64,000 bases of DNA from an uncultured Gammaproteobacteria bacterium (GTDB lineage: Bacteria; Patescibacteriota; Microgenomatia; CAZETR01; Amesbacteraceae). A program made the translations under genes and the position numbers. The DNA is taken from the NCBI GenBank assembly GCA_964518565.1, contig CAZFGX010000001.1, forward strand, positions 524,470-588,469. The letters run 5' to 3'. The notes below the pieces were generated by a model. The model was not told the origin of the DNA and made no database searches. It saw only the letters and a program-made list of their open reading frames with translations. Positions 1-64,000 of the stretch are shown one piece after another (positions within the stretch are counted from its first letter, which is position 1; each line of letters begins with the position of its first letter).

Positions 1-1
1 A

Positions 2-496
2 CACGAAGGCAAATCTATTCGTTTCAAGGAAGATGATGTCCGCCCAACCGCCCGAGACACTATGGGTGTTCGCGGTATTGAATTAAAAGAAATTGACTAT
101 GTTGTAGGTCTCGAAGTCTTACCTTCCACCAAAGAAGCCCCCAAAGACGGCCGGCGCAAAGCATTTGAAGATGTTCTCATCGTGACCGAAAAAGGTCTCG
201 GTAAACGCACAGGCGTCAAAGAATGGCCACTTCAAAAACGTGGCGGCCAAGGTGTAAAAGCTGCTAGTCTGACCGACAAAACCGGCAAACTAGTCTCATG
301 TATGGCAGTCGACGAGACGATCGAACAAGTTGTTTTGACCAGTAAATCAGCTCAAATTATTAAGCTCCCACTCAAAAATATTCCCACTCTCGGTCGTGAT
401 ACTCAGGGAGTAATATTAATGCGATTTAGCGAAAAAAATGACGCTGTCGCCGCTGTAACCTATCTCGAAAAAGACACCCCAGTAAATGAAAAATAA
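2..496 (+). CDS. gyrA: DNA gyrase subunit A, C-terminal fragment (5' end outside window)
   Basis: Open frame runs from position 2 with no stop. The 'FKEDDVRPTARDTMGVRGIEL' motif matches the GyrA C-terminal beta-pinwheel ('...VRPMGRTA.GVRGI'). It precedes the stop at 496. Confidence 0.8.
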   Translation, partial: HEGKSIRFKEDDVRPTARDTMGVRGIELKEIDYVVGLEVLPSTKEAPKDGRRKAFEDVLIVTEKGLGKRTGVKEWPLQKRGGQGVKAASLTDKTGKLVSCMAVDETIEQVVLTSKSAQIIKLPLKNIPTLGRDTQGVILMRFSEKNDAVAAVTYLEKDTPVNEK

Positions 497-1046
497 ATCT
501 GAAATTTGGGCAGATATAACAGCCCAAGTAGATACAATTACGGACGGATTAGGCATGCCCATCGACCCGAAGATCAAACCTCTTGTCATAGCCTTAAACG
601 CTTTAGATTTCCCTACAAACATGTCCTGTGAAGGCCATTTGCATCGCGGACAACCTACTCCATGGATATCTTTTGAATGCCTAACACAAAAAGAGATTGA
701 CCAAAAATACGAACAAAGAAAAATTAAATACGAAAATGCCAAAGCAAAAGATTCAAGGGAAGTTTGGCTAGAATTCCACAAATGGGACGAGGAGCAGCTT
801 CGACCAGTCAGAGTATTTGCGACAAGATTGTGCAAATTGCTAGAGGATTTTTATGTCGATTATCATCCACCATATCATGCAATGTTTGTCATATCACGCA
901 GCAGTTCCAGCTGTCGTATAGAGCCCATTGGGGATGATGAGCAATATATAACCAGTACTGAAGAAAAAGCCCAACGATTAAAATTATATCAACAGGAAGC
1001 ACAAAAATTAGCCGAATTTACCAAAAATAAATTTTTCAACTCTTAG
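486..1046 (+). CDS. hypothetical protein
   Basis: 186-aa ORF with no recognisable motif. It overlaps the gyrA stop by 11 nt. Confidence 0.4.
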   Translation: MKNKSEIWADITAQVDTITDGLGMPIDPKIKPLVIALNALDFPTNMSCEGHLHRGQPTPWISFECLTQKEIDQKYEQRKIKYENAKAKDSREVWLEFHKWDEEQLRPVRVFATRLCKLLEDFYVDYHPPYHAMFVISRSSSSCRIEPIGDDEQYITSTEEKAQRLKLYQQEAQKLAEFTKNKFFNS

Positions 1047-1105
1047 TTTTTAAATCGAAAATAAATCATTGACACACAGGTGGCAAAGGGGAGTAATATA
1101 GAACC

Positions 1106-1321
1106 ATGAAAAATAATTCAGCGATAGAAAAGAAACTTGAGAATCTCCAGCGAGCAATTAAACAACTGCATGATGAAAACTCTGAAGGGTTCAAAAATAT
1201 TAAGCAAAAATTCACAAATTTAGAACAATCATTTGAAGATTGGAAAAGTCAAATATATACATTAATCGACAATGGTTCGCTAAATCAGCCAAAGATCTAC
1301 AAGAAGAAACCGCTTTTTTAA
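1106..1321 (+). CDS. small coiled-coil hypothetical protein
   Basis: 71-aa ORF with a heptad-like charged sequence. A GGGGAG Shine-Dalgarno lies upstream. Confidence 0.3.
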   Translation: MKNNSAIEKKLENLQRAIKQLHDENSEGFKNIKQKFTNLEQSFEDWKSQIYTLIDNGSLNQPKIYKKKPLF

Positions 1322-1391
1322 ATCAACAAAATATAGATATAAGAACTCGAGTTGAAAAACTTGAGGCTTCAGTATATAAAATAAACTAGAA

Positions 1392-2135
1392 ATGAAACAG
1401 TCGCTTATTACCATCGCCGCGATTTTTGTCTTTGGTCTCGTATTCATTCACTTGATGCCCAGTATTCCCACTACCTCGACGGTTACCCAAAAACAAGATT
1501 TTTTGACTGTCTCCGGTGAAGGCAAGGTGACCACTATTCCAGATACCGCAATAGTGGAATTAGGAGTCAATATCAATCGCCCAACAGTCAAAGCAGCCCA
1601 AACCGAAGCCAACACTGCCATCAAAAAAATAACTGACGAAACCAAAAAACTGGGAGTAGAAGACAAAGATATTAAAACCAGCAATTATTCAGTCTATCCT
1701 CAATATGACTATACCGGTGGCAATCCTACTAGAATTACTGGCTATCAAGTAAATGTAAACCTGACTCTAAAAGTCCGCGATATAGAAAAAGTAAACAATA
1801 TTATCGATGCTGCTACTGCTCAAGGGGCAAATAGTGTCTCAGGAATCCAACTTACCGTCGATGACGCCAAACAAAAAGAACTTCGTCAAAGAGCTCGCGA
1901 CGAAGCAGTCAAAGAAGCCAAAGACAAAGCCGAAAGCTTAGCCCAAGCTGCTGGCATCAAACTCGGCCGTATTGTGAATATTCAAGAATCAGGACCTTCC
2001 TCAATCGTGCCGATGATGGCCAGAACAGTCATGAACGAAAAAGCTGGCATGGGTGGTGGCAGTGATCAGACACAAATTCAACCTGGATCAGCAGACATCA
2101 GTTCTTCAGTAACCCTCTACTACGAAACTCGCTAA
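1392..2135 (+). CDS. SIMPL-domain (DUF541) periplasmic/secreted protein
   Basis: N-terminal TM/signal segment. The pattern 'GEGKVTTIPDTAIVELGV...', the K/E-rich middle and 'GANSVSGIQLTVDDAK...LGRIVNIQE' resemble the SIMPL/26-kDa periplasmic immunogenic protein family. Confidence 0.65.
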   Translation: MKQSLITIAAIFVFGLVFIHLMPSIPTTSTVTQKQDFLTVSGEGKVTTIPDTAIVELGVNINRPTVKAAQTEANTAIKKITDETKKLGVEDKDIKTSNYSVYPQYDYTGGNPTRITGYQVNVNLTLKVRDIEKVNNIIDAATAQGANSVSGIQLTVDDAKQKELRQRARDEAVKEAKDKAESLAQAAGIKLGRIVNIQESGPSSIVPMMARTVMNEKAGMGGGSDQTQIQPGSADISSSVTLYYETR

Positions 2136-2611
2136 ACTTTCATTTGTCTGCGTATAAAAGTCTGCAACCCTCCCAAACGTCGATATTCGACTAATACATC
2201 CTTAGGAATAGTTCCGACATTCCCTAATACTTTTCTGCAATTTTTTGCCCCACACAAACACTTCATTTCCCAATCTGAATCTTTGCCTACAGTAGTCGAA
2301 TAATCAAATACTATTTCTTCACCCGTAGAAATATCTCTCAATGCTATTAAATTCGCCGTTTCACACAATAAAGCATTTGGAGTACAGGAATGATTAAAGT
2401 ACACAAAAGGCTGATGCAAATCCAAATACATCCGATCACCGATTTGCAGCGGATCATCATTACGTTCTATTCCATGATCTATCCGTCGCCAAGCCTCTTC
2501 CTGATTCATAACCTCACCCACAAACGTCGTAATGATTTCACCCTTAGCAATATCGCGGGTGGTAAATATACCCTTACCTTTAATAGGAGATTCTTTGACT
2601 AGCAAACTCAT
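2132..2611 (-). CDS. SET-domain protein (putative lysine methyltransferase)
   Basis: 'GKGIFTTRDIAKGEII', 'FNHSCTPNA', 'EEIVFDY' and the post-SET 'CLCGAKNCRK' are canonical SET/post-SET motifs. Confidence 0.75.
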   Translation of the reverse strand: MSLLVKESPIKGKGIFTTRDIAKGEIITTFVGEVMNQEEAWRRIDHGIERNDDPLQIGDRMYLDLHQPFVYFNHSCTPNALLCETANLIALRDISTGEEIVFDYSTTVGKDSDWEMKCLCGAKNCRKVLGNVGTIPKDVLVEYRRLGGLQTFIRRQMKV

Positions 2612-2616
2612 AAATA

Positions 2617-3651
2617 CTATCGGGGACTCGCCAACAAAAACTGTCGCTCTCGCATTCTATCTGGCAATCTACCGTACACACGTTTATAACAAATTGCCAC
2701 TAAAGTTTCCACAAATTCTTCATAAGTCCAACCCAATGCTTTAGCCGACAACCAGCATTCCACGTCCTCTCCATATGTTAAATCCGGCAATAAATTCATA
2801 TCAATAATATACGGCTTTCCCGCATCAGTAACTCGTACATCAAAACGAGCCACATCTCGGCATCCCAACAATCGATATGCTCGTTTTACCAACCTATCTA
2901 CAGACCGTTCTACATCTTTAGGTATATCGACTGGACATTCAACTCGACTATCCCAATACTCCCAGCTAGTTTTTTTCCACTTTGCTTCATAGGTAAACAC
3001 ACTCCAATTATCATCAAATTCACCACCGAAGCCAATTTCACAGTAGGGGAGTACTGCCAAATGAGAGGCATTCCCCACAACTGTCACATGATACTCACGC
3101 CCTTCAATAAACTCTTCAGCCACCACATCTCCTGGACAATGAATTCGTAAATATGCCAATCGATCGGATAATTCTTGTTCATCAATGACCACTGAGTCTT
3201 GTGAAATACCGACACTCGCATGTTCACCTGAAGGCTTCAAAATTAATGGGTACTGCATACTCCGCAAGGCGTGTACCTGTTTACGTAAAATACGAAAATG
3301 AGGCGTTGGCAATCCTGCATCAGCCAAGCGTCTTTTCATTTTCGCCTTACTCAAGCTATACAAAAAACTGCGACGATCAATACCAAACTGGGTTCTACCC
3401 AGATGTTCCATTGCCGAGAAAACCTTGCCCCACAATTTCCATCCGTCGTCTTCAATATAGTTTATTACTACATCCCCAGGTTGTTTCAACGCTTGACGCC
3501 AATTTCGTGACGTTACTTGAAACAACTGCACAATATGCCCACATGTTCGCAAAGCTGTAGATATTTGCATTGCGGCATCGATCGTATCTTGTTCAAAGTC
3601 AGTGTATAAAACCAAAACACGAATAGGATAATCAAATGATAATGGTGTCAT
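2617..3651 (-). CDS. ATP-grasp ligase, D-Ala-D-Ala-ligase-like
   Basis: 'LILKPSGEHASVGI', 'EEFIEGREYHVTVVG' and 'YIIDMNLLPDLT' follow the Ddl-type ATP-grasp pattern. The start overlaps the upstream gene stop by 4 nt. Confidence 0.7.
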   Translation of the reverse strand: MTPLSFDYPIRVLVLYTDFEQDTIDAAMQISTALRTCGHIVQLFQVTSRNWRQALKQPGDVVINYIEDDGWKLWGKVFSAMEHLGRTQFGIDRRSFLYSLSKAKMKRRLADAGLPTPHFRILRKQVHALRSMQYPLILKPSGEHASVGISQDSVVIDEQELSDRLAYLRIHCPGDVVAEEFIEGREYHVTVVGNASHLAVLPYCEIGFGGEFDDNWSVFTYEAKWKKTSWEYWDSRVECPVDIPKDVERSVDRLVKRAYRLLGCRDVARFDVRVTDAGKPYIIDMNLLPDLTYGEDVECWLSAKALGWTYEEFVETLVAICYKRVYGRLPDRMRERQFLLASPR

Positions 3652-4625
3652 AAAGCGTTTTGTATTACTCCAGAAATAAAATCTGCATAGCCCATACCTG
3701 CCAATTCACACGAATGGGTTAGTCCACCATCTTCATCCCAACCCACACCAGGATTATTGTTTATTTCCAAAACATATATCTGACCATTTTGAATTCGCAT
3801 ATCAATCCTGGGATAGCTTCGTCCGCCCAACCAGCGATAACACTCTACAGCCACCTGTTTCATTTTGTCCTGCACAGCTTTATCTAACACATCATCTTGC
3901 CATTGCGTCATATTTGCTTCCCAGCTATCAGACTTCCACTTAGCATCATAAGTCATAATCGGCACATAATGTTCCTTTTTTTCGTAACCAAAAATTGCTG
4001 GTGGCAAGGCTACTGGTTCACCTTGCTGTTCAATAACCGTCACAAATCCTTCCAAACCATCAATAAATGTCTCCGCAATCACCGGCTGATCAAACCTTCG
4101 CACTAAAATATCCGCTTTCCCCAACAAATCATCAGGTTTATTCACCACACTCTCTTGGGTTATACCGATTCCACAATGTTCATATGCTGGCTTCAAAATT
4201 ACTGGAAAATCCAACTTACCACCTCGCTCATCTCCACCACCAAACACACGCCATCCAGCAGTTGGAATATGATGTTTTTCAAATAGTTTTTTCATTAATA
4301 CTTTATTACTTGAGACCTCGTACCCCCACGAACCAGAACCAGTAAAACGAATTCCGGCAGATTCTAAAGTTTCGAGCACTGCTACTCCATGCTTCCAATC
4401 CTTGCCAGTCCATTCCACTAAATTAAATACCAAATCACAACTTAAACTACCCAGAATGCTTATATCAAACATTCCAATACCCTTCATTTCAACCCGATGA
4501 CCTAGTTGCTCCAATACCGACTTTACCTGTAAAGCAGACTGCATAGTATCATCATCAGACTCTGAAATATTTTTCGTTGAAGATGATCCAATTTGATTAT
4601 ATAAAACTACAATATACATGTACAC
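3648..4625 (-). CDS. ATP-grasp ligase, D-Ala-D-Ala-ligase-like (paralog of downstream gene)
   Basis: 'PVILKPAYEHCGIGI', 'ETFIDGLEGFVTVIE' and 'YVLEINNNPGVG' follow the Ddl-type ATP-grasp C-terminal pattern. Confidence 0.7.
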   Translation of the reverse strand: MYMYIVVLYNQIGSSSTKNISESDDDTMQSALQVKSVLEQLGHRVEMKGIGMFDISILGSLSCDLVFNLVEWTGKDWKHGVAVLETLESAGIRFTGSGSWGYEVSSNKVLMKKLFEKHHIPTAGWRVFGGGDERGGKLDFPVILKPAYEHCGIGITQESVVNKPDDLLGKADILVRRFDQPVIAETFIDGLEGFVTVIEQQGEPVALPPAIFGYEKKEHYVPIMTYDAKWKSDSWEANMTQWQDDVLDKAVQDKMKQVAVECYRWLGGRSYPRIDMRIQNGQIYVLEINNNPGVGWDEDGGLTHSCELAGMGYADFISGVIQNAL

Positions 4626-4705
4626 ATCAATTCAAAAGACATCACTAAACCTTGTCAAGTATTTATTTGCCTTACTACAGCCCAAAAACCACTATATTAC
4701 CCTCA

Positions 4706-6457
4706 CTAAAAGATTATACGTGCGCCACCCAAATCTGGGTAATCAAATTCATGAAATTTATGTATTGAACCAATCATAATTTTGTTTTTGTGAACTTTAA
4801 ATTTTTTCACTGCATTTTCAATTGCTTGTGGTCCAAATGGCTCATCCTCATAATAATATTCCAAGTTGAGATGGGGGAATACGCCAGCTTTTTCCAAGAC
4901 TGGTATTGCTTGCTTTATTTCTTCATATCGCTGGATATCATCCTTGCCATCATGATTTCGACAATGAACAAAAACGATATTGCGAGTTTTTTCATTCCAA
5001 TTGATATATTTCAAGATAGAGTACAGCCGATCTACATGATTAATAAATACTACGATCTTTCCATCAATAGTGTTTTTAAAACGTTTTTGAATAAAGCTAT
5101 GCAGTGGTGTGCCTCGAGTCAAGCGTAACAATGCCCGCAAAGTATAATCTTCGTACACCACAGCCAAAGTGATAGCGACCGCTGGCAAAAAATACATCAA
5201 AAAGTAAACAATATTCATTTTGTCGATCAAAATATTCCCCACAATACCTACAACCGTGGCACAGAACGCAATAACCACCAATGGAATTGGTGCCTTATAA
5301 GTTCTTTTTAGTTCAGACCGATTTCCTCTCAATAATAAATTCCCAAACGCAAACAAACTCATTACGCTTAAGAATGCAATAGTATAAACCCCAGCCAAAG
5401 ACAAAATATTTCCCTTAGTCACCAGCAAAATTGAAGTGCACAAAACAAAAAATCCCAAAATAATCTTCCAATATGAACCTTTACTATTTTGGCCAGTCAA
5501 AAAATCAGGCAAGCAGGCATCAGCTGCCATACGATAGACCAATCCAGATACTCCTACATAAGAGGTCAAGACCGCTCCAGCCAAAACCATAAACGCATCT
5601 GCCACAATAAGTACCTGAAATATCGGTCCACCTAGTATCAAGGCTTCCCGTGCCAATAAAAATTCTTTTGCCTGATCAATAACTGCCAGAGGACTACTAT
5701 TCAAAGCCACCAATGCAATCAAGGGATTAAAAATAGCCACCCCCACCAGCATATTTCTCAAGGTTTTACGAAATACACCAGATTGCTGTTCTTCTACAAA
5801 ATTCGCACTACTTTCAAATCCTGAAACACCCAGCAGTGATGCCGCAAAACCAAAAAACAACATTTTCACCAAACCATCCTTACCAACCAATTCAGTCATT
5901 GTGTGAGAAATATTCTCCACAAAATAAGACTGAGATGTAAGCGCATATTTTGCCCCCATAATTAAAAACAAACTCAAACAAATTACATGAAAAATAAAAA
6001 TAAATAGCGCAACCTTAGCAGAGTCTTTCAATCCTGATATCACCAAAACCGCAAAAGCCAGAAGTAAAACAATCGTTACAGGGATAATCGGAATCTGAAT
6101 AAGAGTATGCACATATTCCACGGCTACAACGGCTGAAATAACTGCGGTCGCCACATATGACAATACGGTCGTTACACCTGCAATAGCTGCAATGGTTTTT
6201 GAGGTACTATTGAGCAAACAGTTATATGCTCCACCGTTTACTGGTAAAGCTTCTACAACCTCGGTATAGACAGATTTATAACAAAAAAGTACCACTGCAA
6301 TGACTGCCAATACCAAAGGGGCATACACACCCGCAAAAAGCGCCGCAATACCTGACACGTACAGTGCCGAACTCAAAATATCATTCCCACAAATCGCAGT
6401 GGCGAACCACTGACTCAACTTAACATGATGTGGTGGGTGTGAAGACGTTTTACCCAT
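4706..6457 (-). CDS. APC-family amino-acid permease with extra C-terminal cytoplasmic domain
   Basis: About 12 TM segments. The N-terminus 'SQWFATAICGNDILSSALYVSG' is typical of an APC/amino acid transporter N-terminus. The final ~140 aa are hydrophilic and not part of the permease core. Confidence 0.7.
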   Translation of the reverse strand: MGKTSSHPPHHVKLSQWFATAICGNDILSSALYVSGIAALFAGVYAPLVLAVIAVVLFCYKSVYTEVVEALPVNGGAYNCLLNSTSKTIAAIAGVTTVLSYVATAVISAVVAVEYVHTLIQIPIIPVTIVLLLAFAVLVISGLKDSAKVALFIFIFHVICLSLFLIMGAKYALTSQSYFVENISHTMTELVGKDGLVKMLFFGFAASLLGVSGFESSANFVEEQQSGVFRKTLRNMLVGVAIFNPLIALVALNSSPLAVIDQAKEFLLAREALILGGPIFQVLIVADAFMVLAGAVLTSYVGVSGLVYRMAADACLPDFLTGQNSKGSYWKIILGFFVLCTSILLVTKGNILSLAGVYTIAFLSVMSLFAFGNLLLRGNRSELKRTYKAPIPLVVIAFCATVVGIVGNILIDKMNIVYFLMYFLPAVAITLAVVYEDYTLRALLRLTRGTPLHSFIQKRFKNTIDGKIVVFINHVDRLYSILKYINWNEKTRNIVFVHCRNHDGKDDIQRYEEIKQAIPVLEKAGVFPHLNLEYYYEDEPFGPQAIENAVKKFKVHKNKIMIGSIHKFHEFDYPDLGGARIIF

Positions 6458-6542
6458 ATATTCAAAAAAAATCGGCCAACGGGCAGATTGGCGCCACCTA
6501 ATTTTATGCCTAAATATTTTTTTTTACAAATAGGGGAGAGAG

Positions 6543-7511
6543 TTAATCTTTTAAAGCTGGATGAAATTTTCTATGTGTCTCTTCAGCATAGCGATCTGAT
6601 GCATGAACATAACGAGTTGTTGTATCTAACGATTCATGACCCAACAAAAGTTGTATCGCCGCCGGATTTGCACCATTTTCAGCTAAATATGTGGCAAATC
6701 CATGTCGCAGCGAATGAGCGGAAGTTGGGACATTGATCCGCAGTTTCTCACGATATTGTTTGATCTTCATCTGTAAATAATTGGTCGATATTCTTCGCGT
6801 AGTTTTGGAGGCATTATTCCCCCGCAGGGGGACAAACATTGCTGGACTGGAATCTGACCTAGTAGCTAAATATTTCTCTAAATGCTCAGTAGCTCGTGGT
6901 GTCAAATAAGCAAATCGTTCCTTTTTTCCTTTTCCACGTATGAAAAGTCTACCTGAGCCATCCAATTGAGTTCGATTTAATGACACCAACTCAGAAATAC
7001 GCATACCAGTAGAAAACAAGACTTCCAAAATCGCTCGATTTCGCAAACCCACAACCTGGTCAGGTTCAAATTCTACTGGCGATTCAACTAAACGTAACAA
7101 ATCACCAAGCTCAGCCACTTGTGCGTGCTTACGATCAGTCTTTACCATAGCAATAGCATCTGGCGGAATTGGCACCGGCTGGTCAATATCAATTAAATAA
7201 CGAAAATAGGTTCGCAATGCCGACAATACTCGGTTAACTGACCTAGGTTCCAGCTTATCAACCGCTGTAATCCCCGTAATCGGCCGTTTTCTATCCTTGC
7301 TGACTAAGTATGCCTTATAAAGGTTTAGGGACTGTTTATTTAGCTTGTAAAACTCTAAATTTTCCTCCTGTAAAAAATGTTCGAAAGTTTTTAAATCTGA
7401 TTCGTAGTTATACAAAGTTTCTTCGGAATAATTTTGGGTCTTTAGATAAAGCAAGAATTCATCCAAATAGGGCAAAAGGTTCAATCGAACAGATTCAGGC
7501 AGGGAAGTCAT
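6543..7511 (-). CDS. tyrosine site-specific recombinase, XerC/XerD-like
   Basis: N-terminal SAM-like 'LDEFLLYLKTQNYSEETLYNYESDLKTF'. Catalytic 'HSLRHGFATYL...LLGHESLDTTTRYVHAS' carries the R-H-R-Y signature. Confidence 0.8.
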   Translation of the reverse strand: MTSLPESVRLNLLPYLDEFLLYLKTQNYSEETLYNYESDLKTFEHFLQEENLEFYKLNKQSLNLYKAYLVSKDRKRPITGITAVDKLEPRSVNRVLSALRTYFRYLIDIDQPVPIPPDAIAMVKTDRKHAQVAELGDLLRLVESPVEFEPDQVVGLRNRAILEVLFSTGMRISELVSLNRTQLDGSGRLFIRGKGKKERFAYLTPRATEHLEKYLATRSDSSPAMFVPLRGNNASKTTRRISTNYLQMKIKQYREKLRINVPTSAHSLRHGFATYLAENGANPAAIQLLLGHESLDTTTRYVHASDRYAEETHRKFHPALKD

Positions 7512-7833
7512 AGCAAATATATATTGTAACTGGAAAAATCAAATTCAGGCACTTCTCCAGGTATACTAAATTGAGTCTAACAGATATTATACTCAGTTAT
7601 TAATTAAGGTCAATGAGTACATATTCTATACAGAGAACATAAACGCAAACAGTAAAAGAGAGCATCTCCCACAATCAACCATACTCTTCCATGCGTATAA
7701 ATGCTGTTTCTCAGGCCAAAAATGTCACATTCCTATCCATAGGTTATCCACATCAAACTGTATCATTTTGTGAAAATTTACATACCAGGCTGTGAAAAGT
7801 AACCTATAATATTCCCTCTCTACCCACCTTTTC

Positions 7834-8631
7834 TTACACTCCTCCCCCACTCGTCAGAAGCATTGTTACTAAAACTACCAGACTAATCAATGCATATTCC
7901 AAAATTGTTTTTGAAAACAACCGTTCAGTGAAATGATGCTGAGATATGCCCAAAAACACATACAGCATCGTACACAAAAATACCGAAGACACAGTAATAC
8001 TAATCGGCCAAAACGAAACTGACAAAGCAAGCAACCCTAGGCATACTGATTGCCAAAACGCATAAGCAAAAACTCGGCGTGTTAATACTGGTTCCAACCC
8101 AACCGACCAAATTCCTGGTAACAACAAGGCAAAACTACTTGCACTCACCCCTACTCCAACCAACCAAAACGGTAAACGAAATGACCACAAGGTACTAAAC
8201 AACAAAAAACCAGTCAAAATAGTCAACACATATTCCACTACCAAAGCCGCGCGCTGTAGAGCGATTGTACGTATTGCAGCCACAGAAAAAATGTTTGCAG
8301 ATAAAAATAACGCATATTGTGATATGACAAATACAATCAAAATTATTGCCTTAGCCCACCATGCTTCAGGCAACAAAACATAAAACAGGGACACTGAAAT
8401 AGAAAACAAGACTGGTGGCAGCGGGATGGTTAACCATTCAATTTTTTGCAATCCATCACGCAAAGACCATGCTACAAGTAACCACGTAAAAAGCGCCAAC
8501 AAGCCGGTTGCCGGATATTTCCATTCGAGTGGCAAAAATAACACCCAACCCATTGCCAAACCCAACAATAACGCTGATAAAACTAATTTTTGTCGCTTAC
8601 GCATAATTTGTCCAAACCTTTTGGACGTCAT
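7834..8631 (-). CDS. polytopic membrane protein, unknown function
   Basis: 265-aa ORF with multiple hydrophobic helices. Its 5' end overlaps the yebC stop region, so the true start may be internal. Confidence 0.45.
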   Translation of the reverse strand: MTSKRFGQIMRKRQKLVLSALLLGLAMGWVLFLPLEWKYPATGLLALFTWLLVAWSLRDGLQKIEWLTIPLPPVLFSISVSLFYVLLPEAWWAKAIILIVFVISQYALFLSANIFSVAAIRTIALQRAALVVEYVLTILTGFLLFSTLWSFRLPFWLVGVGVSASSFALLLPGIWSVGLEPVLTRRVFAYAFWQSVCLGLLALSVSFWPISITVSSVFLCTMLYVFLGISQHHFTERLFSKTILEYALISLVVLVTMLLTSGGGV

Positions 8632-9331
8632 CCAGATCAGACAGTTTGGTCAAAATAGATTCAATTCTCGTCTGCAATTCAGTATCTACCACTTCGACCA
8701 AGCTCAGTGGTTTCATAGACAGTTCTGCATCACTGACTGTATACCCTATAGCCTCAAGCCTATCCTTGACCGTAAATGTTTGATCCTTATCACAAAATGC
8801 TATCCAGCCCCCTTCTTGGTCATCTTCCAAATCTTCGATACCCGCCACATCAATAATCTCCAACTCCTGATCCTCTTGGCTCTTCGATCCATTACTCAAT
8901 CGAAATCTAACCTCCCCTTTCTGAGAAAACAAATAACTAACCGATCCAACACTTCCGATATTCCCTCCACTTTTCTCTATAGCCTCACGTACTGACTGCT
9001 GAGACCTCATTTTATTATCTGACAACGTACTAACCAATACCGCCGCCCCACCTGGCAAAAATCCTTCATACATTGCCTCATGCAACTCAGTTGCACCGGC
9101 ACCACTGGCGCGCTCAATGGCACGTTGGATATTTTCTTTAGGCATATTCACGGCTCGAGCCTTATCCACTGCCAACCGCAATTTAAAGTTAGATGCAGGA
9201 TCCGCAATACCTCCACCTTCACGAACAGCTACAGTAATAGCATAAGACAACTTCGTAAAAGCCGCTCCTCGCTTATTATCATTTTTCTCTTTTTGGCGAT
9301 GTATAGTCGCCCATTTTGAATGCCCGGACAT
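8597..9331 (-). CDS. yebC: YebC/PmpR family DNA-binding regulatory protein
   Basis: 'MSGHSKWATIHRQKEKNDNKRGAAFTKL' and 'ENIQRAIERASG' are the YebC signature. Confidence 0.85.
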   Translation of the reverse strand: MSGHSKWATIHRQKEKNDNKRGAAFTKLSYAITVAVREGGGIADPASNFKLRLAVDKARAVNMPKENIQRAIERASGAGATELHEAMYEGFLPGGAAVLVSTLSDNKMRSQQSVREAIEKSGGNIGSVGSVSYLFSQKGEVRFRLSNGSKSQEDQELEIIDVAGIEDLEDDQEGGWIAFCDKDQTFTVKDRLEAIGYTVSDAELSMKPLSLVEVVDTELQTRIESILTKLSDLDDVQKVWTNYA

Positions 9332-9404
9332 AGCATGATTCTATCAAAAAATATTGAATCTTGAATCTTGTGGAGTAATCGCTATACTTTCCCATGAACA
9401 AAAC

Positions 9405-10166
9405 ATGGACGAACAGACACTTTTAGCCATAAACGCCGCCACCAACCGGGACTGGAAAGCTGCCATTGCCGCCAATTTATCTATTCTGAAAAAGAATACC
9501 AAAGATATTGACGCCCTCAATCGCCTTGGTCGTGCCTATTTTGAAACTGGTCAAAAAACCAAAGCTGAAGAAATATACAAAAAAGTACTTCGTATCGACA
9601 AATTCAACACTATTGCCAGCAAAAATCTCAATCTACTTCACACATCCCGAGTTGCTCGAGGTAGTAGTGCACACATCAGCATGTCACCCCCTCCTGTTTT
9701 CTTAGAGGAACCAGGTATTACAAAATTAGTCACACTCACTCGCCTAGGAGATACAAAAATCATTTCTCGAATGCATCCCGGAGATGCGGTAAAAATCGCT
9801 GCCCGAGATCATTGTGTTGCCGTAACTTCTCAAGCCAATGAATATCTAGGCCGTCTCCCAGATGATCTGGCCTCAAGATTACTACCTCTCATAAGAGGTG
9901 GAAATACATACAGTGGCTGGATCCGCTCGCTCGAAAGTGGCTTAAAAATTTTTATCAAAGAAATGAGCAAGCATCCCAAACTAAAAAACACTGTCTCATT
10001 CCCTATCACTGAACGACTGTCTTATGCAGCATTTACTCCACCAGAACTAGTTCACACTGAAAAACCTGATATTACAGGCGTCGAAGAACAAGAAGAATAT
10101 TTAGCTCGCGACGATGAACCAGATAATGACGACTCAGCTCCACAACTCATAGAAACCAATAACTAA
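9405..10166 (+). CDS. TPR-repeat protein, unknown function
   Basis: TPR-like 'ALNRLGRAYFETGQKTKAEEIYKKVLRIDKFN'. The ORF track start at 9354 is a TTG inside a 'ttgaatcttgaatcttg' repeat. ATG at 9405 is more plausible, but the start is uncertain. Confidence 0.45.
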   Translation: MDEQTLLAINAATNRDWKAAIAANLSILKKNTKDIDALNRLGRAYFETGQKTKAEEIYKKVLRIDKFNTIASKNLNLLHTSRVARGSSAHISMSPPPVFLEEPGITKLVTLTRLGDTKIISRMHPGDAVKIAARDHCVAVTSQANEYLGRLPDDLASRLLPLIRGGNTYSGWIRSLESGLKIFIKEMSKHPKLKNTVSFPITERLSYAAFTPPELVHTEKPDITGVEEQEEYLARDDEPDNDDSAPQLIETNN

Positions 10167-11021
10167 TCACCTTGTCCCCAACCAGCCCGTCCGATACTCA
10201 CTTCCCAATATTAGTAAAATATCAACTCTTTGTGTATCGATCACGACTTCGCAGCCAAATTGAGCTTTCAAAAAAGCCAAGGTCGCAGACAACCCCATTG
10301 CCCTAATCCGACATCTGTCTACCATCTGTGTTGGATCGTTATCAATTTGTCCGACTCTCAAACCCGCGTGTTCTATTACTCGGGCTGCATGAGTTCCCAT
10401 TCCTGGTTCTCCCAACGAATTCACAATTCGGATATTTATTCCCTCAGATACAAGTCCAGCAGAAACAAACCATTCTCGAGCCTTATCGTCCCAGGTAGAT
10501 GAAAGACCTAAAACTTTGTTGCCATCTACTGTATCATTCTTTTCCAGCAAAGAAGTATCCGACAAATCGACAGAAGTGAATTGCTTTTGTCTGGATAGCC
10601 ACCACCACATAAATCTATCCCACGTGCCCAAATCTTGATCAAATCCCTGATAAGCCAGACCCAAACTATCTGCAATTGAATCCCCTGCCCATTTCCTACC
10701 ATACTGTCCAGACAATTTGGACATTACCCCCAAACGCCAACTCCCCCTACCACCCAAAGTAGCTATTTCCAAATCATTGGGTAACTTTAATTCAATCGCA
10801 TCCCCACTTACTGGATCCACACTTAAAAAACGAAATTCGTCACCCTGGTCAGTCTTTAATTGTCTCAATACAGTAAATCTACCCACACCTCGCCAACTTC
10901 GCTGCAAATACAAACGATACACAACCAGTGCAAAAACAAATATGACAATTCCCAACAAAATAATTGCGGTCACCATCCACCGAGAACGTTGAGCAGTTTT
11001 TCCACCTCGCAATCGAGTCAT
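10167..11021 (-). CDS. membrane-anchored LytR_C-domain protein
   Basis: Single N-terminal TM. The C-terminal 'INIRIVNSLGEPGMGTHAARVIEHAGLRVGQIDN...CEVVIDTQ' resembles the LytR C-terminal domain. Confidence 0.5.
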   Translation of the reverse strand: MTRLRGGKTAQRSRWMVTAIILLGIVIFVFALVVYRLYLQRSWRGVGRFTVLRQLKTDQGDEFRFLSVDPVSGDAIELKLPNDLEIATLGGRGSWRLGVMSKLSGQYGRKWAGDSIADSLGLAYQGFDQDLGTWDRFMWWWLSRQKQFTSVDLSDTSLLEKNDTVDGNKVLGLSSTWDDKAREWFVSAGLVSEGINIRIVNSLGEPGMGTHAARVIEHAGLRVGQIDNDPTQMVDRCRIRAMGLSATLAFLKAQFGCEVVIDTQRVDILLILGSEYRTGWLGTR

Positions 11022-11725
11022 TACATCGAGTGTACCAGTCGAGACAGGGTTGGAGCTAGATCAAAAGGCAACGGTGAATCAAAAGTCATCAATGTTCCGG
11101 TCACTGGGTGCGTAAATTCTAGTTGCGTTGCATGTAAGAATAAGCGTGGACAAAAAACCAAATCCTCCTTCAACCATTTTCGCCATCCATAAATAGGGTC
11201 TGAAACAATCGGATGGCCCATATGTTGCAAATGAACTCGTAATTGATGTGTTCTTCCTGTATGAGGTTTCAATTCCACCAAACAATAATCGACATAGGTC
11301 TCTTTGACTCGCCATTCTGTGATCGCCATTCGACTTAAGTCGGTACCGATAGCAAATTTGCTCTTATTTTTTGAATAACGTTCAATCGGTAAAGAAACTA
11401 TGCCCTGTGATTCTTTTAGTGTGCCATGCACCAAAGCCAAATACGTCTTTTGAGTTTTTCGCTCCAAAAATTGCTGTTTCAATCCTTCATATGCTTCAAG
11501 TGTTTTTGCCAGAACCATTACTCCACTCGTGTCCTTATCCAATCGATGCACGATTCCACCTTTTTGCCAAAATTCCGTCATTGTATCAGCTGCAACCAAA
11601 CGTGAAACAAACCATTGTTGAAGCGTCACATCTTTTACTGAATCAGCATTATTTACGACGATTCCTCCTGGCTTATCCACAACACACAAGTACTCATCCT
11701 CAAAAATCACTCGGATATCGATCAT
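11021..11725 (-). CDS. RluA-family pseudouridine synthase
   Basis: 'VVDKPGGIVV', 'HRLDKDTSGVMVLAK' and 'KTYLALVHG' are RluA/RluD catalytic motifs. The start is probably the internal Met at 11725 (MIDIRV). Confidence 0.8.
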   Translation of the reverse strand: MIDIRVIFEDEYLCVVDKPGGIVVNNADSVKDVTLQQWFVSRLVAADTMTEFWQKGGIVHRLDKDTSGVMVLAKTLEAYEGLKQQFLERKTQKTYLALVHGTLKESQGIVSLPIERYSKNKSKFAIGTDLSRMAITEWRVKETYVDYCLVELKPHTGRTHQLRVHLQHMGHPIVSDPIYGWRKWLKEDLVFCPRLFLHATQLEFTHPVTGTLMTFDSPLPFDLAPTLSRLVHSM

Positions 11726-12081
11726 TTTTCTTTTTTCTTTTCGCAGTCCACACAAACAGTCGTTTCAGGCATAACCATCAAACGATCTGTATCAATCATC
11801 TTTCCACAACGCTCACAAATACCATAATTACCCAGCTTAATTCTTGTCAGAGCTTTTCGAATCTGAATAATGCGTCGATCCACTGCAGTTCGCAACGCTG
11901 AAGCTTGCATATGCCCCACTTCTTCCATAGCCTCATCTCCTATATCTGCGTTTCCCACCAATCGACTCGTATCTCGTGCTGGATCAGCCGCCAAAATCTC
12001 TTTTCGTCGTTTCAATAAACCTTTCAGTTTTTCGGTTAAATGCTCAGCAACTGGTTTTAACAAATTTTGTGGATATTTCAT
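11722..12081 (-). CDS. DksA/TraR-family C4 zinc-finger protein
   Basis: C-terminal 'CERCGKMIDTDRLMVMPETTVCVDC' four-Cys finger, preceded by a coiled-coil region. Confidence 0.7.
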   Translation of the reverse strand: MKYPQNLLKPVAEHLTEKLKGLLKRRKEILAADPARDTSRLVGNADIGDEAMEEVGHMQASALRTAVDRRIIQIRKALTRIKLGNYGICERCGKMIDTDRLMVMPETTVCVDCEKKKEK

Positions 12082-12647
12082 GACTTTTGCAATAATACCC
12101 TAGAACGCAAGAGGATAGCAACCACTGAAACAGCCAGTACTACAGCTCCAATCCATAGATTCAAACTCATCTGCCAAAAGTCATGACAAATAAAAATAAT
12201 CGCCCATAAAATCAACCCCAAGCTTCCAACCAAACCGTTTTTTCCACTTTTATACCATCTCCATCGTCTGTAGGAACGTTTGACACCATACAATAGTAGC
12301 CCAGCCAAAACAGTAGCCAAAACATATATCCATTCATGTAAATAGCTAAAATATATTGCCCCCAAACCAAACGTGGCTTGTAAATCAAGATCCCACAATT
12401 CACCAAAATCCCATTTTAGTCGCCAACCAACCCCTACACAAACCGCAACGCCAGCCAATAATCCTGCCCAAACCGGCACATCAAACATTAGCCCAACTCT
12501 CACTGCTATTAATGTAAATACATACCAGGCAGCTGAAAAAATTAACACCTGCGACTCAACATAATCAATTCGCAATATCCGCCAAAAATAAAAACTCGTC
12601 CACAAAAAATACAAAACGACTAATCCTGCAAAAAAAATCTGGCTCAC
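12078..12647 (-). CDS. membrane protein, unknown function
   Basis: 189-aa hydrophobic ORF with 4-nt overlaps to both neighbours. Confidence 0.4.
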   Translation of the reverse strand: MSQIFFAGLVVLYFLWTSFYFWRILRIDYVESQVLIFSAAWYVFTLIAVRVGLMFDVPVWAGLLAGVAVCVGVGWRLKWDFGELWDLDLQATFGLGAIYFSYLHEWIYVLATVLAGLLLYGVKRSYRRWRWYKSGKNGLVGSLGLILWAIIFICHDFWQMSLNLWIGAVVLAVSVVAILLRSRVLLQKS

Positions 12648-12651
12648 CCTA

Positions 12652-13218
12652 TTATTTTACTCGTTCCGCGTAAGATCCGTCACGGGTATCAATAAGTACT
12701 TTTTCACCTTCTTCAATAAACAAGGGCACTTTAACAGTCATCCCATTATCCAAAACAGCACTTTTATACAAGTTAGACACACTATTACCTTTTACTCCTG
12801 GATCAGTTTGGGCAATAGTAAATTGCATTTTTGGTGGCAGTTCAACACTCAAAGCGCGCTCCTCCCAAAAAAGAATATTTACCGTAATTCCTTCTACCAA
12901 ATAGGCTGCCTGTTCTCCGACGTCTTCAGGAGAAATTGCCACTTGCTCGTAAGTCTTAGGATCCATAAAAGCAAATCCTTCACCATCTTTATATAAATAC
13001 TGCATTGGCTTACGCATCAGATCGATCACATCTACCCGAGCTGAATTTACAAAAGATTTTTCTACGATTGCTCCACTGAGCAAATTTCGCATTTTTATCT
13101 TGATTGTGGCCGATCCCCGACCCATTTTTATATGTTCATATTTCAATCCCACCCATGGCTGGCCATCCAGCAAAAAAGCTGTCCCGTTTCGAATATCTTG
13201 TACACCAATTTGCGCCAT
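12652..13218 (-). CDS. efp: translation elongation factor P
   Basis: 'IRNGTAFLLDGQPW...KMGRGSATIKIKMRNL' and 'KPMQYLYKDGEGFAFMD' match EF-P over its full length. Confidence 0.9.
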   Translation of the reverse strand: MAQIGVQDIRNGTAFLLDGQPWVGLKYEHIKMGRGSATIKIKMRNLLSGAIVEKSFVNSARVDVIDLMRKPMQYLYKDGEGFAFMDPKTYEQVAISPEDVGEQAAYLVEGITVNILFWEERALSVELPPKMQFTIAQTDPGVKGNSVSNLYKSAVLDNGMTVKVPLFIEEGEKVLIDTRDGSYAERVK

Positions 13219-13467
13219 AGCAAGTTCAGATTATATCACTACAGCTTCCATTTCTGACAGACACCGTGTTCGCGAGAAATATATGATCGCCGTCGCAAAA
13301 TTTCGGTATGTTCATCCGAATCTACAATATCTACGGTCTTTACTTGTTCACAGTACCACAAACAACCAGCCACAGCGCATGCCACGCCAAATTGATATTC
13401 ACCCACTAAATATTTTCCGTCTACTACCCTTCCCAACTCACATTCCACACGCTTCATAAAAAAATTA

Positions 13468-13473
13468 TATAAT
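13468..13473 (+). promoter_or_regulatory. candidate -10 box (TATAAT) for tRNA-Leu
   Basis: Perfect TATAAT 8 nt upstream of the tRNA 5' end. The -35 is weak (TTCCAC). Confidence 0.3.
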
Positions 13474-13481
13474 ACGTCTAC

Positions 13482-13566
13482 GCCGAAGTGGTGGAATGGT
13501 AGACACGCAGGTCTCAAAAACCTGTGAGCCCTAAAGCTCATGACGGTTCGAGTCCGTCCTTCGGCA
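13482..13566 (+). tRNA. tRNA-Leu(CAA), type II with long variable arm
   Basis: Acceptor GCCGAAG/CTTCGGC. Anticodon stem CAGGT/ACCTG with loop CTCAAAA gives anticodon CAA. The variable arm is ~17 nt and the T-arm is GGTTCGAGTCC. CCA is not encoded. Confidence 0.85.
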
Positions 13567-13700
13567 CAAGCTTGAAATATCCTATAGTTTGTAATAAAAT
13601 AGCTTCAGTTGTAATCTGTGACAGTCTCAAGCAGGCCTACTCACAAATTACCCGTTTTTAGTAGTTCTTTCAAAAATTGCAGAGAATAAGGAGTATTTGT

Positions 13701-14051
13701 ATGAAAATCACATTTGCAAATATTAATGAAGTGTTCGCTCAGTTGAGCAAGATGTTGGATGGCCACAATTACCAAATTGTTACCACACAACAAAGCCAAC
13801 CAACCCAAACTCAAAAGTTTCAGGCACCCAACACCAAGTTGCAGCTCGGACAAGAAGGTTGCGACAACCCAACTTGGAAACAAATCAACGGCTATCAGAA
13901 TGATGACTGGAAATGGGGCTTTAGCGTTTTTGAAACCGATGAAGGAATGAAAAGGGAAAACCCATTCATCGTCTTCGAGACCAAGAAGGCCGTCATCACC
14001 GTCAAACAAGAAGGCTTCCATGATCAAATATTAGAAATAGCCGCAATCTAA
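13701..14051 (+). CDS. small-protein paralog family member A (cassette 1)
   Basis: AAGGAG Shine-Dalgarno 10 nt upstream. N-terminal 'ITFANINEVFAQLSKML'. 'WKWGF...KRENPFIVFETKK' is shared with member C. Confidence 0.55.
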   Translation: MKITFANINEVFAQLSKMLDGHNYQIVTTQQSQPTQTQKFQAPNTKLQLGQEGCDNPTWKQINGYQNDDWKWGFSVFETDEGMKRENPFIVFETKKAVITVKQEGFHDQILEIAAI

Positions 14052-14067
14052 ATCCGCAAGGAGGAAA

Positions 14068-14424
14068 ATGGCTCAAACAATCAAAACTAGTCCTGAGAAT
14101 GCACTTCAAATAGTCACACAAGTTGCAAATCAATTCTCCGGAAAACCCTACGATCTAACCACGATTGTTTCGGGGCAGCAAAATCGACACGCAAAAATAA
14201 CCAAATCAAGCATTTTGCTAGAGTTCGATGGAATACATGCAATAAAAATAATTGCAAATGATAGCGCTCTAGACAAAATCCCTATATGGGAAGTTCATGT
14301 GTATCCCGAGAATTCACCAAATTTCCACAAAAACCCCTCAATCACTTTCGACAAAAAAGATTGTGTAATTGATTGGGTAGACGAATTTGAACGACACGTA
14401 ACATATATCCTGAGAAATCTTTAA
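14068..14424 (+). CDS. small-protein paralog family member B (cassette 1)
   Basis: AAGGAGGA Shine-Dalgarno. N-terminal 'KTSPENALQIVTQVANQF' and 'NPSITFDKKD' motifs. Confidence 0.55.
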   Translation: MAQTIKTSPENALQIVTQVANQFSGKPYDLTTIVSGQQNRHAKITKSSILLEFDGIHAIKIIANDSALDKIPIWEVHVYPENSPNFHKNPSITFDKKDCVIDWVDEFERHVTYILRNL

Positions 14425-14442
14425 ACTCTGCAGTTTATCCCT

Positions 14443-14471
14443 AGCGCCGGTCACCCCGGCGCTTTTTTTTG
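14443..14471 (+). terminator. rho-independent terminator (cassette 1)
   Basis: Stem AGCGCCGG/CCGGCGCT with loop TCACC, followed by T8. Confidence 0.75.
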
Positions 14472-14546
14472 GGAATTACTAGCCAAAAAGAGTAAAATAC
14501 ACTCCCCTGTTCGTACTTTGACAAATACGTGAGTATAGGAGGTTAT

Positions 14547-14912
14547 ATGACTTCAACTAGGTCAGTAAGACTAAGCTTGGATAATAAATTTGAGTTATTA
14601 CAACAACTTCGAAACCATTTTCCAACCGACTATCAATATACATACACCATGAATGGCCAACTGGTCGAATCAAAAATAGTCAAATCCCGATTTGTACTCA
14701 AAACTTTTGAAAACAATGATGGTTGGTGGTACTTATTTGCTCTAGATGACAAAAATGATATTCAGTGGGGTTTCTTTTTTGTCAATGAAAAGACAACAGC
14801 CAGAAAAAGAAACCCAGTTTTCTTATTCACTGACGAAGGAATTCTTATTCACTTCGAGTTAAAAACCAGAGATAGATTGGAATACAAATTAGAAAAAATA
14901 AAGGAGAAATAG
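14547..14912 (+). CDS. small-protein paralog family member C (cassette 2)
   Basis: AGGAGG Shine-Dalgarno then ATG at 14547. 'IQWGFFFVNEKTTARKRNPVFLFTDEG' parallels member A. Confidence 0.55.
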   Translation: MTSTRSVRLSLDNKFELLQQLRNHFPTDYQYTYTMNGQLVESKIVKSRFVLKTFENNDGWWYLFALDDKNDIQWGFFFVNEKTTARKRNPVFLFTDEGILIHFELKTRDRLEYKLEKIKEK

Positions 14913-14913
14913 T

Positions 14914-15252
14914 ATGGAACAGATACAAATTACCCCCGGAAACGCTAAAGAAATTGCGACCAAGTTACAGCAACTACTTCAAAATCGACAATTTCGATTT
15001 CGGTTTTATCGAAACAGTATTCAAGAAAAAATTCTCGCCAACACATCATTGGCAGATACAAACTCCTTGCTTGTAGACAATCCCTCTGACCCACACGCAC
15101 TTCATATTCATCTGGCAAACGAGTCACTCATATTGGTTCTCGCATTTTTCTACACCCTAAAAGTCACGGCCAACCCCGTCGTTATCACAGTCACAAGCAT
15201 GGCCATGCGTCATCACCCGACAATGATGTATGAGTTTGAAATCTTGCCGTAA
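14914..15252 (+). CDS. small-protein paralog family member D (cassette 2)
   Basis: AAGGAG Shine-Dalgarno. N-terminal 'ITPGNAKEIATKLQQLL' and 'NPVVITVTS'. Confidence 0.55.
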   Translation: MEQIQITPGNAKEIATKLQQLLQNRQFRFRFYRNSIQEKILANTSLADTNSLLVDNPSDPHALHIHLANESLILVLAFFYTLKVTANPVVITVTSMAMRHHPTMMYEFEILP

Positions 15253-15265
15253 ATAAGGAGAAAAT

Positions 15266-15622
15266 ATGCAACAGTCAATACTATTGAATGCACAAACATG
15301 CGAATCAATTATTCAAGAGTTAATTAGCCGTTTAAATACAAAAACATTCTCCTACACTTTTCTAGACCCAGACAATACGATCACTGAACATGTTGCAAAC
15401 CTTCAATTAAGACCAAACGTTCCAAATCCAATCATGTATGGAGAACACTGTTTCATCATTGCACTGGCAGGGACAAAAAGTATTTTTGTCCGTCCTGAAA
15501 AAGATGACTCGGTAATGTTCAATTTCTTAGAAGATGAATCAGTAGTAATTGTAAACAGATCCAATCAAAAACAATTCAAATTGGTTATTCTCTCGGGAGG
15601 CAAGCATGCAAGTAGCAGCTGA
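15266..15622 (+). CDS. small-protein paralog family member E (cassette 2)
   Basis: AAGGAG Shine-Dalgarno. N-terminal 'LLNAQTCESIIQELISRL' and 'DSVMFNFLEDE'. Confidence 0.55.
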   Translation: MQQSILLNAQTCESIIQELISRLNTKTFSYTFLDPDNTITEHVANLQLRPNVPNPIMYGEHCFIIALAGTKSIFVRPEKDDSVMFNFLEDESVVIVNRSNQKQFKLVILSGGKHASSS

Positions 15623-15935
15623 AGATACCTTAAAAGTAATTCGAATTGTCCGTGGTTGGTTGAAAGATACAAAAGTATCTGTCAAACACACCCAAAATAA
15701 TGGTGATGTCGATCAAACCCAAGATGTCACAATTTCAGGCAACCAAATCAGCTTCTCTCGTAGCCCAGTGTTTATGGAAAATATGTTCATCCACATTGGA
15801 AACTGGACGGCTGTTCTATATCCAAGATCTGCCAAAGATAAACAAACGACCATTGAAACCTCAAAGACACACATGACGATTGTCGTCAAAAACAAAAGTG
15901 GTGAAGAAACTTGGGTATTTGCACCCATGGAGTAA
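15606..15935 (+). CDS. small-protein paralog family member F (cassette 2)
   Basis: GGGAGG Shine-Dalgarno. Overlaps E by 17 nt. 'SPVFMENMFIHIGNW' is a weaker N-terminal motif match. Confidence 0.5.
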   Translation: MQVAAEDTLKVIRIVRGWLKDTKVSVKHTQNNGDVDQTQDVTISGNQISFSRSPVFMENMFIHIGNWTAVLYPRSAKDKQTTIETSKTHMTIVVKNKSGEETWVFAPME

Positions 15936-15954
15936 TCATCAAGACAAATCCCCT

Positions 15955-15982
15955 AGCGCCGGTCACCCCGGCGCTTTTTTTA
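15955..15982 (+). terminator. rho-independent terminator (cassette 2), near-identical copy of the 14443 terminator
   Basis: Same AGCGCCGG-TCACC-CCGGCGCT hairpin plus T-run. About 32 nt are identical to the first copy including flanks. Confidence 0.75.
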
Positions 15983-16069
15983 TTTTCATAAATAACCTAT
16001 AATAATAATTTCGGGGCAACAGCTGTCCCAAATTTTGTACATTCATAAATTACATAAGGAGAAAATCGT

Positions 16070-16414
16070 ATGGCTGATGTGCTAGTTCTTAGTCCAAATA
16101 CCGTCGCTGAAATCGTCGACAAAACTCGTAAACTACTCGATCAAAAGAAGTTTGATTACACCAAACGCCCAATCAAAATCACACACGACTCGCCGCCCAT
16201 AATCTTGTATAACGTGAGTCTAAATCCACAGAGAAGTTATGGTCGCCATCCGGTGTATATGGTCAGTGACAACATTTTAAGTTTCCTATACATCCATTTT
16301 AGCGAAAGCACTATATCACTTAGTTCTAGACAAGTAGTTGTCTTTGAATTTGAGTCAAACCAACTACGAATCAAAACTAAGTATGCTGAGCAGACTTTCA
16401 CTATCCAGGAGTAA
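16070..16414 (+). CDS. small-protein paralog family member G (cassette 3)
   Basis: AAGGAG Shine-Dalgarno. 'LSPNTVAEIVDKTRKLL' and 'HPVYMVSDN'. Confidence 0.55.
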   Translation: MADVLVLSPNTVAEIVDKTRKLLDQKKFDYTKRPIKITHDSPPIILYNVSLNPQRSYGRHPVYMVSDNILSFLYIHFSESTISLSSRQVVVFEFESNQLRIKTKYAEQTFTIQE

Positions 16415-16417
16415 ATT

Positions 16418-16741
16418 ATGACAGCACTAGTAGTCGGTCCCCAAAACACCTGGTACAGTCTCGAACGCGAGAATTTACCACTTTGGGTGTTCATGAACCA
16501 ACATCTATCCTGTTTACGTAAATTTACCCTAGATACCCTGATCGAAATCGAATATCTGCTTCATCACCAAAATCTGTGTATCTCAGAGACTAGTCCTTGG
16601 CAAGTTCTTGACCAACTCCGACAAGGCCTCTGCCTACTGGGTATTTCCGACATCGATGTTGGTCTTGAAGAAGCTCGAACGAAGTTTGCCTTATGTGATC
16701 CAAACACGTTTAAGGTCAGATTAGAAAAACATCTGATCTAA
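16418..16741 (+). CDS. small protein H (cassette 3), possible divergent family member
   Basis: AGGAG Shine-Dalgarno. Similar size. 'GPQNTWYSLERENL' and C-terminal 'DPNTFKVRL' give weak family resemblance. Confidence 0.45.
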   Translation: MTALVVGPQNTWYSLERENLPLWVFMNQHLSCLRKFTLDTLIEIEYLLHHQNLCISETSPWQVLDQLRQGLCLLGISDIDVGLEEARTKFALCDPNTFKVRLEKHLI

Positions 16742-16751
16742 ACCGCATCCC

Positions 16752-16781
16752 AGCGCTTTGATAATTCAAAGCGCTTTTTTT
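16752..16781. terminator. bidirectional rho-independent terminator (cassette 3 / dnaB convergent)
   Basis: Stem AGCGCTTTG/CAAAGCGCT with loop ATAATT, T7 on the + strand and an A-run on the other side. It lies between convergent genes. Confidence 0.65.
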
Positions 16782-18102
16782 ATTCCTTACGTTTTGTCTC
16801 TACGCCATAAAACCGTACCTTATCACCCTTGAACCGTAGCTTGACAGACCCCACCGCACCATTGCGATGTTTGGCCACATCCAGTGTCATATTTTCCAAA
16901 TCCTCATCATTTTCTCGCCACAAAAACATGACCACGTCAGCGTCTTGTTCAATTGCCCCAGATTCACGCAAATCAGCCAATTGTGGTCGTTTTACGCCTC
17001 GAGACTCCACATTACGTGACAACTGAGACAACGCCAATACTGGTATTTTTAATTCCCGAGCCAAATTTTTTAATCCTTGAGAGATTTCAGACACTTCCTG
17101 CACCCGACTATCCATATTTCGACTTGGCCGTGCCAATTGCAAATAATCCACCACGATCAAGCGCAATCCATGTTCTGCCTGCAATCTTCGTGCCTTAGTG
17201 CGCATCTCAAGTATTGAAATGCCTGGGGTATCATCAATATATAGCGGCGTTTCATACAACTCACCCATAGCATCAGACAAACGTGTGAATTCATTTTCAT
17301 CCATTCGACCAGTTTTCATTTTCCAAGCATCAATTTCGGCATGCGACACCAACAACCGATCGATCATTTCTTCTTTACTCATTTCCAAAGCAAAAAAACC
17401 AACAGGAAGTTTGTGGTGAAATGCTGCATTGTGTGCCACATTCAAGGCAAGGGCTGTCTTTCCCACACCAGGTCGCGCAGCCAAAATCAGTAAATTTGAA
17501 TCCTGCATTCCCGCCAACATATTATCCAGCTGAGTAAATCCTGTTGGCACACCTCGCAACCCTCCAGCTGATTTATGCAATTCATCCAATCTATCAAATG
17601 AATCCGCCAAAATATCTTTTACCGGCACGAAAATTTGCTTCAAATGTTGTTGCGACAGAGCAAATACCGACTGCTCAGCTCCATCCAAAATCTCCCGTAC
17701 ATTTTTACTTTCATCAAATGCCAGATCAGTAATTTTTGTCGCCGAAGAAATTAATTGACGTTTTGTGTAATCATCTTTTACCAAATGGGCATAATGTGCT
17801 GCATGTGCTGCCGTAGGCACTCCATTTACTAATTCAGTTAAATATTCGCTCCCACCGATTTCTGTCAGTGTTTTTAATTTTTTTAACCGCTCCGTCACAG
17901 AAACCACGTCCACTGGCTCACGATCTTGATACAAATCAACTACCGCCTGGAATACACGCTGATGTCGAGGATCATAAAAATGCTCCGGACGCAAAAATTC
18001 TACCACCTCAACTACTGCATCACGATCAATGAGTACCGCACCTAAAACCGATTGTTCAGCCACATCGGAGTGTGGCGGAACTTTTGCTTTTTCCTGCGCC
18101 AT
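16780..18102 (-). CDS. dnaB: replicative DNA helicase DnaB
   Basis: N-terminal 'PHSDVAEQSVLGAVL', Walker A 'ARPGVGKTALAL' and 'LIVVDYLQL' match DnaB over its full length. Confidence 0.9.
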   Translation of the reverse strand: MAQEKAKVPPHSDVAEQSVLGAVLIDRDAVVEVVEFLRPEHFYDPRHQRVFQAVVDLYQDREPVDVVSVTERLKKLKTLTEIGGSEYLTELVNGVPTAAHAAHYAHLVKDDYTKRQLISSATKITDLAFDESKNVREILDGAEQSVFALSQQHLKQIFVPVKDILADSFDRLDELHKSAGGLRGVPTGFTQLDNMLAGMQDSNLLILAARPGVGKTALALNVAHNAAFHHKLPVGFFALEMSKEEMIDRLLVSHAEIDAWKMKTGRMDENEFTRLSDAMGELYETPLYIDDTPGISILEMRTKARRLQAEHGLRLIVVDYLQLARPSRNMDSRVQEVSEISQGLKNLARELKIPVLALSQLSRNVESRGVKRPQLADLRESGAIEQDADVVMFLWRENDEDLENMTLDVAKHRNGAVGSVKLRFKGDKVRFYGVETKRKE

Positions 18103-18114
18103 ACCCGGAATATA

Positions 18115-18753
18115 CTATTTCTTCTCCATGACCACCACTGTCAATTCAGTCGGCAGCTTATCAGCACTAATCGAATACTTTGCCACAGGCACAATTTCAG
18201 TTTTTCCTATTTCCTTCAAAAAATCCTCTACTCCAGCCAGCGTCGCAGGCAAAACAATTCCTGCCTGATGATAATGCATAGGAATTACTACCCACGGATC
18301 AATCTGTTTTACTACTTCGACTGCAGTCTTTGCATCGATCGTATACACACCCCCGACAGGAATCAGCAATATATCCACGTTACCCATCTCATCTAATTGT
18401 GCTTGGGTCAATTTATGACCCAAATCCCCCAAATGTGCCACTCTCAAACCATCCATCTCTACTACATAAATTGTATTTGTTCCTCTCTCAGCTCCGTTCT
18501 GGTCATCGTGAAAGCTCGCCACTCCTACAATAGAAATTCCTTTTACTTCATACTCACCCGGACCATCGATCAAAAAACCAGCTTCTACATTCTTAATATC
18601 GTTGTGATCTGGGTGTCCGTGAGATACAGTCAAAATATCTGCTTGGATATCTTTGGGGTATTTACCAAAATCTCCTCCATATGGATCCATAGCCACTGCC
18701 CCAAGTTTTCCCTTGAGTCGAAATGACGCATGACCTAAATACACAATATCCAT
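18115..18753 (-). CDS. metallo-beta-lactamase-fold hydrolase (UPF0173-like)
   Basis: 'SHGHPDHN', 'VAHLGDLGH' and 'MHYHQ' match the MBL-fold hydrolase pattern. The internal Met 'MDIVYLGHASF' is the probable start. Confidence 0.65.
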   Translation of the reverse strand: MDIVYLGHASFRLKGKLGAVAMDPYGGDFGKYPKDIQADILTVSHGHPDHNDIKNVEAGFLIDGPGEYEVKGISIVGVASFHDDQNGAERGTNTIYVVEMDGLRVAHLGDLGHKLTQAQLDEMGNVDILLIPVGGVYTIDAKTAVEVVKQIDPWVVIPMHYHQAGIVLPATLAGVEDFLKEIGKTEIVPVAKYSISADKLPTELTVVVMEKK

Positions 18754-18822
18754 ACCAAGCCCCAGGATACCAGAGCCATGTTGACCTTGACAAGGGTAAG
18801 ACACATTGTTAATCTCCAAACC

Positions 18823-19290
18823 ATGGGAAAAGAAGTTGTCTTGGCCATTGCTATCGGATTTGCCGTAGGTATCGTGATTACATTTGGTATTTGGACCGCC
18901 AACAAAAGCTTAAAAAATCTTCCCACCGCCAACAATCCCACGCCCACTCTTACCGCTACTTCACCCAATCCTACTTCAAGTACTTCCATCTCACCAACTC
19001 CGGCCTCTAGCACTACCACCAACAGTTCTCTCACTATTGAAACTCCTGAAGACGAATTACTTACTGATAAATCCACTGTTACTGTTTCTGGCAAGACCGT
19101 CCCCGGCGCCCAAGTAGTTGTTCTCGCAGAAAAAAATGAATATATTGTCACGGCTGACCAAGCAGGTAAATATACAGCCGATGTTTCACTAGACGGTGGG
19201 TATAACACGATAACAGTTACATCCTATGACAAAACTGGCACATCTTCATCCCAATCAATTACTATAACGTTATCCACAGCAAAAATATGA
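18823..19290 (+). CDS. membrane-anchored Ser/Thr/Pro-rich surface protein
   Basis: N-terminal TM 'VVLAIAIGFAVGIVITFGIW', a T/S/P-rich linker, and a C-terminal Ig-like beta-rich region. Confidence 0.4.
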   Translation: MGKEVVLAIAIGFAVGIVITFGIWTANKSLKNLPTANNPTPTLTATSPNPTSSTSISPTPASSTTTNSSLTIETPEDELLTDKSTVTVSGKTVPGAQVVVLAEKNEYIVTADQAGKYTADVSLDGGYNTITVTSYDKTGTSSSQSITITLSTAKI

Positions 19291-19907
19291 CCAAATTAAC
19301 TAAATCATTACTATTAGTATTTGCTCTGTTTGCTCTACCTTCTGCAGTATTGGCTCAGACCGCTTCTCCTTCAGGCTCAATTCGTGACAATGTTAAACAA
19401 CAAGTCGAGGCTGAATTAGCTGATATTAAAAAAGGTGTCGCCAAAAAAGCCTTCGTAGGAACTATTACTACCAAAGATTCAAACATTTTCACCATAACCA
19501 CTTTAAAAAACCAAACTCGCACGGCAACTGTTAGTACTGATACCACTATAAAGCTAGCAAGCAATAAAGATGGTACCATCGCCGATGTAAAAGTAAACGA
19601 CTTTGGCATCTTTATGGGTGAAGTGGATAGTAAAAATACAATGACCATCAAACGATTGCTGATTTTACCCACACCACCGACTGACAAACGCCAAATCGTA
19701 TATGCTACCGTTACCAAAAGCCAGCCAAATTCTCTAACAGTCGAAACACTCAAAAAAGAATCACTCACCATAAAGATTACTTCAACCACCAAATATACTG
19801 GCACCACCAAATACGCAGATGTCAAAGTCGCCAGCAAAATTCTCCTCACCGCTAAGCCCGACAGCTCAAACACACTTTCAGCGACTCTGATTCATTTGAT
19901 AAACTAA
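19287..19907 (+). CDS. secreted T-rich beta-strand protein, unknown function
   Basis: Signal peptide 'LLLVFALFALPSAVLAQ' and alternating T/K-rich strands. Confidence 0.4.
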   Translation: MTKLTKSLLLVFALFALPSAVLAQTASPSGSIRDNVKQQVEAELADIKKGVAKKAFVGTITTKDSNIFTITTLKNQTRTATVSTDTTIKLASNKDGTIADVKVNDFGIFMGEVDSKNTMTIKRLLILPTPPTDKRQIVYATVTKSQPNSLTVETLKKESLTIKITSTTKYTGTTKYADVKVASKILLTAKPDSSNTLSATLIHLIN

Positions 19908-19911
19908 GACC

Positions 19912-20679
19912 GTGAGCGCAATTATCTCCGTCAAAAATCTGGTCAAATCGTACAAAGACTCTTCGACCAAGGCTGTTGATCAGATTTCTTTCTCTGTAAA
20001 ACCTGGCGAATTTTTTGCATTACTCGGTCCCAACGGTGCGGGCAAAACCACTACCATATCTATTTTGACCACTACACTGGCCAAAACCACTGGCGAAGTC
20101 AAAATCGCCGGTCTAGATATGGATACTCACAGTAGTCAAATCCGTAAAAATGTCGGCATTATTTTCCAAAACCCCAGTTTAGATCTCAATCTCACTGCCG
20201 AAGAAAATATTCGCTTTCATGCAGTCTTATATGGGTTGTATCAATACAAACCTTTTTATTCAATGATGTCCAATCAATACAAAAACCAGGTTCAAGAATT
20301 GGCCAATGTAATCGGTCTAACACCCACCGACTTGTCTAAACCAGTCAAAGCATTATCAGGCGGCATGAAACGCAAACTTGAAATCATTCGCAGCCTGATG
20401 CACAAACCTAAAGTCTTATTTTTGGACGAGCCGACCTCCGGTCTAGATCCCCTATCCCGAAAAAATCTTTGGGATTATTTAGACATGATCCGCAAACATG
20501 ATCAAACCACTATTTTTTTAACCACTCATTATCTTGAAGAGGCTGAAGGCACCGATACTGTCTGTATACTCAAGCAAGGCAAAATAGTCGCCCAAGGATC
20601 TCCTACGAAAATCAAAAAAGACTTCGCAGCCAAAAATAGTTCTCTAGAGCAAGCTTATCTAAAAATTATTCAAGAATGA
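19912..20679 (+). CDS. ABC transporter ATP-binding protein
   Basis: Walker A 'GPNGAGKTT', signature 'LSGGMKRKLE' and Walker B 'LFLDEPTSGLD'. GTG start. Confidence 0.85.
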   Translation: MSAIISVKNLVKSYKDSSTKAVDQISFSVKPGEFFALLGPNGAGKTTTISILTTTLAKTTGEVKIAGLDMDTHSSQIRKNVGIIFQNPSLDLNLTAEENIRFHAVLYGLYQYKPFYSMMSNQYKNQVQELANVIGLTPTDLSKPVKALSGGMKRKLEIIRSLMHKPKVLFLDEPTSGLDPLSRKNLWDYLDMIRKHDQTTIFLTTHYLEEAEGTDTVCILKQGKIVAQGSPTKIKKDFAAKNSSLEQAYLKIIQE

Positions 20680-21458
20680 AACACCAACTAAATGCCCTAC
20701 TCGCTATTGCTGCTCGCGATATCACCAAGTTTTTGCGTGATCGCCCCCGATTAATCATCACATTCGTGTTTCCATTTGTGTTTATAGGAATCCTCGGTGG
20801 TAGTCTACAGGCCAATCTAGGACAATACTTGGGCTACAACTTTCTCGTGTTCTCATTTATTGGTGTAATCGCTCAAACATTGTTTCAATCTACTGCTTCA
20901 GGGATAATTTCATTAGTTGCAGACAGAGAGTCGGATTTCTCACAAGAAATCTTTGTCTCACCCATTTCGCGCTACACGATCATCTTTGGCAAAATTTTAG
21001 GTGAATCGACTATCGCATTTGTCCAAACACTTGGCATAATTTTGTTTGGAATTGTCACAAAAATCCCTTTTGATTTATCCCGGGTTATCTCCCTCTTACC
21101 ATTTGCTTTCCTAATCTGTTTATTCGGTGGAGCCTTTGGCGTCATAGTCATGTCAAAGCTTTCTGGACAACGTACGGCCAACCAAATATTCCCATTTATC
21201 ATTTTCCCCCAATTTTTCCTCGCCGGTGTCTTTAATCCCATCACCAATCTCCCTCCACACCTATATATCCTCTCTCGTCTTGCCCCAATGACCTATGCTG
21301 TCGACCTACTTCGCAGTGTATATTACAACGGTCTCCCAGAATCCTCCAAAACCACGCTCTACCACCCACTAATAAACGTCCTAGTAATTCTAATCCTGTT
21401 TGTCATCATGCTCACCATTGGCACGTCTCTGTTTGTCCAAAACGAACGCAACCGCTAA
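20676..21458 (+). CDS. ABC-2-type exporter permease
   Basis: Six TM segments after an N-terminal 'ARDITKFLRDRPRL'. Overlaps the ATPase gene by 4 nt. Confidence 0.7.
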   Translation: MKHQLNALLAIAARDITKFLRDRPRLIITFVFPFVFIGILGGSLQANLGQYLGYNFLVFSFIGVIAQTLFQSTASGIISLVADRESDFSQEIFVSPISRYTIIFGKILGESTIAFVQTLGIILFGIVTKIPFDLSRVISLLPFAFLICLFGGAFGVIVMSKLSGQRTANQIFPFIIFPQFFLAGVFNPITNLPPHLYILSRLAPMTYAVDLLRSVYYNGLPESSKTTLYHPLINVLVILILFVIMLTIGTSLFVQNERNR

Positions 21459-21532
21459 ACTCCACACTATAGGTCAAAAATGGTATAATCTCCTTGTTCT
21501 TTGACATTCAAAAAAGTAGGTTTGGAGGTTAT

Positions 21533-22066
21533 ATGAAAATACAAGATTTTCGCTTGTTTACGATCCTTTTTTGCTTATTAGCCTGTTTCGGAGTTCTCAT
21601 ACTAACTGGACCACCACACATATTTCTATCCATTGGCTGTTTTGTTGGTGGATTTGGCCTATATCTAGGCAACATCAGAAAAAACCAGTCGACAATATCT
21701 CTCTGTACAATTGGTCTTACTTTGACAACCACGAGCTTGGTTTTGACTGAAATGCATCGGAATTTCTATCAAAACTCAGGAGTTATCACAATCCAGCTTT
21801 CAATCGCCAGAACGCTCATGTGTCCAATTGGGCTATTGGCCATATATGACTGTTTGGTCAAAACTCAAAAACAAAAACATGTAGGTTTGATCATTACTAG
21901 CTGCATGCTGGTTTGGTTTTGCCTACCAATCATCTTCATCAATCCACAGATCTTCGCCATCAGCCTGGCCACAATAGCAGTCCAAAACCTGCTACAAATT
22001 TTCGTTCTGTGGCTAATTTATTCCGACATGAGAGTGAAACACAAGGAGATGTATGAAAAACTTTAG
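21533..22066 (+). CDS. polytopic membrane protein (1 of 3 tandem, ~180-190 aa)
   Basis: GGAGG Shine-Dalgarno before ATG at 21533. About 5-6 hydrophobic helices. Confidence 0.4.
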   Translation: MKIQDFRLFTILFCLLACFGVLILTGPPHIFLSIGCFVGGFGLYLGNIRKNQSTISLCTIGLTLTTTSLVLTEMHRNFYQNSGVITIQLSIARTLMCPIGLLAIYDCLVKTQKQKHVGLIITSCMLVWFCLPIIFINPQIFAISLATIAVQNLLQIFVLWLIYSDMRVKHKEMYEKL

Positions 22067-22616
22067 ATTTTCTGGAGCCCGCGAAGCGTTTATTCTTCTC
22101 AGTCTCGTCGCTACCTTTATTTTATTAGTGAAAGCTGCCGTTGCAGCCGTAGAATCTCCTGCATATACGACAATAAACATTCTAATGATTTTTGTCGTTT
22201 TTTGCGCCATGAATTTAGGACCTCTTCCATGGCCATATCGCAAATATCAAAAAACCGTAGGCTATGTGATCTTTCTTTGCATTACTGTAGTTGTCCTAAT
22301 ACTCGAAGCCTGGATGAAAATCCAAAATCAGACATTGGGACTTGAATACATCATTATTTGTCGAGCCATATTGGCCCCGACAAGTTTACTGGTAATTCGT
22401 CAGCAAACATTTAGTCAAAAAAAACCAGTCTCGCCCTATCTTGTACCCACAATGGCGTTGCTGTTGTATGTGACCACATTGTTACCATCGCTTATTGGTT
22501 TGAGTGTCATAACCTCAAGCGACAGGTTAACAGATATGACGGTCTATGGCTTTATTGTTCAGGGATCGATTATCCTCATTTTCACTGGAGATTTAGTATT
22601 ACAAGATAAGGTGTAA
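22053..22616 (+). CDS. polytopic membrane protein (2 of 3 tandem)
   Basis: Overlaps the previous gene by 14 nt. Similar size and topology. Confidence 0.4.
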   Translation: MKNFRFSGAREAFILLSLVATFILLVKAAVAAVESPAYTTINILMIFVVFCAMNLGPLPWPYRKYQKTVGYVIFLCITVVVLILEAWMKIQNQTLGLEYIIICRAILAPTSLLVIRQQTFSQKKPVSPYLVPTMALLLYVTTLLPSLIGLSVITSSDRLTDMTVYGFIVQGSIILIFTGDLVLQDKV

Positions 22617-22618
22617 TT

Positions 22619-23191
22619 ATGATAATCAAAAACGTGAACCTACTCCTCTCCCAAATTGGCGCTCTGCTTATTTTTGTCACTGGCATAGTCGTCTACGTAA
22701 TGACTACTAGTCAAGAAGCTGCCATTTGTTTTTCGATCGCGACAGCCATTTGTGGCTTCGTCAATCTGCAAATCTACAAAACCAATCAAGCGCTCAGATC
22801 CCAGATAGATCTACAAGGTTATGAGCATCCAGCATTGACCGCCATGCTGTTATTTATCGCCTTTGTCTTTGCGTTCTTAGGAGTTCAAACTCAAAACAAA
22901 GACATAAGTCCATCATTACTCTCACTGCAAAATGCGTTTGTGCCAATTATCTGTATGGTTACAGATATGAATCTGCACAAACTCCATTACCTTCGTCAGT
23001 TTGAGTACATGTCATCTTTACCTATCCTACTAGCCTGTCTACCTCTGTGGATCTTTATCGTTCTCCTCACCGGAAATCTCGACTGGTCCGATCCGACACG
23101 TCTATGCCTATATGGCTACTGCATCGGCAGCATTCTAGTCGAAATTAGTTATTTGTTTCGGACTTCTACCCATTCGCGGGTAAAAAACTAA
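22619..23191 (+). CDS. polytopic membrane protein (3 of 3 tandem)
   Basis: Starts 3 nt after the previous stop. Similar size and topology. Confidence 0.4.
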   Translation: MIIKNVNLLLSQIGALLIFVTGIVVYVMTTSQEAAICFSIATAICGFVNLQIYKTNQALRSQIDLQGYEHPALTAMLLFIAFVFAFLGVQTQNKDISPSLLSLQNAFVPIICMVTDMNLHKLHYLRQFEYMSSLPILLACLPLWIFIVLLTGNLDWSDPTRLCLYGYCIGSILVEISYLFRTSTHSRVKN

Positions 23192-23211
23192 AACAAATGT
23201 CTTTACCCTCA

Positions 23212-23237
23212 GCCCCCTCTCACCAGGGGGCTTTTTT
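23212..23237 (+). terminator. rho-independent terminator
   Basis: Stem GCCCCCT/AGGGGGC with loop CTCACC, then T6. Confidence 0.7.
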
Positions 23238-23254
23238 ATGCCATAATACAGTCT

Positions 23255-24520
23255 ATGTCACTCTCAAATACTCCTCCAAAAGGCACCACTGACTGGCTAC
23301 CCGATGAGTATAAGATTCGCAAATATATTTTTGACACCTGGCGATCTTGTTGTACTTCTTTTGGCTATGAAGAATATCTCACGCCACTGGTCGAGTATGC
23401 CGATGTCTATAAAGCCAAATCTGGCGAAGATATCGCCAATACCGAATTGACTACATTTACAGATCGTGGCGGCCGCGAACTGGCCATCAGACCCGAAATG
23501 ACTCCATCCGTCACCCGCATGGTTACCAAAATCTACAACTCTGCCCCCAAACCATTACGCCTATTCTCGATTGCCAATTTTTATCGCAACGAAAATCCTC
23601 AGCGAGGTCGAAATCGTGAATTTTGGCAACTAAATTTTGACATCTTTGGCAGCTCTAGTCTCCAAGCAGATATTGAAATTTTACAATTATCTCTCGAAAT
23701 CATGCTCGCATTTCATCCTCCAGTCGGATCGTTCACTCTCAAACTCAATTCTCGACTGTTACTTGACAGCATTTTGCACGGCCTAGATATGCAAACCCAA
23801 ACTTCTACTTTACGCATACTCGATAAATATCACAAACTACCAATAGAAGAAATCATCAATCGCTTGGCTCACATCGGCCTTTCACCCGAAACTCGCCAAG
23901 TCTTACTAGATCTCATGCAAACCACCTCCTTAGAGCAATTAGTAGACCAATACCCCTCACTCAAAGAATCTGCTGGATTTGTGGAATTAAATACGATTAT
24001 CAATGCCCTATCTGAACGAGGCTATGCTGATTGGGTCAGCTTTTCTCCGACAGTACTTCGAGGATTCGACTACTACAATGGCATGGTCTTTGAAGTCTTT
24101 GACAATCACCCCGAAAACTCTCGTGCCATGTTCGGCGGTGGCAGATACAACGATTTGGCTAGTATTTTTGATACTCAATCATTTCCATCTGTTGGCTGTG
24201 CACCAGGTGACGAAACCACGCGATTATTTTTACAAACTTGGAATCTTCTACCCAATAGCAACAAACACTCACTCTACATACCCCTACTCAACGAACATCT
24301 ATCAAAACAAATTCAGTCCTTAGCCAACAATCTTCGAAAAACTCATACAATCAATATGGGGCTAGAAATACAATCTTTACCCAAAGCCCTCGAATATGCC
24401 AATAAACATCACCACAGCCATATCCTTATTTTTGGCAGCCAAGAAGCAACCGACAAAGTCTATATTATCAAAGACTTGAATTCCGGGTTGCAACAAAAAC
24501 ACCCATTACCGCATGTCTAA
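23255..24520 (+). CDS. hisS: histidyl-tRNA synthetase
   Basis: 'GTTDWLPDE', 'ELTTFTDRGGRELAIRPEMT' and 'FGGGRYN' are class II HisRS motifs. Confidence 0.9.
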   Translation: MSLSNTPPKGTTDWLPDEYKIRKYIFDTWRSCCTSFGYEEYLTPLVEYADVYKAKSGEDIANTELTTFTDRGGRELAIRPEMTPSVTRMVTKIYNSAPKPLRLFSIANFYRNENPQRGRNREFWQLNFDIFGSSSLQADIEILQLSLEIMLAFHPPVGSFTLKLNSRLLLDSILHGLDMQTQTSTLRILDKYHKLPIEEIINRLAHIGLSPETRQVLLDLMQTTSLEQLVDQYPSLKESAGFVELNTIINALSERGYADWVSFSPTVLRGFDYYNGMVFEVFDNHPENSRAMFGGGRYNDLASIFDTQSFPSVGCAPGDETTRLFLQTWNLLPNSNKHSLYIPLLNEHLSKQIQSLANNLRKTHTINMGLEIQSLPKALEYANKHHHSHILIFGSQEATDKVYIIKDLNSGLQQKHPLPHV

Positions 24521-25409
24521 ACGTGCCAAGGCCTACGGTCTGCTCACCATCACTGTTATCCTTTGGGGTATTTCTGGTCCCATTGCGAAATACGCTCTAG
24601 AGTCCTTTACTCCTCAGGCATTACTCACAGCTCGATTTGGATTAATTACATTAATTCTAGCTATCCTCCTAAAATTTCAACTAAAAATTCCACTTTTACC
24701 CAAAAAAAATAGACTTACATTTTGTCTCTCTATAAGTCTACTGGGATTCCTTGGTACGGTGGGTCAAATTGGACTTATTTATTGGGGACTCCAACACACA
24801 AGTTCAATAGAGGCGACATTATTGATTTCTACATCACCAATTCTAGTTGCCCTGATTAGCCATATATTAATAGGTGAACAAATTACCTCAAAAAAACTTC
24901 TAGGCATCTCTTTAGGCCTTTTGGGGACAGCAATTATCGTCTTAGGACCCCTCCTACGTGAACACAAATTTCTCACCGGATCAAACTTAGGCAACATGCT
25001 TATTCTAGGTGGCAATTTATGTTGGTCTTTTTACGCTGTCCTGTCCAAAAAACAGCTCAGAACCAAAATGAGCCCAATGCTTCTGACCTTCTGGATGTTC
25101 TTTATTGGCTTTTTAGGTATGGCATTTATCTCACTAATAACCCACACAAATTTACCTACCTTCACCCTACCTCGATTAGGTAGTATCGCCTTTTTGGCCA
25201 TAGGTCCAGGAATTATTGCCTATCTTTGCTATCAAACGGCTCTCAAATCGATTAGTCCCACCGATGCCGATGTCTTCAATTATCTAACTCCGATTGTTGC
25301 CACCCCACTTGGTTTCTTTTGGCTACACGAACCCATCACGTATGCCTTTATATTAGGCAGCGTCATCATTGCCCTGGGCGTCATCATTGCCGAATTCTCC
25401 CGTCGCTAG
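24513..25409 (+). CDS. EamA/DMT-family transporter
   Basis: Ten TM segments in two EamA-like halves. Overlaps the hisS stop. Confidence 0.7.
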
Positions 25410-26276
25410 CGCCGCTAAAATATCATCCAAATCCCCTTCCATAATCATCTCTAGTTTGTGCCAGGATTTACCGATTCTGTGGTCAGTTACCCGATTTTGG
25501 GGGTAATTGTAGGTACGAATTTTTTCAGACCGCATACTACGACCAATTTTTGACCGAGAATCTTTGATTGCCAAGCGTTTTTGTTCTTCTTGCAGCTCCC
25601 ACAATTCTGCCCGCAACAAAGACAAGGCAATCTTGCGATTTTGTTCTTGAGATCTCTCCTGACGGCAAGAAATGACAATACCTGTTGGTTTGTGGGTCAA
25701 ACGAACAGCTGTAGAGACTTTGTTTACATTCTGGCCACCATGCCCACCACTCCGGCTAAATTCCCAGCCCAAGTCATCTTCTCGTATCTCCACTTGAGAT
25801 TCGGGAATTTCTGGCAAAACCACCACCGAAGCAGTTGAAGTATGTATTCGGCCCGCAGCTTCTGTCGCTGGCACTCTCTGAACTCGATGAACACCCGTCT
25901 CATATTGTAGTAGCGTATACACATCTCGTCCAGAAATCCGAATAATTCCTTCATCCACGATTTCAACTTTCCATTTCTTTTTTTCACAAAAACGCATGTA
26001 CATTCGCGCCAAATCGTCAGCCCAAATTTTTGCCTCGTCTCCTCCTACACCTTGACGAAATTCCAACATAATATGTCTAAAATCCTGCCCTGGTGCATCA
26101 GACTCTAAACTGGCTGTTCCAGATAAAGCAGACTGCAATGCCTGTTTTTGCTCTACCAACTTAAGCACTTCTTTTTCCGCCTCCTCACCCAGTTCAGAAA
26201 CCAATGCCTTCGCATGCTCAATTTCGCTCTCAATACGAGAAATTTCTTCCTCCAAGTATTTCTTGCTTTCGTCCAT
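25353..26276 (-). CDS. prfA: peptide chain release factor 1
   Basis: '[14 protein letters not shown]' (PxT tripeptide motif) and '[12 protein letters not shown]' (GGQ). Confidence 0.85.
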
Positions 26277-26597
26277 TTACGCAGACTTGACTCGATCCAT
26301 CATTTCCTTGAGACTCTTTGGCTTAGCCGCTTCTTCAGCTTCTTTTTGCTTTTGTTTCAATGCCTTAGCCTTGGATTTAGACATATAGGTCTTACCAGCA
26401 TGAGCTTGCTGCTTTTGTTGGAAGCGTTCTACTCGACCCATAGCATCGACAAAGCGTTGTTCACCAGTGAAAAAAGGATGGCATTTTGCACAAATATCTA
26501 CAGTGATTGTTTGCTTGGTCGAACCCACGGTAAATGTGTTTCCACAAGCACATGTTACAGTTGCATCATAATAGTGAGGGTGAATTGCTGCTTTCAT
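26277..26597 (-). CDS. rpmE: 50S ribosomal protein L31
   Basis: '[10 protein letters not shown]...[12 protein letters not shown]...[11 protein letters not shown]' is the L31 zinc ribbon. Confidence 0.85.
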
Positions 26598-26617
26598 ACG
26601 AGTGTATTATACCAAGG

Positions 26618-27757
26618 TTACTTCGCTTCTTCAAACGTTGCCCGTACAGTCTTCGTCTGTCCATCTCGCCAATACTCAACTTCTACCACATCACCCACCT
26701 TATGTCGACCGATTTCTGAAGCTAATTCAGCCTCATCAGAACCCAATTTTGTTCCACCTATTTTGGTCAGAATATCCCCTTCTTGTATTCCAGCTTTTTC
26801 AGCTGGAGAACCTTCAACGATTCGTTGAACATACGCTCCTTGGGGTACATCATTTAAGAGTGCTGTCTTTTGATCTATCATGCGGTATTGAACACCCAAA
26901 TATGGCCGGCTGAATTGACCAGTTTTATTAAAATTATCTATGGCCTCTTTAATAATATTGATTGGGATGGCAAAACCAATATTTTGCCCCTCAGCGGATA
27001 CCGCCGTATTTACCCCTATCACTTGACCTGCTGAATTGAGCAATGGACCACCAGAATTTCCCGGATTAATAGCTGCATCAGTTTGAATTACATCATCTAG
27101 TCGTTCCGCTCCCTCAAATGGGCTACCGGCTGTAATACCCCGCCCTAGTCCTGATACCACTCCCGTCGTCACTGTCTGACGAAACTCTCCCAATGCGGTT
27201 CCAATAGCCACTACAGATTGACCGACTTTTAACTTAGACGAATCTCCCATTTCAAGAGGTTTCAAATCTCTAGCATCCAGTTTCAAAATTGCTAAATCAT
27301 TCGTCGGATCACGATAAATTTTTTGCACATCATAGGTTTTATTATCAGCTGTCACTACTTTATAAGTAGCTTCAGTATCAGATACAACATGTTTATTGGT
27401 TACAATAAGTCCATCTGTGCTCAAAATAAACCCTGAACCAATGTCTTGCTCTAGATTTCGTTGAAATGGACTAAAAGAAAATGGTGATCGCAGCGTTTGT
27501 GTCTTTTTGATACTCACAGTAACCACCGATCCACTGACATGCTCCACCACATCAATAACCGCATTTTCTTCAGTCAAAATCTTTTGCCCAAAAACAGTAT
27601 TTTGGCCAGAAGCATGCGTTGTTCTGTCTGCGAGTTTGTCTAAAATAGGCAATCCCCACACCCGATCAGTCACCGCTCCACCAACAGCAGCCACAGCTAA
27701 TACAAATGCTACTGCTACACCGACAAAAAAACTCTTCACATTCATAAACCTCCACAT
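26618..27757 (-). CDS. HtrA/DegP-family serine protease with PDZ domain
   Basis: 'VTNKHVV', 'DLAILK' and 'GNSGGPLLN' form the catalytic triad context. A PDZ-like C-terminus follows an N-terminal TM. Confidence 0.85.
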   Translation of the reverse strand: MWRFMNVKSFFVGVAVAFVLAVAAVGGAVTDRVWGLPILDKLADRTTHASGQNTVFGQKILTEENAVIDVVEHVSGSVVTVSIKKTQTLRSPFSFSPFQRNLEQDIGSGFILSTDGLIVTNKHVVSDTEATYKVVTADNKTYDVQKIYRDPTNDLAILKLDARDLKPLEMGDSSKLKVGQSVVAIGTALGEFRQTVTTGVVSGLGRGITAGSPFEGAERLDDVIQTDAAINPGNSGGPLLNSAGQVIGVNTAVSAEGQNIGFAIPINIIKEAIDNFNKTGQFSRPYLGVQYRMIDQKTALLNDVPQGAYVQRIVEGSPAEKAGIQEGDILTKIGGTKLGSDEAELASEIGRHKVGDVVEVEYWRDGQTKTVRATFEEAK

Positions 27758-27771
27758 ACTACACCAGAAAA

Positions 27772-29001
27772 TTACAGCAATTCAAGAGCCTTGTTCAGCT
27801 GTTCGTCAGGATCAGTTTCCTTCTCTTGGCCTTTGACTATCGTGTCAGGTGTGACACCTTTGTGATCTATCCAATCACCCGATGGACGCAACCATTTTGC
27901 TACTGTTACATGGATTCCTGAACCATCAGCAAAATCTTCAGGTTGTTGCACGCTTCCCTTACCAAATGACTGCTCACCTAATACCTTTGCTCTCTTATGA
28001 TCCTGCAAAGCCCCCGACAAGATTTCTGCAGCCGATGCGCTCCCTTTATTTACTAGTACCACCACAGGCAAGTTCAAGATCCTACCATTACGCTTTACAT
28101 TATTTTCGATCTTTGACCCGTCACCATATTGCTGAGTCACCACGAGATCCCCAGGTGACAAAAATTCTCCTGCTATATATACAGCGCCTTCTAGATACCC
28201 GCCTGGATTATTTCTCAAATCCAAAACCACTCCCTTTGCATCCGAAGAAACAATCGATGCCACTGCCTCATTCCATTCATCTTGAGTACGATCTCCAAAT
28301 CTGGACAACTTCAACCAAGCGATTTTTTTACCCTTAGACGAGTCCTCAAAACTCAATGTCACACTTTTAACCACAATCGTATCTCGAACCAATGTCACAT
28401 CAAATGGTTTTTCCTGTCCTTCGCGACCGAGCGTCAAAGTCACTTCTGTCCCCTTTATACCCCGAATCAATTTCATTGCATCAAAAGTGGTCATACCGTT
28501 AGTTAGTTTTTCTACTTTATTTTTCTGATCCACAATTTTCAAAATTAGATCTCCTGCCTTTACCCCAGCCTTGGCCGCTGGACTGCCATCCAATGGAGAC
28601 ATGACAGCCAATCTCTGATCCTTGTAGCCTAATTGAATACCCACACCATCGAATGCTCCACCCAAATCCTCTTTCGTTTCTTTATTTTGGGTCACTGGCA
28701 AATACATGGTATATGGATCGCCAATCGACGCCACCATTCCCTCGATTGCTCCATCCACCATTTTTTTTGCATCCAGCTTACTCTTATCTACATACATAGC
28801 ATTCACCTTATCCCAGACCGTCCAAAACAAAGTAAAATCTACATTTGCCGCCGAAGAATTCATGGCAGGTCCCTGATTTTTGATCAATGCTGGCTTCCAG
28901 TTTTTGATACTCAGCGCCGTATTCCACTGCCCTAATCGATACCCTACCACACCCGATAAAATAACCGCCAAACCAAACAATAAACCTGTTCGAAATTTCA
29001 T
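27772..29001 (-). CDS. S41 C-terminal processing peptidase
   Basis: PDZ region followed by 'VVVLVNKGSASAAEILSGALQDHKRA' (S41 Ser/Lys dyad region). Confidence 0.8.
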   Translation of the reverse strand: MKFRTGLLFGLAVILSGVVGYRLGQWNTALSIKNWKPALIKNQGPAMNSSAANVDFTLFWTVWDKVNAMYVDKSKLDAKKMVDGAIEGMVASIGDPYTMYLPVTQNKETKEDLGGAFDGVGIQLGYKDQRLAVMSPLDGSPAAKAGVKAGDLILKIVDQKNKVEKLTNGMTTFDAMKLIRGIKGTEVTLTLGREGQEKPFDVTLVRDTIVVKSVTLSFEDSSKGKKIAWLKLSRFGDRTQDEWNEAVASIVSSDAKGVVLDLRNNPGGYLEGAVYIAGEFLSPGDLVVTQQYGDGSKIENNVKRNGRILNLPVVVLVNKGSASAAEILSGALQDHKRAKVLGEQSFGKGSVQQPEDFADGSGIHVTVAKWLRPSGDWIDHKGVTPDTIVKGQEKETDPDEQLNKALELL

Positions 29002-29029
29002 AACTTTACTATCCTATCACCCCAAAAGC

Positions 29030-29260
29030 TTATACTCCAGTAACAAATGGCAAGATTGCCAAATGTCGTGCACGTTTGATTGCCCGAGCCAAATGTCGTT
29101 GACCTTTTGCTGAAACGCCTGTTTTATCTCGATGCAAAATTCTTCCTCGATCACTGACAAATTTGGACAAGGTTGCCAAATCCATATAGTGCACTGCCTC
29201 TGCTTCCAAAGACAATTCTTTATTAAAAGCGACTTTAATTTTTCGTTTGCGTTGCATCAT
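29030..29260 (-). CDS. rpsR: 30S ribosomal protein S18
   Basis: '[48 protein letters not shown]'. Confidence 0.85.
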
Positions 29261-29264
29261 AAAA

Positions 29265-29699
29265 TTAGAAAGGAATATCTTCTGCTACATCACTAGTAAC
29301 TTGCGCTGGTTGTTCGGTCTGTTCTTGAGTTTCTGGCTGTGCAGCCCCTTCTTCACCTTGTCGGCGAGAATCCAGTACCAACATATCTTCAATAACGATT
29401 TCAGTTGCTACTCGTTGACTACCATCTTGACCAGTCCACTGTCGTGTTTGCAATCGACCCTCTACATACACTCTACGACCCTTGAACAAGAGCTGTGAAC
29501 ACAACTCAGCCAATTTGTTCCAAGCCACAATTCGATGAAATTCAGTTTCTTCCTTTTTATCTCCTTGATCTGTCACCCAACCACGGTTAGTCGCAATCCC
29601 AAACGTACATACAGCTGTCCCTTGGGGGGTATAACGCATCTCAGGATCTCGGGTCAAATTCCCGATAAGCATAACTTTATTTAGCGATCTCGTAGCCAT
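29265..29699 (-). CDS. ssb: single-stranded DNA-binding protein
   Basis: '[33 protein letters not shown]' and the acidic tail 'DIPF'. Confidence 0.85.
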
Positions 29700-29704
29700 A
29701 AAAA

Positions 29705-29989
29705 TTATTCAGCCTTTACCAGCAAGAATCTCATAATATCTTTTTCGGTTGTCAGCTTCTTGTCCAATTGTACCATCACGTCATTTGGCAGTTCAAGCAC
29801 CCACTGTAAATAATTAGCCTCATGAAGGTTTTGAATTGGGTAGGCCAATTGCTTGAGTCCCAGCTCAGACAATTTGACGGCCTTACCCTTAAAAGCCGTA
29901 ACGATCTTTTCGATTTTTTTGACAAACGTCTCTCGAGCCTCACCTTTGATATCGGCTTTCACTAAGACGGTAAGTTCATATTTATTCAT
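29705..29989 (-). CDS. rpsF: 30S ribosomal protein S6
   Basis: 'MNKYELTVLV' N-terminus. Sits in the rpsF-ssb-rpsR operon order. Confidence 0.85.
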   Translation of the reverse strand: MNKYELTVLVKADIKGEARETFVKKIEKIVTAFKGKAVKLSELGLKQLAYPIQNLHEANYLQWVLELPNDVMVQLDKKLTTEKDIMRFLLVKAE

Positions 29990-30006
29990 AACAAGTTGCG
30001 ATTATA

Positions 30007-31032
30007 CTAGACACCCACCTTGAACTCAACCACATCTCCTTCAGCCATCGTATAGTCTCGGCCTTCCATTCGTACCAAACCTGCTTCACGCGCTTTCACC
30101 CAGCCTCCGATACGTACAAAATCTGCAAACCCGACACAATCCGCCTTAATAAAATGTTTTTCGAAATCATTATGGATTACTCCCGCAGCCTGGGGTGCCT
30201 TGGTGCCCTTTCTAATTGTCCAGGCACGTACTTCTTTCTCCCCAGCCGTCAAGAATGTCTGCAAACCTAACACTTCAAATGCAGCACGCACTAGACGCGC
30301 CAAACCCGGCTCAGTCAAACCCAAACTAGCCAAATAGTCTTGTTGCTCAGCTTCAGACAAACCCGCCAAATCAGACTCGATTTGGGCAGAAATCACCACC
30401 CCATCTGCTCGAGTCTCTACGGCTCGAGACTCATCTACGTTATAGACCTTGATCACTGGTTTCATACTCAAAAGACCCATCTGCAATACCAATAATTGCT
30501 CCTCATCTGAAAACTGCATGTCTCGCACCGGCATACCAGCTTGCAATTGAACCAGCATCCGACTAGCCAGTTCAGATCGGACCTTATCCTTTTTTTGCTC
30601 ACGAATTTGCTCCAGCGTCTGCATATCTGCCATCAATAGTTCCATTTGAATGACTTCAAAATCCGACTGAGGATTTTCAGATCCAGCCCGAATCACATTT
30701 TCATCCTCAAAATCCCGCAACACCTGTACGATCGCGTCTGTTTCTCGAATATGCGCCAAAAATTTGTTTCCCAATCCTTCACCTGTACTTGCCCCTTTCA
30801 CTAGGCCTGCAATATCTACAAATGTCACCGTCGCCTCTACGATCTTTTGGCTCTGAACTACCTCAGCCAACTGTTTCAACCTACTATCTGGCACCGGCAC
30901 TACACCAGTATTCGGCTCTATGGTAGCAAAGGGGTAATTGGCCGCCAACGCCGCCTGCTTTTTCAGCATGGCATTAAACAAAGTAGACTTGCCAACATTC
31001 GGCAACCCAACAATCCCGACACTTAAGCTCAT
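30007..31032 (-). CDS. ychF: ribosome-binding ATPase YchF
   Basis: 'GIVGLPNVGKSTLFNA' and 'TFVDIAGLVKGAS', with a TGS domain C-terminus. The start is taken at the internal Met (MSLSVG). Confidence 0.9.
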   Translation of the reverse strand: MSLSVGIVGLPNVGKSTLFNAMLKKQAALAANYPFATIEPNTGVVPVPDSRLKQLAEVVQSQKIVEATVTFVDIAGLVKGASTGEGLGNKFLAHIRETDAIVQVLRDFEDENVIRAGSENPQSDFEVIQMELLMADMQTLEQIREQKKDKVRSELASRMLVQLQAGMPVRDMQFSDEEQLLVLQMGLLSMKPVIKVYNVDESRAVETRADGVVISAQIESDLAGLSEAEQQDYLASLGLTEPGLARLVRAAFEVLGLQTFLTAGEKEVRAWTIRKGTKAPQAAGVIHNDFEKHFIKADCVGFADFVRIGGWVKAREAGLVRMEGRDYTMAEGDVVEFKVGV

Positions 31033-31049
31033 ATCTGTGTATTTTACAT

Positions 31050-31598
31050 CTACTGGTGAATTCCGCACTCAACTGTTTGGAACATATGTCTTTCTTTCCA
31101 CATATACGCCGTGTCATCTCCTACCTTATTTGGCAAAGTTTTAACCACACTAAAAATTTTGTCATAATTACTCACTAGATCACGAATTGTGAGTACATCA
31201 AATGAAAACCATTTTTTATATTGTGAATTTTTGGAAAGATTTAACCCAGAGGTATATTCGAGTTTTCCATTTTTTTGACAATCAATTCCTACACTCAGAT
31301 TCCCAATACGCATAATTCTGGGAATCCTATCTTCACCATAAAAAAACATAACCTCACCCTTATCTTTAATATCCAGTTCGACTATCGAATCCCCTTCCCA
31401 CAGTTTAAAACCATGAACAGTCACATCTGACAAATCAGCGATATCCTCATAAAAATATTTTTCAATTCGCGCTTCCTTTTTGTGATCAAAATAAGAAGAA
31501 AACAGAATCCAAGCGCCAATATATATACACAAACCTAAAAAACAAATCCCCAACAAGAATAAAATGACTTTAAAAAATTTATTAAACAATAAAATCAT
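31050..31598 (-). CDS. membrane-anchored hypothetical protein
   Basis: N-terminal TM and a hydrophilic C-terminus with no motif. Confidence 0.35.
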   Translation of the reverse strand: MILLFNKFFKVILFLLGICFLGLCIYIGAWILFSSYFDHKKEARIEKYFYEDIADLSDVTVHGFKLWEGDSIVELDIKDKGEVMFFYGEDRIPRIMRIGNLSVGIDCQKNGKLEYTSGLNLSKNSQYKKWFSFDVLTIRDLVSNYDKIFSVVKTLPNKVGDDTAYMWKERHMFQTVECGIHQ

Positions 31599-31743
31599 TA
31601 TACGGAATCATACAAAATATGTCCTATAGTTTTTGACAATTTAGTTTAGATCAGATAAAATTAGCCAAATTTAGGTTCAAGCCCACTACGAGGCAAAACA
31701 ACCTAAATTAGCACATTTATAGTCTGCGAAATTGGAGGTACAT

Positions 31744-32028
31744 ATGATAACAGCAGTAGAAGCGACCCAGTTTGTCCGACGTTTTGTTGATTGGGCAAAA
31801 ATAGATAAGAACCCAAAAGAAGGCTGCAATAAGAAAGAATTTATCTATTGGAATTGTTGCGATTTTCACCGACAACTCAATACACAAATCAATGCCTTCC
31901 ACAACGAAGCTACAAAATTTGAAATCCAGTCAGAAGGTCAAGTGTTCAGCGTTCAGTGGTTTCTAGATTTCTGTACAAAATATGGCATTACTATGCCGGA
32001 AGACCGTCCAGAATACATGAAACCCTAA
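31744..32028 (+). CDS. hypothetical protein
   Basis: GGAGGT Shine-Dalgarno then ATG at 31744. Cys-rich ('CNKKEFIYWNCCDFH'). Confidence 0.35.
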   Translation: MITAVEATQFVRRFVDWAKIDKNPKEGCNKKEFIYWNCCDFHRQLNTQINAFHNEATKFEIQSEGQVFSVQWFLDFCTKYGITMPEDRPEYMKP

Positions 32029-32053
32029 TCAACCTCGACATCTAAGGAGAAAA

Positions 32054-32347
32054 ATGGCAAACGAAACAATTGAAGGAATAAAACTAATCCTTCACACTGG
32101 CGGCACAAACATTCCTGACGACCCGTCATTCCCATACAAACTGTACGCAAATCTTCGTCCACCAGAGTTGATGGACTTCACATTTATCGTGCTTTACGGC
32201 GGAAGCGAAGAAGTAATTGTCCGAGGAATGACAGTCGAAGCGATTGAGGCGTTCATTACCCAAAATCAACTCGAAACACATCCTCGTCTTCGCCGTCTAA
32301 TTATTACTGGACCAGAAGATAAAGAAATTCGTCGAACTGAAAAGTAA
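32054..32347 (+). CDS. hypothetical protein
   Basis: AAGGAG Shine-Dalgarno. 97 aa with no motif. Confidence 0.35.
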   Translation: MANETIEGIKLILHTGGTNIPDDPSFPYKLYANLRPPELMDFTFIVLYGGSEEVIVRGMTVEAIEAFITQNQLETHPRLRRLIITGPEDKEIRRTEK

Positions 32348-32365
32348 TCCAATTCCAGACACCTA

Positions 32366-32402
32366 CATTGTGGAGAGTATTCTCTCCACAATGTATTTTT
32401 TT
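32366..32402 (+). terminator. rho-independent terminator
   Basis: 12-bp stem CATTGTGGAGAG/CTCTCCACAATG with loop TATT, then a T-run. Confidence 0.8.
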
Positions 32403-32503
32403 GTATTAACTATTAATTAACCGAAATCTCTATCACCACGCGGCAGTTACTAGAACTTCTTGCTATATCTATACCTAAATCAGATTTGTTATGCTAGGCA
32501 TAG

Positions 32504-33037
32504 ATGAAAAAACATCTACTAATTTTAGCGCTAGGGTTTATTACAGCTTTAATACTCAATCGCACTGGGTTGCTGAATGAAATAGTTTTGAACACGAATC
32601 TCCACCCCATCGCCCGAAGTATATTCAGTGGATTTCTTTTTTCTTCCACATTCACAGCCAGCACAGGAGCATTTTTACTCGCAAAATTTTCTCAAAACCA
32701 GTCAGCATCTTTTATTGCCCTTACCGCAGGAGCAGGTGGAATGCTTTGCGATTTGCTGATATTTCATATTATAAAGAGCAAACAAAAAACACTACATCGT
32801 CAAGCAAAAAATCTAAACCATTTTTCGATTTTAAAAAAATTGGTTCATTTCAAAAAATTGTCTTGGACATTACCAATTGTTGGCGCTTGTATTATTGCTT
32901 CACCGCTCCCCGATGAAGTCGGCGTAGGTCTTATTGGTATAACCCGTATCTCATATAGTAAATTTTTGCTTCTATCATATATAGTAAATGTCGCTGGAAT
33001 GTTTTTATTCGTCAAAACAGCACTCATAGTCAGCTAA
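32504..33037 (+). CDS. membrane protein, unknown function
   Basis: 177 aa with 4-5 TM segments. Confidence 0.4.
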   Translation: MKKHLLILALGFITALILNRTGLLNEIVLNTNLHPIARSIFSGFLFSSTFTASTGAFLLAKFSQNQSASFIALTAGAGGMLCDLLIFHIIKSKQKTLHRQAKNLNHFSILKKLVHFKKLSWTLPIVGACIIASPLPDEVGVGLIGITRISYSKFLLLSYIVNVAGMFLFVKTALIVS

Positions 33038-33040
33038 ATC

Positions 33041-33463
33041 ATGTCCCACGATCGGGCTTCGGCCATTATTATCAAAAATCACCAAATTTTGGTCATCTTT
33101 CGCAAAAGTGAAGGCGAACAATTTTATTCTTTTCCTGGCGGGACTATTGAACCGGACGAAACACCAGAAAATGCTGTAGAACGCGAAGTAAAAGAAGAAA
33201 CCAGTTTAGATGTCACTAGATCTGACTATCTTTTCTCTGTCCAAGAACCTGTGCGTGAAGGTGGGCAAAGAAAAAATTATTTTTACGACTGTGATATTTC
33301 ATATGGTACACCAACACTAGCTGGACCAGAAAAAGCCAAGCATTCAGACACAAATTATTACGAACCCATGTGGATTAGTCTCGAAACACTACACAAAAGC
33401 GAATGGGGCACTGCAGACGAAGCCAGAAAATACATCGAAAACTACCTAGCCAGCAGAAAATAA
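33041..33463 (+). CDS. NUDIX hydrolase
   Basis: Nudix box 'GGTIEPDETPENAVEREVKEETSL'. Confidence 0.75.
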   Translation: MSHDRASAIIIKNHQILVIFRKSEGEQFYSFPGGTIEPDETPENAVEREVKEETSLDVTRSDYLFSVQEPVREGGQRKNYFYDCDISYGTPTLAGPEKAKHSDTNYYEPMWISLETLHKSEWGTADEARKYIENYLASRK

Positions 33464-34726
33464 CACCATATTCTGCAACCACCACACAACAATTCCAGCG
33501 ATATATCCAATCACGGCTGGCAATGTCGCAATCTTCAAATACTTTCCAAAGGTTAGTTCTTTTACCATGCCCATCGCCACCACACCTGATACACTTCCAA
33601 TAATCAAAAAGGATCCACCTGTACCCACACACAACGCCAAAAGTGTCCAAATTCTCGGGTCAGTAGAATGTATCAAATTCATAGCCAATGCCGTAAGTGG
33701 CACGTTATCTAGTACCGCCGAAAATCCGCCCAAAAAGATGTTTCCCATCGCCATTCGAGCAAACGATGGTGCAGACCCATACAAAACAGTAGACAAAATT
33801 TCTAATGCGCCCAACGTCTTTAATGCAGCCACAGACAAAAGTATCCCAATAAAAAACTGCAATGAAGCCAAATCAGATTTTTTCAGTAGCTCATCCATGT
33901 CTATTTCTAGATGAGATCGCACATCTGTTTTTCGTTTTACCAACTCGATCAAAATCCACACAATTCCCAAGCCAATTAGCCGTCCCATATACGGTGGCAA
34001 GTTCAAAAAATTTAGCCCCAACGGCAAAACAAAACTTACCAAACACATTACCACAATCGCCCATTCACCTGTCGACAATGCTGTCGGCTCTGAATCAGTC
34101 TTTGGTTCTTCATTCGCAGTAATTTTCCACGCCATCAATAGTCCAGTCACACCTGCTAGAACCACTGCTGGTAAAAATGTCTGCGACAAGATCTCTGCAA
34201 CAGAAAACTTTTGTCCTAGCCACAAAATCAATGTCGTCACATCCCCTATTGGCGACCACGCACCACCGGCGTTAGACATAATAATTATTCCAGCAACGAC
34301 ACGCAACAAATTTTTCGGTCCAAAAAATTGACGAGCAATCTGAATCATGACAATGGTCACAGTCAAATTATCCAATGCCGAAGACAACAAAAACGTCATC
34401 GCACAAATAAAGCCAAACTGCGCCCTATCTTTCAATCCAATTTTCGATATCCATGCGCGTACCACATCAAAAAATCGGTAATGGATCAAAATTTCTACCA
34501 GAGTCATCGCCGAAAGCAAAAACACCACAATTCCAAAAATGTCATTTCCAGAATGAATTAGTTCCTGTTCCAAAACATGTGCCGGCAATCCCGAAATTGC
34601 CACCAGTATCCACATGACTCCAGCCAAAGACATAAACACTGCAGATTTATGGATTTGCAGCTTATGTTCAAAAATTACTGCAATATAAGCTACGACAAAT
34701 AGTAATAACCCAATGATTGCAAACAT
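33446..34726 (-). CDS. ion transporter of the ArsB/NhaD (IT) superfamily
   Basis: 426 aa with ~12 TM segments and a duplicated-half architecture typical of NhaD/citrate-transporter-like permeases. Confidence 0.6.
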   Translation of the reverse strand: MFAIIGLLLFVVAYIAVIFEHKLQIHKSAVFMSLAGVMWILVAISGLPAHVLEQELIHSGNDIFGIVVFLLSAMTLVEILIHYRFFDVVRAWISKIGLKDRAQFGFICAMTFLLSSALDNLTVTIVMIQIARQFFGPKNLLRVVAGIIIMSNAGGAWSPIGDVTTLILWLGQKFSVAEILSQTFLPAVVLAGVTGLLMAWKITANEEPKTDSEPTALSTGEWAIVVMCLVSFVLPLGLNFLNLPPYMGRLIGLGIVWILIELVKRKTDVRSHLEIDMDELLKKSDLASLQFFIGILLSVAALKTLGALEILSTVLYGSAPSFARMAMGNIFLGGFSAVLDNVPLTALAMNLIHSTDPRIWTLLALCVGTGGSFLIIGSVSGVVAMGMVKELTFGKYLKIATLPAVIGYIAGIVVWWLQNMVLFSAG

Positions 34727-34940
34727 CGTATATACTAAGTATACATGGTTACTCCCAACGGTCGGGAAATACCTATTGGCAAATTTGCAGCCCTTGCCAT
34801 GATTCTTCTTCTCTCATTAGCAGTCGCAATGCGAGTCACTTCTACACCTCCTCAAGTAGCAGGTAGTTCAACCGAAAATTTGCCTTAAGGCCTATAATAA
34901 TACTTTGAGTGTCGTTCCTTAAAATTCTTTATCAGGTGAG

Positions 34941-35318
34941 GTGGGTATGTATCCCAAAATTGTCTCGTATCCAGGAATAACTTCAGACAAAAACGGAAAA
35001 GTTGCATATGAAATTATCGACCAAAAAGTTTATTTTGCTGGCATTACCCCGACAGACATCTGCTCCTCGACTATTCAAGCCAGTGAAAATGTGATTACAG
35101 CAATTGCTCAAGCCGAAAATCTCGATTGGCAAGACATGCAATGGTTCGATATCCAAAGTGAAATGACGTATGTAGACCGCCTCGACGAACCGCTCGTCGT
35201 GTATCAAATCGGCATCTATCCGACAGATACTGGTGGTATTACCACACGTCTCAATCGTGTAATGCAAGAATTCGAAATTCCTTCTCAGATCTGGACAGAT
35301 TTTACTGGACTGATCTAA
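34941..35318 (+). CDS. hypothetical protein
   Basis: 125 aa with no motif. Confidence 0.35.
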   Translation: MGMYPKIVSYPGITSDKNGKVAYEIIDQKVYFAGITPTDICSSTIQASENVITAIAQAENLDWQDMQWFDIQSEMTYVDRLDEPLVVYQIGIYPTDTGGITTRLNRVMQEFEIPSQIWTDFTGLI

Positions 35319-35395
35319 AAAATATGGGTGGTGGTCCAAAAACCGCCACCCATATCAAATTTTTTGACCTTTCTCGCTGTCATCGAATTTACAAA

Positions 35396-35427
35396 TTAAA
35401 AAAGGCGCCCCTGCCAGAGCGCCTTTT
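35396..35427. terminator. bidirectional rho-independent terminator
   Basis: A-run, then stem GGCGC/GCGCC with a 10-nt loop, then T-run. It lies between convergent genes. Confidence 0.6.
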
Positions 35428-35450
35428 CAACAAACTTGTAAAAAGGATTT

Positions 35451-35957
35451 TTACATCCCTCCTCCTCCATGTCCCCAACCCCTGCCCATCATCGGACCTG
35501 GTAATACATAAGAAGAGTCTATTCCTTTGGATTTTGCCCATTCTACAGTCTCCTCATGCATTGCCTTCTTGTCCATTGTCGATCCTGGCTTATATTTCTC
35601 TCTCAGACTTGCCAATTCAGCCAAAATTTGCGTTTCTTGATCTGCAGTGATTTTCCCCGCAGAAACCAGAGCATCTAGTCGCTCCTTATCCTTATCCGCC
35701 ATTTGCTGAGGAGTTAGCGTTGGTCTAGGTGTCATAGATCCGCGTTGCTGGGTATGAAACTCAGTCATTGCGTTTTGTACCTGAGTTTTGTCCAAACCAA
35801 ACTTTTGGGACATAAATTGCACTAGATTTTGGAAAAAACCCGCATGAGTAGCATTGTCTTCTGCTGCATATACAGATGAAGTGGTCGCCACGCCTGAGCC
35901 AAGTGCTAAAAGCACAGCACCAGTTAAGACAACTTTTTTAATAGTCATACTGCTCAC
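35451..35957 (-). CDS. secreted hypothetical protein
   Basis: Signal peptide 'VVLTGAVLLALGSGVATTSSVYA' and a C-terminal Gly-rich tail. Confidence 0.4.
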   Translation of the reverse strand: MSSMTIKKVVLTGAVLLALGSGVATTSSVYAAEDNATHAGFFQNLVQFMSQKFGLDKTQVQNAMTEFHTQQRGSMTPRPTLTPQQMADKDKERLDALVSAGKITADQETQILAELASLREKYKPGSTMDKKAMHEETVEWAKSKGIDSSYVLPGPMMGRGWGHGGGGM

Positions 35958-36043
35958 CTCCTTTCATATAGCCCAAATATAATCCCTCTACCTGACATCC
36001 ACCTGAAACCAAAATTCTGATCAACATTTGCTAAACTAAATAC

Positions 36044-36430
36044 ATGACCTACAATCCACTGACGACTGAAGAAAAACATGTCATACAAGACAAGGGTACC
36101 GAAGCGCCGTTTTCCGGCGAATACGACGATTTTTTTGTCGATGGTACATTTATTTGTCGCAGATGTAACACGCCACTGTTTTCCTCAAAAGCCAAATTCG
36201 ATGCTGGCTGTGGATGGCCAGCATTTGATGACACCTATCCAAACGCAGTAAAACAACTTACCGATCCAGATGGGCATCGAACAGAGATCCAATGCAATCA
36301 TTGCAATGCACATCTTGGACATGTCTTTACTGGCGAGAAACTTACAGATAAAGATACCCGCCACTGTGTCAATTCCCTTTCAATACGTTTTATACCTGCG
36401 GACAAATCACTCCCTCCAGTGCTAAACTAA
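36044..36430 (+). CDS. msrB: peptide-methionine (R)-S-oxide reductase
   Basis: Zn-ribbon CxxC pairs 'CRRCNTPL...CNHCNAHLGHVF' and 'GWPAF'. Confidence 0.85.
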   Translation: MTYNPLTTEEKHVIQDKGTEAPFSGEYDDFFVDGTFICRRCNTPLFSSKAKFDAGCGWPAFDDTYPNAVKQLTDPDGHRTEIQCNHCNAHLGHVFTGEKLTDKDTRHCVNSLSIRFIPADKSLPPVLN

Positions 36431-36434
36431 GCCA

Positions 36435-36773
36435 ATGAAAACCCTGATTCACATTTTCGTAACGGCCATTGCAATACTTATAACTACGCAAATTATTCCC
36501 GGATTTCACATTACCAATTTCATTACTGCCATCCTCGCTGCTCTGGTATTAGGCCTCCTCAATATGTTTGTTAAGCCAATATTATCTTTACTCACGCTTC
36601 CCATAAATATTCTTACATTGGGCTTATTCAAATTTATTCTCAACGCATTTATCCTCACTCTATCGGCAAAAATCGTCTCCGGATTTACTATAGATGGATT
36701 CATTCCCGCCCTTATTGGCAGCATACTCGTCACTTTCATCTCTTCACTCTTATCTTCAATTCTCAAAGACTAA
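36435..36773 (+). CDS. DUF360/Phage_holin_4_2-family small membrane protein
   Basis: 'PGFHITNFITAILAALVLGLLNMFVKPILSLLTLPINILTLGLF' matches the conserved pattern of that family. Confidence 0.55.
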   Translation: MKTLIHIFVTAIAILITTQIIPGFHITNFITAILAALVLGLLNMFVKPILSLLTLPINILTLGLFKFILNAFILTLSAKIVSGFTIDGFIPALIGSILVTFISSLLSSILKD

Positions 36774-36774
36774 C

Positions 36775-37623
36775 CTAATCTTTTTTCCATCGAGATACCG
36801 GTGTATCCACCCGACCAATTCGTTGTCCCAACCACAACACCATCCAAAGCAACCAGTAATTTACTTTTCCATGATAATGCTCTGATCCTTTTTTCAAAAA
36901 ATCAAATGCCTTCTTCTCACCCATTTGTTTACTGGCCATACCATGGTAATGTGTAAACTCAGCCGTGGGGCAATAATAAACCGATATTCCCAAACGTTTC
37001 AATCTGCGACAATATTCAATGTCTTCAAAATACAAGAATGTCTTCTCATCAAATAATCCTACTTTTTGTATCAATGAGCGAGACATGAGCCAACAAGCAG
37101 CAACAGCCCCTTCTACACGCACTGGCTCTGATCCTTGCGGTGCAAACATAAAATATCTTCCCTTTTGCCCCAAAAAATATTCAGCAATTGCCCCACCCAC
37201 TGTTGGTAAATAAAAACAGCTATCCTGAACTGTTTGATCTGGAAACCACAGCTTTCCCGCCAATAATGCATCTGGATATTTTTTTGCCAGTCGTAAAAAC
37301 TCAGGGATTGCTCCAGATCTGACCTCAATATCGGAATTTAACACCAATACATATTCACCTCGAGCAGATGCAATAGCCCGATTGTATCCGGCCGAAAAAC
37401 CAGTGTTCACTTCATTTTGTAAAAACGTCACCTTCGGAAATTTTTTCTTTATCATTTCCCCAACTCCATCATCAGATCCATTATCCAAAATAATCACCTC
37501 ACTTGGCTGATCATAAAAACCCGACTCTCGGTCAAAAATACTTTTAAGCAAGCCTTCCACAAACCCCTTCGTTTTATAATTCACTGCCACGATCGACAAT
37601 ACAATATCTGGCAATTTACTCAT
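36775..37623 (-). CDS. family-2 glycosyltransferase
   Basis: 'VAVNYKTK' and 'IILDNGSDDG' (DxD context) indicate a GT-A fold. Confidence 0.75.
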   Translation of the reverse strand: MSKLPDIVLSIVAVNYKTKGFVEGLLKSIFDRESGFYDQPSEVIILDNGSDDGVGEMIKKKFPKVTFLQNEVNTGFSAGYNRAIASARGEYVLVLNSDIEVRSGAIPEFLRLAKKYPDALLAGKLWFPDQTVQDSCFYLPTVGGAIAEYFLGQKGRYFMFAPQGSEPVRVEGAVAACWLMSRSLIQKVGLFDEKTFLYFEDIEYCRRLKRLGISVYYCPTAEFTHYHGMASKQMGEKKAFDFLKKGSEHYHGKVNYWLLWMVLWLGQRIGRVDTPVSRWKKD

Positions 37624-38686
37624 TGATATACACTCCTAATTTTTTAGCTACCTGATACATTGAGTCGTTTTGCGACACTCGCTTCAAAACGCCAGTTGCT
37701 TCTGAAATAGGAACCGTTTCAATCATTCCAGATCGCAAGCGCACCATTGTAGAAAATTTCCCCGCCACAAATGCCTCAAAAGCACCAATTCCATAACGCT
37801 TAGCCAATATTCGATCTTCAGCATTTGGATTACCTCCACGTTGAATATGGCCCAATACGACATTTCGCATTTCAAATTCATTTGGACAAGCTTGCTCAAT
37901 CAAATGCATGAGTGTTTCAGATGCATCATGAAGTTTCATTTCCTTTCCTAACACACGAGACTCTTGCTGCAAAATACCTTCAGCTACTACAACAATTGCA
38001 AACCCTCTCGTTGCCATCCTATCGCGCAAAAATTTAGTTATATTTTGAATATCCACACCAAATTCTGGCAAAAGTATCATGCTAGCATTCGCTGCCAATC
38101 CTGCATACAAAGATATCCACCCCGTATGTCGCCCCATACATTCCACCAAAAACACTCTACCGTGAGAAGTAGCAGTTGTATGGATCTTATCAATTGCGTC
38201 CACAGCAACATCCACAGCCGTACCAAACCCAAATGTCATATCAGTCGCTGATAAATCATTATCGATAGTTTTGGGTACACCAACCAGCTGCACACCTTTA
38301 TCAGCCAGCTGCAAAGCAGCCGACAATGTCCCATCTCCCCCAATAACAATCAAGCCCTCAAGACCCAGGTCGTGCACATTCGTCTTAGCCAGTTCCAATA
38401 TTTCATCGGGTATTAGATTTGCTTGACCGCTGCCTACTTTTCCTGAAAATCTCCCGTGGTTTGTAGTATGTAAAATAGTCCCCCCCAAGTGAGAAATGCC
38501 TCTGACATCCTCTAGTTGCAGATTTATAAATTCTTTATCCAGTAATCCTTCCCATCCTTTTTCAAATCCCAACAATTCATAACCATCTGCCAAGCCAGCT
38601 TTGACTATAGCTGCAATCACTGCGTTTAATCCGGCACAATCTCCTCCAGAATTTAATATGCCCAACTTTTTTATCATACATAGCAA
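37616..38686 (-). CDS. pfk: 6-phosphofructokinase
   Basis: 'GILNSGGDCAGLNAVI', 'IVIGGDGT' and 'VGVPKTIDNDL'. Confidence 0.85.
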   Translation of the reverse strand: MLCMIKKLGILNSGGDCAGLNAVIAAIVKAGLADGYELLGFEKGWEGLLDKEFINLQLEDVRGISHLGGTILHTTNHGRFSGKVGSGQANLIPDEILELAKTNVHDLGLEGLIVIGGDGTLSAALQLADKGVQLVGVPKTIDNDLSATDMTFGFGTAVDVAVDAIDKIHTTATSHGRVFLVECMGRHTGWISLYAGLAANASMILLPEFGVDIQNITKFLRDRMATRGFAIVVVAEGILQQESRVLGKEMKLHDASETLMHLIEQACPNEFEMRNVVLGHIQRGGNPNAEDRILAKRYGIGAFEAFVAGKFSTMVRLRSGMIETVPISEATGVLKRVSQNDSMYQVAKKLGVYINE

Positions 38687-38759
38687 ATATACTCTTTTAC
38701 TTTACAGATCTCCAGCTAAAGCGGTGAGTAAATTTACCCACCGCTATATTTAGAGTGTT

Positions 38760-38972
38760 TCACTCTTTTGAAGTGACTCGTTTTACTTTGTGTTCAGCGG
38801 CTTCTGTTGCATCAGACATTTGAGAAGTTGCCTTATCTTTCAAATCAGTCAATATACCCAAAAGCCGACCTCGACGTTTATCATCAGACAACAGCACTGC
38901 GACTAATCCTCCCAAAACCCCACCCATCACACCAGTTAATAACATACCGGAATTGTTGCGTGTATCAGTCAT
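38760..38972 (-). CDS. small YtxH-like membrane protein
   Basis: Gly-rich TM 'LLTGVMGGVLGGLVAVLL' followed by a charged tail. Confidence 0.4.
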   Translation of the reverse strand: MTDTRNNSGMLLTGVMGGVLGGLVAVLLSDDKRRGRLLGILTDLKDKATSQMSDATEAAEHKVKRVTSKE

Positions 38973-39100
38973 TTAGTTCACCCCCTTTCGATATATAATA
39001 TTTCATATGTCCAAATCATAACTACGCAAAATAAAAATAAACCAAACCCTCTGTAATAATCATGTAAATTACATATTGACGTCCGTGGTACAGTAAAAAT

Positions 39101-40459
39101 ATGTACCAACTGCCGATTGCCTTTGTCGATATAGAAACAACAGGCATGAACCCTGTAAACGACCGAATAGTCGAAGTAGCAATTATTCGGGTCGAACCAG
39201 ATGGAACCATCCAAGAGTATGAGACTCTTATCGATCCCGATGTCTCGCTTAGTCCAGAATTGTCTGCCATACACGGCATTACAGATCAACTACTTCATGA
39301 GGCTCCCACATTTAGATCAGTAGCAGAAAACATACATGAAATGTTAGACGGCGCTATATTTGCCGCCCATAATGCCAGATTTGATTATGGCTTTCTCAAA
39401 CAATCGTTCAAAAGAATTCAAGCACCGTTTAATCATCCGTATATTGATACAGTAAAAATTTCTCGATGGTTATACCCCCAATATCATCGTCACGGAGTCG
39501 ACGCATTAATATCAAGACTTGGCCTGGTCGTAGAAAACAGACATCGTGCTATGCCAGACGCTAATGTGTTGTATAAATTTTTTCAAAAAATTCTCATAGA
39601 CCATCAACCAGAAGTATTAGACGATTTAATCAAAAGAGCCTTAACCAAGCCAATGTTACCGGCTAACATTTCTCATTCGATGTTTGAAAATTTGCCAGAA
39701 AATTGTGGCATATATATCATGTACGATCAATCAAATACCCCTATATATATCGGTAAAAGCAAAAATATTCGTGCACGAGTACTACAACACTTTAGCAATG
39801 ATATGAATTCTGCCAAGGAGCGAAAACTTTCCGCACACGTTAGATCAATTAATCACATTCAAACCGCTGGTGAAATTGGCGCATTGTTATTAGAATCTCA
39901 AATGATCAAAAAACATCTGCCTATTTTCAATCGCATGCTTCGTCAAAGTCACACACTAACCATGTTAGTTCTTGATACATCTCTTGCCTACCATCGTCTC
40001 CAAATAGACCAAGTAAAAAACATTCACCTCTACGATCCAAAACAAATTATGGCAATTTGCAAATCTCAACGTCAAGCAAAGCAACTAATTATTTCTACAG
40101 CCCAAGAATACAAACTCTGTCAAAAAATCCTTGGCGTTGAAAAAAGTCAAAACAGCTGCTTCGGCTATCAGATCGATAAATGTAAAGGCGCATGTATAAA
40201 TAAGGAATCACCAGAATTGCATAATTTACGATTAGAGCTTGCCTTCACAAAAACCAAAATTAAATCTTGGCCATTTGAAAATCAAAAATTAATTACAGAA
40301 AAAAACCTTCTTACAGGCCAAACTGATATATTCACAATCAACAATTGGGTGATTGTTAAAAAAACTTCTCATGTCCAAGAAGAACAAATCTCTTCTGTAG
40401 AATTTGAACAATTTTTTGATTACGATACATACAAAATTCTCCTAAAGGCAATCCTGTGA
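39101..40459 (+). CDS. DnaQ-like 3'-5' exonuclease fused to a GIY-YIG nuclease domain
   Basis: Exo I 'FVDIETTG' and Exo II/III 'AAHNARFDYGFL...H....D' in the N-terminal half. GIY-YIG 'CGIYIMYD...PIYIGKSKNIRARVLQH' in the middle. Confidence 0.75.
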   Translation: MYQLPIAFVDIETTGMNPVNDRIVEVAIIRVEPDGTIQEYETLIDPDVSLSPELSAIHGITDQLLHEAPTFRSVAENIHEMLDGAIFAAHNARFDYGFLKQSFKRIQAPFNHPYIDTVKISRWLYPQYHRHGVDALISRLGLVVENRHRAMPDANVLYKFFQKILIDHQPEVLDDLIKRALTKPMLPANISHSMFENLPENCGIYIMYDQSNTPIYIGKSKNIRARVLQHFSNDMNSAKERKLSAHVRSINHIQTAGEIGALLLESQMIKKHLPIFNRMLRQSHTLTMLVLDTSLAYHRLQIDQVKNIHLYDPKQIMAICKSQRQAKQLIISTAQEYKLCQKILGVEKSQNSCFGYQIDKCKGACINKESPELHNLRLELAFTKTKIKSWPFENQKLITEKNLLTGQTDIFTINNWVIVKKTSHVQEEQISSVEFEQFFDYDTYKILLKAIL

Positions 40460-40472
40460 TAAATTTAGTCAA

Positions 40473-42134
40473 ATGAAGCGATTAGTATACCCAATAATTT
40501 TATTGTTTATTCTTCTCACCAGCTCTTTGCACCATTTTTATCCAGACGAATTTGAAAATATTCTGGGAGCAAAAAATGTTCTTTCTGGTCGTTTGCCCTA
40601 CACAGGTTTTTTTACTCAACACAATCCACTACCGTATATTGCGGCAGTTCCGTTATATATTATGGCAAACGGCAGCTTTCCCAGGTTTCGTCTATTGTAT
40701 GCCGTATTAATTTTTGGTCTGTATATTTGGCTAACAAAATGGGGTTACAAATTTGTCGGCAAAAAATTTGGTCGTACGATTAGTATCCTTACAATCTTAC
40801 TAGCAGTTGGCTCTACGTTTGATTGGACCCATATGTATATTGCTGATTCTATATCAGCCCTCTTGTTATTACCTGGTTATCTGATCTTAATTTCATCACT
40901 AATTCGCACTTCACCATTAACCCCCCATCAACATAAAATCATCGCACTATCCGCTACAGCCACACTTTGGACATCATTGACTCAAATATATACGGTAGCC
41001 ATTCTTGTAAGCGTGAGCTTGCTGCATACCTGGAAATCAGAGAGATCCTTTAGTCAAATAAAACGTTATATCCTTTATTTATCACTGCCAATTTTCTATC
41101 TCCTAATTACTGGCAGTTTAAAACAATTTTATCTTCAGTCTATCCATTTCAATGTCGCATATTATGCATATCTACCTGACAATATTTCTACCCACAACCC
41201 ACTGAGAATTGCAGTAGTAATTTTGGTTCATTTTTTCCAACAATTTAAGACTTCATTACTCATGACAAAAGATTTGAATATCGGGTTCCCTTACATTGTC
41301 ACATTGGCGCTAGCAAATTTTTCTCTTCTTGCGTATGCGATATATAAAAAAAGATATTTAGCAGCAGTGGCGCTTTGGCTCCTACTTAGTTTTTCCTGTG
41401 CCAGAGCTGACCCCTACACCACAACAGAAACAGATTACCAAGCAGCGGTATACCACATACTATCAATTACAAATTTGTTTTTGTCTCTATATTTTTGGCT
41501 GTTTCATAGCAAGAAAAATCTTTTATCTCAATCACTAATTCTTATCACTGCAATATATACACTTGCCTTAAGCATATTTTTGACCGATAAATGGCTAGAC
41601 AAGAGCTACACAAAATACATGGGGACTCAACCACTTATTTATGACCGACCTGCAATTGCAAATTTTGTAAACGATTATGTATCCAAAAAACAAACATATT
41701 TCTTAGGCCCATTTGATCCTCAAGAACATTTATATATAAATCGCACACCAGCATCCAGATATCAAATGATTTTACCTGGAATGGATAAAGACCAAACTAT
41801 GCAAAACCAAATTATTCAGGATATTCAAACCAATAAGCCGGCTCTTGTAATATTTGATACCGAACAACGGCTATACAGCATGAAACCTGGGGAATTTTTG
41901 ACGAAATATATTTTTGACAATTATCAAAATTTAGATCAAATTGGCACGCCGTGCAATGGCTGGATCGCCAGCACCAAATGGTATGGTCATTTCGACGCCG
42001 AACGACATATTTTTTATCCAAAACAAGATAACAATAAATTATTACAGTCCCTTGCCGACAAAAAAATAATCCAAAAAATTTCTCCTGAAGAAATCAAAAA
42101 AATACCTCGATGTAATCAAACTAAAAACAGCTAA
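40473..42134 (+). CDS. large polytopic membrane protein, possible GT-C-type glycosyltransferase
   Basis: 553 aa with >10 TM segments plus a C-terminal soluble domain. No firm motif. Confidence 0.4.
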   Translation: MKRLVYPIILLFILLTSSLHHFYPDEFENILGAKNVLSGRLPYTGFFTQHNPLPYIAAVPLYIMANGSFPRFRLLYAVLIFGLYIWLTKWGYKFVGKKFGRTISILTILLAVGSTFDWTHMYIADSISALLLLPGYLILISSLIRTSPLTPHQHKIIALSATATLWTSLTQIYTVAILVSVSLLHTWKSERSFSQIKRYILYLSLPIFYLLITGSLKQFYLQSIHFNVAYYAYLPDNISTHNPLRIAVVILVHFFQQFKTSLLMTKDLNIGFPYIVTLALANFSLLAYAIYKKRYLAAVALWLLLSFSCARADPYTTTETDYQAAVYHILSITNLFLSLYFWLFHSKKNLLSQSLILITAIYTLALSIFLTDKWLDKSYTKYMGTQPLIYDRPAIANFVNDYVSKKQTYFLGPFDPQEHLYINRTPASRYQMILPGMDKDQTMQNQIIQDIQTNKPALVIFDTEQRLYSMKPGEFLTKYIFDNYQNLDQIGTPCNGWIASTKWYGHFDAERHIFYPKQDNNKLLQSLADKKIIQKISPEEIKKIPRCNQTKNS

Positions 42135-43600
42135 TACAATCCCACATATTGTTTTGGTATAAAAAAGCGCCACAAAATCGGCAATCGAATGTCCGATAGT
42201 GGAGTTCCTACTTGAATTGGACAAGTAATACTTTCGCAAGTAATCGGGAACACGCTGTATATATATCTCGCGTTCAAATACAACCCCACCATTAATACCC
42301 CAACCAATACAGCACGAGATACATATATAGCAGTGTAAGAAGGTTTAATAGTCAGCCAAATAAATGGCACCATCAATAAACCAAAAACGACTTTAAATGT
42401 ATATGTATCTGTCGTAGCCATAAAGGCATTATGGACAAAAAAACGAGATGACAACCACATACCCACTGCCATAAACCCGGTCAGTAAATTAGGCGATTTA
42501 ATTGATTGAACCAAACCAATACTTCCCAAAAAGGCCAACAGAGGAAATACTGGATATCTGTACCAAGCCAATGGATCTTGCTCCCCAGAAGACATCACTA
42601 CTACTCCAAACCAAAAAACAATTGCCCATACTAAATATGCGATCCGTTTATCCTTATAAGAATTTACCCCCACAATAAAGCTCATAAACAATAAATATAC
42701 ATACCAACCATCAAATACTGGCTCATTGCTCGTACTATAAAGCGGTGTAGAAAACACATACCCCAAAGACGACCAACCCGAAGGCCGAAATCCTTGTATA
42801 CGTAGAATCTCCCAAGCTTTCTGTCCTCCAAAATGCGTATAGTAACCCAAAAGACCAACCACAAAGGGAACAACGATCAACAGTGTCAGCAAACCTTTTT
42901 TAACTTGATTTCGTATTATAAATATAAACGCAAAAAAACCTGCGATAAAAAAGCCAGTAGGTTTCATAAGCCCTGCCAAGCCTGCCAAGACACCCAAACC
43001 TATCGGCAAGAAATACTTCCATCTACCAATGTGACGCGATTCCAAATTTGACAACAAAAACAACCCCAAAACATACAAAAAACTAATACCATTTTCTGGC
43101 AAAGATAAACGTGAACCAAATAAAAATATTGGCGTCAGAGTATAAATTGTTGCAACCAATAACCCCATCTTTGTTCCATACCAACGACGAGCCCAAAAAA
43201 ACAATAACAAAGTCGTGGCAAACCCAAAAAAAATTGCCGGTATTCGAATATGGCTCGCTGGTAAAATTGTCCAAGTTGGATCGTTGTACCAATAAGCCAT
43301 GCTACCGGCTAATAGCGAATACAGAGGTGGTTCATCCAACCACGGTTTATACATTTTTACACCAATTTGAATTTGTGTCCCCTTCCCCATCACCCCATCA
43401 AAGGCAATCCATGACGATGGGTATGCTTTATGTCCAGTCCACCCCAACGGTTGGCCTTCTCGGATCAAATTTACACCAGCCCAGCCATAATTTAACTCAT
43501 CTGCATGACCCGGAAACGGATAACGACCATAATCGTGAGCTCTAAAAATAAATAAAACTGCCAAACAAAGAACTATAGTTGTCCAATAAATGACTTTCAT
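42131..43600 (-). CDS. GT39/ArnT-like (PMT_2) membrane glycosyltransferase
   Basis: N-terminal 'DELNYGWAGVNLIREG' loop after TM1 and ~11 TM segments resemble dolichyl/undecaprenyl-phosphate-sugar transferases. Confidence 0.6.
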   Translation of the reverse strand: MKVIYWTTIVLCLAVLFIFRAHDYGRYPFPGHADELNYGWAGVNLIREGQPLGWTGHKAYPSSWIAFDGVMGKGTQIQIGVKMYKPWLDEPPLYSLLAGSMAYWYNDPTWTILPASHIRIPAIFFGFATTLLLFFWARRWYGTKMGLLVATIYTLTPIFLFGSRLSLPENGISFLYVLGLFLLSNLESRHIGRWKYFLPIGLGVLAGLAGLMKPTGFFIAGFFAFIFIIRNQVKKGLLTLLIVVPFVVGLLGYYTHFGGQKAWEILRIQGFRPSGWSSLGYVFSTPLYSTSNEPVFDGWYVYLLFMSFIVGVNSYKDKRIAYLVWAIVFWFGVVVMSSGEQDPLAWYRYPVFPLLAFLGSIGLVQSIKSPNLLTGFMAVGMWLSSRFFVHNAFMATTDTYTFKVVFGLLMVPFIWLTIKPSYTAIYVSRAVLVGVLMVGLYLNARYIYSVFPITCESITCPIQVGTPLSDIRLPILWRFFIPKQYVGLY

Positions 43601-44469
43601 ATTTTTTTCCTAAAAATAAATATACCGAAAATACTGACAATTCCAACAGTTATCAAAACCAACAATTTTTTACCTTTCGCCAAACCTCCTGTAGAAAGTT
43701 GTTTTTGATCATTAGTCAAAGCAGGTGTAACAATCGGTACCAAGCTCTTATCCATCATCATGACATATGCGTCAGAAATAAATCCTTGTTTATCAGTCAC
43801 TCTCAACAATACTGAAACAATAGACAAACCTCCAGGAAATTGTTTAGACGGATATTCGTGACTCACTCTTTGACCATAAACCGCCGGTGTTGTGTCTCCA
43901 AAATCCCAAAAATACGATTCACCTACAGAACCAACAGACTCAAATTGAACAGGAGAATTCAAATCTACATACACCATTCCACTTACGCTGTCTGGCAATT
44001 GGCCATTAATTTTAATCGCAGATTTAGGCAATACATAATCATCACTCGGCAAGATGTGAATCAGTACAGATTGAAACAACTGCGGTGTTGGTAACTCAGA
44101 TGAATCTATTTTCACAGTGAGTGTATAAGATCCAGGTTTGGTGTATACATGGTTCATGCTAGTACCAATTGCACTTTTACCATCCCCAAAATCCCATAAA
44201 AATGTAGTTTTTTTCAACACTTCTGGCGAAATTCCCAGTACAGCAAAATCTATTTGAAAATTCAATTGCTCTCCAACAGGAAAGGGTGTGTGAGCCAAAT
44301 CCTGGGGCAAAACAAAATCAGCTACAGAACTCGAAGGCACAGGATAAAGATCGCTATATACACCATTGATTTTGAAAAACGGCGGTTGACCAGCCACATG
44401 TGCCAATACTACTCCGCTTAAAAAAGCGGAGTAGTAAAAAAATAAACACAATGCAACAAAAAATTTCAT
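43597..44469 (-). CDS. secreted protein with two PKD-like domains, C-terminal TM anchor
   Basis: 'WDFGDGKSAIGTSMNHVYTKPGSYTLTVKID' and 'WDFGDTTPAVYGQRVSHEY' are PKD motifs. Confidence 0.6.
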   Translation of the reverse strand: MKFFVALCLFFYYSAFLSGVVLAHVAGQPPFFKINGVYSDLYPVPSSSVADFVLPQDLAHTPFPVGEQLNFQIDFAVLGISPEVLKKTTFLWDFGDGKSAIGTSMNHVYTKPGSYTLTVKIDSSELPTPQLFQSVLIHILPSDDYVLPKSAIKINGQLPDSVSGMVYVDLNSPVQFESVGSVGESYFWDFGDTTPAVYGQRVSHEYPSKQFPGGLSIVSVLLRVTDKQGFISDAYVMMMDKSLVPIVTPALTNDQKQLSTGGLAKGKKLLVLITVGIVSIFGIFIFRKKI

Positions 44470-45065
44470 GCAGTTTTACGAGAAAAAAGTTGCATCGATA
44501 TAGCAAATGCTGACATGGCTAAAGCAGCAATAGATAATAAATTCACCCGATCATTAGCCGCATCAGCTGCCGTAGGCTTAGGCGTCAAATCATCTATAAC
44601 GCTTGTTGTAGAAAATGGTCCAATTGATTTATCTGATTCATCAAATTCTGCTTCCGACTTGTCCCATGAAACAACACTACCGTCCTGATACGTTTGGTAC
44701 GCTTTCCAGATAATATCAGTTTCCTTGGCTGGAACTTTTGCCGAAAAAGCAAACTCATCTCGTTGACCAGTTGGAATTACACCGCCAGACCATAAGATTT
44801 CCATGGTGCCACCATCTAGTTTTTTAGTTGAAATTTTCCAACCCTGCTTAACATTTGGCATAACTGAACTTAAATCAGCCGGAACCACCAAACGCACTGC
44901 CACTGTAGAAATTTCTTTTTCTACAGGTACTGCGACAGTAAATGTTTGCCGCGAGCCAACAGCCACTTCACTAGGTTTTACTACGACATGTGCAAAAGCA
45001 GATTGAGCAAAAACATGAACCAAACACAATATGCCTAAAAATGAAAAAATAATTCGTAACTTCAT
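44466..45065 (-). CDS. YcnI-like (DUF1775) copper-binding protein
   Basis: The mature N-terminus begins 'HVVVKPSEVAVGSRQTFTVAVP' (His-1 brace). A C-terminal TM anchor is present. Confidence 0.55.
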   Translation of the reverse strand: MKLRIIFSFLGILCLVHVFAQSAFAHVVVKPSEVAVGSRQTFTVAVPVEKEISTVAVRLVVPADLSSVMPNVKQGWKISTKKLDGGTMEILWSGGVIPTGQRDEFAFSAKVPAKETDIIWKAYQTYQDGSVVSWDKSEAEFDESDKSIGPFSTTSVIDDLTPKPTAADAANDRVNLLSIAALAMSAFAISMQLFSRKTA

Positions 45066-45069
45066 AAAA

Positions 45070-45516
45070 TCACCTCCTTAAAAATAAGTGTGACACCCAT
45101 TCTACAATTCTTTGCCACAAACTAACAGACGTTGGCGACCCACTTTCTTCACGACTCACACGTACAGAATATGTCAATAAAAAATCAGGCTTTTTTCCCG
45201 CAACCCTAATTTCATACACCCCTTTCTTATCAAAGACATATTCCACTCCATTTTCAGAAAAATTATCAGCATATAGTTCACCATTGTCGCGCCAAATAGA
45301 TAGTTGGCAACCACAAGTCTCCCAATCAAATAATCCAGACGTATCTTTAATTTCTACAAAAAAACGTGTCGGCTCTCCTACAATTGGATTGTCATCCGGG
45401 CTAATATGTAGTACTCCCCCAACTGTATTACTCGTCTCCAATACATGTGCCTCAACAAGAATTGGCGAAACAATAATAAAAAAAATACTGCACAAAGAAA
45501 ACAAAACAAACTTCAT
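45070..45516 (-). CDS. secreted hypothetical protein, possibly CopC-like
   Basis: Signal peptide followed by 'AHVLETS...' His-first mature end. Weak evidence. Confidence 0.35.
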   Translation of the reverse strand: MKFVLFSLCSIFFIIVSPILVEAHVLETSNTVGGVLHISPDDNPIVGEPTRFFVEIKDTSGLFDWETCGCQLSIWRDNGELYADNFSENGVEYVFDKKGVYEIRVAGKKPDFLLTYSVRVSREESGSPTSVSLWQRIVEWVSHLFLRR

Positions 45517-46916
45517 GGTTCTACTTTGATTAAATAACGACTAACTGTCAAGGTTCCACGAGGCATAAACTGACCAAAAACAGCATAAACCCCGGGTTGT
45601 ATGGGAGAATATAAACCAATTGGCAAAAATTCTATATCTGGACCACCTCTATCAGAAGACAATAAACGTTGACTTATTTTAGGATGGATATGTGTATATT
45701 CAAACGTTTGCGTGTTAATCATGACCAAATGTCCATATGCACCCAAGTATGGGTGGAGGTCCTGAAACAACTCAGAGGAATTGGTTTGAGAAAAATGAAA
45801 CCGCAACAATTGCTGACCAATTGACATTTTTTTTGCGGACAGTGTCTCGTCAGTCTCCAGAGAAATTTTTAAGTCACCAAATACTTGTTCATAATTACTG
45901 TCGTGGACAAAACTTTTCTGCGAATTATCCGACCCTGAACCCACCAAGAGGGTAAAACCAAATTGTTGCTCATTTTTCTCACCAACAGGTGTGAAATCTA
46001 TATATATGTGATACAAATCAGATTTTGGAAATTGAGTAGAAATTTCGAATTCCCCATCACCCAAATATTCTGGATGAATATGTGAAAAATATTTCAACGA
46101 TGAATCAACAATAATCACGTGCATCAGTTTTTCGTAAGCATAATTAAATAATTGAACCCGATAACCACTACTTGCATCATTTACTACAAAACGAAGTGTA
46201 GAAGTCTTATTTGGTAAAACTTTTTTCTCTGGAATAAAGCTGACTGAAAATCTACGTCCAGTTATTTGCCCACTTGTAACACGTGCCACTACGTCAGAGG
46301 CCTGAGATGAATGTTGACTATGTAAAGACAACGAGCCTAGATTGTTTGATTTTGGCGCGAATAAAATCACACTTACAACAAGCAAACAAAATCCCATTAC
46401 AACTGTAACCCAACCTTTTTTATTTAACGACTGCAACAATATCCATAGCGATATAGCTAAAAACAATAGTTTTACCCCTGGCAAAGAAAAGTCAGAAAAA
46501 TGTATCCCAATAATTAATATATGTATACAGAGTATACCGAACAATAAACCTGTCAGAATTTTTGCAAAACGAGTTTTATAAAAGACTAAAATCGCCAAAA
46601 GACAAATAGCCCCTAAACCAAAAATCATAGGCCGCAGATAAGAAACTGGCAAAAATGCCAACCCTGCAAATCCATTAAATTGACCAAAAAATGCACAACT
46701 CGCATGAGCAAGAGCAAAAACCAGACACCAAAATCCCACCTGCTTTCGCCCTAGAAGGGCTTTTGGCCAAAAAACACAAATCAGCAAATAACCTAATGCC
46801 GCAAATGCATACGCCCGAGTCAAGGTAATTATTTGCAAACTTCCAGCTGGTAATACAAAAAAACTATAGACTGCCAGTAAAACAAACAATAATCCAGAAA
46901 ATAAATTAATGATCAT
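45513..46916 (-). CDS. membrane protein with duplicated extracytoplasmic 'HIHP' modules
   Basis: Six N-terminal TM segments with His/Cys in the helices. The C-terminal half carries two related modules: '...MHVIIVDSSLKYFSHIHPE' and '...GHLVMINTQTFEYTHIHPK'. Confidence 0.5.
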   Translation of the reverse strand: MIINLFSGLLFVLLAVYSFFVLPAGSLQIITLTRAYAFAALGYLLICVFWPKALLGRKQVGFWCLVFALAHASCAFFGQFNGFAGLAFLPVSYLRPMIFGLGAICLLAILVFYKTRFAKILTGLLFGILCIHILIIGIHFSDFSLPGVKLLFLAISLWILLQSLNKKGWVTVVMGFCLLVVSVILFAPKSNNLGSLSLHSQHSSQASDVVARVTSGQITGRRFSVSFIPEKKVLPNKTSTLRFVVNDASSGYRVQLFNYAYEKLMHVIIVDSSLKYFSHIHPEYLGDGEFEISTQFPKSDLYHIYIDFTPVGEKNEQQFGFTLLVGSGSDNSQKSFVHDSNYEQVFGDLKISLETDETLSAKKMSIGQQLLRFHFSQTNSSELFQDLHPYLGAYGHLVMINTQTFEYTHIHPKISQRLLSSDRGGPDIEFLPIGLYSPIQPGVYAVFGQFMPRGTLTVSRYLIKVEP

Positions 46917-47427
46917 GCTTCAAAAATTTAGAATATGTTTTAATCAATTTTTGTACTTTGGGATCAATAATCAAACTACAATATGGATTTGAAGTCCGAT
47001 TGGTGTCGTAATAGCCCTGATGATACGTTTCAGCCTGATAAAACTCACTCGCTTGAGCTAGCTGGGTCGTACAACCAGGAATAGAAGCCATATATTTCTC
47101 AGCCAAATTCTTTTGATGTTCAGTATGATAAAAAATCGCTGATCTATATTGAGTTCCTACATCGTTTCCTTGTCTGTTTAATGTTGTACTATCATGAGTC
47201 GCAAAGAAAATTTCCAACAATACAGTGTATGAAATTACTTCAGGATCATACGAAATTTGAATCGCCTCAGCATGACCTGTATTTCCACTGCACACTTGTT
47301 CATAAGTAGGATTTTTTACTTGTCCACCAATATATCCCGAAATTACAGATGTTACTCCTTCTAAACGTTCAAATATTGCTTCAGTACACCAAAAACACCC
47401 ACCCGCAAATGTAGCATATTCTGTCAT
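46906..47427 (-). CDS. msrA: peptide-methionine (S)-S-oxide reductase
   Basis: 'ATFAGGCFWCTEAIFERLEGV' and 'GYIGG'. Confidence 0.85.
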   Translation of the reverse strand: MTEYATFAGGCFWCTEAIFERLEGVTSVISGYIGGQVKNPTYEQVCSGNTGHAEAIQISYDPEVISYTVLLEIFFATHDSTTLNRQGNDVGTQYRSAIFYHTEHQKNLAEKYMASIPGCTTQLAQASEFYQAETYHQGYYDTNRTSNPYCSLIIDPKVQKLIKTYSKFLKHDH

Positions 47428-48539
47428 TTAATACTCCCTCCACGCATCCGATCCAATACTGGCGCAGCTTCAGTCTGATCTGCCCAATGAGTAGTCAAAT
47501 CCTTTGTCATTATTACTGGATAATACTGAACATCAACCAATCCAGATGAAGAAAAGACATACTTTCCCACTACTCCCTCTGTAGTCTCTTTAGACCATTG
47601 CTGATCAAAAATAAAATTACCATGCGAATATGCAATAAGTTTTCCTTTATAAAATTCCAACCCCTGAACCCAGTGAGGATGATTTCCCACAATTAAATCG
47701 GCTCCTGCATCTACAGCCAAATGTGCCAACTGCTTTTGTTGTGGTGTAGCTTTATTGGTATATTCCACACCCCAATGAAATTGAACAATCAAAAAATCCA
47801 CTCGAGATTTTGCCGTACGAATTTGAGCTCTAACATCCTCCGGATCTGCCCATGAAATACCTGCTGTGCGTGGTGGTATATCATCAAATCCCAAAAAACC
47901 AAACTTCTTTCCATTTCTTTCCATCACCACCACATCTCCCACACCAGCAACCGACATACCCGCATTTCGTAATGCAGATATTGTGCTCACTATCCCGTCT
48001 CCACCTTGGTTACCTGCATGATTATTAGCAAAATTTACTACATCGACTCCAGCAGTTTTCAAACCCTCGACATTTTCTACATCACCACAAAAAGACATAC
48101 CCACGGTAGTTACTTTACAATTAGAAGTTAGTGGTGTCTCTAAATTAATAAAAGTAATGTCTCCTGAAGCCAATTCTTTTTGTGTCTGAGCTAGAGGATA
48201 TAAACTATCATATTTCTCACGAATTTTTGCATTTACCGACCTTGCAAGCAAAACGTCTCCGGTTACTAATATTGTAGTTTCTCCAGGTTGTTTTTTAATC
48301 AATTGGTCAATTGCGCGATATTCAAGCATTGTCTCAACAGTCAAAATTCGTGGGGCAGGAGTAGCAGTAGCCACCACCTGTTGAGCAGACTGATTCTGAG
48401 TTGCAGACTGATCTATAGCTTTTTCATTTAGATTATTTTTGGTTAGCAATATCAAACTTGTCACTGAATAGCCAACCGAAAATATCACCAAACCCCAAAT
48501 CAAAACTTGCCAATAACTACGCCATAACTTTCGCATCAC
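47424..48539 (-). CDS. CapA/PGA-biosynthesis family metallophosphatase-like protein
   Basis: 'VTGDVLLARSV', 'FINLETPLT' and 'VGNHPHWVQGLEFYKGKLIAYSHGNFIFDQ'. Confidence 0.7.
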   Translation of the reverse strand: MMRKLWRSYWQVLIWGLVIFSVGYSVTSLILLTKNNLNEKAIDQSATQNQSAQQVVATATPAPRILTVETMLEYRAIDQLIKKQPGETTILVTGDVLLARSVNAKIREKYDSLYPLAQTQKELASGDITFINLETPLTSNCKVTTVGMSFCGDVENVEGLKTAGVDVVNFANNHAGNQGGDGIVSTISALRNAGMSVAGVGDVVVMERNGKKFGFLGFDDIPPRTAGISWADPEDVRAQIRTAKSRVDFLIVQFHWGVEYTNKATPQQKQLAHLAVDAGADLIVGNHPHWVQGLEFYKGKLIAYSHGNFIFDQQWSKETTEGVVGKYVFSSSGLVDVQYYPVIMTKDLTTHWADQTEAAPVLDRMRGGSIK

Positions 48540-48568
48540 TACATCATACCGAAATACACCTAGATCTG

Positions 48569-49759
48569 TTAGTGCAAATGAGCAACTCTTAATTTATGCA
48601 AAACTTGGATCACCAAATATCCACACCCTAAGGAAATAAATCCTCCTATCAAAAAAGGCATTGCTAGACTTGCTTCTGCCAAATACCCTCCTACAATTGG
48701 ACCAAATATCATACCTAAACTCACATATGAAGCATTCACACCCATGATCTCACCTTGAGATCTTGCATCCACTTCTCGTGACAATAGTGAACTTATCATT
48801 GGCCCAACAAATGCGTTTGCCAATGACAATACTACTGATACGGCCATAAAAATAAGTGCTTGGTAGCGACCAAAAAACAAACCAATAAACGCTACACCAA
48901 CCAAAAACAGTGAATACATGAGAGCTTTTTGATCACCAAATCGTTTAACTACTGCTGGAATGATCACTGCCTGAGCCAAGAAACCAACAATACCAAATAT
49001 AGTAAAGTTGACCGAAATTTGTGAAGCATCAAGTTGCAACAATTTCACTGATACTGGTTGGTAAGCAAAAATAAACAAACCAAAAGCAAAAGAGTAAGCG
49101 AGGGAAACAAATAAGGTTTTGCCCACATTTTTATCAACCAATGTTTTGGCCAACGCTACAAAATCAAACAGCTTTTTCTTCGAGATTTCCCCCATATGTT
49201 TGTTGGTTTCAGGCAAAATAGCTATAGTCATTGCTATTGCCACAACAGTAACCACAGTAGCCACCCAAAATGGAATAGAAACTCCCATTTTTACTGTCAA
49301 TGCAGAAATAGCCGGACCAAACACAAAACCAAAATTAAACGCTCCAGAAATAATACCAAAACCCTTTGGTCGTTCAGCAGGCTCAAGCGAGTCTGAGATA
49401 ACTGCTGAAGCTACAGGAATATTGCCTGCAGTAATACCATCCAAAGCCCGGGCGACAAACAACCACACAGCATTTTGTGCTAACGCAGCTAGTACAAATG
49501 ACAAGGCCGTACCAATCAAAGACACAACAAGGAGGGGTTTTCGTCCGTACTTGTCTGATAAGACTCCAATAATCGGTGCCGACAAAAACGAACACAAAGA
49601 GAAAATGGCAAACAACATGCCATTTTGAAAATCTGTTAGGCCAAATCGCTGGGAATAACTGTATAAAATCGGAATAATAATCCCATATCCCAAAGCATTA
49701 ACTACAGCAATTACCGCAATAACTAGTAACGTTTTGTTGTTTTTTATAAGTGAAAACAT
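48569..49759 (-). CDS. MFS transporter
   Basis: 12 TM segments. 'GVLSDKYGRKPLL' is an MFS loop 2-3 motif. Confidence 0.75.
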   Translation of the reverse strand: MFSLIKNNKTLLVIAVIAVVNALGYGIIIPILYSYSQRFGLTDFQNGMLFAIFSLCSFLSAPIIGVLSDKYGRKPLLVVSLIGTALSFVLAALAQNAVWLFVARALDGITAGNIPVASAVISDSLEPAERPKGFGIISGAFNFGFVFGPAISALTVKMGVSIPFWVATVVTVVAIAMTIAILPETNKHMGEISKKKLFDFVALAKTLVDKNVGKTLFVSLAYSFAFGLFIFAYQPVSVKLLQLDASQISVNFTIFGIVGFLAQAVIIPAVVKRFGDQKALMYSLFLVGVAFIGLFFGRYQALIFMAVSVVLSLANAFVGPMISSLLSREVDARSQGEIMGVNASYVSLGMIFGPIVGGYLAEASLAMPFLIGGFISLGCGYLVIQVLHKLRVAHLH

Positions 49760-49817
49760 GAATCTATAATTCTACCCGAAAATAATACAAAGCTCAAGTA
49801 GTATATAATAGCGATGT

Positions 49818-50081
49818 ATGGACAAATTAATCATAAAACGAGACGGAAATACCGAACCATTTAATATTGATAAGATCAATCGAGTACTCACTGCGGCAGG
49901 CCTTGAAAAAACTCATATCGACACAGTCACAAAAAATGTACTGGAGTGGCTTTCTCAGCAAAATACCCCTTCAGTTAGTTCCACACAACTCCGTGAACAG
50001 ATCATTGCCCAACTACATGAAGTGGACCACTACATCGAAGGCCTGTACCGCTGGTACGAAAAGACCAAAGATACGCAATAA
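49818..50081 (+). CDS. ATP-cone domain protein
   Basis: 'IIKRDGNTEPFNIDKINRVLTAA' matches the ATP-cone N-terminus. Confidence 0.5.
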   Translation: MDKLIIKRDGNTEPFNIDKINRVLTAAGLEKTHIDTVTKNVLEWLSQQNTPSVSSTQLREQIIAQLHEVDHYIEGLYRWYEKTKDTQ

Positions 50082-50097
50082 ATGCTAAGATAAATGC

Positions 50098-50856
50098 ATG
50101 ATCCGTTCACATTTATTATCGATTATTATCGTTATCGGCGTCACTTGCTTAGTCACCTACAAAGCCTCATTTCTAAAAAATAAACGTGTTTTTCGACTTT
50201 CCTTGTTTGAAATCCTGTACATGATTCTTTTGCCAGGAATTATTTCAGTTTTAATCAATTCATACGTCAACGGTATTTCTGCCTTACCATTATCTACATA
50301 CGCTGTACTTTCAGATGGCGTACTCAAAAATATCATTATGCTTGCCATTTTATTTACGTATGGTGGGCAAGTGGTTCACATCGTGTCCAAGTCTCTCTTC
50401 TTGGCTGGTCTAAAACACGACGACTCAGAAGCTGCTCAACTAAACGAGTTTCTCCATCTCCCCTTCTCCCACAATCTCATTTATAGCGGATTGTTTCTTT
50501 TGGTAGTCAGTTTGACTCTCCTAGAACTAGGCCACGTGCCGGCATACGAATACGACAAATTGTGGATTCCTATTACTCGCGGTTTAGTTTTAGGTGCAGT
50601 ATTTGTGGGAGCCATGTATAGATACATTCGTCCCGACGAAGAGGAGGATTATCCAGGCAGACGTTGGGCAGACTTTAAAGCTACTTTTATCCTCGGTTGG
50701 GTAGGCACAATTATTATTGCCTACATCGTAACTAAATTCGACACCAATCTCAAAGAATATCAGCTCGTGTTACCCTCTCTTTTAGGCTTCGCCGTCATAA
50801 ATATCGTCAACGTTGCACTATTTTTCCGGCATGTAAAAAACCGCAAAAAAACTTAA
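50098..50856 (+). CDS. membrane protein, unknown function
   Basis: 252 aa with ~7 TM segments. Confidence 0.4.
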   Translation: MIRSHLLSIIIVIGVTCLVTYKASFLKNKRVFRLSLFEILYMILLPGIISVLINSYVNGISALPLSTYAVLSDGVLKNIIMLAILFTYGGQVVHIVSKSLFLAGLKHDDSEAAQLNEFLHLPFSHNLIYSGLFLLVVSLTLLELGHVPAYEYDKLWIPITRGLVLGAVFVGAMYRYIRPDEEEDYPGRRWADFKATFILGWVGTIIIAYIVTKFDTNLKEYQLVLPSLLGFAVINIVNVALFFRHVKNRKKT

Positions 50857-51968
50857 ATATACTTCTTCCCCTTCAATTTTTCCGGCAACAAACTTTCATT
50901 GTCATACATTTTGTATCCCTTACCGTAATTTAGCTCTTTCATTAATTTTGTTGGTGCATTGCGTAAATTCATAGGAATTGGCAAATTTCCATATCTCTGC
51001 ACATCTGCCTTTGCTTGCTGCAATGCGTCGTATGCACGCCGATCCTTTTTACACTGAGCCAAATATACGACTCCTTCAGCCAGAGCAATCGCACACTCAG
51101 GGTAGCCAATTGTTTCACAAGCACGAAATACAGAATTAGCCACCACAAGTGCCGTAGGCATTGCCAGACCCACATCTTCAGAAGCGAAAATCACCATTCT
51201 TCTCGCAATAAACAATGGATCTTCACCTGCTTCAATCATTCGTGCCAGATAATAGATTGCCGCATCTGCATCCGAACCTCTCATGGACTTAATAAACGCG
51301 GAAATAGTGTTGTAATGCTCTTCGCCAACCTTGTCATAGCGCAAATGTCGAGACTGCAAAGTATCTTGTAAATGTTGGATATTAACACTGCCATACAATG
51401 CCTGTGTAGCTTCCAACATTGAAATCATTTGTCTAGCATCTCCATTCGCCAGATTAATGAGCAACTCTCGAACATCGGCCGAAATATTTATTTCTGTACG
51501 GTCCAAAATCTTTCCCATATCCTCACTAGTTAATTCCTGTAAAACAAATACTCGAGTACGAGACAGAAGTGGTGCAATAACTTCAAAACTAGGATTCTCT
51601 GTCGTTGCCCCTATTAATAACAATTCACCTCGTTCAACGTACGGCAATAAAAAATCCTGTTGAGACTTAGTAAATCGATGTATTTCATCCAAAAACAAAA
51701 TCCGTTTTTTGCCCAATATACTTCGAATGTCATCTTTTCCCGCACTCACCGCAGACAATTCAACCATCTCTTCACCTAATGCCTGGGCATAAATTCTCGC
51801 CAATGTCGTCTTACCTACCCCGGGCGGTCCCCATAAAATAAAACTCATCGGATGTTTTTGTTCGATAGCAATTCGTAACGGTTTGCCAAGGCCTACCAAA
51901 TGCGATTGTCCAATATATTGATCAAGAGTTTTTGGTCTCAACAATTCTGCCAGAGGTACATTATTCAT
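50853..51968 (-). CDS. rarA: replication-associated recombination protein A (AAA+ ATPase)
   Basis: 'ILWGPPGVGKTTLA', 'ILFLDEIHRF' and the MgsA C-terminal 'GYPECAIALAEGVVYLA'. Confidence 0.85.
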   Translation of the reverse strand: MNNVPLAELLRPKTLDQYIGQSHLVGLGKPLRIAIEQKHPMSFILWGPPGVGKTTLARIYAQALGEEMVELSAVSAGKDDIRSILGKKRILFLDEIHRFTKSQQDFLLPYVERGELLLIGATTENPSFEVIAPLLSRTRVFVLQELTSEDMGKILDRTEINISADVRELLINLANGDARQMISMLEATQALYGSVNIQHLQDTLQSRHLRYDKVGEEHYNTISAFIKSMRGSDADAAIYYLARMIEAGEDPLFIARRMVIFASEDVGLAMPTALVVANSVFRACETIGYPECAIALAEGVVYLAQCKKDRRAYDALQQAKADVQRYGNLPIPMNLRNAPTKLMKELNYGKGYKMYDNESLLPEKLKGKKYI

Positions 51969-51972
51969 GTAT

Positions 51973-52272
51973 CTATTTTACATTTCTTGTCATCGCGTCG
52001 CGAAAGTAAGCTAATTCTCCAGTTTGATCTACCAGAGTATTAATACCCGTTCCGTCTATATAAGTAATTCGAGCAGTAAATTCAGAATCACCAGGTACAA
52101 CATAGGTTACTCGACGAGCTGAAAAATCAAACTGCGGCTTAGTAGCTTCATATGTTGCCAGTCCCACAATTGCCGTCGCCAAAATTACCATACCCCGAAC
52201 AATAGTCTTATACTCTGTATCTTCTCGCTCCTGTTTCATATCACCCCACAACGGTATATCCCTGTTTCTCAA
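51973..52272 (-). CDS. hypothetical membrane-anchored protein
   Basis: 99 aa with one TM. Overlaps the copZ 5' end by 32 nt. Confidence 0.3.
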   Translation of the reverse strand: MRNRDIPLWGDMKQEREDTEYKTIVRGMVILATAIVGLATYEATKPQFDFSARRVTYVVPGDSEFTARITYIDGTGINTLVDQTGELAYFRDAMTRNVK

Positions 52273-52444
52273 TTACGCTTTTTATAAGGTCATCACTGAT
52301 GTTTTCGGGTCGATGATCAATCGTCACGATTTGTTTTGCATAATCGGCCCTTGCAATCACTCCTATATCCTCTAGCTCACCTTCAATAACCAACGAACAT
52401 GCCGTACAGTGCATTCCTGAAATCGTAAATATTTTCTTTGCCAT
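52241..52444 (-). CDS. copZ: HMA-domain copper chaperone
   Basis: 'GMHCTACSLVIEGEL' is the GMxCxxC metal-binding motif. Confidence 0.75.
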   Translation of the reverse strand: MAKKIFTISGMHCTACSLVIEGELEDIGVIARADYAKQIVTIDHRPENISDDLIKSVIEKQGYTVVG

Positions 52445-52445
52445 A

Positions 52446-53447
52446 TCAATTCACCACAGTAAATTCTCCGGGGTACATTCCCATACCACATGAATAAGCC
52501 AGTATTCCCGGCTTGTCTGGAGCAACAAACTCCACTTGAGCAGATTTACCCATACCTACAATTTTCGACACGTTTAAAGAAGGAATAGTAAATGCCTGCT
52601 GACAACCAGTAGCATTAATATTTTCTAAATGTAAGGTAATTTTTTTACCCGCAGCAAGGACAGGTCTATCTACTCTATAGCCATTTCCAGTAATCTGAAT
52701 ATTTACCTGCGTCACCGGCGGCAACAAATTTACTGGACAAAAGGTAATCGTACAATAAAACGACCGCGCAACTCGCTGAGCATATACTGGACTTCCTAGT
52801 ACAATTGCAGAAGAATTAATATTCCACAATCCCAAGCCCAAAACTACCAAACCCGCCACTCTAGGTAGCCAACGACTACTAGCCGCAATTGCTTTCGCAA
52901 ATCCCATACCCAAAATTGTAAACATTGGCATCGTCCCTACCACAAATACCGCTAACAACACAGCTCCAGACCAAGCATTACCAGTCGTTATCGCCTGAGT
53001 CATAATAGCTTGTGTTGCCCCACAAGGAATCAAAACCGTAAGAACCCCTAACAATATTGGTGCCCATACTTGTCCTGATTTAGATTCACTTCTCAATCTT
53101 CGACCCAACCATCGAGGAGGCGTGAGTAAAAATCTGCGAAAAAATGGATGAACATCAAGCATTGCCAAAGCCACCCCACACATGTATGCAGCAGCAACCA
53201 GTTGCAACCAGCCCATTTGTCGTACAGACAAAAACAATACACTTCCCAACCCCCCTAAAAACGCCCCAAAAATAATATGTACGAACAATTTTGAAATCAA
53301 AAATCCACCAATACCCAGCCATCGACTCGAAGTATGTTCATAGCGTTTGTTGCCAGCCAAAGCAGTTGCCAACAACCCTCCTTGTACTGCAGCGCAGGTA
53401 ATTCCACCTGTAAACAATCCTGCCAAAAAAACGGCTCCCAGATTCAT
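52446..53447 (-). CDS. DUF318/ArsP-like permease with C-terminal Cys/Met-rich extracytoplasmic domain
   Basis: 'LFTGGITCAAVQGG' TM Cys motif. About 8 TM segments. The C-terminal ~100-aa beta-rich domain carries 'YSCGMGMYPGE'. It sits next to copZ. Confidence 0.5.
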   Translation of the reverse strand: MNLGAVFLAGLFTGGITCAAVQGGLLATALAGNKRYEHTSSRWLGIGGFLISKLFVHIIFGAFLGGLGSVLFLSVRQMGWLQLVAAAYMCGVALAMLDVHPFFRRFLLTPPRWLGRRLRSESKSGQVWAPILLGVLTVLIPCGATQAIMTQAITTGNAWSGAVLLAVFVVGTMPMFTILGMGFAKAIAASSRWLPRVAGLVVLGLGLWNINSSAIVLGSPVYAQRVARSFYCTITFCPVNLLPPVTQVNIQITGNGYRVDRPVLAAGKKITLHLENINATGCQQAFTIPSLNVSKIVGMGKSAQVEFVAPDKPGILAYSCGMGMYPGEFTVVN

Positions 53448-53452
53448 AAAGT

Positions 53453-54214
53453 CTATTCTACCAAACGCTCGGGAGAAACCACAGGATACTCAGTATCCAA
53501 CAGTCCTGCCACTTCATCAATACTCTGAACTACCCAGTTTGCTCCAGCTGCTTCCAATTCATCCGCCGGAGCATATGTCGACACCAATCCCACCACATTA
53601 CAACCCGCCTCCAATGCCGATCGAACACCTGCCAAAGAATCCTCTATCACCAAACACTCAGTTGGATCTACACCCATTTTTTGCGCAGTAAGTATATATA
53701 TTTCTGGATCAGGCTTTTGTACTAATACTTCTTCACCTGTAGTTGTGACATCAAAAGCCAATACCAAATTCAACTGCTCTAATTCCTCCTCGACCACATT
53801 CCATCCAGTACCAGTAGCCAACGCTGTCAGGCAACCTCGCTGTTTCGCATACTCGATTAAATTCTCTACACCATCTCGAACCCGAATAGTATCCGCAGTT
53901 CGCTCTGTTAATAAATACGCATCATGTGTTTTAGATACCAAACTATCCACCATCGGCTTTGGATCCATTCGTGCCACTATTCGCCGCCAATTATTCTCAA
54001 GCCCTATTCCCGGTTCATGCCACCATCCAAATGGATATTTTACTAGTATCGATGTATCAAATTGCTCAGTCCGAACAACTGTTGAAAATGCTTGTTCCCA
54101 ATCATCTTCATTATCCAAAACCGTTCCATCTAAATCAAAAATTATTGCTAGTAATTTGTCATGCATATTAGTTTTCTGCAACAATTCGCAACCGACCGCC
54201 ATTAAACACGGCAC
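53453..54214 (-). CDS. HAD-superfamily hydrolase (beta-phosphoglucomutase-like)
   Basis: 'IIFDLDGTVLDNE' (motif I), 'LATGTG' (motif II region) and 'CLVIEDSLAGVRSALEAG' (motif IV). Confidence 0.75.
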   Translation of the reverse strand: MPCLMAVGCELLQKTNMHDKLLAIIFDLDGTVLDNEDDWEQAFSTVVRTEQFDTSILVKYPFGWWHEPGIGLENNWRRIVARMDPKPMVDSLVSKTHDAYLLTERTADTIRVRDGVENLIEYAKQRGCLTALATGTGWNVVEEELEQLNLVLAFDVTTTGEEVLVQKPDPEIYILTAQKMGVDPTECLVIEDSLAGVRSALEAGCNVVGLVSTYAPADELEAAGANWVVQSIDEVAGLLDTEYPVVSPERLVE

Positions 54215-54806
54215 TCTCAGTCGTCAAACTTTTTACTTGAACTCGAATTAGATTTTTTCCAGACCAAAATCCAACCTGTCCAGATTGGACGATTGTACTC
54301 GAATTACTATTGGTTTGCACTTCACTACCCTGAACCCCTATTCCATGAGTAGCATCAAACAGCCTGGCATATGCCATACCACTCCCATTTACCAATTGCA
54401 TAGTCGACTCAAAAACGACTTCCTTAATACCTGGATAATCCTTTGTATCAAAATAAAAGTCTGTTCCAGCTACATCCATCCATGACTGCTGCAAAGAACT
54501 TCCACCACTACCTGGTACGGTGATATAGGACACTCGACGAACTTTGGCTACTGTTGCTACTACAGGTGTACTTGTCGGGGCAGGCGATATCTTTGTCGGC
54601 AAAACGGCAATTGTTGGGCTAGAGGTAACCGCTGGTGACATCTTCATATCTATATACGCCCTACAACTAGCTCCACACTCGTCAACTACGGAGCTCTTCG
54701 AGACCGACACTGGTTTGGTATAAATCTGTTTGTATACCAAATACCCCAACACAATATTTACCACAAATACATCAACCCAAAACAACCAAGAAAATACAGT
54801 TTTCAT
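54168..54806 (-). CDS. membrane-anchored secreted hypothetical protein
   Basis: N-terminal TM and a beta-rich C-terminus. Confidence 0.35.
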   Translation of the reverse strand: MKTVFSWLFWVDVFVVNIVLGYLVYKQIYTKPVSVSKSSVVDECGASCRAYIDMKMSPAVTSSPTIAVLPTKISPAPTSTPVVATVAKVRRVSYITVPGSGGSSLQQSWMDVAGTDFYFDTKDYPGIKEVVFESTMQLVNGSGMAYARLFDATHGIGVQGSEVQTNSNSSTIVQSGQVGFWSGKNLIRVQVKSLTTESAVFNGGRLRIVAEN

Positions 54807-54819
54807 AAATAAAATATGT

Positions 54820-56229
54820 TTACTTCTTTTTATACACAGGTCCAGATTTGGAATCCATGACTATCCAACCCTGTTTTTCGATTTCCACCCGCACAGTATC
54901 GGCATCGACATACCTAGCCTGCAAGCGCAATTCTTCGCGCAATGTTCCCAACTTTACTATTGCCTCAGGTACCACTATTTCAACATGTGCTTGTTCCAAT
55001 CCTAAACCCAAAATTTGATCCCAATCTAATAATTGGTCGAGTTTGTCATAATTTGGAATATTACTTTTCAATAATTCCCACATAACAGCCATTGCAGAAG
55101 GAATCGCCAAATCATCAGAGATCGCTGCCAAAAACCGCTCTCGAAATCCATCCAGCTTTTTCAGTTTGTCTCGCGAAAGTTCAGTTCTGACTGTGTCTTT
55201 TTTTGCCTCACGAACAAAATCAACCAATTTATCATAAGCACTCTGGGCAGCAGCCAATGCCGACCAAGTAAAATTCATCGGGCTCCGATAATGAGCAGTC
55301 AAATATAGATATCGTAAAGCCCGAGCCGAAAAACCTTTTTCCACCACATCTTCCACCCGATAGACATTTCCGAGCGACTTGCTCATCTTTTGGCCATCAA
55401 CATTTAAAAATGCATAATGTAACCAATACCTCGCAAATGGTTTACCTGTAGCAGCTTCAGACTGCGCCACTTCGTTTGGGTGATGGACAGGCAAGTGGTC
55501 TTCGCCACCAGTATGAATATCAAATGTTTCACCCAAATATTTCATAGCCATAGCCGAACATTCCACATGCCAACCAGGGAATCCTTCACCCCACGGAGAT
55601 GGCCAATACATGACATGATCCACAAATCGACCAACACGTTTAAACCACAAAGCAAAATCCTCCGGATGTTTTTTATGCTCTCCTGTATGTACCCCTTCAC
55701 GAACAGCTACATGTTTTCCAGCCAAATATTGTCCAAATAAACCATCATATCTAGGAAATTTTGCCACATCAAAATACACAGCTTCCTCAGTTTCGTAGGC
55801 AAAACCTTTATCTACCAAGGTCTGCACCAAAGCAATTTGCTCTGGTATATGTTCAGTTGCTTTGGAGGAAATAGTGGGTCGAAGTATTCCGAGTAAATCC
55901 ATAGAATCAAAATGAGCCTGGGTAAAAAATTTAGCTACTTCCCACGCAGTCTTACCAAATTTTTTTGCTCCTTTTTCCATTTTATCTTCACCATCATCAC
56001 CATCAGACACCAAATGCCCCACATCAGTAATATTTTGTACATGAGTTACTTCATAACCAAAATAAGTCAATACTCTGCGTAATACGTCATCGTACGTATA
56101 TTTCCTACCGTGACCAATATGATCATAATCGTATACAGTGGGACCACAGGTATACATACCAACCTTACCCTTTTTAATTGATTCAAAATCTTCGACAGTC
56201 CGAGAGAAAGAATTATAAATTCGCATCAA
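54820..56229 (-). CDS. cysS: cysteinyl-tRNA synthetase
   Basis: 'MYTCGPTVYDYDHIGHGR' (HIGH) and 'KMSKSLGN'. Confidence 0.9.
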   Translation of the reverse strand: MMRIYNSFSRTVEDFESIKKGKVGMYTCGPTVYDYDHIGHGRKYTYDDVLRRVLTYFGYEVTHVQNITDVGHLVSDGDDGEDKMEKGAKKFGKTAWEVAKFFTQAHFDSMDLLGILRPTISSKATEHIPEQIALVQTLVDKGFAYETEEAVYFDVAKFPRYDGLFGQYLAGKHVAVREGVHTGEHKKHPEDFALWFKRVGRFVDHVMYWPSPWGEGFPGWHVECSAMAMKYLGETFDIHTGGEDHLPVHHPNEVAQSEAATGKPFARYWLHYAFLNVDGQKMSKSLGNVYRVEDVVEKGFSARALRYLYLTAHYRSPMNFTWSALAAAQSAYDKLVDFVREAKKDTVRTELSRDKLKKLDGFRERFLAAISDDLAIPSAMAVMWELLKSNIPNYDKLDQLLDWDQILGLGLEQAHVEIVVPEAIVKLGTLREELRLQARYVDADTVRVEIEKQGWIVMDSKSGPVYKKK

Positions 56230-56242
56230 CCAATATTACCAC

Positions 56243-56659
56243 TTAGCGTGATCCGGTTCGCATACCAGTTCTACCTTGTCCACGTCCACCACCGAATCCA
56301 CCTCGACTTTGGAATCCACCACGTCCGCCACCAAAACCACGGTTAGAATTACCAAAATCTCGAGGACCACGATCAAAACCACGTGAATTACCAGCTGGAC
56401 GATCTTCCATAGGTTTAGCCACATTTACAGTTAAAACACGGCCATCTAAATCCTTGCCATGAAACATTTCGATTGCTTTTTGAGCTTCTTCTTCTGAAGC
56501 CATCTCGACAAATCCGAACCCACGAGAACGTCCCGACATCCGGTCAGTAATGACTTTTGCAGAAGTTACATTTCCAGCAGAAGAAAAGGCCTGTGCCAGA
56601 CCATCGTCTGTAGTAGCCCAAGCTAGTCCGCCGACATACAATTTATTGTTCATTGGCAT
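56243..56659 (-). CDS. RRM-type RNA-binding protein with Gly/Arg-rich tail
   Basis: RNP2 'KLYVGGL', RNP1 'RGFGFVEM', and a C-terminal RGG/GGR repeat. Confidence 0.7.
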   Translation of the reverse strand: MPMNNKLYVGGLAWATTDDGLAQAFSSAGNVTSAKVITDRMSGRSRGFGFVEMASEEEAQKAIEMFHGKDLDGRVLTVNVAKPMEDRPAGNSRGFDRGPRDFGNSNRGFGGGRGGFQSRGGFGGGRGQGRTGMRTGSR

Positions 56660-56697
56660 AAGTATACGGCAAATCTAGGCCAGTGTATAGGGGCAAT

Positions 56698-57102
56698 TTA
56701 CCCGGCTACGTTTTTCGGCCCTTCCTGTGAACCCATTTGTCCTTTCAACGCCTTCAGCCAAACCGGGTCTTCCTTTTTCTTTTTTTCTTCTTGTTGTTTT
56801 TTTGCTTGTTTCACTTGCTCCTCTTGCTGAGCTTTCTCTTGTTCCTTTTTTTTCTTTTCCTTACGTATAGTATCAATTTCATTATTAATACGTTGTAAAT
56901 TGGCTTGTGTCTCTTGTTCTACCTGATGTTTTTTATCCGTTGGCAAAGCAGAAATACCCGTCTCTTCCAACAAGGATTTTTGTGGACCCAACACATGCTC
57001 TTTCAAATCTTTAGCGACTTTTTTTGCTCCCTGACTAGCAGAAGTGGTCAAATTTTCAAAACTAGTTTCATAAGGATTTTTGACAACTGATCCTGGAGCC
57101 AT
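56698..57102 (-). CDS. Lys/Glu-rich hypothetical protein
   Basis: Start taken at the internal Met (MAPGSV), 4 nt downstream of the ldcA stop. Low-complexity KE-rich tail. Confidence 0.35.
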   Translation of the reverse strand: MAPGSVVKNPYETSFENLTTSASQGAKKVAKDLKEHVLGPQKSLLEETGISALPTDKKHQVEQETQANLQRINNEIDTIRKEKKKKEQEKAQQEEQVKQAKKQQEEKKKKEDPVWLKALKGQMGSQEGPKNVAG

Positions 57103-57106
57103 ATTA

Positions 57107-58153
57107 CTAATTGTACACTGTTTCCAAATAGCAAATTTCCGCTCTATCGTTCTCAACAACCAAACGTGCACGAATACCATTTGGAATTGCCAAAAATCGG
57201 TGATTTGCTTTCATTTTTTCATCCATAGACAACTCCTCATAATCCCACTCCGCATGACCAAAATCATCACAAAATGCCAACGGTATTCTCTGTCCTCCCC
57301 ATTTTTTTACTCGAGCGGTAATAATATCTCGAGCAGACAGATCCTTACCCCAATCTGGATACGACAGCTCACGAATATTGACTAGTCGGCCAATAAAAAT
57401 CCCAGCGATTCTATTTGCTCGCTTGTGAGCCAAAATTACATCAATCTGGCGTTGTAACGTACTTTTCTCAATATCCAATTCTTCAATTCCTAACAAAATT
57501 GGTCCAGAACCATACATCAAAGGGTCAAATCGAGTCCCAAAAGAAAAAATTAATGTTTCCAAATCCGCCACCACAATCCTCCCCTCACCCACTCCGGAAA
57601 TACTTGGCGTCCACTTAGCAGAGGAACTGACCCCATCCACCACCTCTCCAAATACAATTTTTCGTAACGTTTCAGCTGATTCCTCATCCCATTCAGACAA
57701 TCCCCACAAAGTCGGCCCCATCAAGTTGGCAATTCTGTACGATGTCAAAGCATTCAAAATCATGCAGACATCAGAATAGCCAATAAACCATTTTGGATTT
57801 TGCTGCAAATATTTCATAGTTTCCCGGTTCAACACAGGTAGCACTTCGGTCGCTGCATAGCCTCCACCAGCAGACCAAATAATAGCCACTTCCGGGTCAT
57901 AAATCATATCTTTTAGATCCTCCATCCGCTCCTCGGGCGTTCCAGCTGCAAAATCTCCCACCCTAGAATACACATGTTTACCCATTTTTACCCTCAAACC
58001 CCATTTTTTGATTATTTCCAGACTAGCCTCCAGCTCAGACTTTTCCACGGCATCAGACGGAGCAATCACTCCTACCACACTCCCAGCCTCAACCAGCCTC
58101 GGCTTAATGATATCTGTCATCCCTCTATTATAACTAATACGTCCGTCTACCAC
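57107..58153 (-). CDS. LD-carboxypeptidase (peptidase S66)
   Basis: 'GVIAPSDAV' (nucleophile Ser context), 'IWSAGGGYAA' and a C-terminal His/Glu region. Confidence 0.7.
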   Translation of the reverse strand: MVDGRISYNRGMTDIIKPRLVEAGSVVGVIAPSDAVEKSELEASLEIIKKWGLRVKMGKHVYSRVGDFAAGTPEERMEDLKDMIYDPEVAIIWSAGGGYAATEVLPVLNRETMKYLQQNPKWFIGYSDVCMILNALTSYRIANLMGPTLWGLSEWDEESAETLRKIVFGEVVDGVSSSAKWTPSISGVGEGRIVVADLETLIFSFGTRFDPLMYGSGPILLGIEELDIEKSTLQRQIDVILAHKRANRIAGIFIGRLVNIRELSYPDWGKDLSARDIITARVKKWGGQRIPLAFCDDFGHAEWDYEELSMDEKMKANHRFLAIPNGIRARLVVENDRAEICYLETVYN

Positions 58154-58739
58154 TCATTGCGTGGGTCAAAGTCTGGTCATCCGCATACTCAATATCTGCC
58201 CCTATCGGCAAGCCGTGAGCAATTCGTGTTACCGACAAATTTGTCAGACCTAGATTACCGATTTCTCGCTTGATATACAGTGCCGTTGCTTCACCTTCCA
58301 TATTTGGATTCACTGCCAAAATCACTTCTTTGACCGATCCGCCACGTAGTCGTGTCATCAATTGCGAAATTTTTATTTCATCAGGACCTATGTTGTGTAA
58401 CGGATCAATAATTCCTCCCAGTACATGGTATACACCACCAAAACCCCGACCCCGTTCCAATGCCAACACATCGAGTGGTTGCTCAACCACACAAATAATT
58501 TCCTTATCCCGATTCGTGTCTGCACAAATATCACACGGCGAACTCTCAGAAATATTGTGACACTCAGCACATTCCATCGTATCTCGTTTTAATGCCGACA
58601 AAGCATGAGCAAAACTATCCAGTTGTTGTTGAGGCACATGTAATAAATAGTAAGTTAGACGAGCTGCACTTTTTGGCCCAATACCTGGCAAACGTTCAAA
58701 AGATTCAGTCAAATTTTTTATCGCCTTGGCAACACGCAT
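58134..58739 (-). CDS. recR: recombination protein RecR
   Basis: 'LPGIGPKSAARL' HhH, C4 zinc finger 'CAECHNISESSPCDIC', and Toprim. Confidence 0.9.
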   Translation of the reverse strand: MRVAKAIKNLTESFERLPGIGPKSAARLTYYLLHVPQQQLDSFAHALSALKRDTMECAECHNISESSPCDICADTNRDKEIICVVEQPLDVLALERGRGFGGVYHVLGGIIDPLHNIGPDEIKISQLMTRLRGGSVKEVILAVNPNMEGEATALYIKREIGNLGLTNLSVTRIAHGLPIGADIEYADDQTLTHAMSGRRTY

Positions 58740-58754
58740 CCACCGATTGTACTC

Positions 58755-59024
58755 TTATCCTTGTCCGCCGGAAATATTCATCAGTTCTTTTGCTGCGAGT
58801 TCCTGACTCTTCCGAATTGCTTTATTTAATACATCGTTCAAAACTTGATTAGACAAACCTTGAATTTCTAATTCCAAAATTTTCTGATCTCCGGTGATCA
58901 CTACTTTTACTCCACTTTCTTCGACAGTGATTTGTTGTGCCGATAGACTCTTTTGCATCTGCATAGCTTGCTGACGCAATTTATTGATATCGCCGAGTTT
59001 TCCAAATGCATCTGTAATTCCCAT
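58755..59024 (-). CDS. ybaB: YbaB/EbfC nucleoid-associated protein
   Basis: 'MQMQKSLSAQQITVEESGVKVVITGDQKILELEI'. Sits in dnaX-ybaB-recR synteny. Confidence 0.85.
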   Translation of the reverse strand: MGITDAFGKLGDINKLRQQAMQMQKSLSAQQITVEESGVKVVITGDQKILELEIQGLSNQVLNDVLNKAIRKSQELAAKELMNISGGQG

Positions 59025-59032
59025 AAGTCAAT

Positions 59033-60274
59033 TTGCATTGTATCATTGTAACCATGATCTGGGCAATAGCGGCCTGTGTTGGCATTATTCCGATAATTTT
59101 ATGGGGTATAGAAAGTCCTACATATTCTATATATGGCCTAGGACAAATCGCCGCTTTGGTCGGTATTAGTTTATTTGCGTTTAATATTTTTCTGAGCGGT
59201 AGATTCAAATGGTTTGAACGTGTATTTGGTCCCATAAATCGAATTACTATTTATCACCATCTCATTGGTATCTGTGTCTGGATTTTATTTTTGGTTCATC
59301 CAATACTTCTTACCTCAAGTTACGGCCTCCAACTCTTACTCCCCACAATCTCTCCATGGACACAATCTCTCGGCCAATTAGCATTTTTAGGCCTAAACAG
59401 CTTGATTATTTTGTCCTTATTTATCAAACTTCCCTATCACATCTGGCGCTATACACACAAATTTTTAGGCGTTGTATATGTCATTGGCCTGATCCATGCA
59501 CTATTTATTCCTTCGGGAGTTTTTGTATTGATTAAAATTTATATCGTCTGTACTGCTTTGATTGCTTTGGCAACGTATATATACAGAACCGTATATGGCA
59601 AAATTCTCGTCCCTCGTAGCCTTTATACAGTCACCAGCGTCAAATCTCATGCAGACATAACAGAAATAGAACTTACTGCACAAAACAAACCTCTCATCCA
59701 CGAACCAGGCCAATTTATATTTATTTCTTTCGATGCTCCAGGATTTACCGAAGCCCATCCATTTTCCATCACCTCTCAACCAAACAACCCCACTCTCAAT
59801 CTGAGCGCAAAAAACTCTGGTGACTATACAAAACTCCTCCCCCAACTACCTCTAGATACCACCGCACATGTCGAAGGACCATTTGGCCGTTTTTCATATG
59901 CATTCCATACACGAAAAAACATGATTTGGATTGCTGGTGGGATTGGCATCACCCCATTTTTAAGTATGGCTTCGACTCTCCCCAAATCAAACTATCAAGT
60001 TACTCTATATTACGTGGTTAAAACCAAGCCAGAAGCAACGTATACCAACTTGCTCCAGCGCCTATATAACAAAAATCTATCAGTCATTGTTCATGAATCC
60101 GAAAAATCTGGCAGATTTACCAGTGACATTTTGGCCAAAAACCACTCAAATCTTACACAACAAGATATTTATATCTGTGGACCACTTCCCATGATGAAAT
60201 CTCTACGTTCACAATTAAACCAGTTAGGTATTCGCCATAGTCACATTTTTACTGAAGAATTTTCTCTCACCTAG
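59033..60274 (+). CDS. NOX/ferric-reductase-like transmembrane flavocytochrome
   Basis: Six TM segments with paired His (e.g. 'HHLIGICVWILFLVHP' and 'HKFLGVVYVIGLIHAL'). FAD site 'HPFSITS'. NAD(P)H site 'GPFGRF...IAGGIGITPFLSM'. Confidence 0.7.
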   Translation: MHCIIVTMIWAIAACVGIIPIILWGIESPTYSIYGLGQIAALVGISLFAFNIFLSGRFKWFERVFGPINRITIYHHLIGICVWILFLVHPILLTSSYGLQLLLPTISPWTQSLGQLAFLGLNSLIILSLFIKLPYHIWRYTHKFLGVVYVIGLIHALFIPSGVFVLIKIYIVCTALIALATYIYRTVYGKILVPRSLYTVTSVKSHADITEIELTAQNKPLIHEPGQFIFISFDAPGFTEAHPFSITSQPNNPTLNLSAKNSGDYTKLLPQLPLDTTAHVEGPFGRFSYAFHTRKNMIWIAGGIGITPFLSMASTLPKSNYQVTLYYVVKTKPEATYTNLLQRLYNKNLSVIVHESEKSGRFTSDILAKNHSNLTQQDIYICGPLPMMKSLRSQLNQLGIRHSHIFTEEFSLT

Positions 60275-61701
60275 ACCGCTTGTACGCCAAAAATAGCTTC
60301 TGCTGCTGCCACAATATCATCTCCCACCTTACCTTGAATATTATCTGGTTTGACGACCTTTTTATCCCCCAGCGATAGTTTCAATTTTGCCACCGTCCCT
60401 CCAAATGCATCTGAAATAGCTTTCTCTATCAGAGATCGACATTTTTCAGACTCCAATTTGTCCTTATGAAAGGCATAAAATACTTCCAATTCTGCTGTAG
60501 TTCCATCAAAATCTACCGGTTTAGTCGAACGCAACAAGGCCTCTACAGAAGTATTTTGCGCTTTGACCAGTTTCAAAATATCTGGCCATTTCTCAACAAA
60601 ACTCTCCAGTTTTAGACCTGTCACCGTCCGCAACGGCTTGGCCACTACTGGCTGTTCTACTTTTGGCATTACCACTGGTTTGGTGATTTCTACTACTGGA
60701 ATAGGCTTAGGTTTAGCAAAAGCCAAGACAAACAGTTCAAGTGGTAGTTGAGCAACTGCCGCATATTTACTACGTTCATACACTTGTTCCAAGTGCTCAA
60801 CCAACAAATACTCATTTGCCAAACTTACTGTTGCCACTTTTGCCTTTTCCAAAATTTGCTCGTGCAAATAACTCAGCAATTGCTCCACAAATCCCCTCAC
60901 AGAAATCCCTTTTGCTACCAGCATTTCAACCATATCCAACGCCTCCACTGCTTTTCCATTTCGCACTAGTTCTAAAAACTGTTCTGGCCGAGCAAATTCA
61001 ACAATACCCAAAACACCGGCAACATCACCGCCAGCAATTATCACTTGTTCCAAAATTTTTATCGAATCTCGAAAACTCCCTCTACCTGCCCGGGATATCA
61101 GCAGCAAATCACTATCGCTATACGATTGCCCTTCGCCTATCGCTACCAATTTCAATTTTTCCTGTATCTCTGTCAGACTCGGAGTCGAAAAACGCACATG
61201 GATACATCTGGAAACTACAGTATCCAGCAACCTATCTGCTTCTGTAGTACACAATACAAATAATGCATGCGCAGGCGGCTCTTCCAAAGTTTTCAGAAGT
61301 GCATTCGCCGCTTCCGTAGTCAACATGTGCACCTCATCAATAATATAAACTTTATATTTTGCTCTCATTGGTGCTAAATGAACCTGATCTCGCAATATTC
61401 GAATCTCATCGATCCCGCGATTGCTTGCCGCATCAATCTCTATCACATCTGGACTATCCGCCCCACTTATAGCAATACACGATTCACATACACCACATGG
61501 TTCGCCATCTACACGAGATTCACAATTTACTGCTTTAGCCAAAATTCGTGCACTACTCGTCTTGCCTACACCTCTAGGACCAGTAAACAAAAACGCATGT
61601 GGCAGCTGCTTAGCCAAAACAATATCTTTGAGCATTTTACGAACAGCAGTCAAATCCAAATCGGCGATTTTTTGTGGTCGATATTTCAAATACAATGTCA
61701 T
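60271..61701 (-). CDS. dnaX: DNA polymerase III subunit gamma/tau
   Basis: 'KYRPQKIADL', 'FLFTGPRGVGKTSSARILAKAVNCE' and a Zn module 'CGVCESC'. The start is taken at the internal Met (MTLYLKY). Confidence 0.85.
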   Translation of the reverse strand: MTLYLKYRPQKIADLDLTAVRKMLKDIVLAKQLPHAFLFTGPRGVGKTSSARILAKAVNCESRVDGEPCGVCESCIAISGADSPDVIEIDAASNRGIDEIRILRDQVHLAPMRAKYKVYIIDEVHMLTTEAANALLKTLEEPPAHALFVLCTTEADRLLDTVVSRCIHVRFSTPSLTEIQEKLKLVAIGEGQSYSDSDLLLISRAGRGSFRDSIKILEQVIIAGGDVAGVLGIVEFARPEQFLELVRNGKAVEALDMVEMLVAKGISVRGFVEQLLSYLHEQILEKAKVATVSLANEYLLVEHLEQVYERSKYAAVAQLPLELFVLAFAKPKPIPVVEITKPVVMPKVEQPVVAKPLRTVTGLKLESFVEKWPDILKLVKAQNTSVEALLRSTKPVDFDGTTAELEVFYAFHKDKLESEKCRSLIEKAISDAFGGTVAKLKLSLGDKKVVKPDNIQGKVGDDIVAAAEAIFGVQAV

Positions 61702-61745
61702 GCTTGCTAGTTTTAAGCAATAATAAAACAATTTTCAAGCACAGA

Positions 61746-62114
61746 TTATTCGTGATGAATTCCCATCAAATGTTTACAACCATGATCTACTAAAAAATCT
61801 ATTTCTTCGTCTACAGATCGGCCATTTTCTCCTGCCTGCTTTACAGCCACCTGATAACACACCACCACATCTCCTAAATGCAAAATCCCATCTGCACCTG
61901 GCTGCTCTTCCAAAGGAAAAGACAACACATCAGTGGTTTCGTATGTTTCCATATATTTTTTATGCAATTGCTTCATTTTTTGCTCACCACAGATGACCAC
62001 GCTGACTTCCGCTTTATCCATAATTCCTTGTGCCGCTAGTGCCGAAATTACCGTACGACGTATCCTATCCTGATCTACTAAATATCCTCGAAACAAAACA
62101 TCAACTGTGATCAT
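61746..62114 (-). CDS. ybeY: rRNA maturation endoribonuclease YbeY
   Basis: C-terminal 'VDHGCKHLMGIHHE' matches the H..H....H zinc motif. 122 aa. Confidence 0.8.
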   Translation of the reverse strand: MITVDVLFRGYLVDQDRIRRTVISALAAQGIMDKAEVSVVICGEQKMKQLHKKYMETYETTDVLSFPLEEQPGADGILHLGDVVVCYQVAVKQAGENGRSVDEEIDFLVDHGCKHLMGIHHE

Positions 62115-62545
62115 ACCCCACCAAGCAATTCTCGTACGATACGGGCAACCATAGCACCATCAGCCTTACCTTTAAAAATTGGCGATATTACCCTCATGGC
62201 CGAACCAAAATCCGCAAATTTCCCATTTACAATTTCTGTTTGCAATCGAGTTCTAATCTCATCTTCAGACATTTGAGCTGGTAAGTATACTTGCAGTATT
62301 TCTAGTTCTTGTTGTTCTTGTTTGGCTTGATCCAAACGATCGCCCTTCGTATACGACTCAATTGCTTCTTTACGCTTTTTTACTTCTTTTTGCACAACAG
62401 CAATCACATCTTCTTCAGTCAAATCACGTTGCAAATCAATTTTTTTATAATTTAGCTCCGACAAAACCATTCGCAACACCGAAACCCTCAGCTGGTCAGC
62501 TGATTTCATCGCGGTCTTCAAATCTTCTTGAATTCGCAAAAACAT
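62111..62545 (-). CDS. GatB/YqeY-domain protein
   Basis: 'LKTAMKSADQLRVSVLRMVLSE' and 'ILQVYLPAQMSEDEI'. Confidence 0.8.
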   Translation of the reverse strand: MFLRIQEDLKTAMKSADQLRVSVLRMVLSELNYKKIDLQRDLTEEDVIAVVQKEVKKRKEAIESYTKGDRLDQAKQEQQELEILQVYLPAQMSEDEIRTRLQTEIVNGKFADFGSAMRVISPIFKGKADGAMVARIVRELLGGV

Positions 62546-62546
62546 G

Positions 62547-62732
62547 TTACCAAAGTCTCCGCTTCGTTTTACGGCGTTCTTTAATACGTTCTTGTTTTAC
62601 TCGAGATGGCTTTTTGTAAAATTCTCGATCTTTCAATTCGATCAATACTTCATCAGACAAGATTTTCTTGCGAAAATCGGCAATCAATTTGTCATCAGAT
62701 TGACCTGGTTTTTTTCTTACAATAGTTGGCAT
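62547..62732 (-). CDS. rpsU: 30S ribosomal protein S21
   Basis: 'MPTIVRKKPGQSDDKLIADFRKK...KKPSRVKQERIKERRKTKRR'. Confidence 0.85.
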   Translation of the reverse strand: MPTIVRKKPGQSDDKLIADFRKKILSDEVLIELKDREFYKKPSRVKQERIKERRKTKRRLW

Positions 62733-62819
62733 AATGTGGTAAATTCACTCTCCTTTCTCGATAGAGTATTCAAATTATAACCGTTACTACAGGACAAATT
62801 CAAGTAAAACAACTCTTTG

Positions 62820-63053
62820 CTACAGTTTAGAAGCATCAACACGGAGCTGGTTTAGTTCACCAGCATCTGAAGATTCATTCATCGAATCAAGCGATTTCAT
62901 CATGTCACGCACAGATTCGAACGAAACTTTTGCTCCTTCTACCTGAGCTCGAGGTTGATTCATTTTGTCATGAGAAATGATTACAAATCCAGATAACACA
63001 ATTACTGCCACAGAAGATAAAAACAACAGTTCGATAGCAGTTTTCTTTTTCAT
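62820..63053 (-). CDS. small membrane-anchored hypothetical protein
   Basis: 77 aa with an N-terminal TM. Confidence 0.3.
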   Translation of the reverse strand: MKKKTAIELLFLSSVAVIVLSGFVIISHDKMNQPRAQVEGAKVSFESVRDMMKSLDSMNESSDAGELNQLRVDASKL

Positions 63054-63057
63054 AATT

Positions 63058-63663
63058 TTATAAGGATTCTCCTAATGCGAACGCCAATGCTTTTACACTA
63101 TCTTTTACTGCTCGACGGGCAGACTCGACTTTTGCCATAGTGTCTTTTAGACTTTGCTCAAAAGCAGCTCTCGCAGAATTTACTTCACTTCTTAAACTAG
63201 ATTCCGAACCAGATAATGTAATAGTGCATGATCGATTTTTTTGATTTGCCACTGCAGTTCTTGCTTCTAAAATAGCAGCTTTAGCTTTATCGACACTAGT
63301 GGTAACCGGTGCTTTTTTTTCAGCAGATAGTGAAGCGGATTTTTGCGTCACTCGATCCAAAATAGTTGACATTGTATCCAGATGCTTTGTCATTGTCTCT
63401 ACTCTTCGAGTGTTGAGGTTGCACAATCTATTTTGCAAACTTTCGACAATCAATTTTTTACGTTCATCTTTAATTTTTTCCAATGCCTCTTTGTATGTCT
63501 CTTTTGCCTCCTTACGCATTTCTTTCAGTTCCGAAGCTCGAGATGCAGCGTTCTCTCTGGCATACGCACTACCTACAAAAGTCACACTGACTGCTACAAA
63601 CAGCAGAACATACTTCTTCATATATCTATAGTAATCCTCAAAATCGTGGTTGTCTACAATCAA
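63058..63663 (-). CDS. secreted coiled-coil hypothetical protein
   Basis: Signal/TM 'VLLFVAVSVTFVGSAYA' and a helical K/E/A-rich body. The start is probably the internal Met. Confidence 0.35.
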   Translation of the reverse strand: MIVDNHDFEDYYRYMKKYVLLFVAVSVTFVGSAYARENAASRASELKEMRKEAKETYKEALEKIKDERKKLIVESLQNRLCNLNTRRVETMTKHLDTMSTILDRVTQKSASLSAEKKAPVTTSVDKAKAAILEARTAVANQKNRSCTITLSGSESSLRSEVNSARAAFEQSLKDTMAKVESARRAVKDSVKALAFALGESL

Positions 63664-63991
63664 TCGACAAGGAAATGGAATTATTCCCTAAGGTTTTCAT
63701 TTTCATATTCGCAACCCAAATAACATGGTGATCGATAGCGATTTCCGTCCACTGTTCGGTTACGCCACTTGGCACTACATGTTCTTCTGTTTTTACTCCA
63801 GTAGACTTTTCGTATACACCATTGATTGCATTGGCACCTTCGCCAGAATAGGTAATTTGCACACCATGATACAAATTCGCCCCATCAGCTCTAATCTGAT
63901 GATTTTCACCTATTTGAACCACCGCTCCTTGCTCTAGATGCATTTCCATCGGAGGGGATTTTGGACAATATTGTTTTAGATCAATCGCCAT
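63638..63991 (-). CDS. hypothetical protein (5' end may extend past the window)
   Basis: ORF with no stop between its ATG at 63991 and the window end. No motif. Confidence 0.3.
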   Translation of the reverse strand: MAIDLKQYCPKSPPMEMHLEQGAVVQIGENHQIRADGANLYHGVQITYSGEGANAINGVYEKSTGVKTEEHVVPSGVTEQWTEIAIDHHVIWVANMKMKTLGNNSISLSIDCRQPRF

Positions 63992-64000
63992 ATCTGGCTG

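Follow-up and report, generated by a model that had tools for sequence, protein, structure and literature searches.

The conserved unit of this locus is a pair of adjacent ATP-grasp ligase genes, AGA and AGB, and not the four-gene combination on which the preliminary description had based its proposal of a small peptide or protein-modification pathway. The locus in the window (the whole 64-kb stretch of DNA analyzed) may be regarded as a rare, lineage-specific elaboration of this two-ligase module. Our favored but tentative reading, to which we give somewhat less than even weight, is that the pair constitutes a two-step amide-forming module acting on a lysine- or diamine-like amine, and that the product is capped by acetylation or, in this genome, by SET methylation.

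The small-genome, uncultured bacterium carries four co-directional genes on the minus strand (2132-6457). All open reading frames could be located, and Pfam matches agreed with each of the four domain assignments made before. The genes and the signals around them are:

4706..6457, minus strand: APC-superfamily permease of 583 amino acids (Pfam AA_permease_2)
3648..4625, minus strand: AGA, ATP-grasp ligase A of 325 amino acids, first gene of the ligase pair (Pfam Dala_Dala_lig_C)
2617..3651, minus strand: AGB, ATP-grasp ligase B of 344 amino acids, second gene of the ligase pair (Pfam Dala_Dala_lig_C)
2132..2611, minus strand: minimal SET plus post-SET methyltransferase of 159 amino acids, last gene of the unit (Pfam SET, PF00856)
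6475..6492, minus strand: terminator-like hairpin with T-run between xerC and the permease gene (consensus scan, pattern match only)
6501..6529, minus strand: promoter-like site 5' of the permease gene, TTGTAA, 17-nt spacer, TAAAAT (consensus scan, 9 of 12 matches)
4630..4658, minus strand: candidate internal promoter in the permease-AGA gap, perfect TTGACA, 17-nt spacer, poor -10 TTGAAT (direct reading)

The junctions were read directly from the sequence. As described previously, the AGA stop and the AGB start share the tetranucleotide ATGA, a 4-nt overlap, and 80 nt separate the permease stop from the GTG start codon of AGA. The gap upstream of the SET gene had been given as 6 nt, but the TAG of AGB is followed by TATTT and then by the SET ATG, i.e. 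by 5 nt, a spacing that implies translational coupling. The SET gene and the flanking SIMPL gene are convergent with overlapping stop codons. At the other end, the hairpin (GCCAATCTGCCCGTTGGC, then CGATTTTTTT), found by the scan and also read directly, is likely to form the upstream boundary of the transcription unit. The promoter-like site 5' of the permease gene is weak evidence, as the region has no more of these sites than expected from shuffling. The candidate internal promoter was not reported by the promoter scan since its -10 element fails the scan rule; a terminator-like hairpin was not detected in the 80-nt gap.

AGB has 314 close homologs, mostly from Microgenomates; at E <= 1e-30, its matches fall into 179 representative clusters. 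Orthologs of AGA occupy the same position at loci L004, L005, L006 and L170 and at many metagenome loci, and the order xerC, ligase pair, SIMPL, gyrA is kept in 41 of 61 dereplicated Microgenomates-like lineages. Far more than chance is needed to explain that dozens of independent contigs carry these two genes in the order seen here. Moreover, the best 150 representatives include at least 16 fusions of ligase to ligase, and 13 family members are ligase-GNAT fusions. Since AGA and AGB are always adjacent, translationally coupled and elsewhere fused, they evidently work together.

In other lineages, the pair is accompanied by a limited set of enzymes. Its usual third gene in Microgenomates, present in 26 of the 61 lineages, encodes an AdoMet_dc-family pyruvoyl decarboxylase, and in Amesbacteria this gene overlaps the AGB stop. 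All 21 partners of this kind (21/21) score above the gathering score of PF02675 and far below the model of true AdoMetDC, and their presumed cleavage site is Thr-Ser, not Glu-Ser. AdoMetDC homologs of CPR bacteria have been characterized experimentally as L-Orn/L-Arg decarboxylases (PMC10407285). Tandem pairs in other phyla lie beside a KamA-family aminomutase in 19 of 24 cases and beside a GNAT in 18 of 24. The aminomutases best match AblA (476-493 bits, just under the 525-bit cut-off) and match Glu and Arg aminomutase models too, while the free-standing GNATs best match RimI and gave no AblB match. At one locus (L041), the pair is followed by a GNAT fused to an HDAC/acetylpolyamine-amidohydrolase-like domain. 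A rough NJ tree places the two Microgenomates paralogs as descendants of a single one of the two ligase types found in the KamA/GNAT clusters; hence, these clusters inform on the substrate only indirectly. Within the 64-kb window, neither a KamA-family aminomutase nor such a GNAT nor an AdoMet_dc-family gene was found.

Both ligases match Dala_Dala_lig_C (AGB 2.3e-26, AGA 6.7e-18), and their identity of 28% over 305 residues (E 4e-34) identifies them, at the level of sequence, as true paralogs, in line with the earlier proposal. Their relationship to genuine D-Ala-D-Ala ligases is more distant. The best Ddl model of NCBIfam yielded 107 bits for AGA and 116 bits for AGB (cut-off 243), and under half of every Ddl cut-off was reached. 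Residues were mapped on a working E. coli DdlB sequence whose key motifs agree with PDB alignments. Residues for ATP and Mg binding and catalysis (K97, K144, E180, E187, K215, R255, D257, E/D270, N272) are kept family-wide, while E15, H63, S150, Y216, S281 and L282 are exchanged across the family. AGA has Cys for S150, Trp for Y216 and Glu for H63 at D-Ala positions. The AGB pocket is acidic, with Glu at H63, Asp/Glu at S281 and Asp/Ser at G276, replacements that would fit a cationic nucleophile. No residue of the D-Ala1 triad (E15/S150/Y216) or of the carboxylate site for D-Ala2 (S281/L282) is retained in either protein, which speaks against the Ddl-like D-Ala sites considered in the preliminary description. 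An AF2 model of AGB (pLDDT 88.7) found only Ddl structures as top Foldseek matches, with TM values of 0.75-0.85 at 20-23% identity; by sequence, only the central and C-terminal domains could be aligned to Ddl, the N-terminal domain remaining unaligned. From the kept residues, AGA and AGB are predicted to be catalytically intact ATP-grasp enzymes with a Ddl fold. That one of them might be the bona fide cell-wall Ddl was considered and rejected on account of the sub-cut-off scores and the replacement of every D-Ala-binding residue.

The SET protein (PF00856, 5.3e-15) is canonical, as had been suggested: GxG, NHSC, FDY with the catalytic Tyr and the post-SET CxCx4C motif are invariant among relatives, so that the catalytic Asn, His and Tyr as well as the post-SET cysteines are all kept. 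Past the post-SET motif, a C-terminal extension of approximately 25 residues is conserved. Profile searches retrieved the SET domains of MLL/SET1/ASH1L/NSD at about 1e-28, while a word-indexed search yielded only 13 relatives. It is the only SET protein in the window. Characterized SET-domain enzymes methylate protein lysines and are not known to methylate small molecules.

On the favored reading, AGA and AGB would catalyze amide formation once or twice, via the acyl phosphate typical of ATP-grasp enzymes, on a small substrate whose primary amine resembles that of lysine or of a diamine; Lys, Orn, a beta-amino acid and a decarboxylated diamine would be candidates. The enzymes making or capping this amine would vary by lineage: a fused or adjacent GNAT, a KamA-type 2,3-aminomutase, an HDAC/acetylpolyamine-amidohydrolase-like domain or, in most Microgenomates, the AdoMet_dc-family pyruvoyl decarboxylase. 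In this genome, SET would provide the cap by N-methylating, with SAM, the amine of the product that ligation leaves free, and the co-transcribed permease may either import an amino-acid precursor that the auxotrophic host cannot make or export the product. As product class, a di- or tripeptide or a conjugate of amino acid and diamine, in either case capped and possibly betaine-like, is the most plausible; a compatible solute would be an example.

The strongest competing explanation, although we consider it doubtful, is that a protein is modified. The ligases would then add amino acids to the C-terminus or to a Lys or Glu side chain of a protein, as RimK and tubulin-tyrosine-ligase-like enzymes do, SET would methylate a lysine of the same target, and the GNAT and HDAC-like partners elsewhere would acetylate and deacetylate it. 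SET, GNAT and HDAC are classical protein-lysine modifiers, with histone-lysine methyltransferases closest to the window SET. Among the GNATs, the fused ones belong to the RimJ/RimL type (Acetyltransf_3) and the free ones best match RimI. Many ligase-family members also show weak Pfam matches to TTL and RimK, and in one member the N-terminus carries a TPR, a module that binds proteins. According to the Aravind group, peptide-modifying enzymes of this kind originated in bacterial peptide systems (PMC2938197). On the other hand, the ligases are nearest to the small-molecule enzyme Ddl and not to TTL or RimK (22 bits versus a cut-off of 143), KamA aminomutases and pyruvoyl decarboxylases use free amino acids, and no conserved candidate gene for a target protein accompanies the pair in the syntenic loci of the 61 lineages.

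Another explanation, slightly less probable still, is that the adjacency is fortuitous: the pair would have its own role, normally with the AdoMet_dc-like decarboxylase, and SET and permease would be unrelated arrivals in variable slots, co-transcribed by position only. Both gaps flanking the pair indeed carry assorted cargo (NUDIX+RHH, Peptidase_C39, MFS transporters at a few loci, an IS200-like transposase, and others), which makes this explanation likelier. The permease, whose core (residues 14-428 of 583) matches AA_permease_2 at 1.5e-47, lies below every substrate-specific cut-off of NCBIfam. Its cytoplasmic alpha/beta domain at the C-terminus (residues ~430-583, nt 4709-5170) is conserved in the family and has no Pfam match; the fold matches of its AF2 model (pLDDT 87) were all weak and USP/HUP-like (E >= 0.008, TM <= 0.5). 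More than 6000 full-length homologs with about 60-72% identity occur in Patescibacteria, a very large, housekeeping-like family in mostly unrelated contexts (such as L171 and L172), and the GC content of the permease gene (0.34-0.36) is below that of its neighbors (0.40-0.44). It adjoins the pair in two of the 61 lineages only, with the order permease-AGA-AGB of the window recurring at L170. SET adjoins the pair in four of 61, and its closest homologs outside the lineage never adjoin ATP-grasp genes. These low numbers, together with the canonical MLL/ASH1-like minimal SET, also count against the favored reading.

However, the SET genes at the pair are of three types with 27-29% mutual identity and in three arrangements. 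An ortholog with 65% identity lies at L004 in the same position and strand, 5 nt after AGB as in the window; an unrelated SET gene is located divergently upstream of the pair at L120/L122, and a third type divergently upstream of permease-AGA-AGB at L170. Judged by these sequences, SET genes joined the pair independently at least three times. Assuming that a genome of ~1000 genes holds about one SET gene and that four or five slots adjoin the pair, we roughly estimate by hand that chance would give ~0.2-0.3 such events in 41-61 lineages. Furthermore, both permease-bearing loci also carry SET, AGB and SET are closely spaced, and one metagenomic protein (P0322) is a ligase with a fused, degenerate SET-like C-terminal tail devoid of the catalytic Tyr. 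The co-occurrence of ATP-grasp and SET genes that the preliminary description had proposed to look for was thus encountered as repeated recruitment and fusion, which supports a functional link of SET and ligases, but not as a widespread arrangement. SET is probably a rare but non-accidental partner of the pair, and this repeated association provides a concrete, testable clue to SET roles in bacteria.

A role of the pair in the cell wall, either in making D-Ala-D-Ala or a variant dipeptide for peptidoglycan or in attaching a side-chain or cross-bridge residue to the stem-peptide lysine like the ATP-grasp D-aspartate ligase of Enterococcus, is improbable, since the Ddl/VanA-like fold and best sequence matches, a weak match of AGA to an archaeal pseudomurein Ddl-like model (37 bits), a convergent Peptidase_C39-like neighbor in 15 of 61 lineages and a further ORF of the window that resembles LD-carboxypeptidase (read from its N-terminus only) are opposed by the low Ddl scores, the replaced D-Ala sites, the N-terminal domain that cannot be aligned to Ddl by sequence, the lack of mur/fts genes in the 64-kb window and in every syntenic locus, and the linkage of the family to KamA, GNAT and decarboxylase genes instead of mur.

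What the proposed amide-forming module has in common with the Ddl/VanA family (EC 6.3.2.4), the best sequence match in Pfam, NCBIfam and PDB, is the three-domain ATP-grasp fold and the residues for ATP, Mg and phosphoryl transfer. What separates the AGA/AGB family from it, apart from the low identity and the unaligned N-terminal domain, is an invariant Trp for Y216, an invariant Glu for H63, Cys or Ala for S150, a Trp-rich insertion in the omega loop, and the occurrence as a tandem or fused paralog pair without mur/fts context. In mycosporine-like amino acid synthesis, the consecutive ATP-grasp ligases MysC and Ddl-like MysD are a precedent for the stepwise addition of amino acids to a small molecule, but the window has neither a dimethyl-4-deoxygadusol synthase nor an O-methyltransferase, its ligases are mutual paralogs and their context is different. 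In the synthesis of N-acetylglutaminylglutamine amide (NAGGN), the bifunctional GNAT/ATP-grasp protein Ngg produces an N-capped small peptide osmolyte, a coupling of dipeptide ligation and N-capping that resembles the ligase-GNAT fusions. The ATP-grasp part of Ngg is not known to be of the Ddl type, the domain order is reversed, and second ligase, aminomutase and SET are absent; the cap in the window would be methyl instead of acetyl. The N-epsilon-acetyl-beta-lysine pathway (AblA and AblB) shares the KamA-family aminomutase and small GNAT with pair operons of other phyla; however, it needs no ligase, and the window contains neither gene. The usual third gene in Microgenomates shares PF02675 with the neofunctionalized AdoMetDC/SpeD homologs of CPR and other phyla, which are pyruvoyl L-Orn/L-Arg decarboxylases (PMC10407285), yet it clusters with ligases rather than polyamine synthases and has the Thr-Ser site. 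Finally, the window SET has the core, post-SET Zn motif, NHSC and catalytic Tyr of minimal prokaryotic and viral SET proteins and of eukaryotic MLL/SET1/ASH1L/NSD, but differs from known SET enzymes by its place as last gene of an amide-ligase operon, its C-terminal extension and a substrate that may be non-protein.

The four genes lie on the minus strand at the coordinates assigned to them in the preliminary description, and the domain identities proposed there were matched by Pfam.

Genes of the operon (window positions, strand, product, Pfam match)
4706-6457, minus: permease, 583 aa (AA_permease_2, 1.5e-47)
3648-4625, minus: ATP-grasp ligase AGA, 325 aa (Dala_Dala_lig_C, 6.7e-18)
2617-3651, minus: ATP-grasp ligase AGB, 344 aa (Dala_Dala_lig_C, 2.3e-26)
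2132-2611, minus: SET protein, 159 aa (SET, 5.3e-15)

The AGA stop and the AGB start share the nucleotides ATGA, which agrees with the 4-nt overlap described before, and the gap between the permease gene and AGA is indeed 80 nt long. The distance between the AGB stop and the SET ATG had to be corrected from 6 to 5 nt. Within the 80-nt gap, a perfect TTGACA and a poor -10 element may constitute an internal promoter (approximately 4630-4658). A terminator-like hairpin (6492-6475) was identified between the upstream xerC-like gene and the operon, while none was detected inside it. Being co-directional, overlapping or closely spaced and free of an internal terminator, the four genes are predicted to form one transcription unit. 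Its last gene, SET, converges on a SIMPL/DUF541 gene. None of the four proteins matched a PADLOC defence model at E <= 0.001, so that a known anti-phage defence system was rejected. Elsewhere the window resembles a streamlined genome, with numerous small genes that lack annotation. The nearest relatives are Microgenomates/Patescibacteria. Between positions 1 and 14000 the GC skew is negative in nearly all 500-bp bins and the cumulative skew drops steadily, which fits a single replichore stretch with genes mostly on the minus strand; over the permease gene the GC content dips to 0.34-0.36. Seven co-directional, tightly spaced plus-strand ORFs of 107-127 aa are located at 14068-16741, but jackhmmer comparisons among them revealed no mutual similarity, and no paralogy was detected.

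AGA and AGB, which are 28% identical, are members of the ATP-grasp superfamily according to their Pfam matches (Dala_Dala_lig_C and ATP-grasp_3) and the mapping of nucleotide- and Mg-binding residues. Their matches in the PDB were exclusively Ddl/VanA (approximately 1e-14 with single sequences and 1e-25 with profiles), the sequence alignments covering only the central and C-terminal domains. An AlphaFold (AF2) model of AGB (pLDDT 88.7) superposed over its full length on Ddl structures (TM 0.75-0.85, 20-23% identity), and the best 50 Foldseek matches of this model were all Ddl/VanA (TM up to 0.86). The RimK family model reached only 22 bits with AGA (cut-off 143.4), and TTL and RimK Pfam matches of the ligase family were faint and lay beneath a stronger Ddl match, so RimK/TTL was rejected as the closest family. 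Nevertheless, all curated Ddl models scored the two ligases at less than half of the respective cut-off: NF002378 (NCBIfam) gave 115.6 bits for AGB and 107.2 bits for AGA (cut-off 243), TIGR01205 gave 96 and 95 (cut-off 245.65). To compare the active sites, 84 family members were aligned, and the positions of what we take to be the E. coli DdlB sequence were transferred to this alignment. K97, K144, E180, E187, K215, R255, D257, E/D270 and N272 (DdlB numbering), the ATP, Mg and phosphoryl-transfer residues, are kept in both paralogs. By contrast, the D-Ala1 triad is replaced (E15 by S/F/D, S150 by C in AGA or A in AGB, Y216 by an invariant W), and so is the D-Ala2 carboxylate site (S281 by G/E/D, L282 by G/C/A, H63 by an invariant E). 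The alignments with PDB sequences, too, show the changes from K-Y to K-W and from GSSVG to HAGIG, and the omega loop contains a Trp-rich insertion, "TY[DE]AKWK..SWE". The question raised earlier, whether the pockets contain Ddl-like D-Ala sites, was answered by this mapping in so far as the D-Ala site is lost in both ligases while the ATP/Mg residues persist. Neither the 64-kb window nor the syntenic loci (flanks xerC, SIMPL and gyrA) revealed mur/fts genes, and a canonical ddl was found neither in the window nor among the 174 loci examined. The possibility that one of the two enzymes is a bona fide Ddl encoded beside mur/ftsQ was rejected, as scores, substrate residues and gene context all speak against it; a cell-wall role of ligases with this fold is likewise considered less likely. 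From residues and model we conclude that AGA and AGB are probably active carboxylate-amine ligases for substrates other than D-Ala. Because substitutions in the AGB pocket are acidic, its nucleophile may be cationic.

An exhaustive search yielded 179 representative clusters of the ligase family at E <= 1e-30. Among the best 150 representatives, there were at least 16 ligase-ligase fusions, 13 ligase-GNAT fusions and one ligase with a C-terminal SET-like domain (P0322). The ligase-ligase fusions indicate that the translationally coupled pair acts as one unit. This phylum-spanning family of Ddl fold is routinely mis-annotated as D-alanine--D-alanine ligase. No NCBIfam model describes it or its SET association, and the literature searched contained neither an ATP-grasp/SET operon nor an ATP-grasp/aminomutase cluster; an older survey may mention the KamA/GNAT/ligase variant. 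In close relatives, AGB-homolog neighbourhoods and a metagenome scan revealed the syntenic order xerC, AGA, AGB, variable gene, SIMPL, gyrA. Dereplication at 95% identity left 61 lineages, in 41 of which the pair is visible, and both gaps flanking it are variable slots.

Genes within 2.5 kb of the pair (number of lineages)
AdoMet_dc-family gene (PF02675): 26/61 (21/21 above the gathering score)
Peptidase_C39-like gene: 15/61
NUDIX (+RHH) gene: 7/61
SET gene: 4/61
APC permease gene: 2/61

In the upstream slot, a divergent RHH+NUDIX gene recurs (loci L006, L091, L097, L101, L103, L111 and L136), in the downstream slot a convergent stand-alone Peptidase_C39-like gene (L006, L090, L095, L104-L107, L114, L136, L140 and L161). 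MFS transporters and an IS200-like transposase are occasional occupants of the slots.

The usual third gene is the AdoMet_dc-like one (plus strand, L006:9056-9439 and L005:9080-9424; also about 24 other loci, e.g. L089, L101 and L120). Its product (121-129 aa, approximately 70% identity) is translationally coupled to AGB in most of the Microgenomates lineages, and in Amesbacteria-like loci the gene overlaps the AGB stop. With the true AdoMetDC model, these proteins scored 24-27 bits (cut-off 75.65). They share the invariant motif 'LIETS..HFSE..FSCKWFD', and at the presumed pyruvoyl cleavage site Ser, His and Cys are kept while Thr-Ser replaces Glu-Ser. As neither single-sequence nor profile searches gave matches to PDB sequences, the pyruvoyl site was assigned by inspecting the motif. 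Experiments on AdoMetDC homologs from CPR bacteria and other phyla have shown that these were neofunctionalised to L-ornithine/L-arginine decarboxylases (PMC10407285). Judged by its sequence, the partner of the pair is probably a neofunctionalised decarboxylase too.

Scanning one genome per species, the family was also found at 30-35% identity in Bacteroidota, Ignavibacteriota, Chloroflexota, Omnitrophota, Planctomycetota, Steroidobacteraceae and Aenigmatarchaeota. Of at least 24 tandem pairs in other phyla, at least 19 have a KamA-family 2,3-aminomutase nearby and at least 18 a small GNAT; these counts are lower bounds because the simple longest-ORF approach makes errors where the GC content is high (for L027, L029 and L039, for example, it gave no ligase ORF). 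A ligase-ligase-GNAT-aminomutase operon is located on the plus strand at L011:6776-10619, and this layout is widespread, with examples from Bacteroidota, Ignavibacteriota, Chloroflexota, Omnitrophota and other groups (also L014, L018, L024, L037, L051, L053, L055, L067, L068, L087 and further loci). No characterised member was found among the ligases of these operons, whose annotation is again routinely that of a D-alanine--D-alanine ligase. The best match of the aminomutases was AblA, with 476-493 bits below the cut-off of 525.4, and the GNATs of these clusters gave no AblB match. Since AblA/AblB-type genes are both absent from the window as well, the N-epsilon-acetyl-beta-lysine pathway was rejected. 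Directly 3' of another pair, a gene at L041:1662-3731 (plus strand) encodes a 689-aa fusion of a GNAT and an HDAC/acetylpolyamine-amidohydrolase domain (PF00850, 1.8e-76), which places an N-acetylation writer and eraser in one protein. In a single-copy ligase clade, a gene for a putative Zn metallopeptidase (Pfam Peptidase_Mx) is always situated 5' of the ligase.

Peptidase_Mx genes with a single-copy ligase
L035:6950-8993
L046:5787-7783
L058:6713-8924
L066:6865-8891
L031:6808-8927
L036:6869-8993

This suggests that ligase and hydrolase form a couple with a common amide bond as target. A rough NJ tree places the clade as sister group of the Microgenomates paralogs.

The permease has an APC transporter core (AA_permease_2, residues 14-428, 162.9 bits against a threshold of 27), and matches to substrate subfamilies were sub-threshold only (TIGR00909, 39.9 versus 556.8 bits; ethanolamine permease, 33.6 versus 381.75). 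Its family comprises more than 6000 full-length homologs with 60-72% identity in Patescibacteria, most of them in unrelated contexts. The best non-self homolog (72%) is that of locus L170, where it is placed with respect to the pair just as in the window. Thousands of Patescibacteria homologs share the C-terminal residues 430-583 (window 4709-5170, minus strand; approximately 150 residues), which match no Pfam family. The model of this region is a confident alpha/beta domain with weak USP/HUP-like fold matches; it may be an uncharacterised regulatory domain.

The SET protein scored 56.2 bits with the Pfam SET model (PF00856, gathering score 22.4), and its profile matched the SET domain of KMT2D at 2.5e-28. 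Loss of the catalytic Tyr/Asn, which by the preliminary description would have spoken against its interpretation, was not observed: N73, H74, C76, Y104 and the post-SET residues C118, C120 and C125 are the same in every aligned sequence. No gene for a methylation target is conserved in the vicinity. The family is small (13 matches). Some relatives occur as tandem arrays of two to three SET genes without ATP-grasp neighbours, e.g. in a Kiritimatiellales MAG.

Tandem SET arrays
L169:1182-2876, plus strand
L173:1463-2512, plus strand
L174:2375-3424, plus strand

Whether ATP-grasp and SET genes co-occur, as the preliminary description proposed to check, depends on the side from which one looks. 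From the ligase side co-occurrence was confirmed in four lineages and three arrangements. In the window and in L004, the order is AGA-AGB-SET on the same strand (SETs 65% identical). In L120/L122, a gene for a 137-aa SET protein lies divergently between xerC and AGA, and AdoMet_dc is retained after AGB; that SET has simply displaced AdoMet_dc in situ was thus rejected as a complete account. In L170, an incomplete SET gene at the contig end (Pfam 1.9e-13) is divergent from permease-AGA-AGB. Both permease-bearing loci with the pair also have SET. From the SET side, by contrast, none of eight contexts of the nearest homologs (P0002-P0005, P0003, P0007, P0008) contained an ATP-grasp gene, the neighbours being radical-SAM/SPASM, HisKA, tandem-SET or unrelated genes. 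A six-frame scan of all loci and the window disclosed no further SET outside the loci retrieved by SET queries. Given the variable slots on either side of the pair, SET may have been inserted there by chance. However, the SET types of the three arrangements are mutually only 27-29% identical, which indicates independent recruitments, and three such arrivals plus one fusion favour a functional link. Hence pure coincidence is less likely, and a functional connection between SET and the ligases somewhat the better bet. The SET-like tail of the fusion protein P0322 (522 aa; 24.8 bits, gathering score 22.4) has the core "FLSHSDNPN...GEEFTLD" and lacks the catalytic Tyr; by its sequence, this tail may have degenerated into a binding module or may be an enzyme that has diverged.

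Taken together, the pair consists of translationally coupled, intact non-Ddl ATP-grasp ligases, recurrently coupled in genomes to enzymes which produce the primary amines of basic amino acids or which shift, cap or uncap them. The amine-directed partners (KamA, the pyruvoyl decarboxylase, GNAT, the HDAC-like domain and SET) all point to lysine- or polyamine-type amine chemistry. AGA and AGB might accordingly build a small amide-linked product with a lysine- or diamine-type amine, which would be methylated by SET in the window lineage, while the permease would bring in the precursor. The main rival explanation is that the same enzymology is directed at a protein, similar to RimK/TTL combined with lysine methylation or acetylation. 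The canonical, histone-methyltransferase-like SET domain is in line with a protein target, whereas the affinity of the ligases to Ddl and the presence of free-amino-acid enzymes among the partners speak against it. It is rather doubtful that SET is a small-molecule N-methyltransferase which modifies, possibly up to a betaine-like trimethylammonium, a lysine- or diamine-type amine at the end of a peptide or conjugate formed by the two ligases.

To our knowledge, the characterised bacterial SET enzymes are secreted effectors methylating host histones, and little has been established about the role of SET methyltransferases in non-pathogenic bacteria with a free-living lifestyle. With a SET gene coupled to a conserved ligase pair, which two other, unrelated SET lineages joined independently, a clonable four-gene system is available in which the SET substrate, be it the ligase product or a ligase-modified protein, can be sought directly. 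The analysis also delimits an uncharacterised ligase family of Ddl fold that comprises about 180 representative clusters and in which fusions of ligase to ligase or of ligase to GNAT are frequent. Its retention in CPR genomes of approximately 1 Mb with few biosynthetic pathways suggests that the module is physiologically important in these bacteria. If SET acted on the ligase product, the SET fold would gain its first known non-protein substrate and with it a new activity. The locus would then illustrate in a present-day organism how chromatin-type modifiers (SET, GNAT, HDAC, TTL-like ligases) are proposed to have arisen, namely from peptide-metabolite pathways of bacteria.

Among known systems, the locus belongs to none of the Ddl, AblA/AblB and RimK families. 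With Ddl/VanA the pair has the three-domain fold and the ATP/Mg catalytic residues in common, and it differs in the D-Ala residues and in lacking a mur/fts context. The locus family borrows partners from N-epsilon-acetyl-beta-lysine synthesis. In its presumed mode of action, the window locus resembles the ATP-grasp small-peptide pathways of Ddl/VanA, Ngg (NAGGN synthesis) and MysC/MysD.

What the first reader, a model, noticed from the sequence alone, without database searches (positions are those of the whole stretch)
13482..16790. Tandem array of eight diverged small-protein paralogs in three terminator-closed cassettes, immediately 3' of tRNA-Leu
**What the sequence shows.** Directly after tRNA-Leu(CAA) there are eight same-strand ORFs of 107-121 aa. 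Each has a canonical Shine-Dalgarno (AAGGAG, AGGAGG or GGGAGG) 6-10 nt before its ATG.
- Spacing within cassettes is tight: 1 nt, a -17 nt overlap, and 3 nt.
- The grouping is [A,B] terminator, [C,D,E,F] terminator, [G,H] terminator.

**Shared protein features.**
- An N-terminal helix motif of the form [IL]-x-[ILVT]-x-P-x-N-[AT]-x-E-I-[AV]-x-x-[LV]-x-x-L-L. Examples: ITPGNAKEIATKLQQLL, KTSPENALQIVTQVANQF, LSPNTVAEIVDKTRKLL, LLNAQTCESIIQELISRL, ITFANINEVFAQLSKML.
- A later strand-like motif N/H-P-x-[FVIY]-x-[FV]-[TSE]-[DE]. Examples: NPFIVFETKK, NPVFLFTDEG, NPVVITVTS, HPVYMVSDN, NPSITFDKK, SPVFMENM.
- Members A and C also share 'W[KQ]WGF...KR(E)NP'.
- Everything else has diverged.
- None has a signal peptide or TM segment, and no known domain is recognisable to me.

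**Interpretation (inference).** This is a rapidly diversifying multi-copy family parked at a tRNA integration hotspot. That organisation is reminiscent of orphan immunity-protein arrays, anti-defence arrays or other conflict-system cargo. However, no toxin, integrase or phage structural gene is adjacent. The function is unknown, so this could be a novel system.
Basis: partly seen in the sequence, partly recalled or inferred. Interest (0 to 1): 0.8.

Follow-up and report, generated by a model that had tools for sequence, protein, structure and literature searches.

The report
Strain-variable array of small YojF-fold proteins
Between tRNA-Leu and the dnaB helicase gene, this tiny uncultured bacterium (Candidatus Amesbacteria) has eight real small genes; seven belong to a previously undescribed paralogous family predicted to fold like the uncharacterised Bacillus protein YojF, and the set differs sharply between close strains, but its function is still unknown.

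Summary
The eight ORFs, their Shine-Dalgarno sites and the three terminators are real. The genes are under purifying selection (dN/dS 0.05-0.39 against sister strains).

Paralogy holds for A, B, C, D, E and G. It is weak for F and absent for H.

Among 1.84 billion representative proteins, the family occurs only in this species-level lineage.

The dnaB to tRNA-Leu interval is a variable slot in relatives (6-2130 bp, unrelated content). Close strains show a mosaic:
- DnaB is 100% identical while F is 98%, C/D/E are 79-87%, H is 60% and G is 46%.
- One strain replaces cassette [A,B] with [B', X131, X111] between conserved flanks.

There is no integrase next to the array (the nearest recombinase gene is 6 kb away behind syntenic housekeeping genes), and no att repeat, toxin or phage signal.

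Best reading: a lineage-specific accessory array of small soluble binding-type proteins, built by tandem duplication and reshuffled by recombination. A conflict or immunity-like role is plausible but unproven.

The parts
13482..13567 (+). tRNA-Leu(CAA). It is the conserved left anchor of the variable slot.
   Evidence: ARAGORN and Rfam at 60 bits. The same tRNA flanks the slot in 17 or more relatives. No direct repeat of its 3' end occurs in the window.
13572..13600 (+). Promoter-like site upstream of cassette 1 (TTGAAA-17-TAAAAT). It is a candidate only.
   Evidence: The number of such sites in the region does not exceed shuffles (11 found against 10.7 expected). The tRNA-to-A spacer is about 90% conserved in strain L043.
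13701..14051 (+). Gene A (116 aa), family member of subfamily 1.
   Evidence: AAGGAG lies 6 nt upstream. hhalign A-B 77% and A-C 57% over about 95 columns. The ortholog P0015 in L043 is 63% identical, with dN/dS 0.39.
14068..14424 (+). Gene B (118 aa), the most central family member of subfamily 1.
14439..14469 (+). Terminator T1. It is copy 1 of the identical 31-nt hairpin plus T-run repeat and closes cassette [A,B].
   Evidence: Predicted RNA fold about -16 to -19 kcal/mol. A 90% identical copy closes the alternative cassette 1 in L039.
14469..14498 (+). Promoter-like site upstream of cassette 2 (TTGGGA-18-TAAAAT). It is a candidate only.
   Evidence: The region upstream of C is 75% conserved in L041 although the coding DNA there does not align.
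14547..14912 (+). Gene C (121 aa), family member of subfamily 1.
   Evidence: SD is TAGGAGG. Orthologs are 83% (L038) and 38% (P0009) identical; dN/dS 0.11.
14914..15252 (+). Gene D (112 aa), family member of subfamily 2.
   Evidence: 1-nt gap after C. hhalign D-E 77% and B-D 64%. The subfamily-1 HMM hits the D ortholog at E = 4e-4 among 4417 ORFs. dN/dS 0.18.
15266..15622 (+). Gene E (118 aa), family member of subfamily 2.
   Evidence: hhalign D-E 77% and E-G 48%. Ortholog is 87% identical; dN/dS 0.10.
15606..15935 (+). Gene F (109 aa), probable remote family member.
   Evidence: 17-nt overlap with E; SD is GGGAGG. hhalign against the core family gives 32% probability, E = 4.7e-4, 78 colinear columns. 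Smith-Waterman z = 3.7 against G. Leave-one-out HMM z = 0.5. Orthologs are 98% and 45% identical.
15951..15981 (+). Terminator T2. It is copy 2 of the identical 31-nt repeat and closes cassette [C,D,E,F].
16070..16414 (+). Gene G (114 aa), family member of subfamily 2.
16418..16741 (+). Gene H (107 aa). It is unrelated to the family, its residue pattern suggests a helical protein, and its start is tightly spaced after G.
   Evidence: No similarity to A-G by Smith-Waterman, HMM or hhalign. It is a real gene: the ortholog in L038 is 60% identical with dN/dS 0.14. It lies 3 nt after G here and overlaps G by 4 nt in L038.
16752..16782 (+). Terminator T3. It closes cassette [G,H] and lies in the convergent gap before the 3' end of dnaB.
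   Evidence: 10-bp stem plus T-run, -15.4 kcal/mol.
16780..18102 (-). dnaB replicative helicase. It is the conserved right anchor of the variable slot.
   Evidence: Pfam DnaB and DnaB_C. 77-81% identical in Amesbacteria MAGs. 100% amino-acid identity over 261 aa in strain L038.
12652..13218 (-). EF-P gene, a conserved housekeeping neighbour on the tRNA side.
   Evidence: Pfam EFP domains. Syntenic in relatives.

Best explanation
**What it is**
- The 3.2-kb stretch between tRNA-Leu(CAA) and dnaB is a strain-variable accessory slot in a Candidatus Amesbacteria (CPR/Patescibacteria) chromosome.
- Here it holds three terminator-closed operons: [A,B], [C,D,E,F] and [G,H].

**Shown**
- All eight genes are real and under purifying selection.
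- A-E and G belong to one lineage-specific paralogous family of small soluble proteins of about 115 aa; F is a probable member.
- The predicted fold is beta1-alpha1-beta8. It is YojF-like and resembles PH-like beta-sandwiches.
- H is an unrelated small protein, helical by residue pattern, whose start is tightly spaced after G.

**Inferred: how the array arose**
- It grew by tandem duplication of gene-plus-terminator units. Two terminators are still 31/31 identical.
- It is now reshuffled between co-existing strains by homologous recombination anchored in conserved flanks: the tRNA, the promoter regions, the terminators and dnaB.
- The result is whole-cassette or allele replacement rather than point-mutational positive selection.

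**Inferred, low confidence (about 0.25-0.3): what it does**
- The proteins act as non-enzymatic, specific protein- or ligand-binding modules.
- They would form a repertoire of neutralisers or adaptors of the immunity/antitoxin type. G-H, and perhaps C-D and E-F, would be cognate pairs.
- Strain-to-strain variety would be maintained by frequency-dependent conflict with competing cells, hosts or phages.
For: **Real genes**
- SD sites precede all eight starts. These account for 8 of the 13 SD-preceded + strand ATGs in 64 kb.
- There are three terminators.
- Orthologs give dN/dS 0.05-0.18 (C, D, E, F, H against L038), 0.39 (A) and 0.27 (B).

**Family**
- Leave-one-out HMM z = 4-19 for A, B, C, D, E and G.
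- hhalign: A-B 77%, D-E 77%, B-D 64%, B-G 50%.
- Among 4417 ORFs of 123 loci, the A/B/C profile's only outside hits are D and G orthologs (4e-4, 9e-4).
- In the same test, the D/E/F/G profile's only outside hits are B' and X111 (5e-6, 4e-4).

**Fold**
- The B model has pLDDT 89.5 and pTM 0.80. The G model has pLDDT 72.8 and pTM 0.71 with the same element order.

**Lineage restriction**
- phmmer against 1.84e9 representatives found only the 8 self clusters plus 4 relatives.
- No member occurs in 116 other Microgenomates dnaB loci.

**Variable slot**
- The dnaB to tRNA-Leu interval is 6-2130 bp with unrelated content in relatives.

**Mosaic**
- L038 against the window: DnaB 100% aa (dS 0.32); F 98% (dS 0.14); C/D/E 79-87% (dS 0.7-0.8); H 60% (dS 2.3); G 46% (dS saturated).
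- L043 against the window: A 63% (dS 0.56) next to B 97% (dS 0.04).
- L039: the flank is 89% identical, then [B' 37%, X131, X111] stands in place of [A,B], ending in a 90% identical terminator.
- In the ERZ27250730 lineage the order is C'->E' and D'->F'.

**Soluble, non-enzymatic look**
- There is no TM segment, pI ranges from 5.3 to 9.1, and only Y28 and N89 are invariant in subfamily 1.
- Tight start spacing at C-D, E-F and G-H is read directly from the sequence.
Against: - No partner (toxin, effector or secretion system) was identified near the array. I scanned ORFs across roughly 0-29 kb of the window.
- There is no similarity to any known immunity, antitoxin, defence or anti-defence family.
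- The closest structure, YojF, has no known function, so the fold gives no functional transfer.
- 1:1 orthologs in conserved order between the window and L038, under purifying selection, also fit fixed subunits of a complex.
- The duplication and recombination scenario rests on only 3-4 fragmentary sister-strain contigs.
- F's membership is weak.
- The G model has a low-confidence stretch (residues 56-71).
- Codon-usage support for the reading frames is below that of housekeeping genes, and near zero for H.
Confidence: 0.55

Rival explanations
1. The paralogs are fixed subunits or adaptors of one hetero-oligomeric accessory complex. This would be a lineage-specific cellular machine rather than a conflict repertoire. 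Each paralog would have its own maintained role, and tightly spaced neighbours would assemble co-translationally.
For: - 1:1 orthologs in the same order C-D-E-F-G-H occur in strain L038.
- Every gene is under purifying selection.
- Tight start spacing: a 1-nt gap, a 17-nt overlap and a 3-nt gap.
- PH-like and YojF-like folds are typical protein-protein interaction scaffolds, and YojF crystallised as a homodimer.
Against: - The family is absent from all other Amesbacteria/Microgenomates at this locus, and from 1.84e9 representatives beyond one narrow lineage.
- Cassette 1 has different membership in L039, and the order differs in the ERZ27250730 lineage.
- Divergence between adjacent genes differs enormously (F 98% against G 46%). 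That is unexpected for co-adapted subunits of a single complex.
Confidence: 0.2
2. The array is cargo of a degraded mobile element or prophage that integrated at tRNA-Leu, for example anti-defence or superinfection-exclusion genes.
For: - It lies next to a tRNA gene.
- The slot's occupancy varies between genomes.
- The genes are small ORFans with weaker codon-usage fit than core genes.
Against: - There is no integrase next to the array. The only tyrosine recombinase is 6 kb away, behind syntenic housekeeping genes.
- There is no direct repeat of the tRNA 3' end.
- GC content (0.37-0.42) is like the rest of the window.
- There are no PHROGs hits, no tblastn hit in 50,697 phage genomes, none in IMG/VR for B or F, and no significant BFVD fold match.
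Confidence: 0.1
3. The genes are nucleic-acid- or replication-associated small proteins that act with the neighbouring DnaB helicase.
For: - The array is convergent with dnaB and ends 5 bp from it.
- yojF is listed among genes co-evolving with polC in Firmicutes (PMC3814617).
Against: - Relatives with 77-81% identical DnaB lack the family entirely.
- pI values span 5.3-9.1 with no shared basic surface signature.
- The DNA-enzyme fold hits are weaker than the YojF hit and comparable to generic PH-like hits.
Confidence: 0.07
4. The ORFs are not a family at all. They would be unrelated ORFans, or partly spurious ORFs, that merely share size and composition.
For: - Within-genome pairwise similarity is near noise. 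The best phmmer E-value is 0.01-0.1 against the 278 window ORFs.
- There are no invariant columns across all eight.
- H and F are not recovered by leave-one-out profiles.
Against: - Once orthologs are added, cross-validated profiles connect the subfamilies specifically.
- Two independent AF2 models share topology and the same top PDB hit.
- dN/dS well below 1 shows they code for protein.
- This rival holds only for H, which is real but unrelated.
Confidence: 0.05

Closest known systems
YojF / DUF1806 (Pfam PF08830; PDB 1NJH, Bacillus subtilis)
   Same: - Size is about 115 aa, and the protein is soluble.
- The order of elements is the same: a short N-terminal strand, one helix, then an all-beta body.
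- Its function is unknown too.
   Different: - No sequence relationship is detectable. There is no Pfam hit at E <= 1, the profile against PDB sequences finds nothing, and hhalign against a 120-member YojF alignment gives under 2% probability.
- Every YojF-family hit that carries an organism name is from Bacilli, mostly Bacillales, and all are 114-125 aa. The family here is a multi-copy, strain-variable array in a CPR bacterium.
Orphan immunity-gene arrays of polymorphic toxin systems (CDI/Rhs/T6SS orphan modules, acquired interbacterial defence clusters). This comparison is from my own general knowledge.
   Same: - Tandem, same-strand, small cytoplasmic proteins that are diverged paralogs.
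- Content differs between close strains.
- Allele replacement by recombination, with purifying selection within each allele.
   Different: - No toxin gene, toxin C-terminal fragment, Rhs/CdiA/LXG/WXG element, secretion system or recombinase lies next to the array.
- No match to any Pfam immunity family.
- Such systems are not established in Amesbacteria.
tRNA-linked genomic islands
   Same: - It sits beside a tRNA gene.
- Occupancy varies among relatives.
   Different: - No integrase lies next to the array.
- No att direct repeat.
- No compositional shift.
- It is only 3.2 kb.
- Variation appears to arise through homologous recombination between conserved flanks, not site-specific integration.
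PH-like fold domains (PH, PTB, EVH1, Ran-binding) and the NucS / Fpg N-terminal beta-sandwiches
   Different: - The helix is N-terminal rather than a C-terminal cap.
- Scores are well below the YojF match.
- These hits are weaker or absent for the G model.

Membership tests
YojF / DUF1806 (PF08830) | Sequence match to the family profile | tested here: not met
   There is no PF08830 hit for any of A-H at E <= 1. NCBIfam gives none at E <= 10. hhalign of the core, sf1 and sf2 alignments against 120 YojF homologs gives probabilities of 0.1-1.4%. The single YojF sequence against A3 and A4 gives 0.1-0.4%.
YojF / DUF1806 (PF08830) | Same three-dimensional fold as 1NJH | tested here: met
YojF / DUF1806 (PF08830) | Distribution and copy number (a 114-125 aa protein of Bacilli) | tested here: not met
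   Of the 935 YojF homologs found (120 listed), every hit that carries an organism name is from Bacilli, mostly Bacillales. Here there are 6-7 copies in tandem in a Candidatus Amesbacteria genome. Single-copy status in Bacillales was not tested here.
Orphan immunity arrays of polymorphic toxin systems | Adjacent or nearby toxin gene, toxin fragment or delivery system | tested here: not met
   Pfam scans of 30 neighbouring ORFs (window about 0-29 kb) show housekeeping, transporter and protease genes only. The rest of the 1.0-Mb genome was not available.
Orphan immunity arrays of polymorphic toxin systems | Match to a known immunity protein family | tested here: not met
   There is no Pfam, NCBIfam or PADLOC hit.
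Orphan immunity arrays of polymorphic toxin systems | Tandem diverged paralogs whose content varies between close strains | tested here: met
Orphan immunity arrays of polymorphic toxin systems | Protein neutralises a cognate toxin | not testable with these tools
   This needs co-expression or binding assays.
tRNA-integrated genomic island / prophage remnant | Integrase next to the tRNA | tested here: not met
   No recombinase lies between the tRNA and dnaB. The nearest is at 6543-7511, beyond the syntenic genes for YebC, TPR, LytR_C, RluA, DksA and EF-P.
tRNA-integrated genomic island / prophage remnant | Direct repeat of the tRNA 3' end marking the far boundary | tested here: not met
   The 23-nt 3' end of the tRNA occurs once in 64 kb at up to 3 mismatches. 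No such repeat was found by the repeat finder.
tRNA-integrated genomic island / prophage remnant | Phage or plasmid homologs of the cargo | tested here: not met
   PHROGs give none at E < 0.02. tblastn against the phage collection gives none. IMG/VR gives none for B or F. BFVD gives no fold match at E <= 1e-3.
Integron gene-cassette array | intI next to an array of single promoterless ORFs, each followed by an attC site | tested here: not met
   There is no adjacent integrase. Units hold 2-4 ORFs. The only repeated element is a GC hairpin plus T-run typical of intrinsic terminators, present twice. No attC model was run.
Known anti-phage defence systems | Match to a PADLOC-DB protein model | tested here: not met
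   There are zero hits at E <= 1 for all eight proteins.
PH-like fold superfamily | Seven-stranded beta-sandwich capped by a C-terminal helix | tested here: inconclusive

The most novel reading that the evidence does not exclude
The array is a CPR-specific conflict module of a new type. It would be a recombining repertoire of YojF-fold binder proteins. Some would be paired with unrelated partners such as H. Whole cassettes would be swapped between co-existing strains, using the conserved terminator hairpins, promoter regions, tRNA and dnaB as homology anchors. The repertoire would give strain-specific protection (immunity or anti-effector) against competitors, hosts or phages. This would also provide the first functional handle on the orphan YojF fold.
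Probability: 0.15. Interest if true: 0.7.

Novelty: new variant of a known kind. Interest (0 to 1): 0.5.

Why it matters
**Why it could matter**
- CPR/Patescibacteria genomes are small, and a large share of their genes are hypothetical. It is largely unknown which genes differ between co-existing strains and why.
- This locus is a clean, compact example of a protein family with no sequence relatives outside one lineage.
- The family has a confidently predicted fold shared with the long-uncharacterised YojF.
- It sits in a defined recombination slot between two core genes, and adjacent genes have strikingly different divergence histories.
- If the proteins prove to be specific binders or immunity-type factors, they would point to inter-strain or symbiont-host conflict mechanisms in CPR. 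They would also suggest a role for the YojF fold.

**Why it may be ordinary**
- If they are not such factors, this remains a well-documented but ordinary strain-variable islet of lineage-specific small proteins.

Tried and rejected
**Searches that did not work or could not run**
1. A concatenated A-H query in the search for homologous proteins returned nothing, not even self hits. I take this to be a tool artefact, probably a coverage filter. The same concatenation worked in the exhaustive representatives search.
2. The first coordinates I used for A and C were off by one and were corrected.
3. The AFDB50 fold library was unavailable.

**Searches that came back empty**
6. Pfam, PHROGs, PADLOC and NCBIfam gave only sub-threshold noise.
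7. PDB sequence profile searches found nothing relevant.
8. A metagenome dnaB scan gave 80 loci, all at or below 84% DnaB identity, and none held family members. It added no sister strains.
9. Literature searches for YojF, DUF1806 and Patescibacteria variable regions gave no functional information.

**Ideas considered and rejected**
10. Integron cassettes, prophage remnant and tRNA island were considered and rejected (see the membership tests).
11. Positive selection was considered. Whole-gene dN/dS is 0.05-0.39. Only one 30-codon window, in A, reaches about 1.2, which is not significant evidence.

Full report
**1. The observation**

ARAGORN and Rfam place a single tRNA-Leu(CAA) at 13482-13567. 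Downstream on the same strand lie eight ORFs:

| Gene | Coordinates | Length |
|---|---|---|
| A | 13701-14051 | 116 aa |
| B | 14068-14424 | 118 aa |
| C | 14547-14912 | 121 aa |
| D | 14914-15252 | 112 aa |
| E | 15266-15622 | 118 aa |
| F | 15606-15935 | 109 aa |
| G | 16070-16414 | 114 aa |
| H | 16418-16741 | 107 aa |

- Each start has AAGGAG, AGGAGG or GGGAGG 5-9 nt upstream. In the whole window only 13 of the 812 + strand ATGs have AGGAG/GGAGG at -16 to -5, and eight of those are these starts.
- Hairpin plus T-run terminators follow B, F and H. They fold at about -15 to -19 kcal/mol.
- The first two terminators are an identical 31-nt repeat (14439-14469 and 15951-15981) that occurs nowhere else in the window.
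- The grouping [A,B] / [C,D,E,F] / [G,H] and the tight spacings (1 nt, 17-nt overlap, 3 nt) are therefore correct.
- The proteins are soluble, with no 19-residue hydrophobic window of TM strength, and pI from 5.3 to 9.1.

**2. Are they genes?**

A codon model trained on the window's long ORFs favours the annotated frames only modestly: 0.06-0.20 nats per codon against 0.24 for core genes, and about 0 for H. Comparison with sister strains is decisive.

- A 3-kb NCBI metagenome contig (L038) carries C-D-E-F-G-H-dnaB in the same order. Nei-Gojobori dN/dS is 0.11, 0.18, 0.10, 0.05 and 0.14 for C, D, E, F and H.
- A Logan contig (L043) carries A and B, with dN/dS 0.39 and 0.27.
- All eight are therefore protein-coding and under purifying selection.

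**3. Are they paralogs?**

Within the genome the similarity is marginal.
- Smith-Waterman z-scores are 4.3-4.8 for A-B and B-C, 4.4 for D-G, 3.7 for F-G and 3.2 for B-G. H is at or below 1.9 against every other member.
- Against the 278 six-frame ORFs of the window, cross-subfamily hits sit at noise level.
- Leave-one-out profiles recover A, B, C, D, E and G (z = 4-19) but not F (0.5) or H (0.2).

Adding orthologs changes the picture.
- hhalign of mini-profiles gives A-B 77%, A-C 57%, D-E 77%, B-D 64%, B-G 50% and E-G 48%. It also links two further members, X131 and X111, from another strain.
- In a background of 4417 ORFs from 123 loci, the A/B/C-type profile's only hits outside its own members are the D and G orthologs (E = 4e-4 and 9e-4).
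- In the same background, the D/E/F/G-type profile's only outside hits are B' and X111 (5e-6 and 4e-4).
- F aligns colinearly to the core family at 32% probability (E = 4.7e-4, 78 columns). H does not align.

Conclusions on membership and motifs:
- There are six firm members and one probable member (F). H is a different protein.
- The 'NP' motif is positionally equivalent only in A-D.

**4. Structure**

- AlphaFold2 on B, with a 7-sequence alignment, gave pLDDT 89.5 and pTM 0.80. The elements are strand 3-6, helix 12-23, then eight strands.
- G, with a 9-sequence alignment, gave pLDDT 72.8 and pTM 0.71, with the same order of elements and one low-confidence stretch at 56-71.
- The shared top hit is independent support that the two subfamilies have one fold.
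- Sequence membership in YojF/DUF1806 fails. There is no Pfam hit and no PDB profile hit. hhalign against a 120-member YojF alignment gives under 2%.
- YojF itself has no assigned function in the literature I could search.
- No significant match exists in predicted viral structures.

**5. Distribution**

- DnaB identifies the organism as Candidatus Amesbacteria (Microgenomates, CPR). It is 77-81% identical to Amesbacteria MAGs.
- The source contig is 1,001,365 bp.
- An exhaustive phmmer of the concatenated eight proteins against 1.84 billion cluster representatives found only their own clusters plus four relatives at 37-51% identity.
- All of those trace to short contigs of close strains.
- None of the 116 dnaB loci from other Microgenomates genomes or metagenomes holds a member.
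- Phage genomes and IMG/VR hold none.

**6. The locus is a variable slot**

- The synteny MBL-hydrolase, dnaB, [interval], tRNA-Leu(CAA), (EF-P), membrane protein, DksA, RluA is conserved across Amesbacteria, Collierbacteria and Shapirobacteria.
- The interval ranges from 6 to 2130 bp. It holds unrelated things: small TM proteins, an AbrB/PIN-like pair, and superoxide dismutase. Here it is 3212 bp.
- There is no integrase in or beside the interval. The one tyrosine recombinase in the region lies 6 kb away behind syntenic housekeeping genes.
- There is no repeat of the tRNA 3' end and no GC anomaly.

**7. Strain mosaic**

Against L038:

| Gene | aa identity | dS |
|---|---|---|
| DnaB (C-terminal 261 aa) | 100% | 0.32 |
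| F | 98% | 0.14 |
| C | 83% | 0.82 |
| D | 79% | 0.68 |
| E | 87% | 0.73 |
| H | 60% | 2.3 |
| G | 46% | saturated |

- Synonymous divergence even swings within genes, with pS from 0.05 to 0.86 in 30-codon windows.
- Against L043, A is 63% identical (dS 0.56) beside B at 97% (dS 0.04).
- In L039 the EF-P/tRNA flank is 89% identical to the window. After the tRNA come B' (37% to B), X131 and X111, and then a terminator 90% identical to the window's repeat.
- In contigs from the same sample, C' is followed by an E-like gene and D' by F'.
- The regions upstream of cassettes stay alignable (75-90%) where coding DNA does not.
- The simplest reading is repeated homologous recombination or allele replacement using conserved non-coding and core flanks, not accelerated point substitution.
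- G and H diverge together as a unit.

**8. Mechanism**

Shown:
- A lineage-specific, paralogous, YojF-fold small-protein family in three operons.
- It occupies a recombination-prone accessory slot.

Inferred:
- The array grew by tandem duplication of gene-plus-terminator units. The evidence is the identical 31-nt terminators flanking genes that are no longer alignable as DNA.
- Cassettes are exchanged between strains.

Function is not established. The following features are most compatible with specific binder or neutraliser proteins maintained under frequency-dependent selection (immunity/antitoxin-like), and I put that at roughly 0.25-0.3:
- A non-enzymatic look, with only two invariant residues in subfamily 1.
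- A PH-like/YojF-like interaction scaffold.
- Tightly spaced neighbour pairs.
- Co-divergence of G with the unrelated H.
- A strain-level mosaic.

A fixed hetero-oligomeric accessory complex is the main rival (about 0.2). Mobile-element cargo (about 0.1) and DnaB/nucleic-acid-associated roles (about 0.07) have little support.

**9. Verdict**

- The 'conflict cargo' interpretation remains a hypothesis.
- The family is new at the sequence level, has a known but functionally orphan fold, and sits in a familiar kind of variable islet that lacks the usual island or toxin hallmarks.
- Interest is moderate. It is a good, tractable candidate, but not demonstrably a new system.

Noticed in passing
window 21494-23191 (+): Three tandem multi-TM ORFs of about 190 aa (190, 187 and 190 aa) lie directly downstream of an ABC-2 transporter pair (19912-21458). 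They have no Pfam hit and no blastp similarity to each other. They may be another set of same-sized diverged neighbours.
   Followed up: partly
window 2617-4625 (-): Two adjacent D-Ala-D-Ala-ligase-like ATP-grasp genes (344 and 325 aa) sit next to a SET-domain protein (2132-2611) and an amino-acid permease.
   Followed up: no
window 6543-7511 (-): A tyrosine recombinase (Phage_integrase plus SAM-like N-domain) lies 6 kb from tRNA-Leu. Syntenic housekeeping genes separate it from the tRNA. It is probably Xer-type rather than an island integrase, but this was not tested.
   Followed up: partly
window 1-64000: GC skew is negative in every 1-kb bin (-0.03 to -0.37), so the whole window lies on one replichore. 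The A-H array is transcribed opposite to most of the surrounding genes.
   Followed up: no
L042 1-24 (ENA ERZ27250730 k119_50886): The contig begins with the Illumina adapter sequence CCCTACACGACGCTCTTCCGATCT. The apparently truncated N-terminus of the D-like protein P0012 is therefore an assembly artefact.
   Followed up: yes
L037, L126, L124, L125 (Logan contigs): Contigs of the same strain end at or within the 31-nt repeated terminator or start just after it, so each cassette was assembled as a separate unitig. Short-read assemblies will systematically fragment this locus.
   Followed up: yes
L009 11356-12022; L016/L019/L022/L024/L030 about 11300-11940: The same dnaB to tRNA-Leu slot holds an AbrB/PIN-like two-gene pair in one Amesbacteria MAG and an Fe/Mn superoxide dismutase in the Collierbacteria-type loci (two named Collierbacteria, three other MAGs). 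Several Amesbacteria carry small single-TM ORFs of 50-70 aa there with a shared 'KYR(L/V)xG' motif.
   Followed up: partly
window 18778-19290 (+): A 170-aa ORF beside the MBL-fold hydrolase carries precomputed Glucodextran_B / Big_6 hits in the identical Logan contig annotation. This suggests a surface Ig-like protein. It overlaps an alternative - strand ORF (18735-19208) listed by the ORF finder.
   Followed up: no
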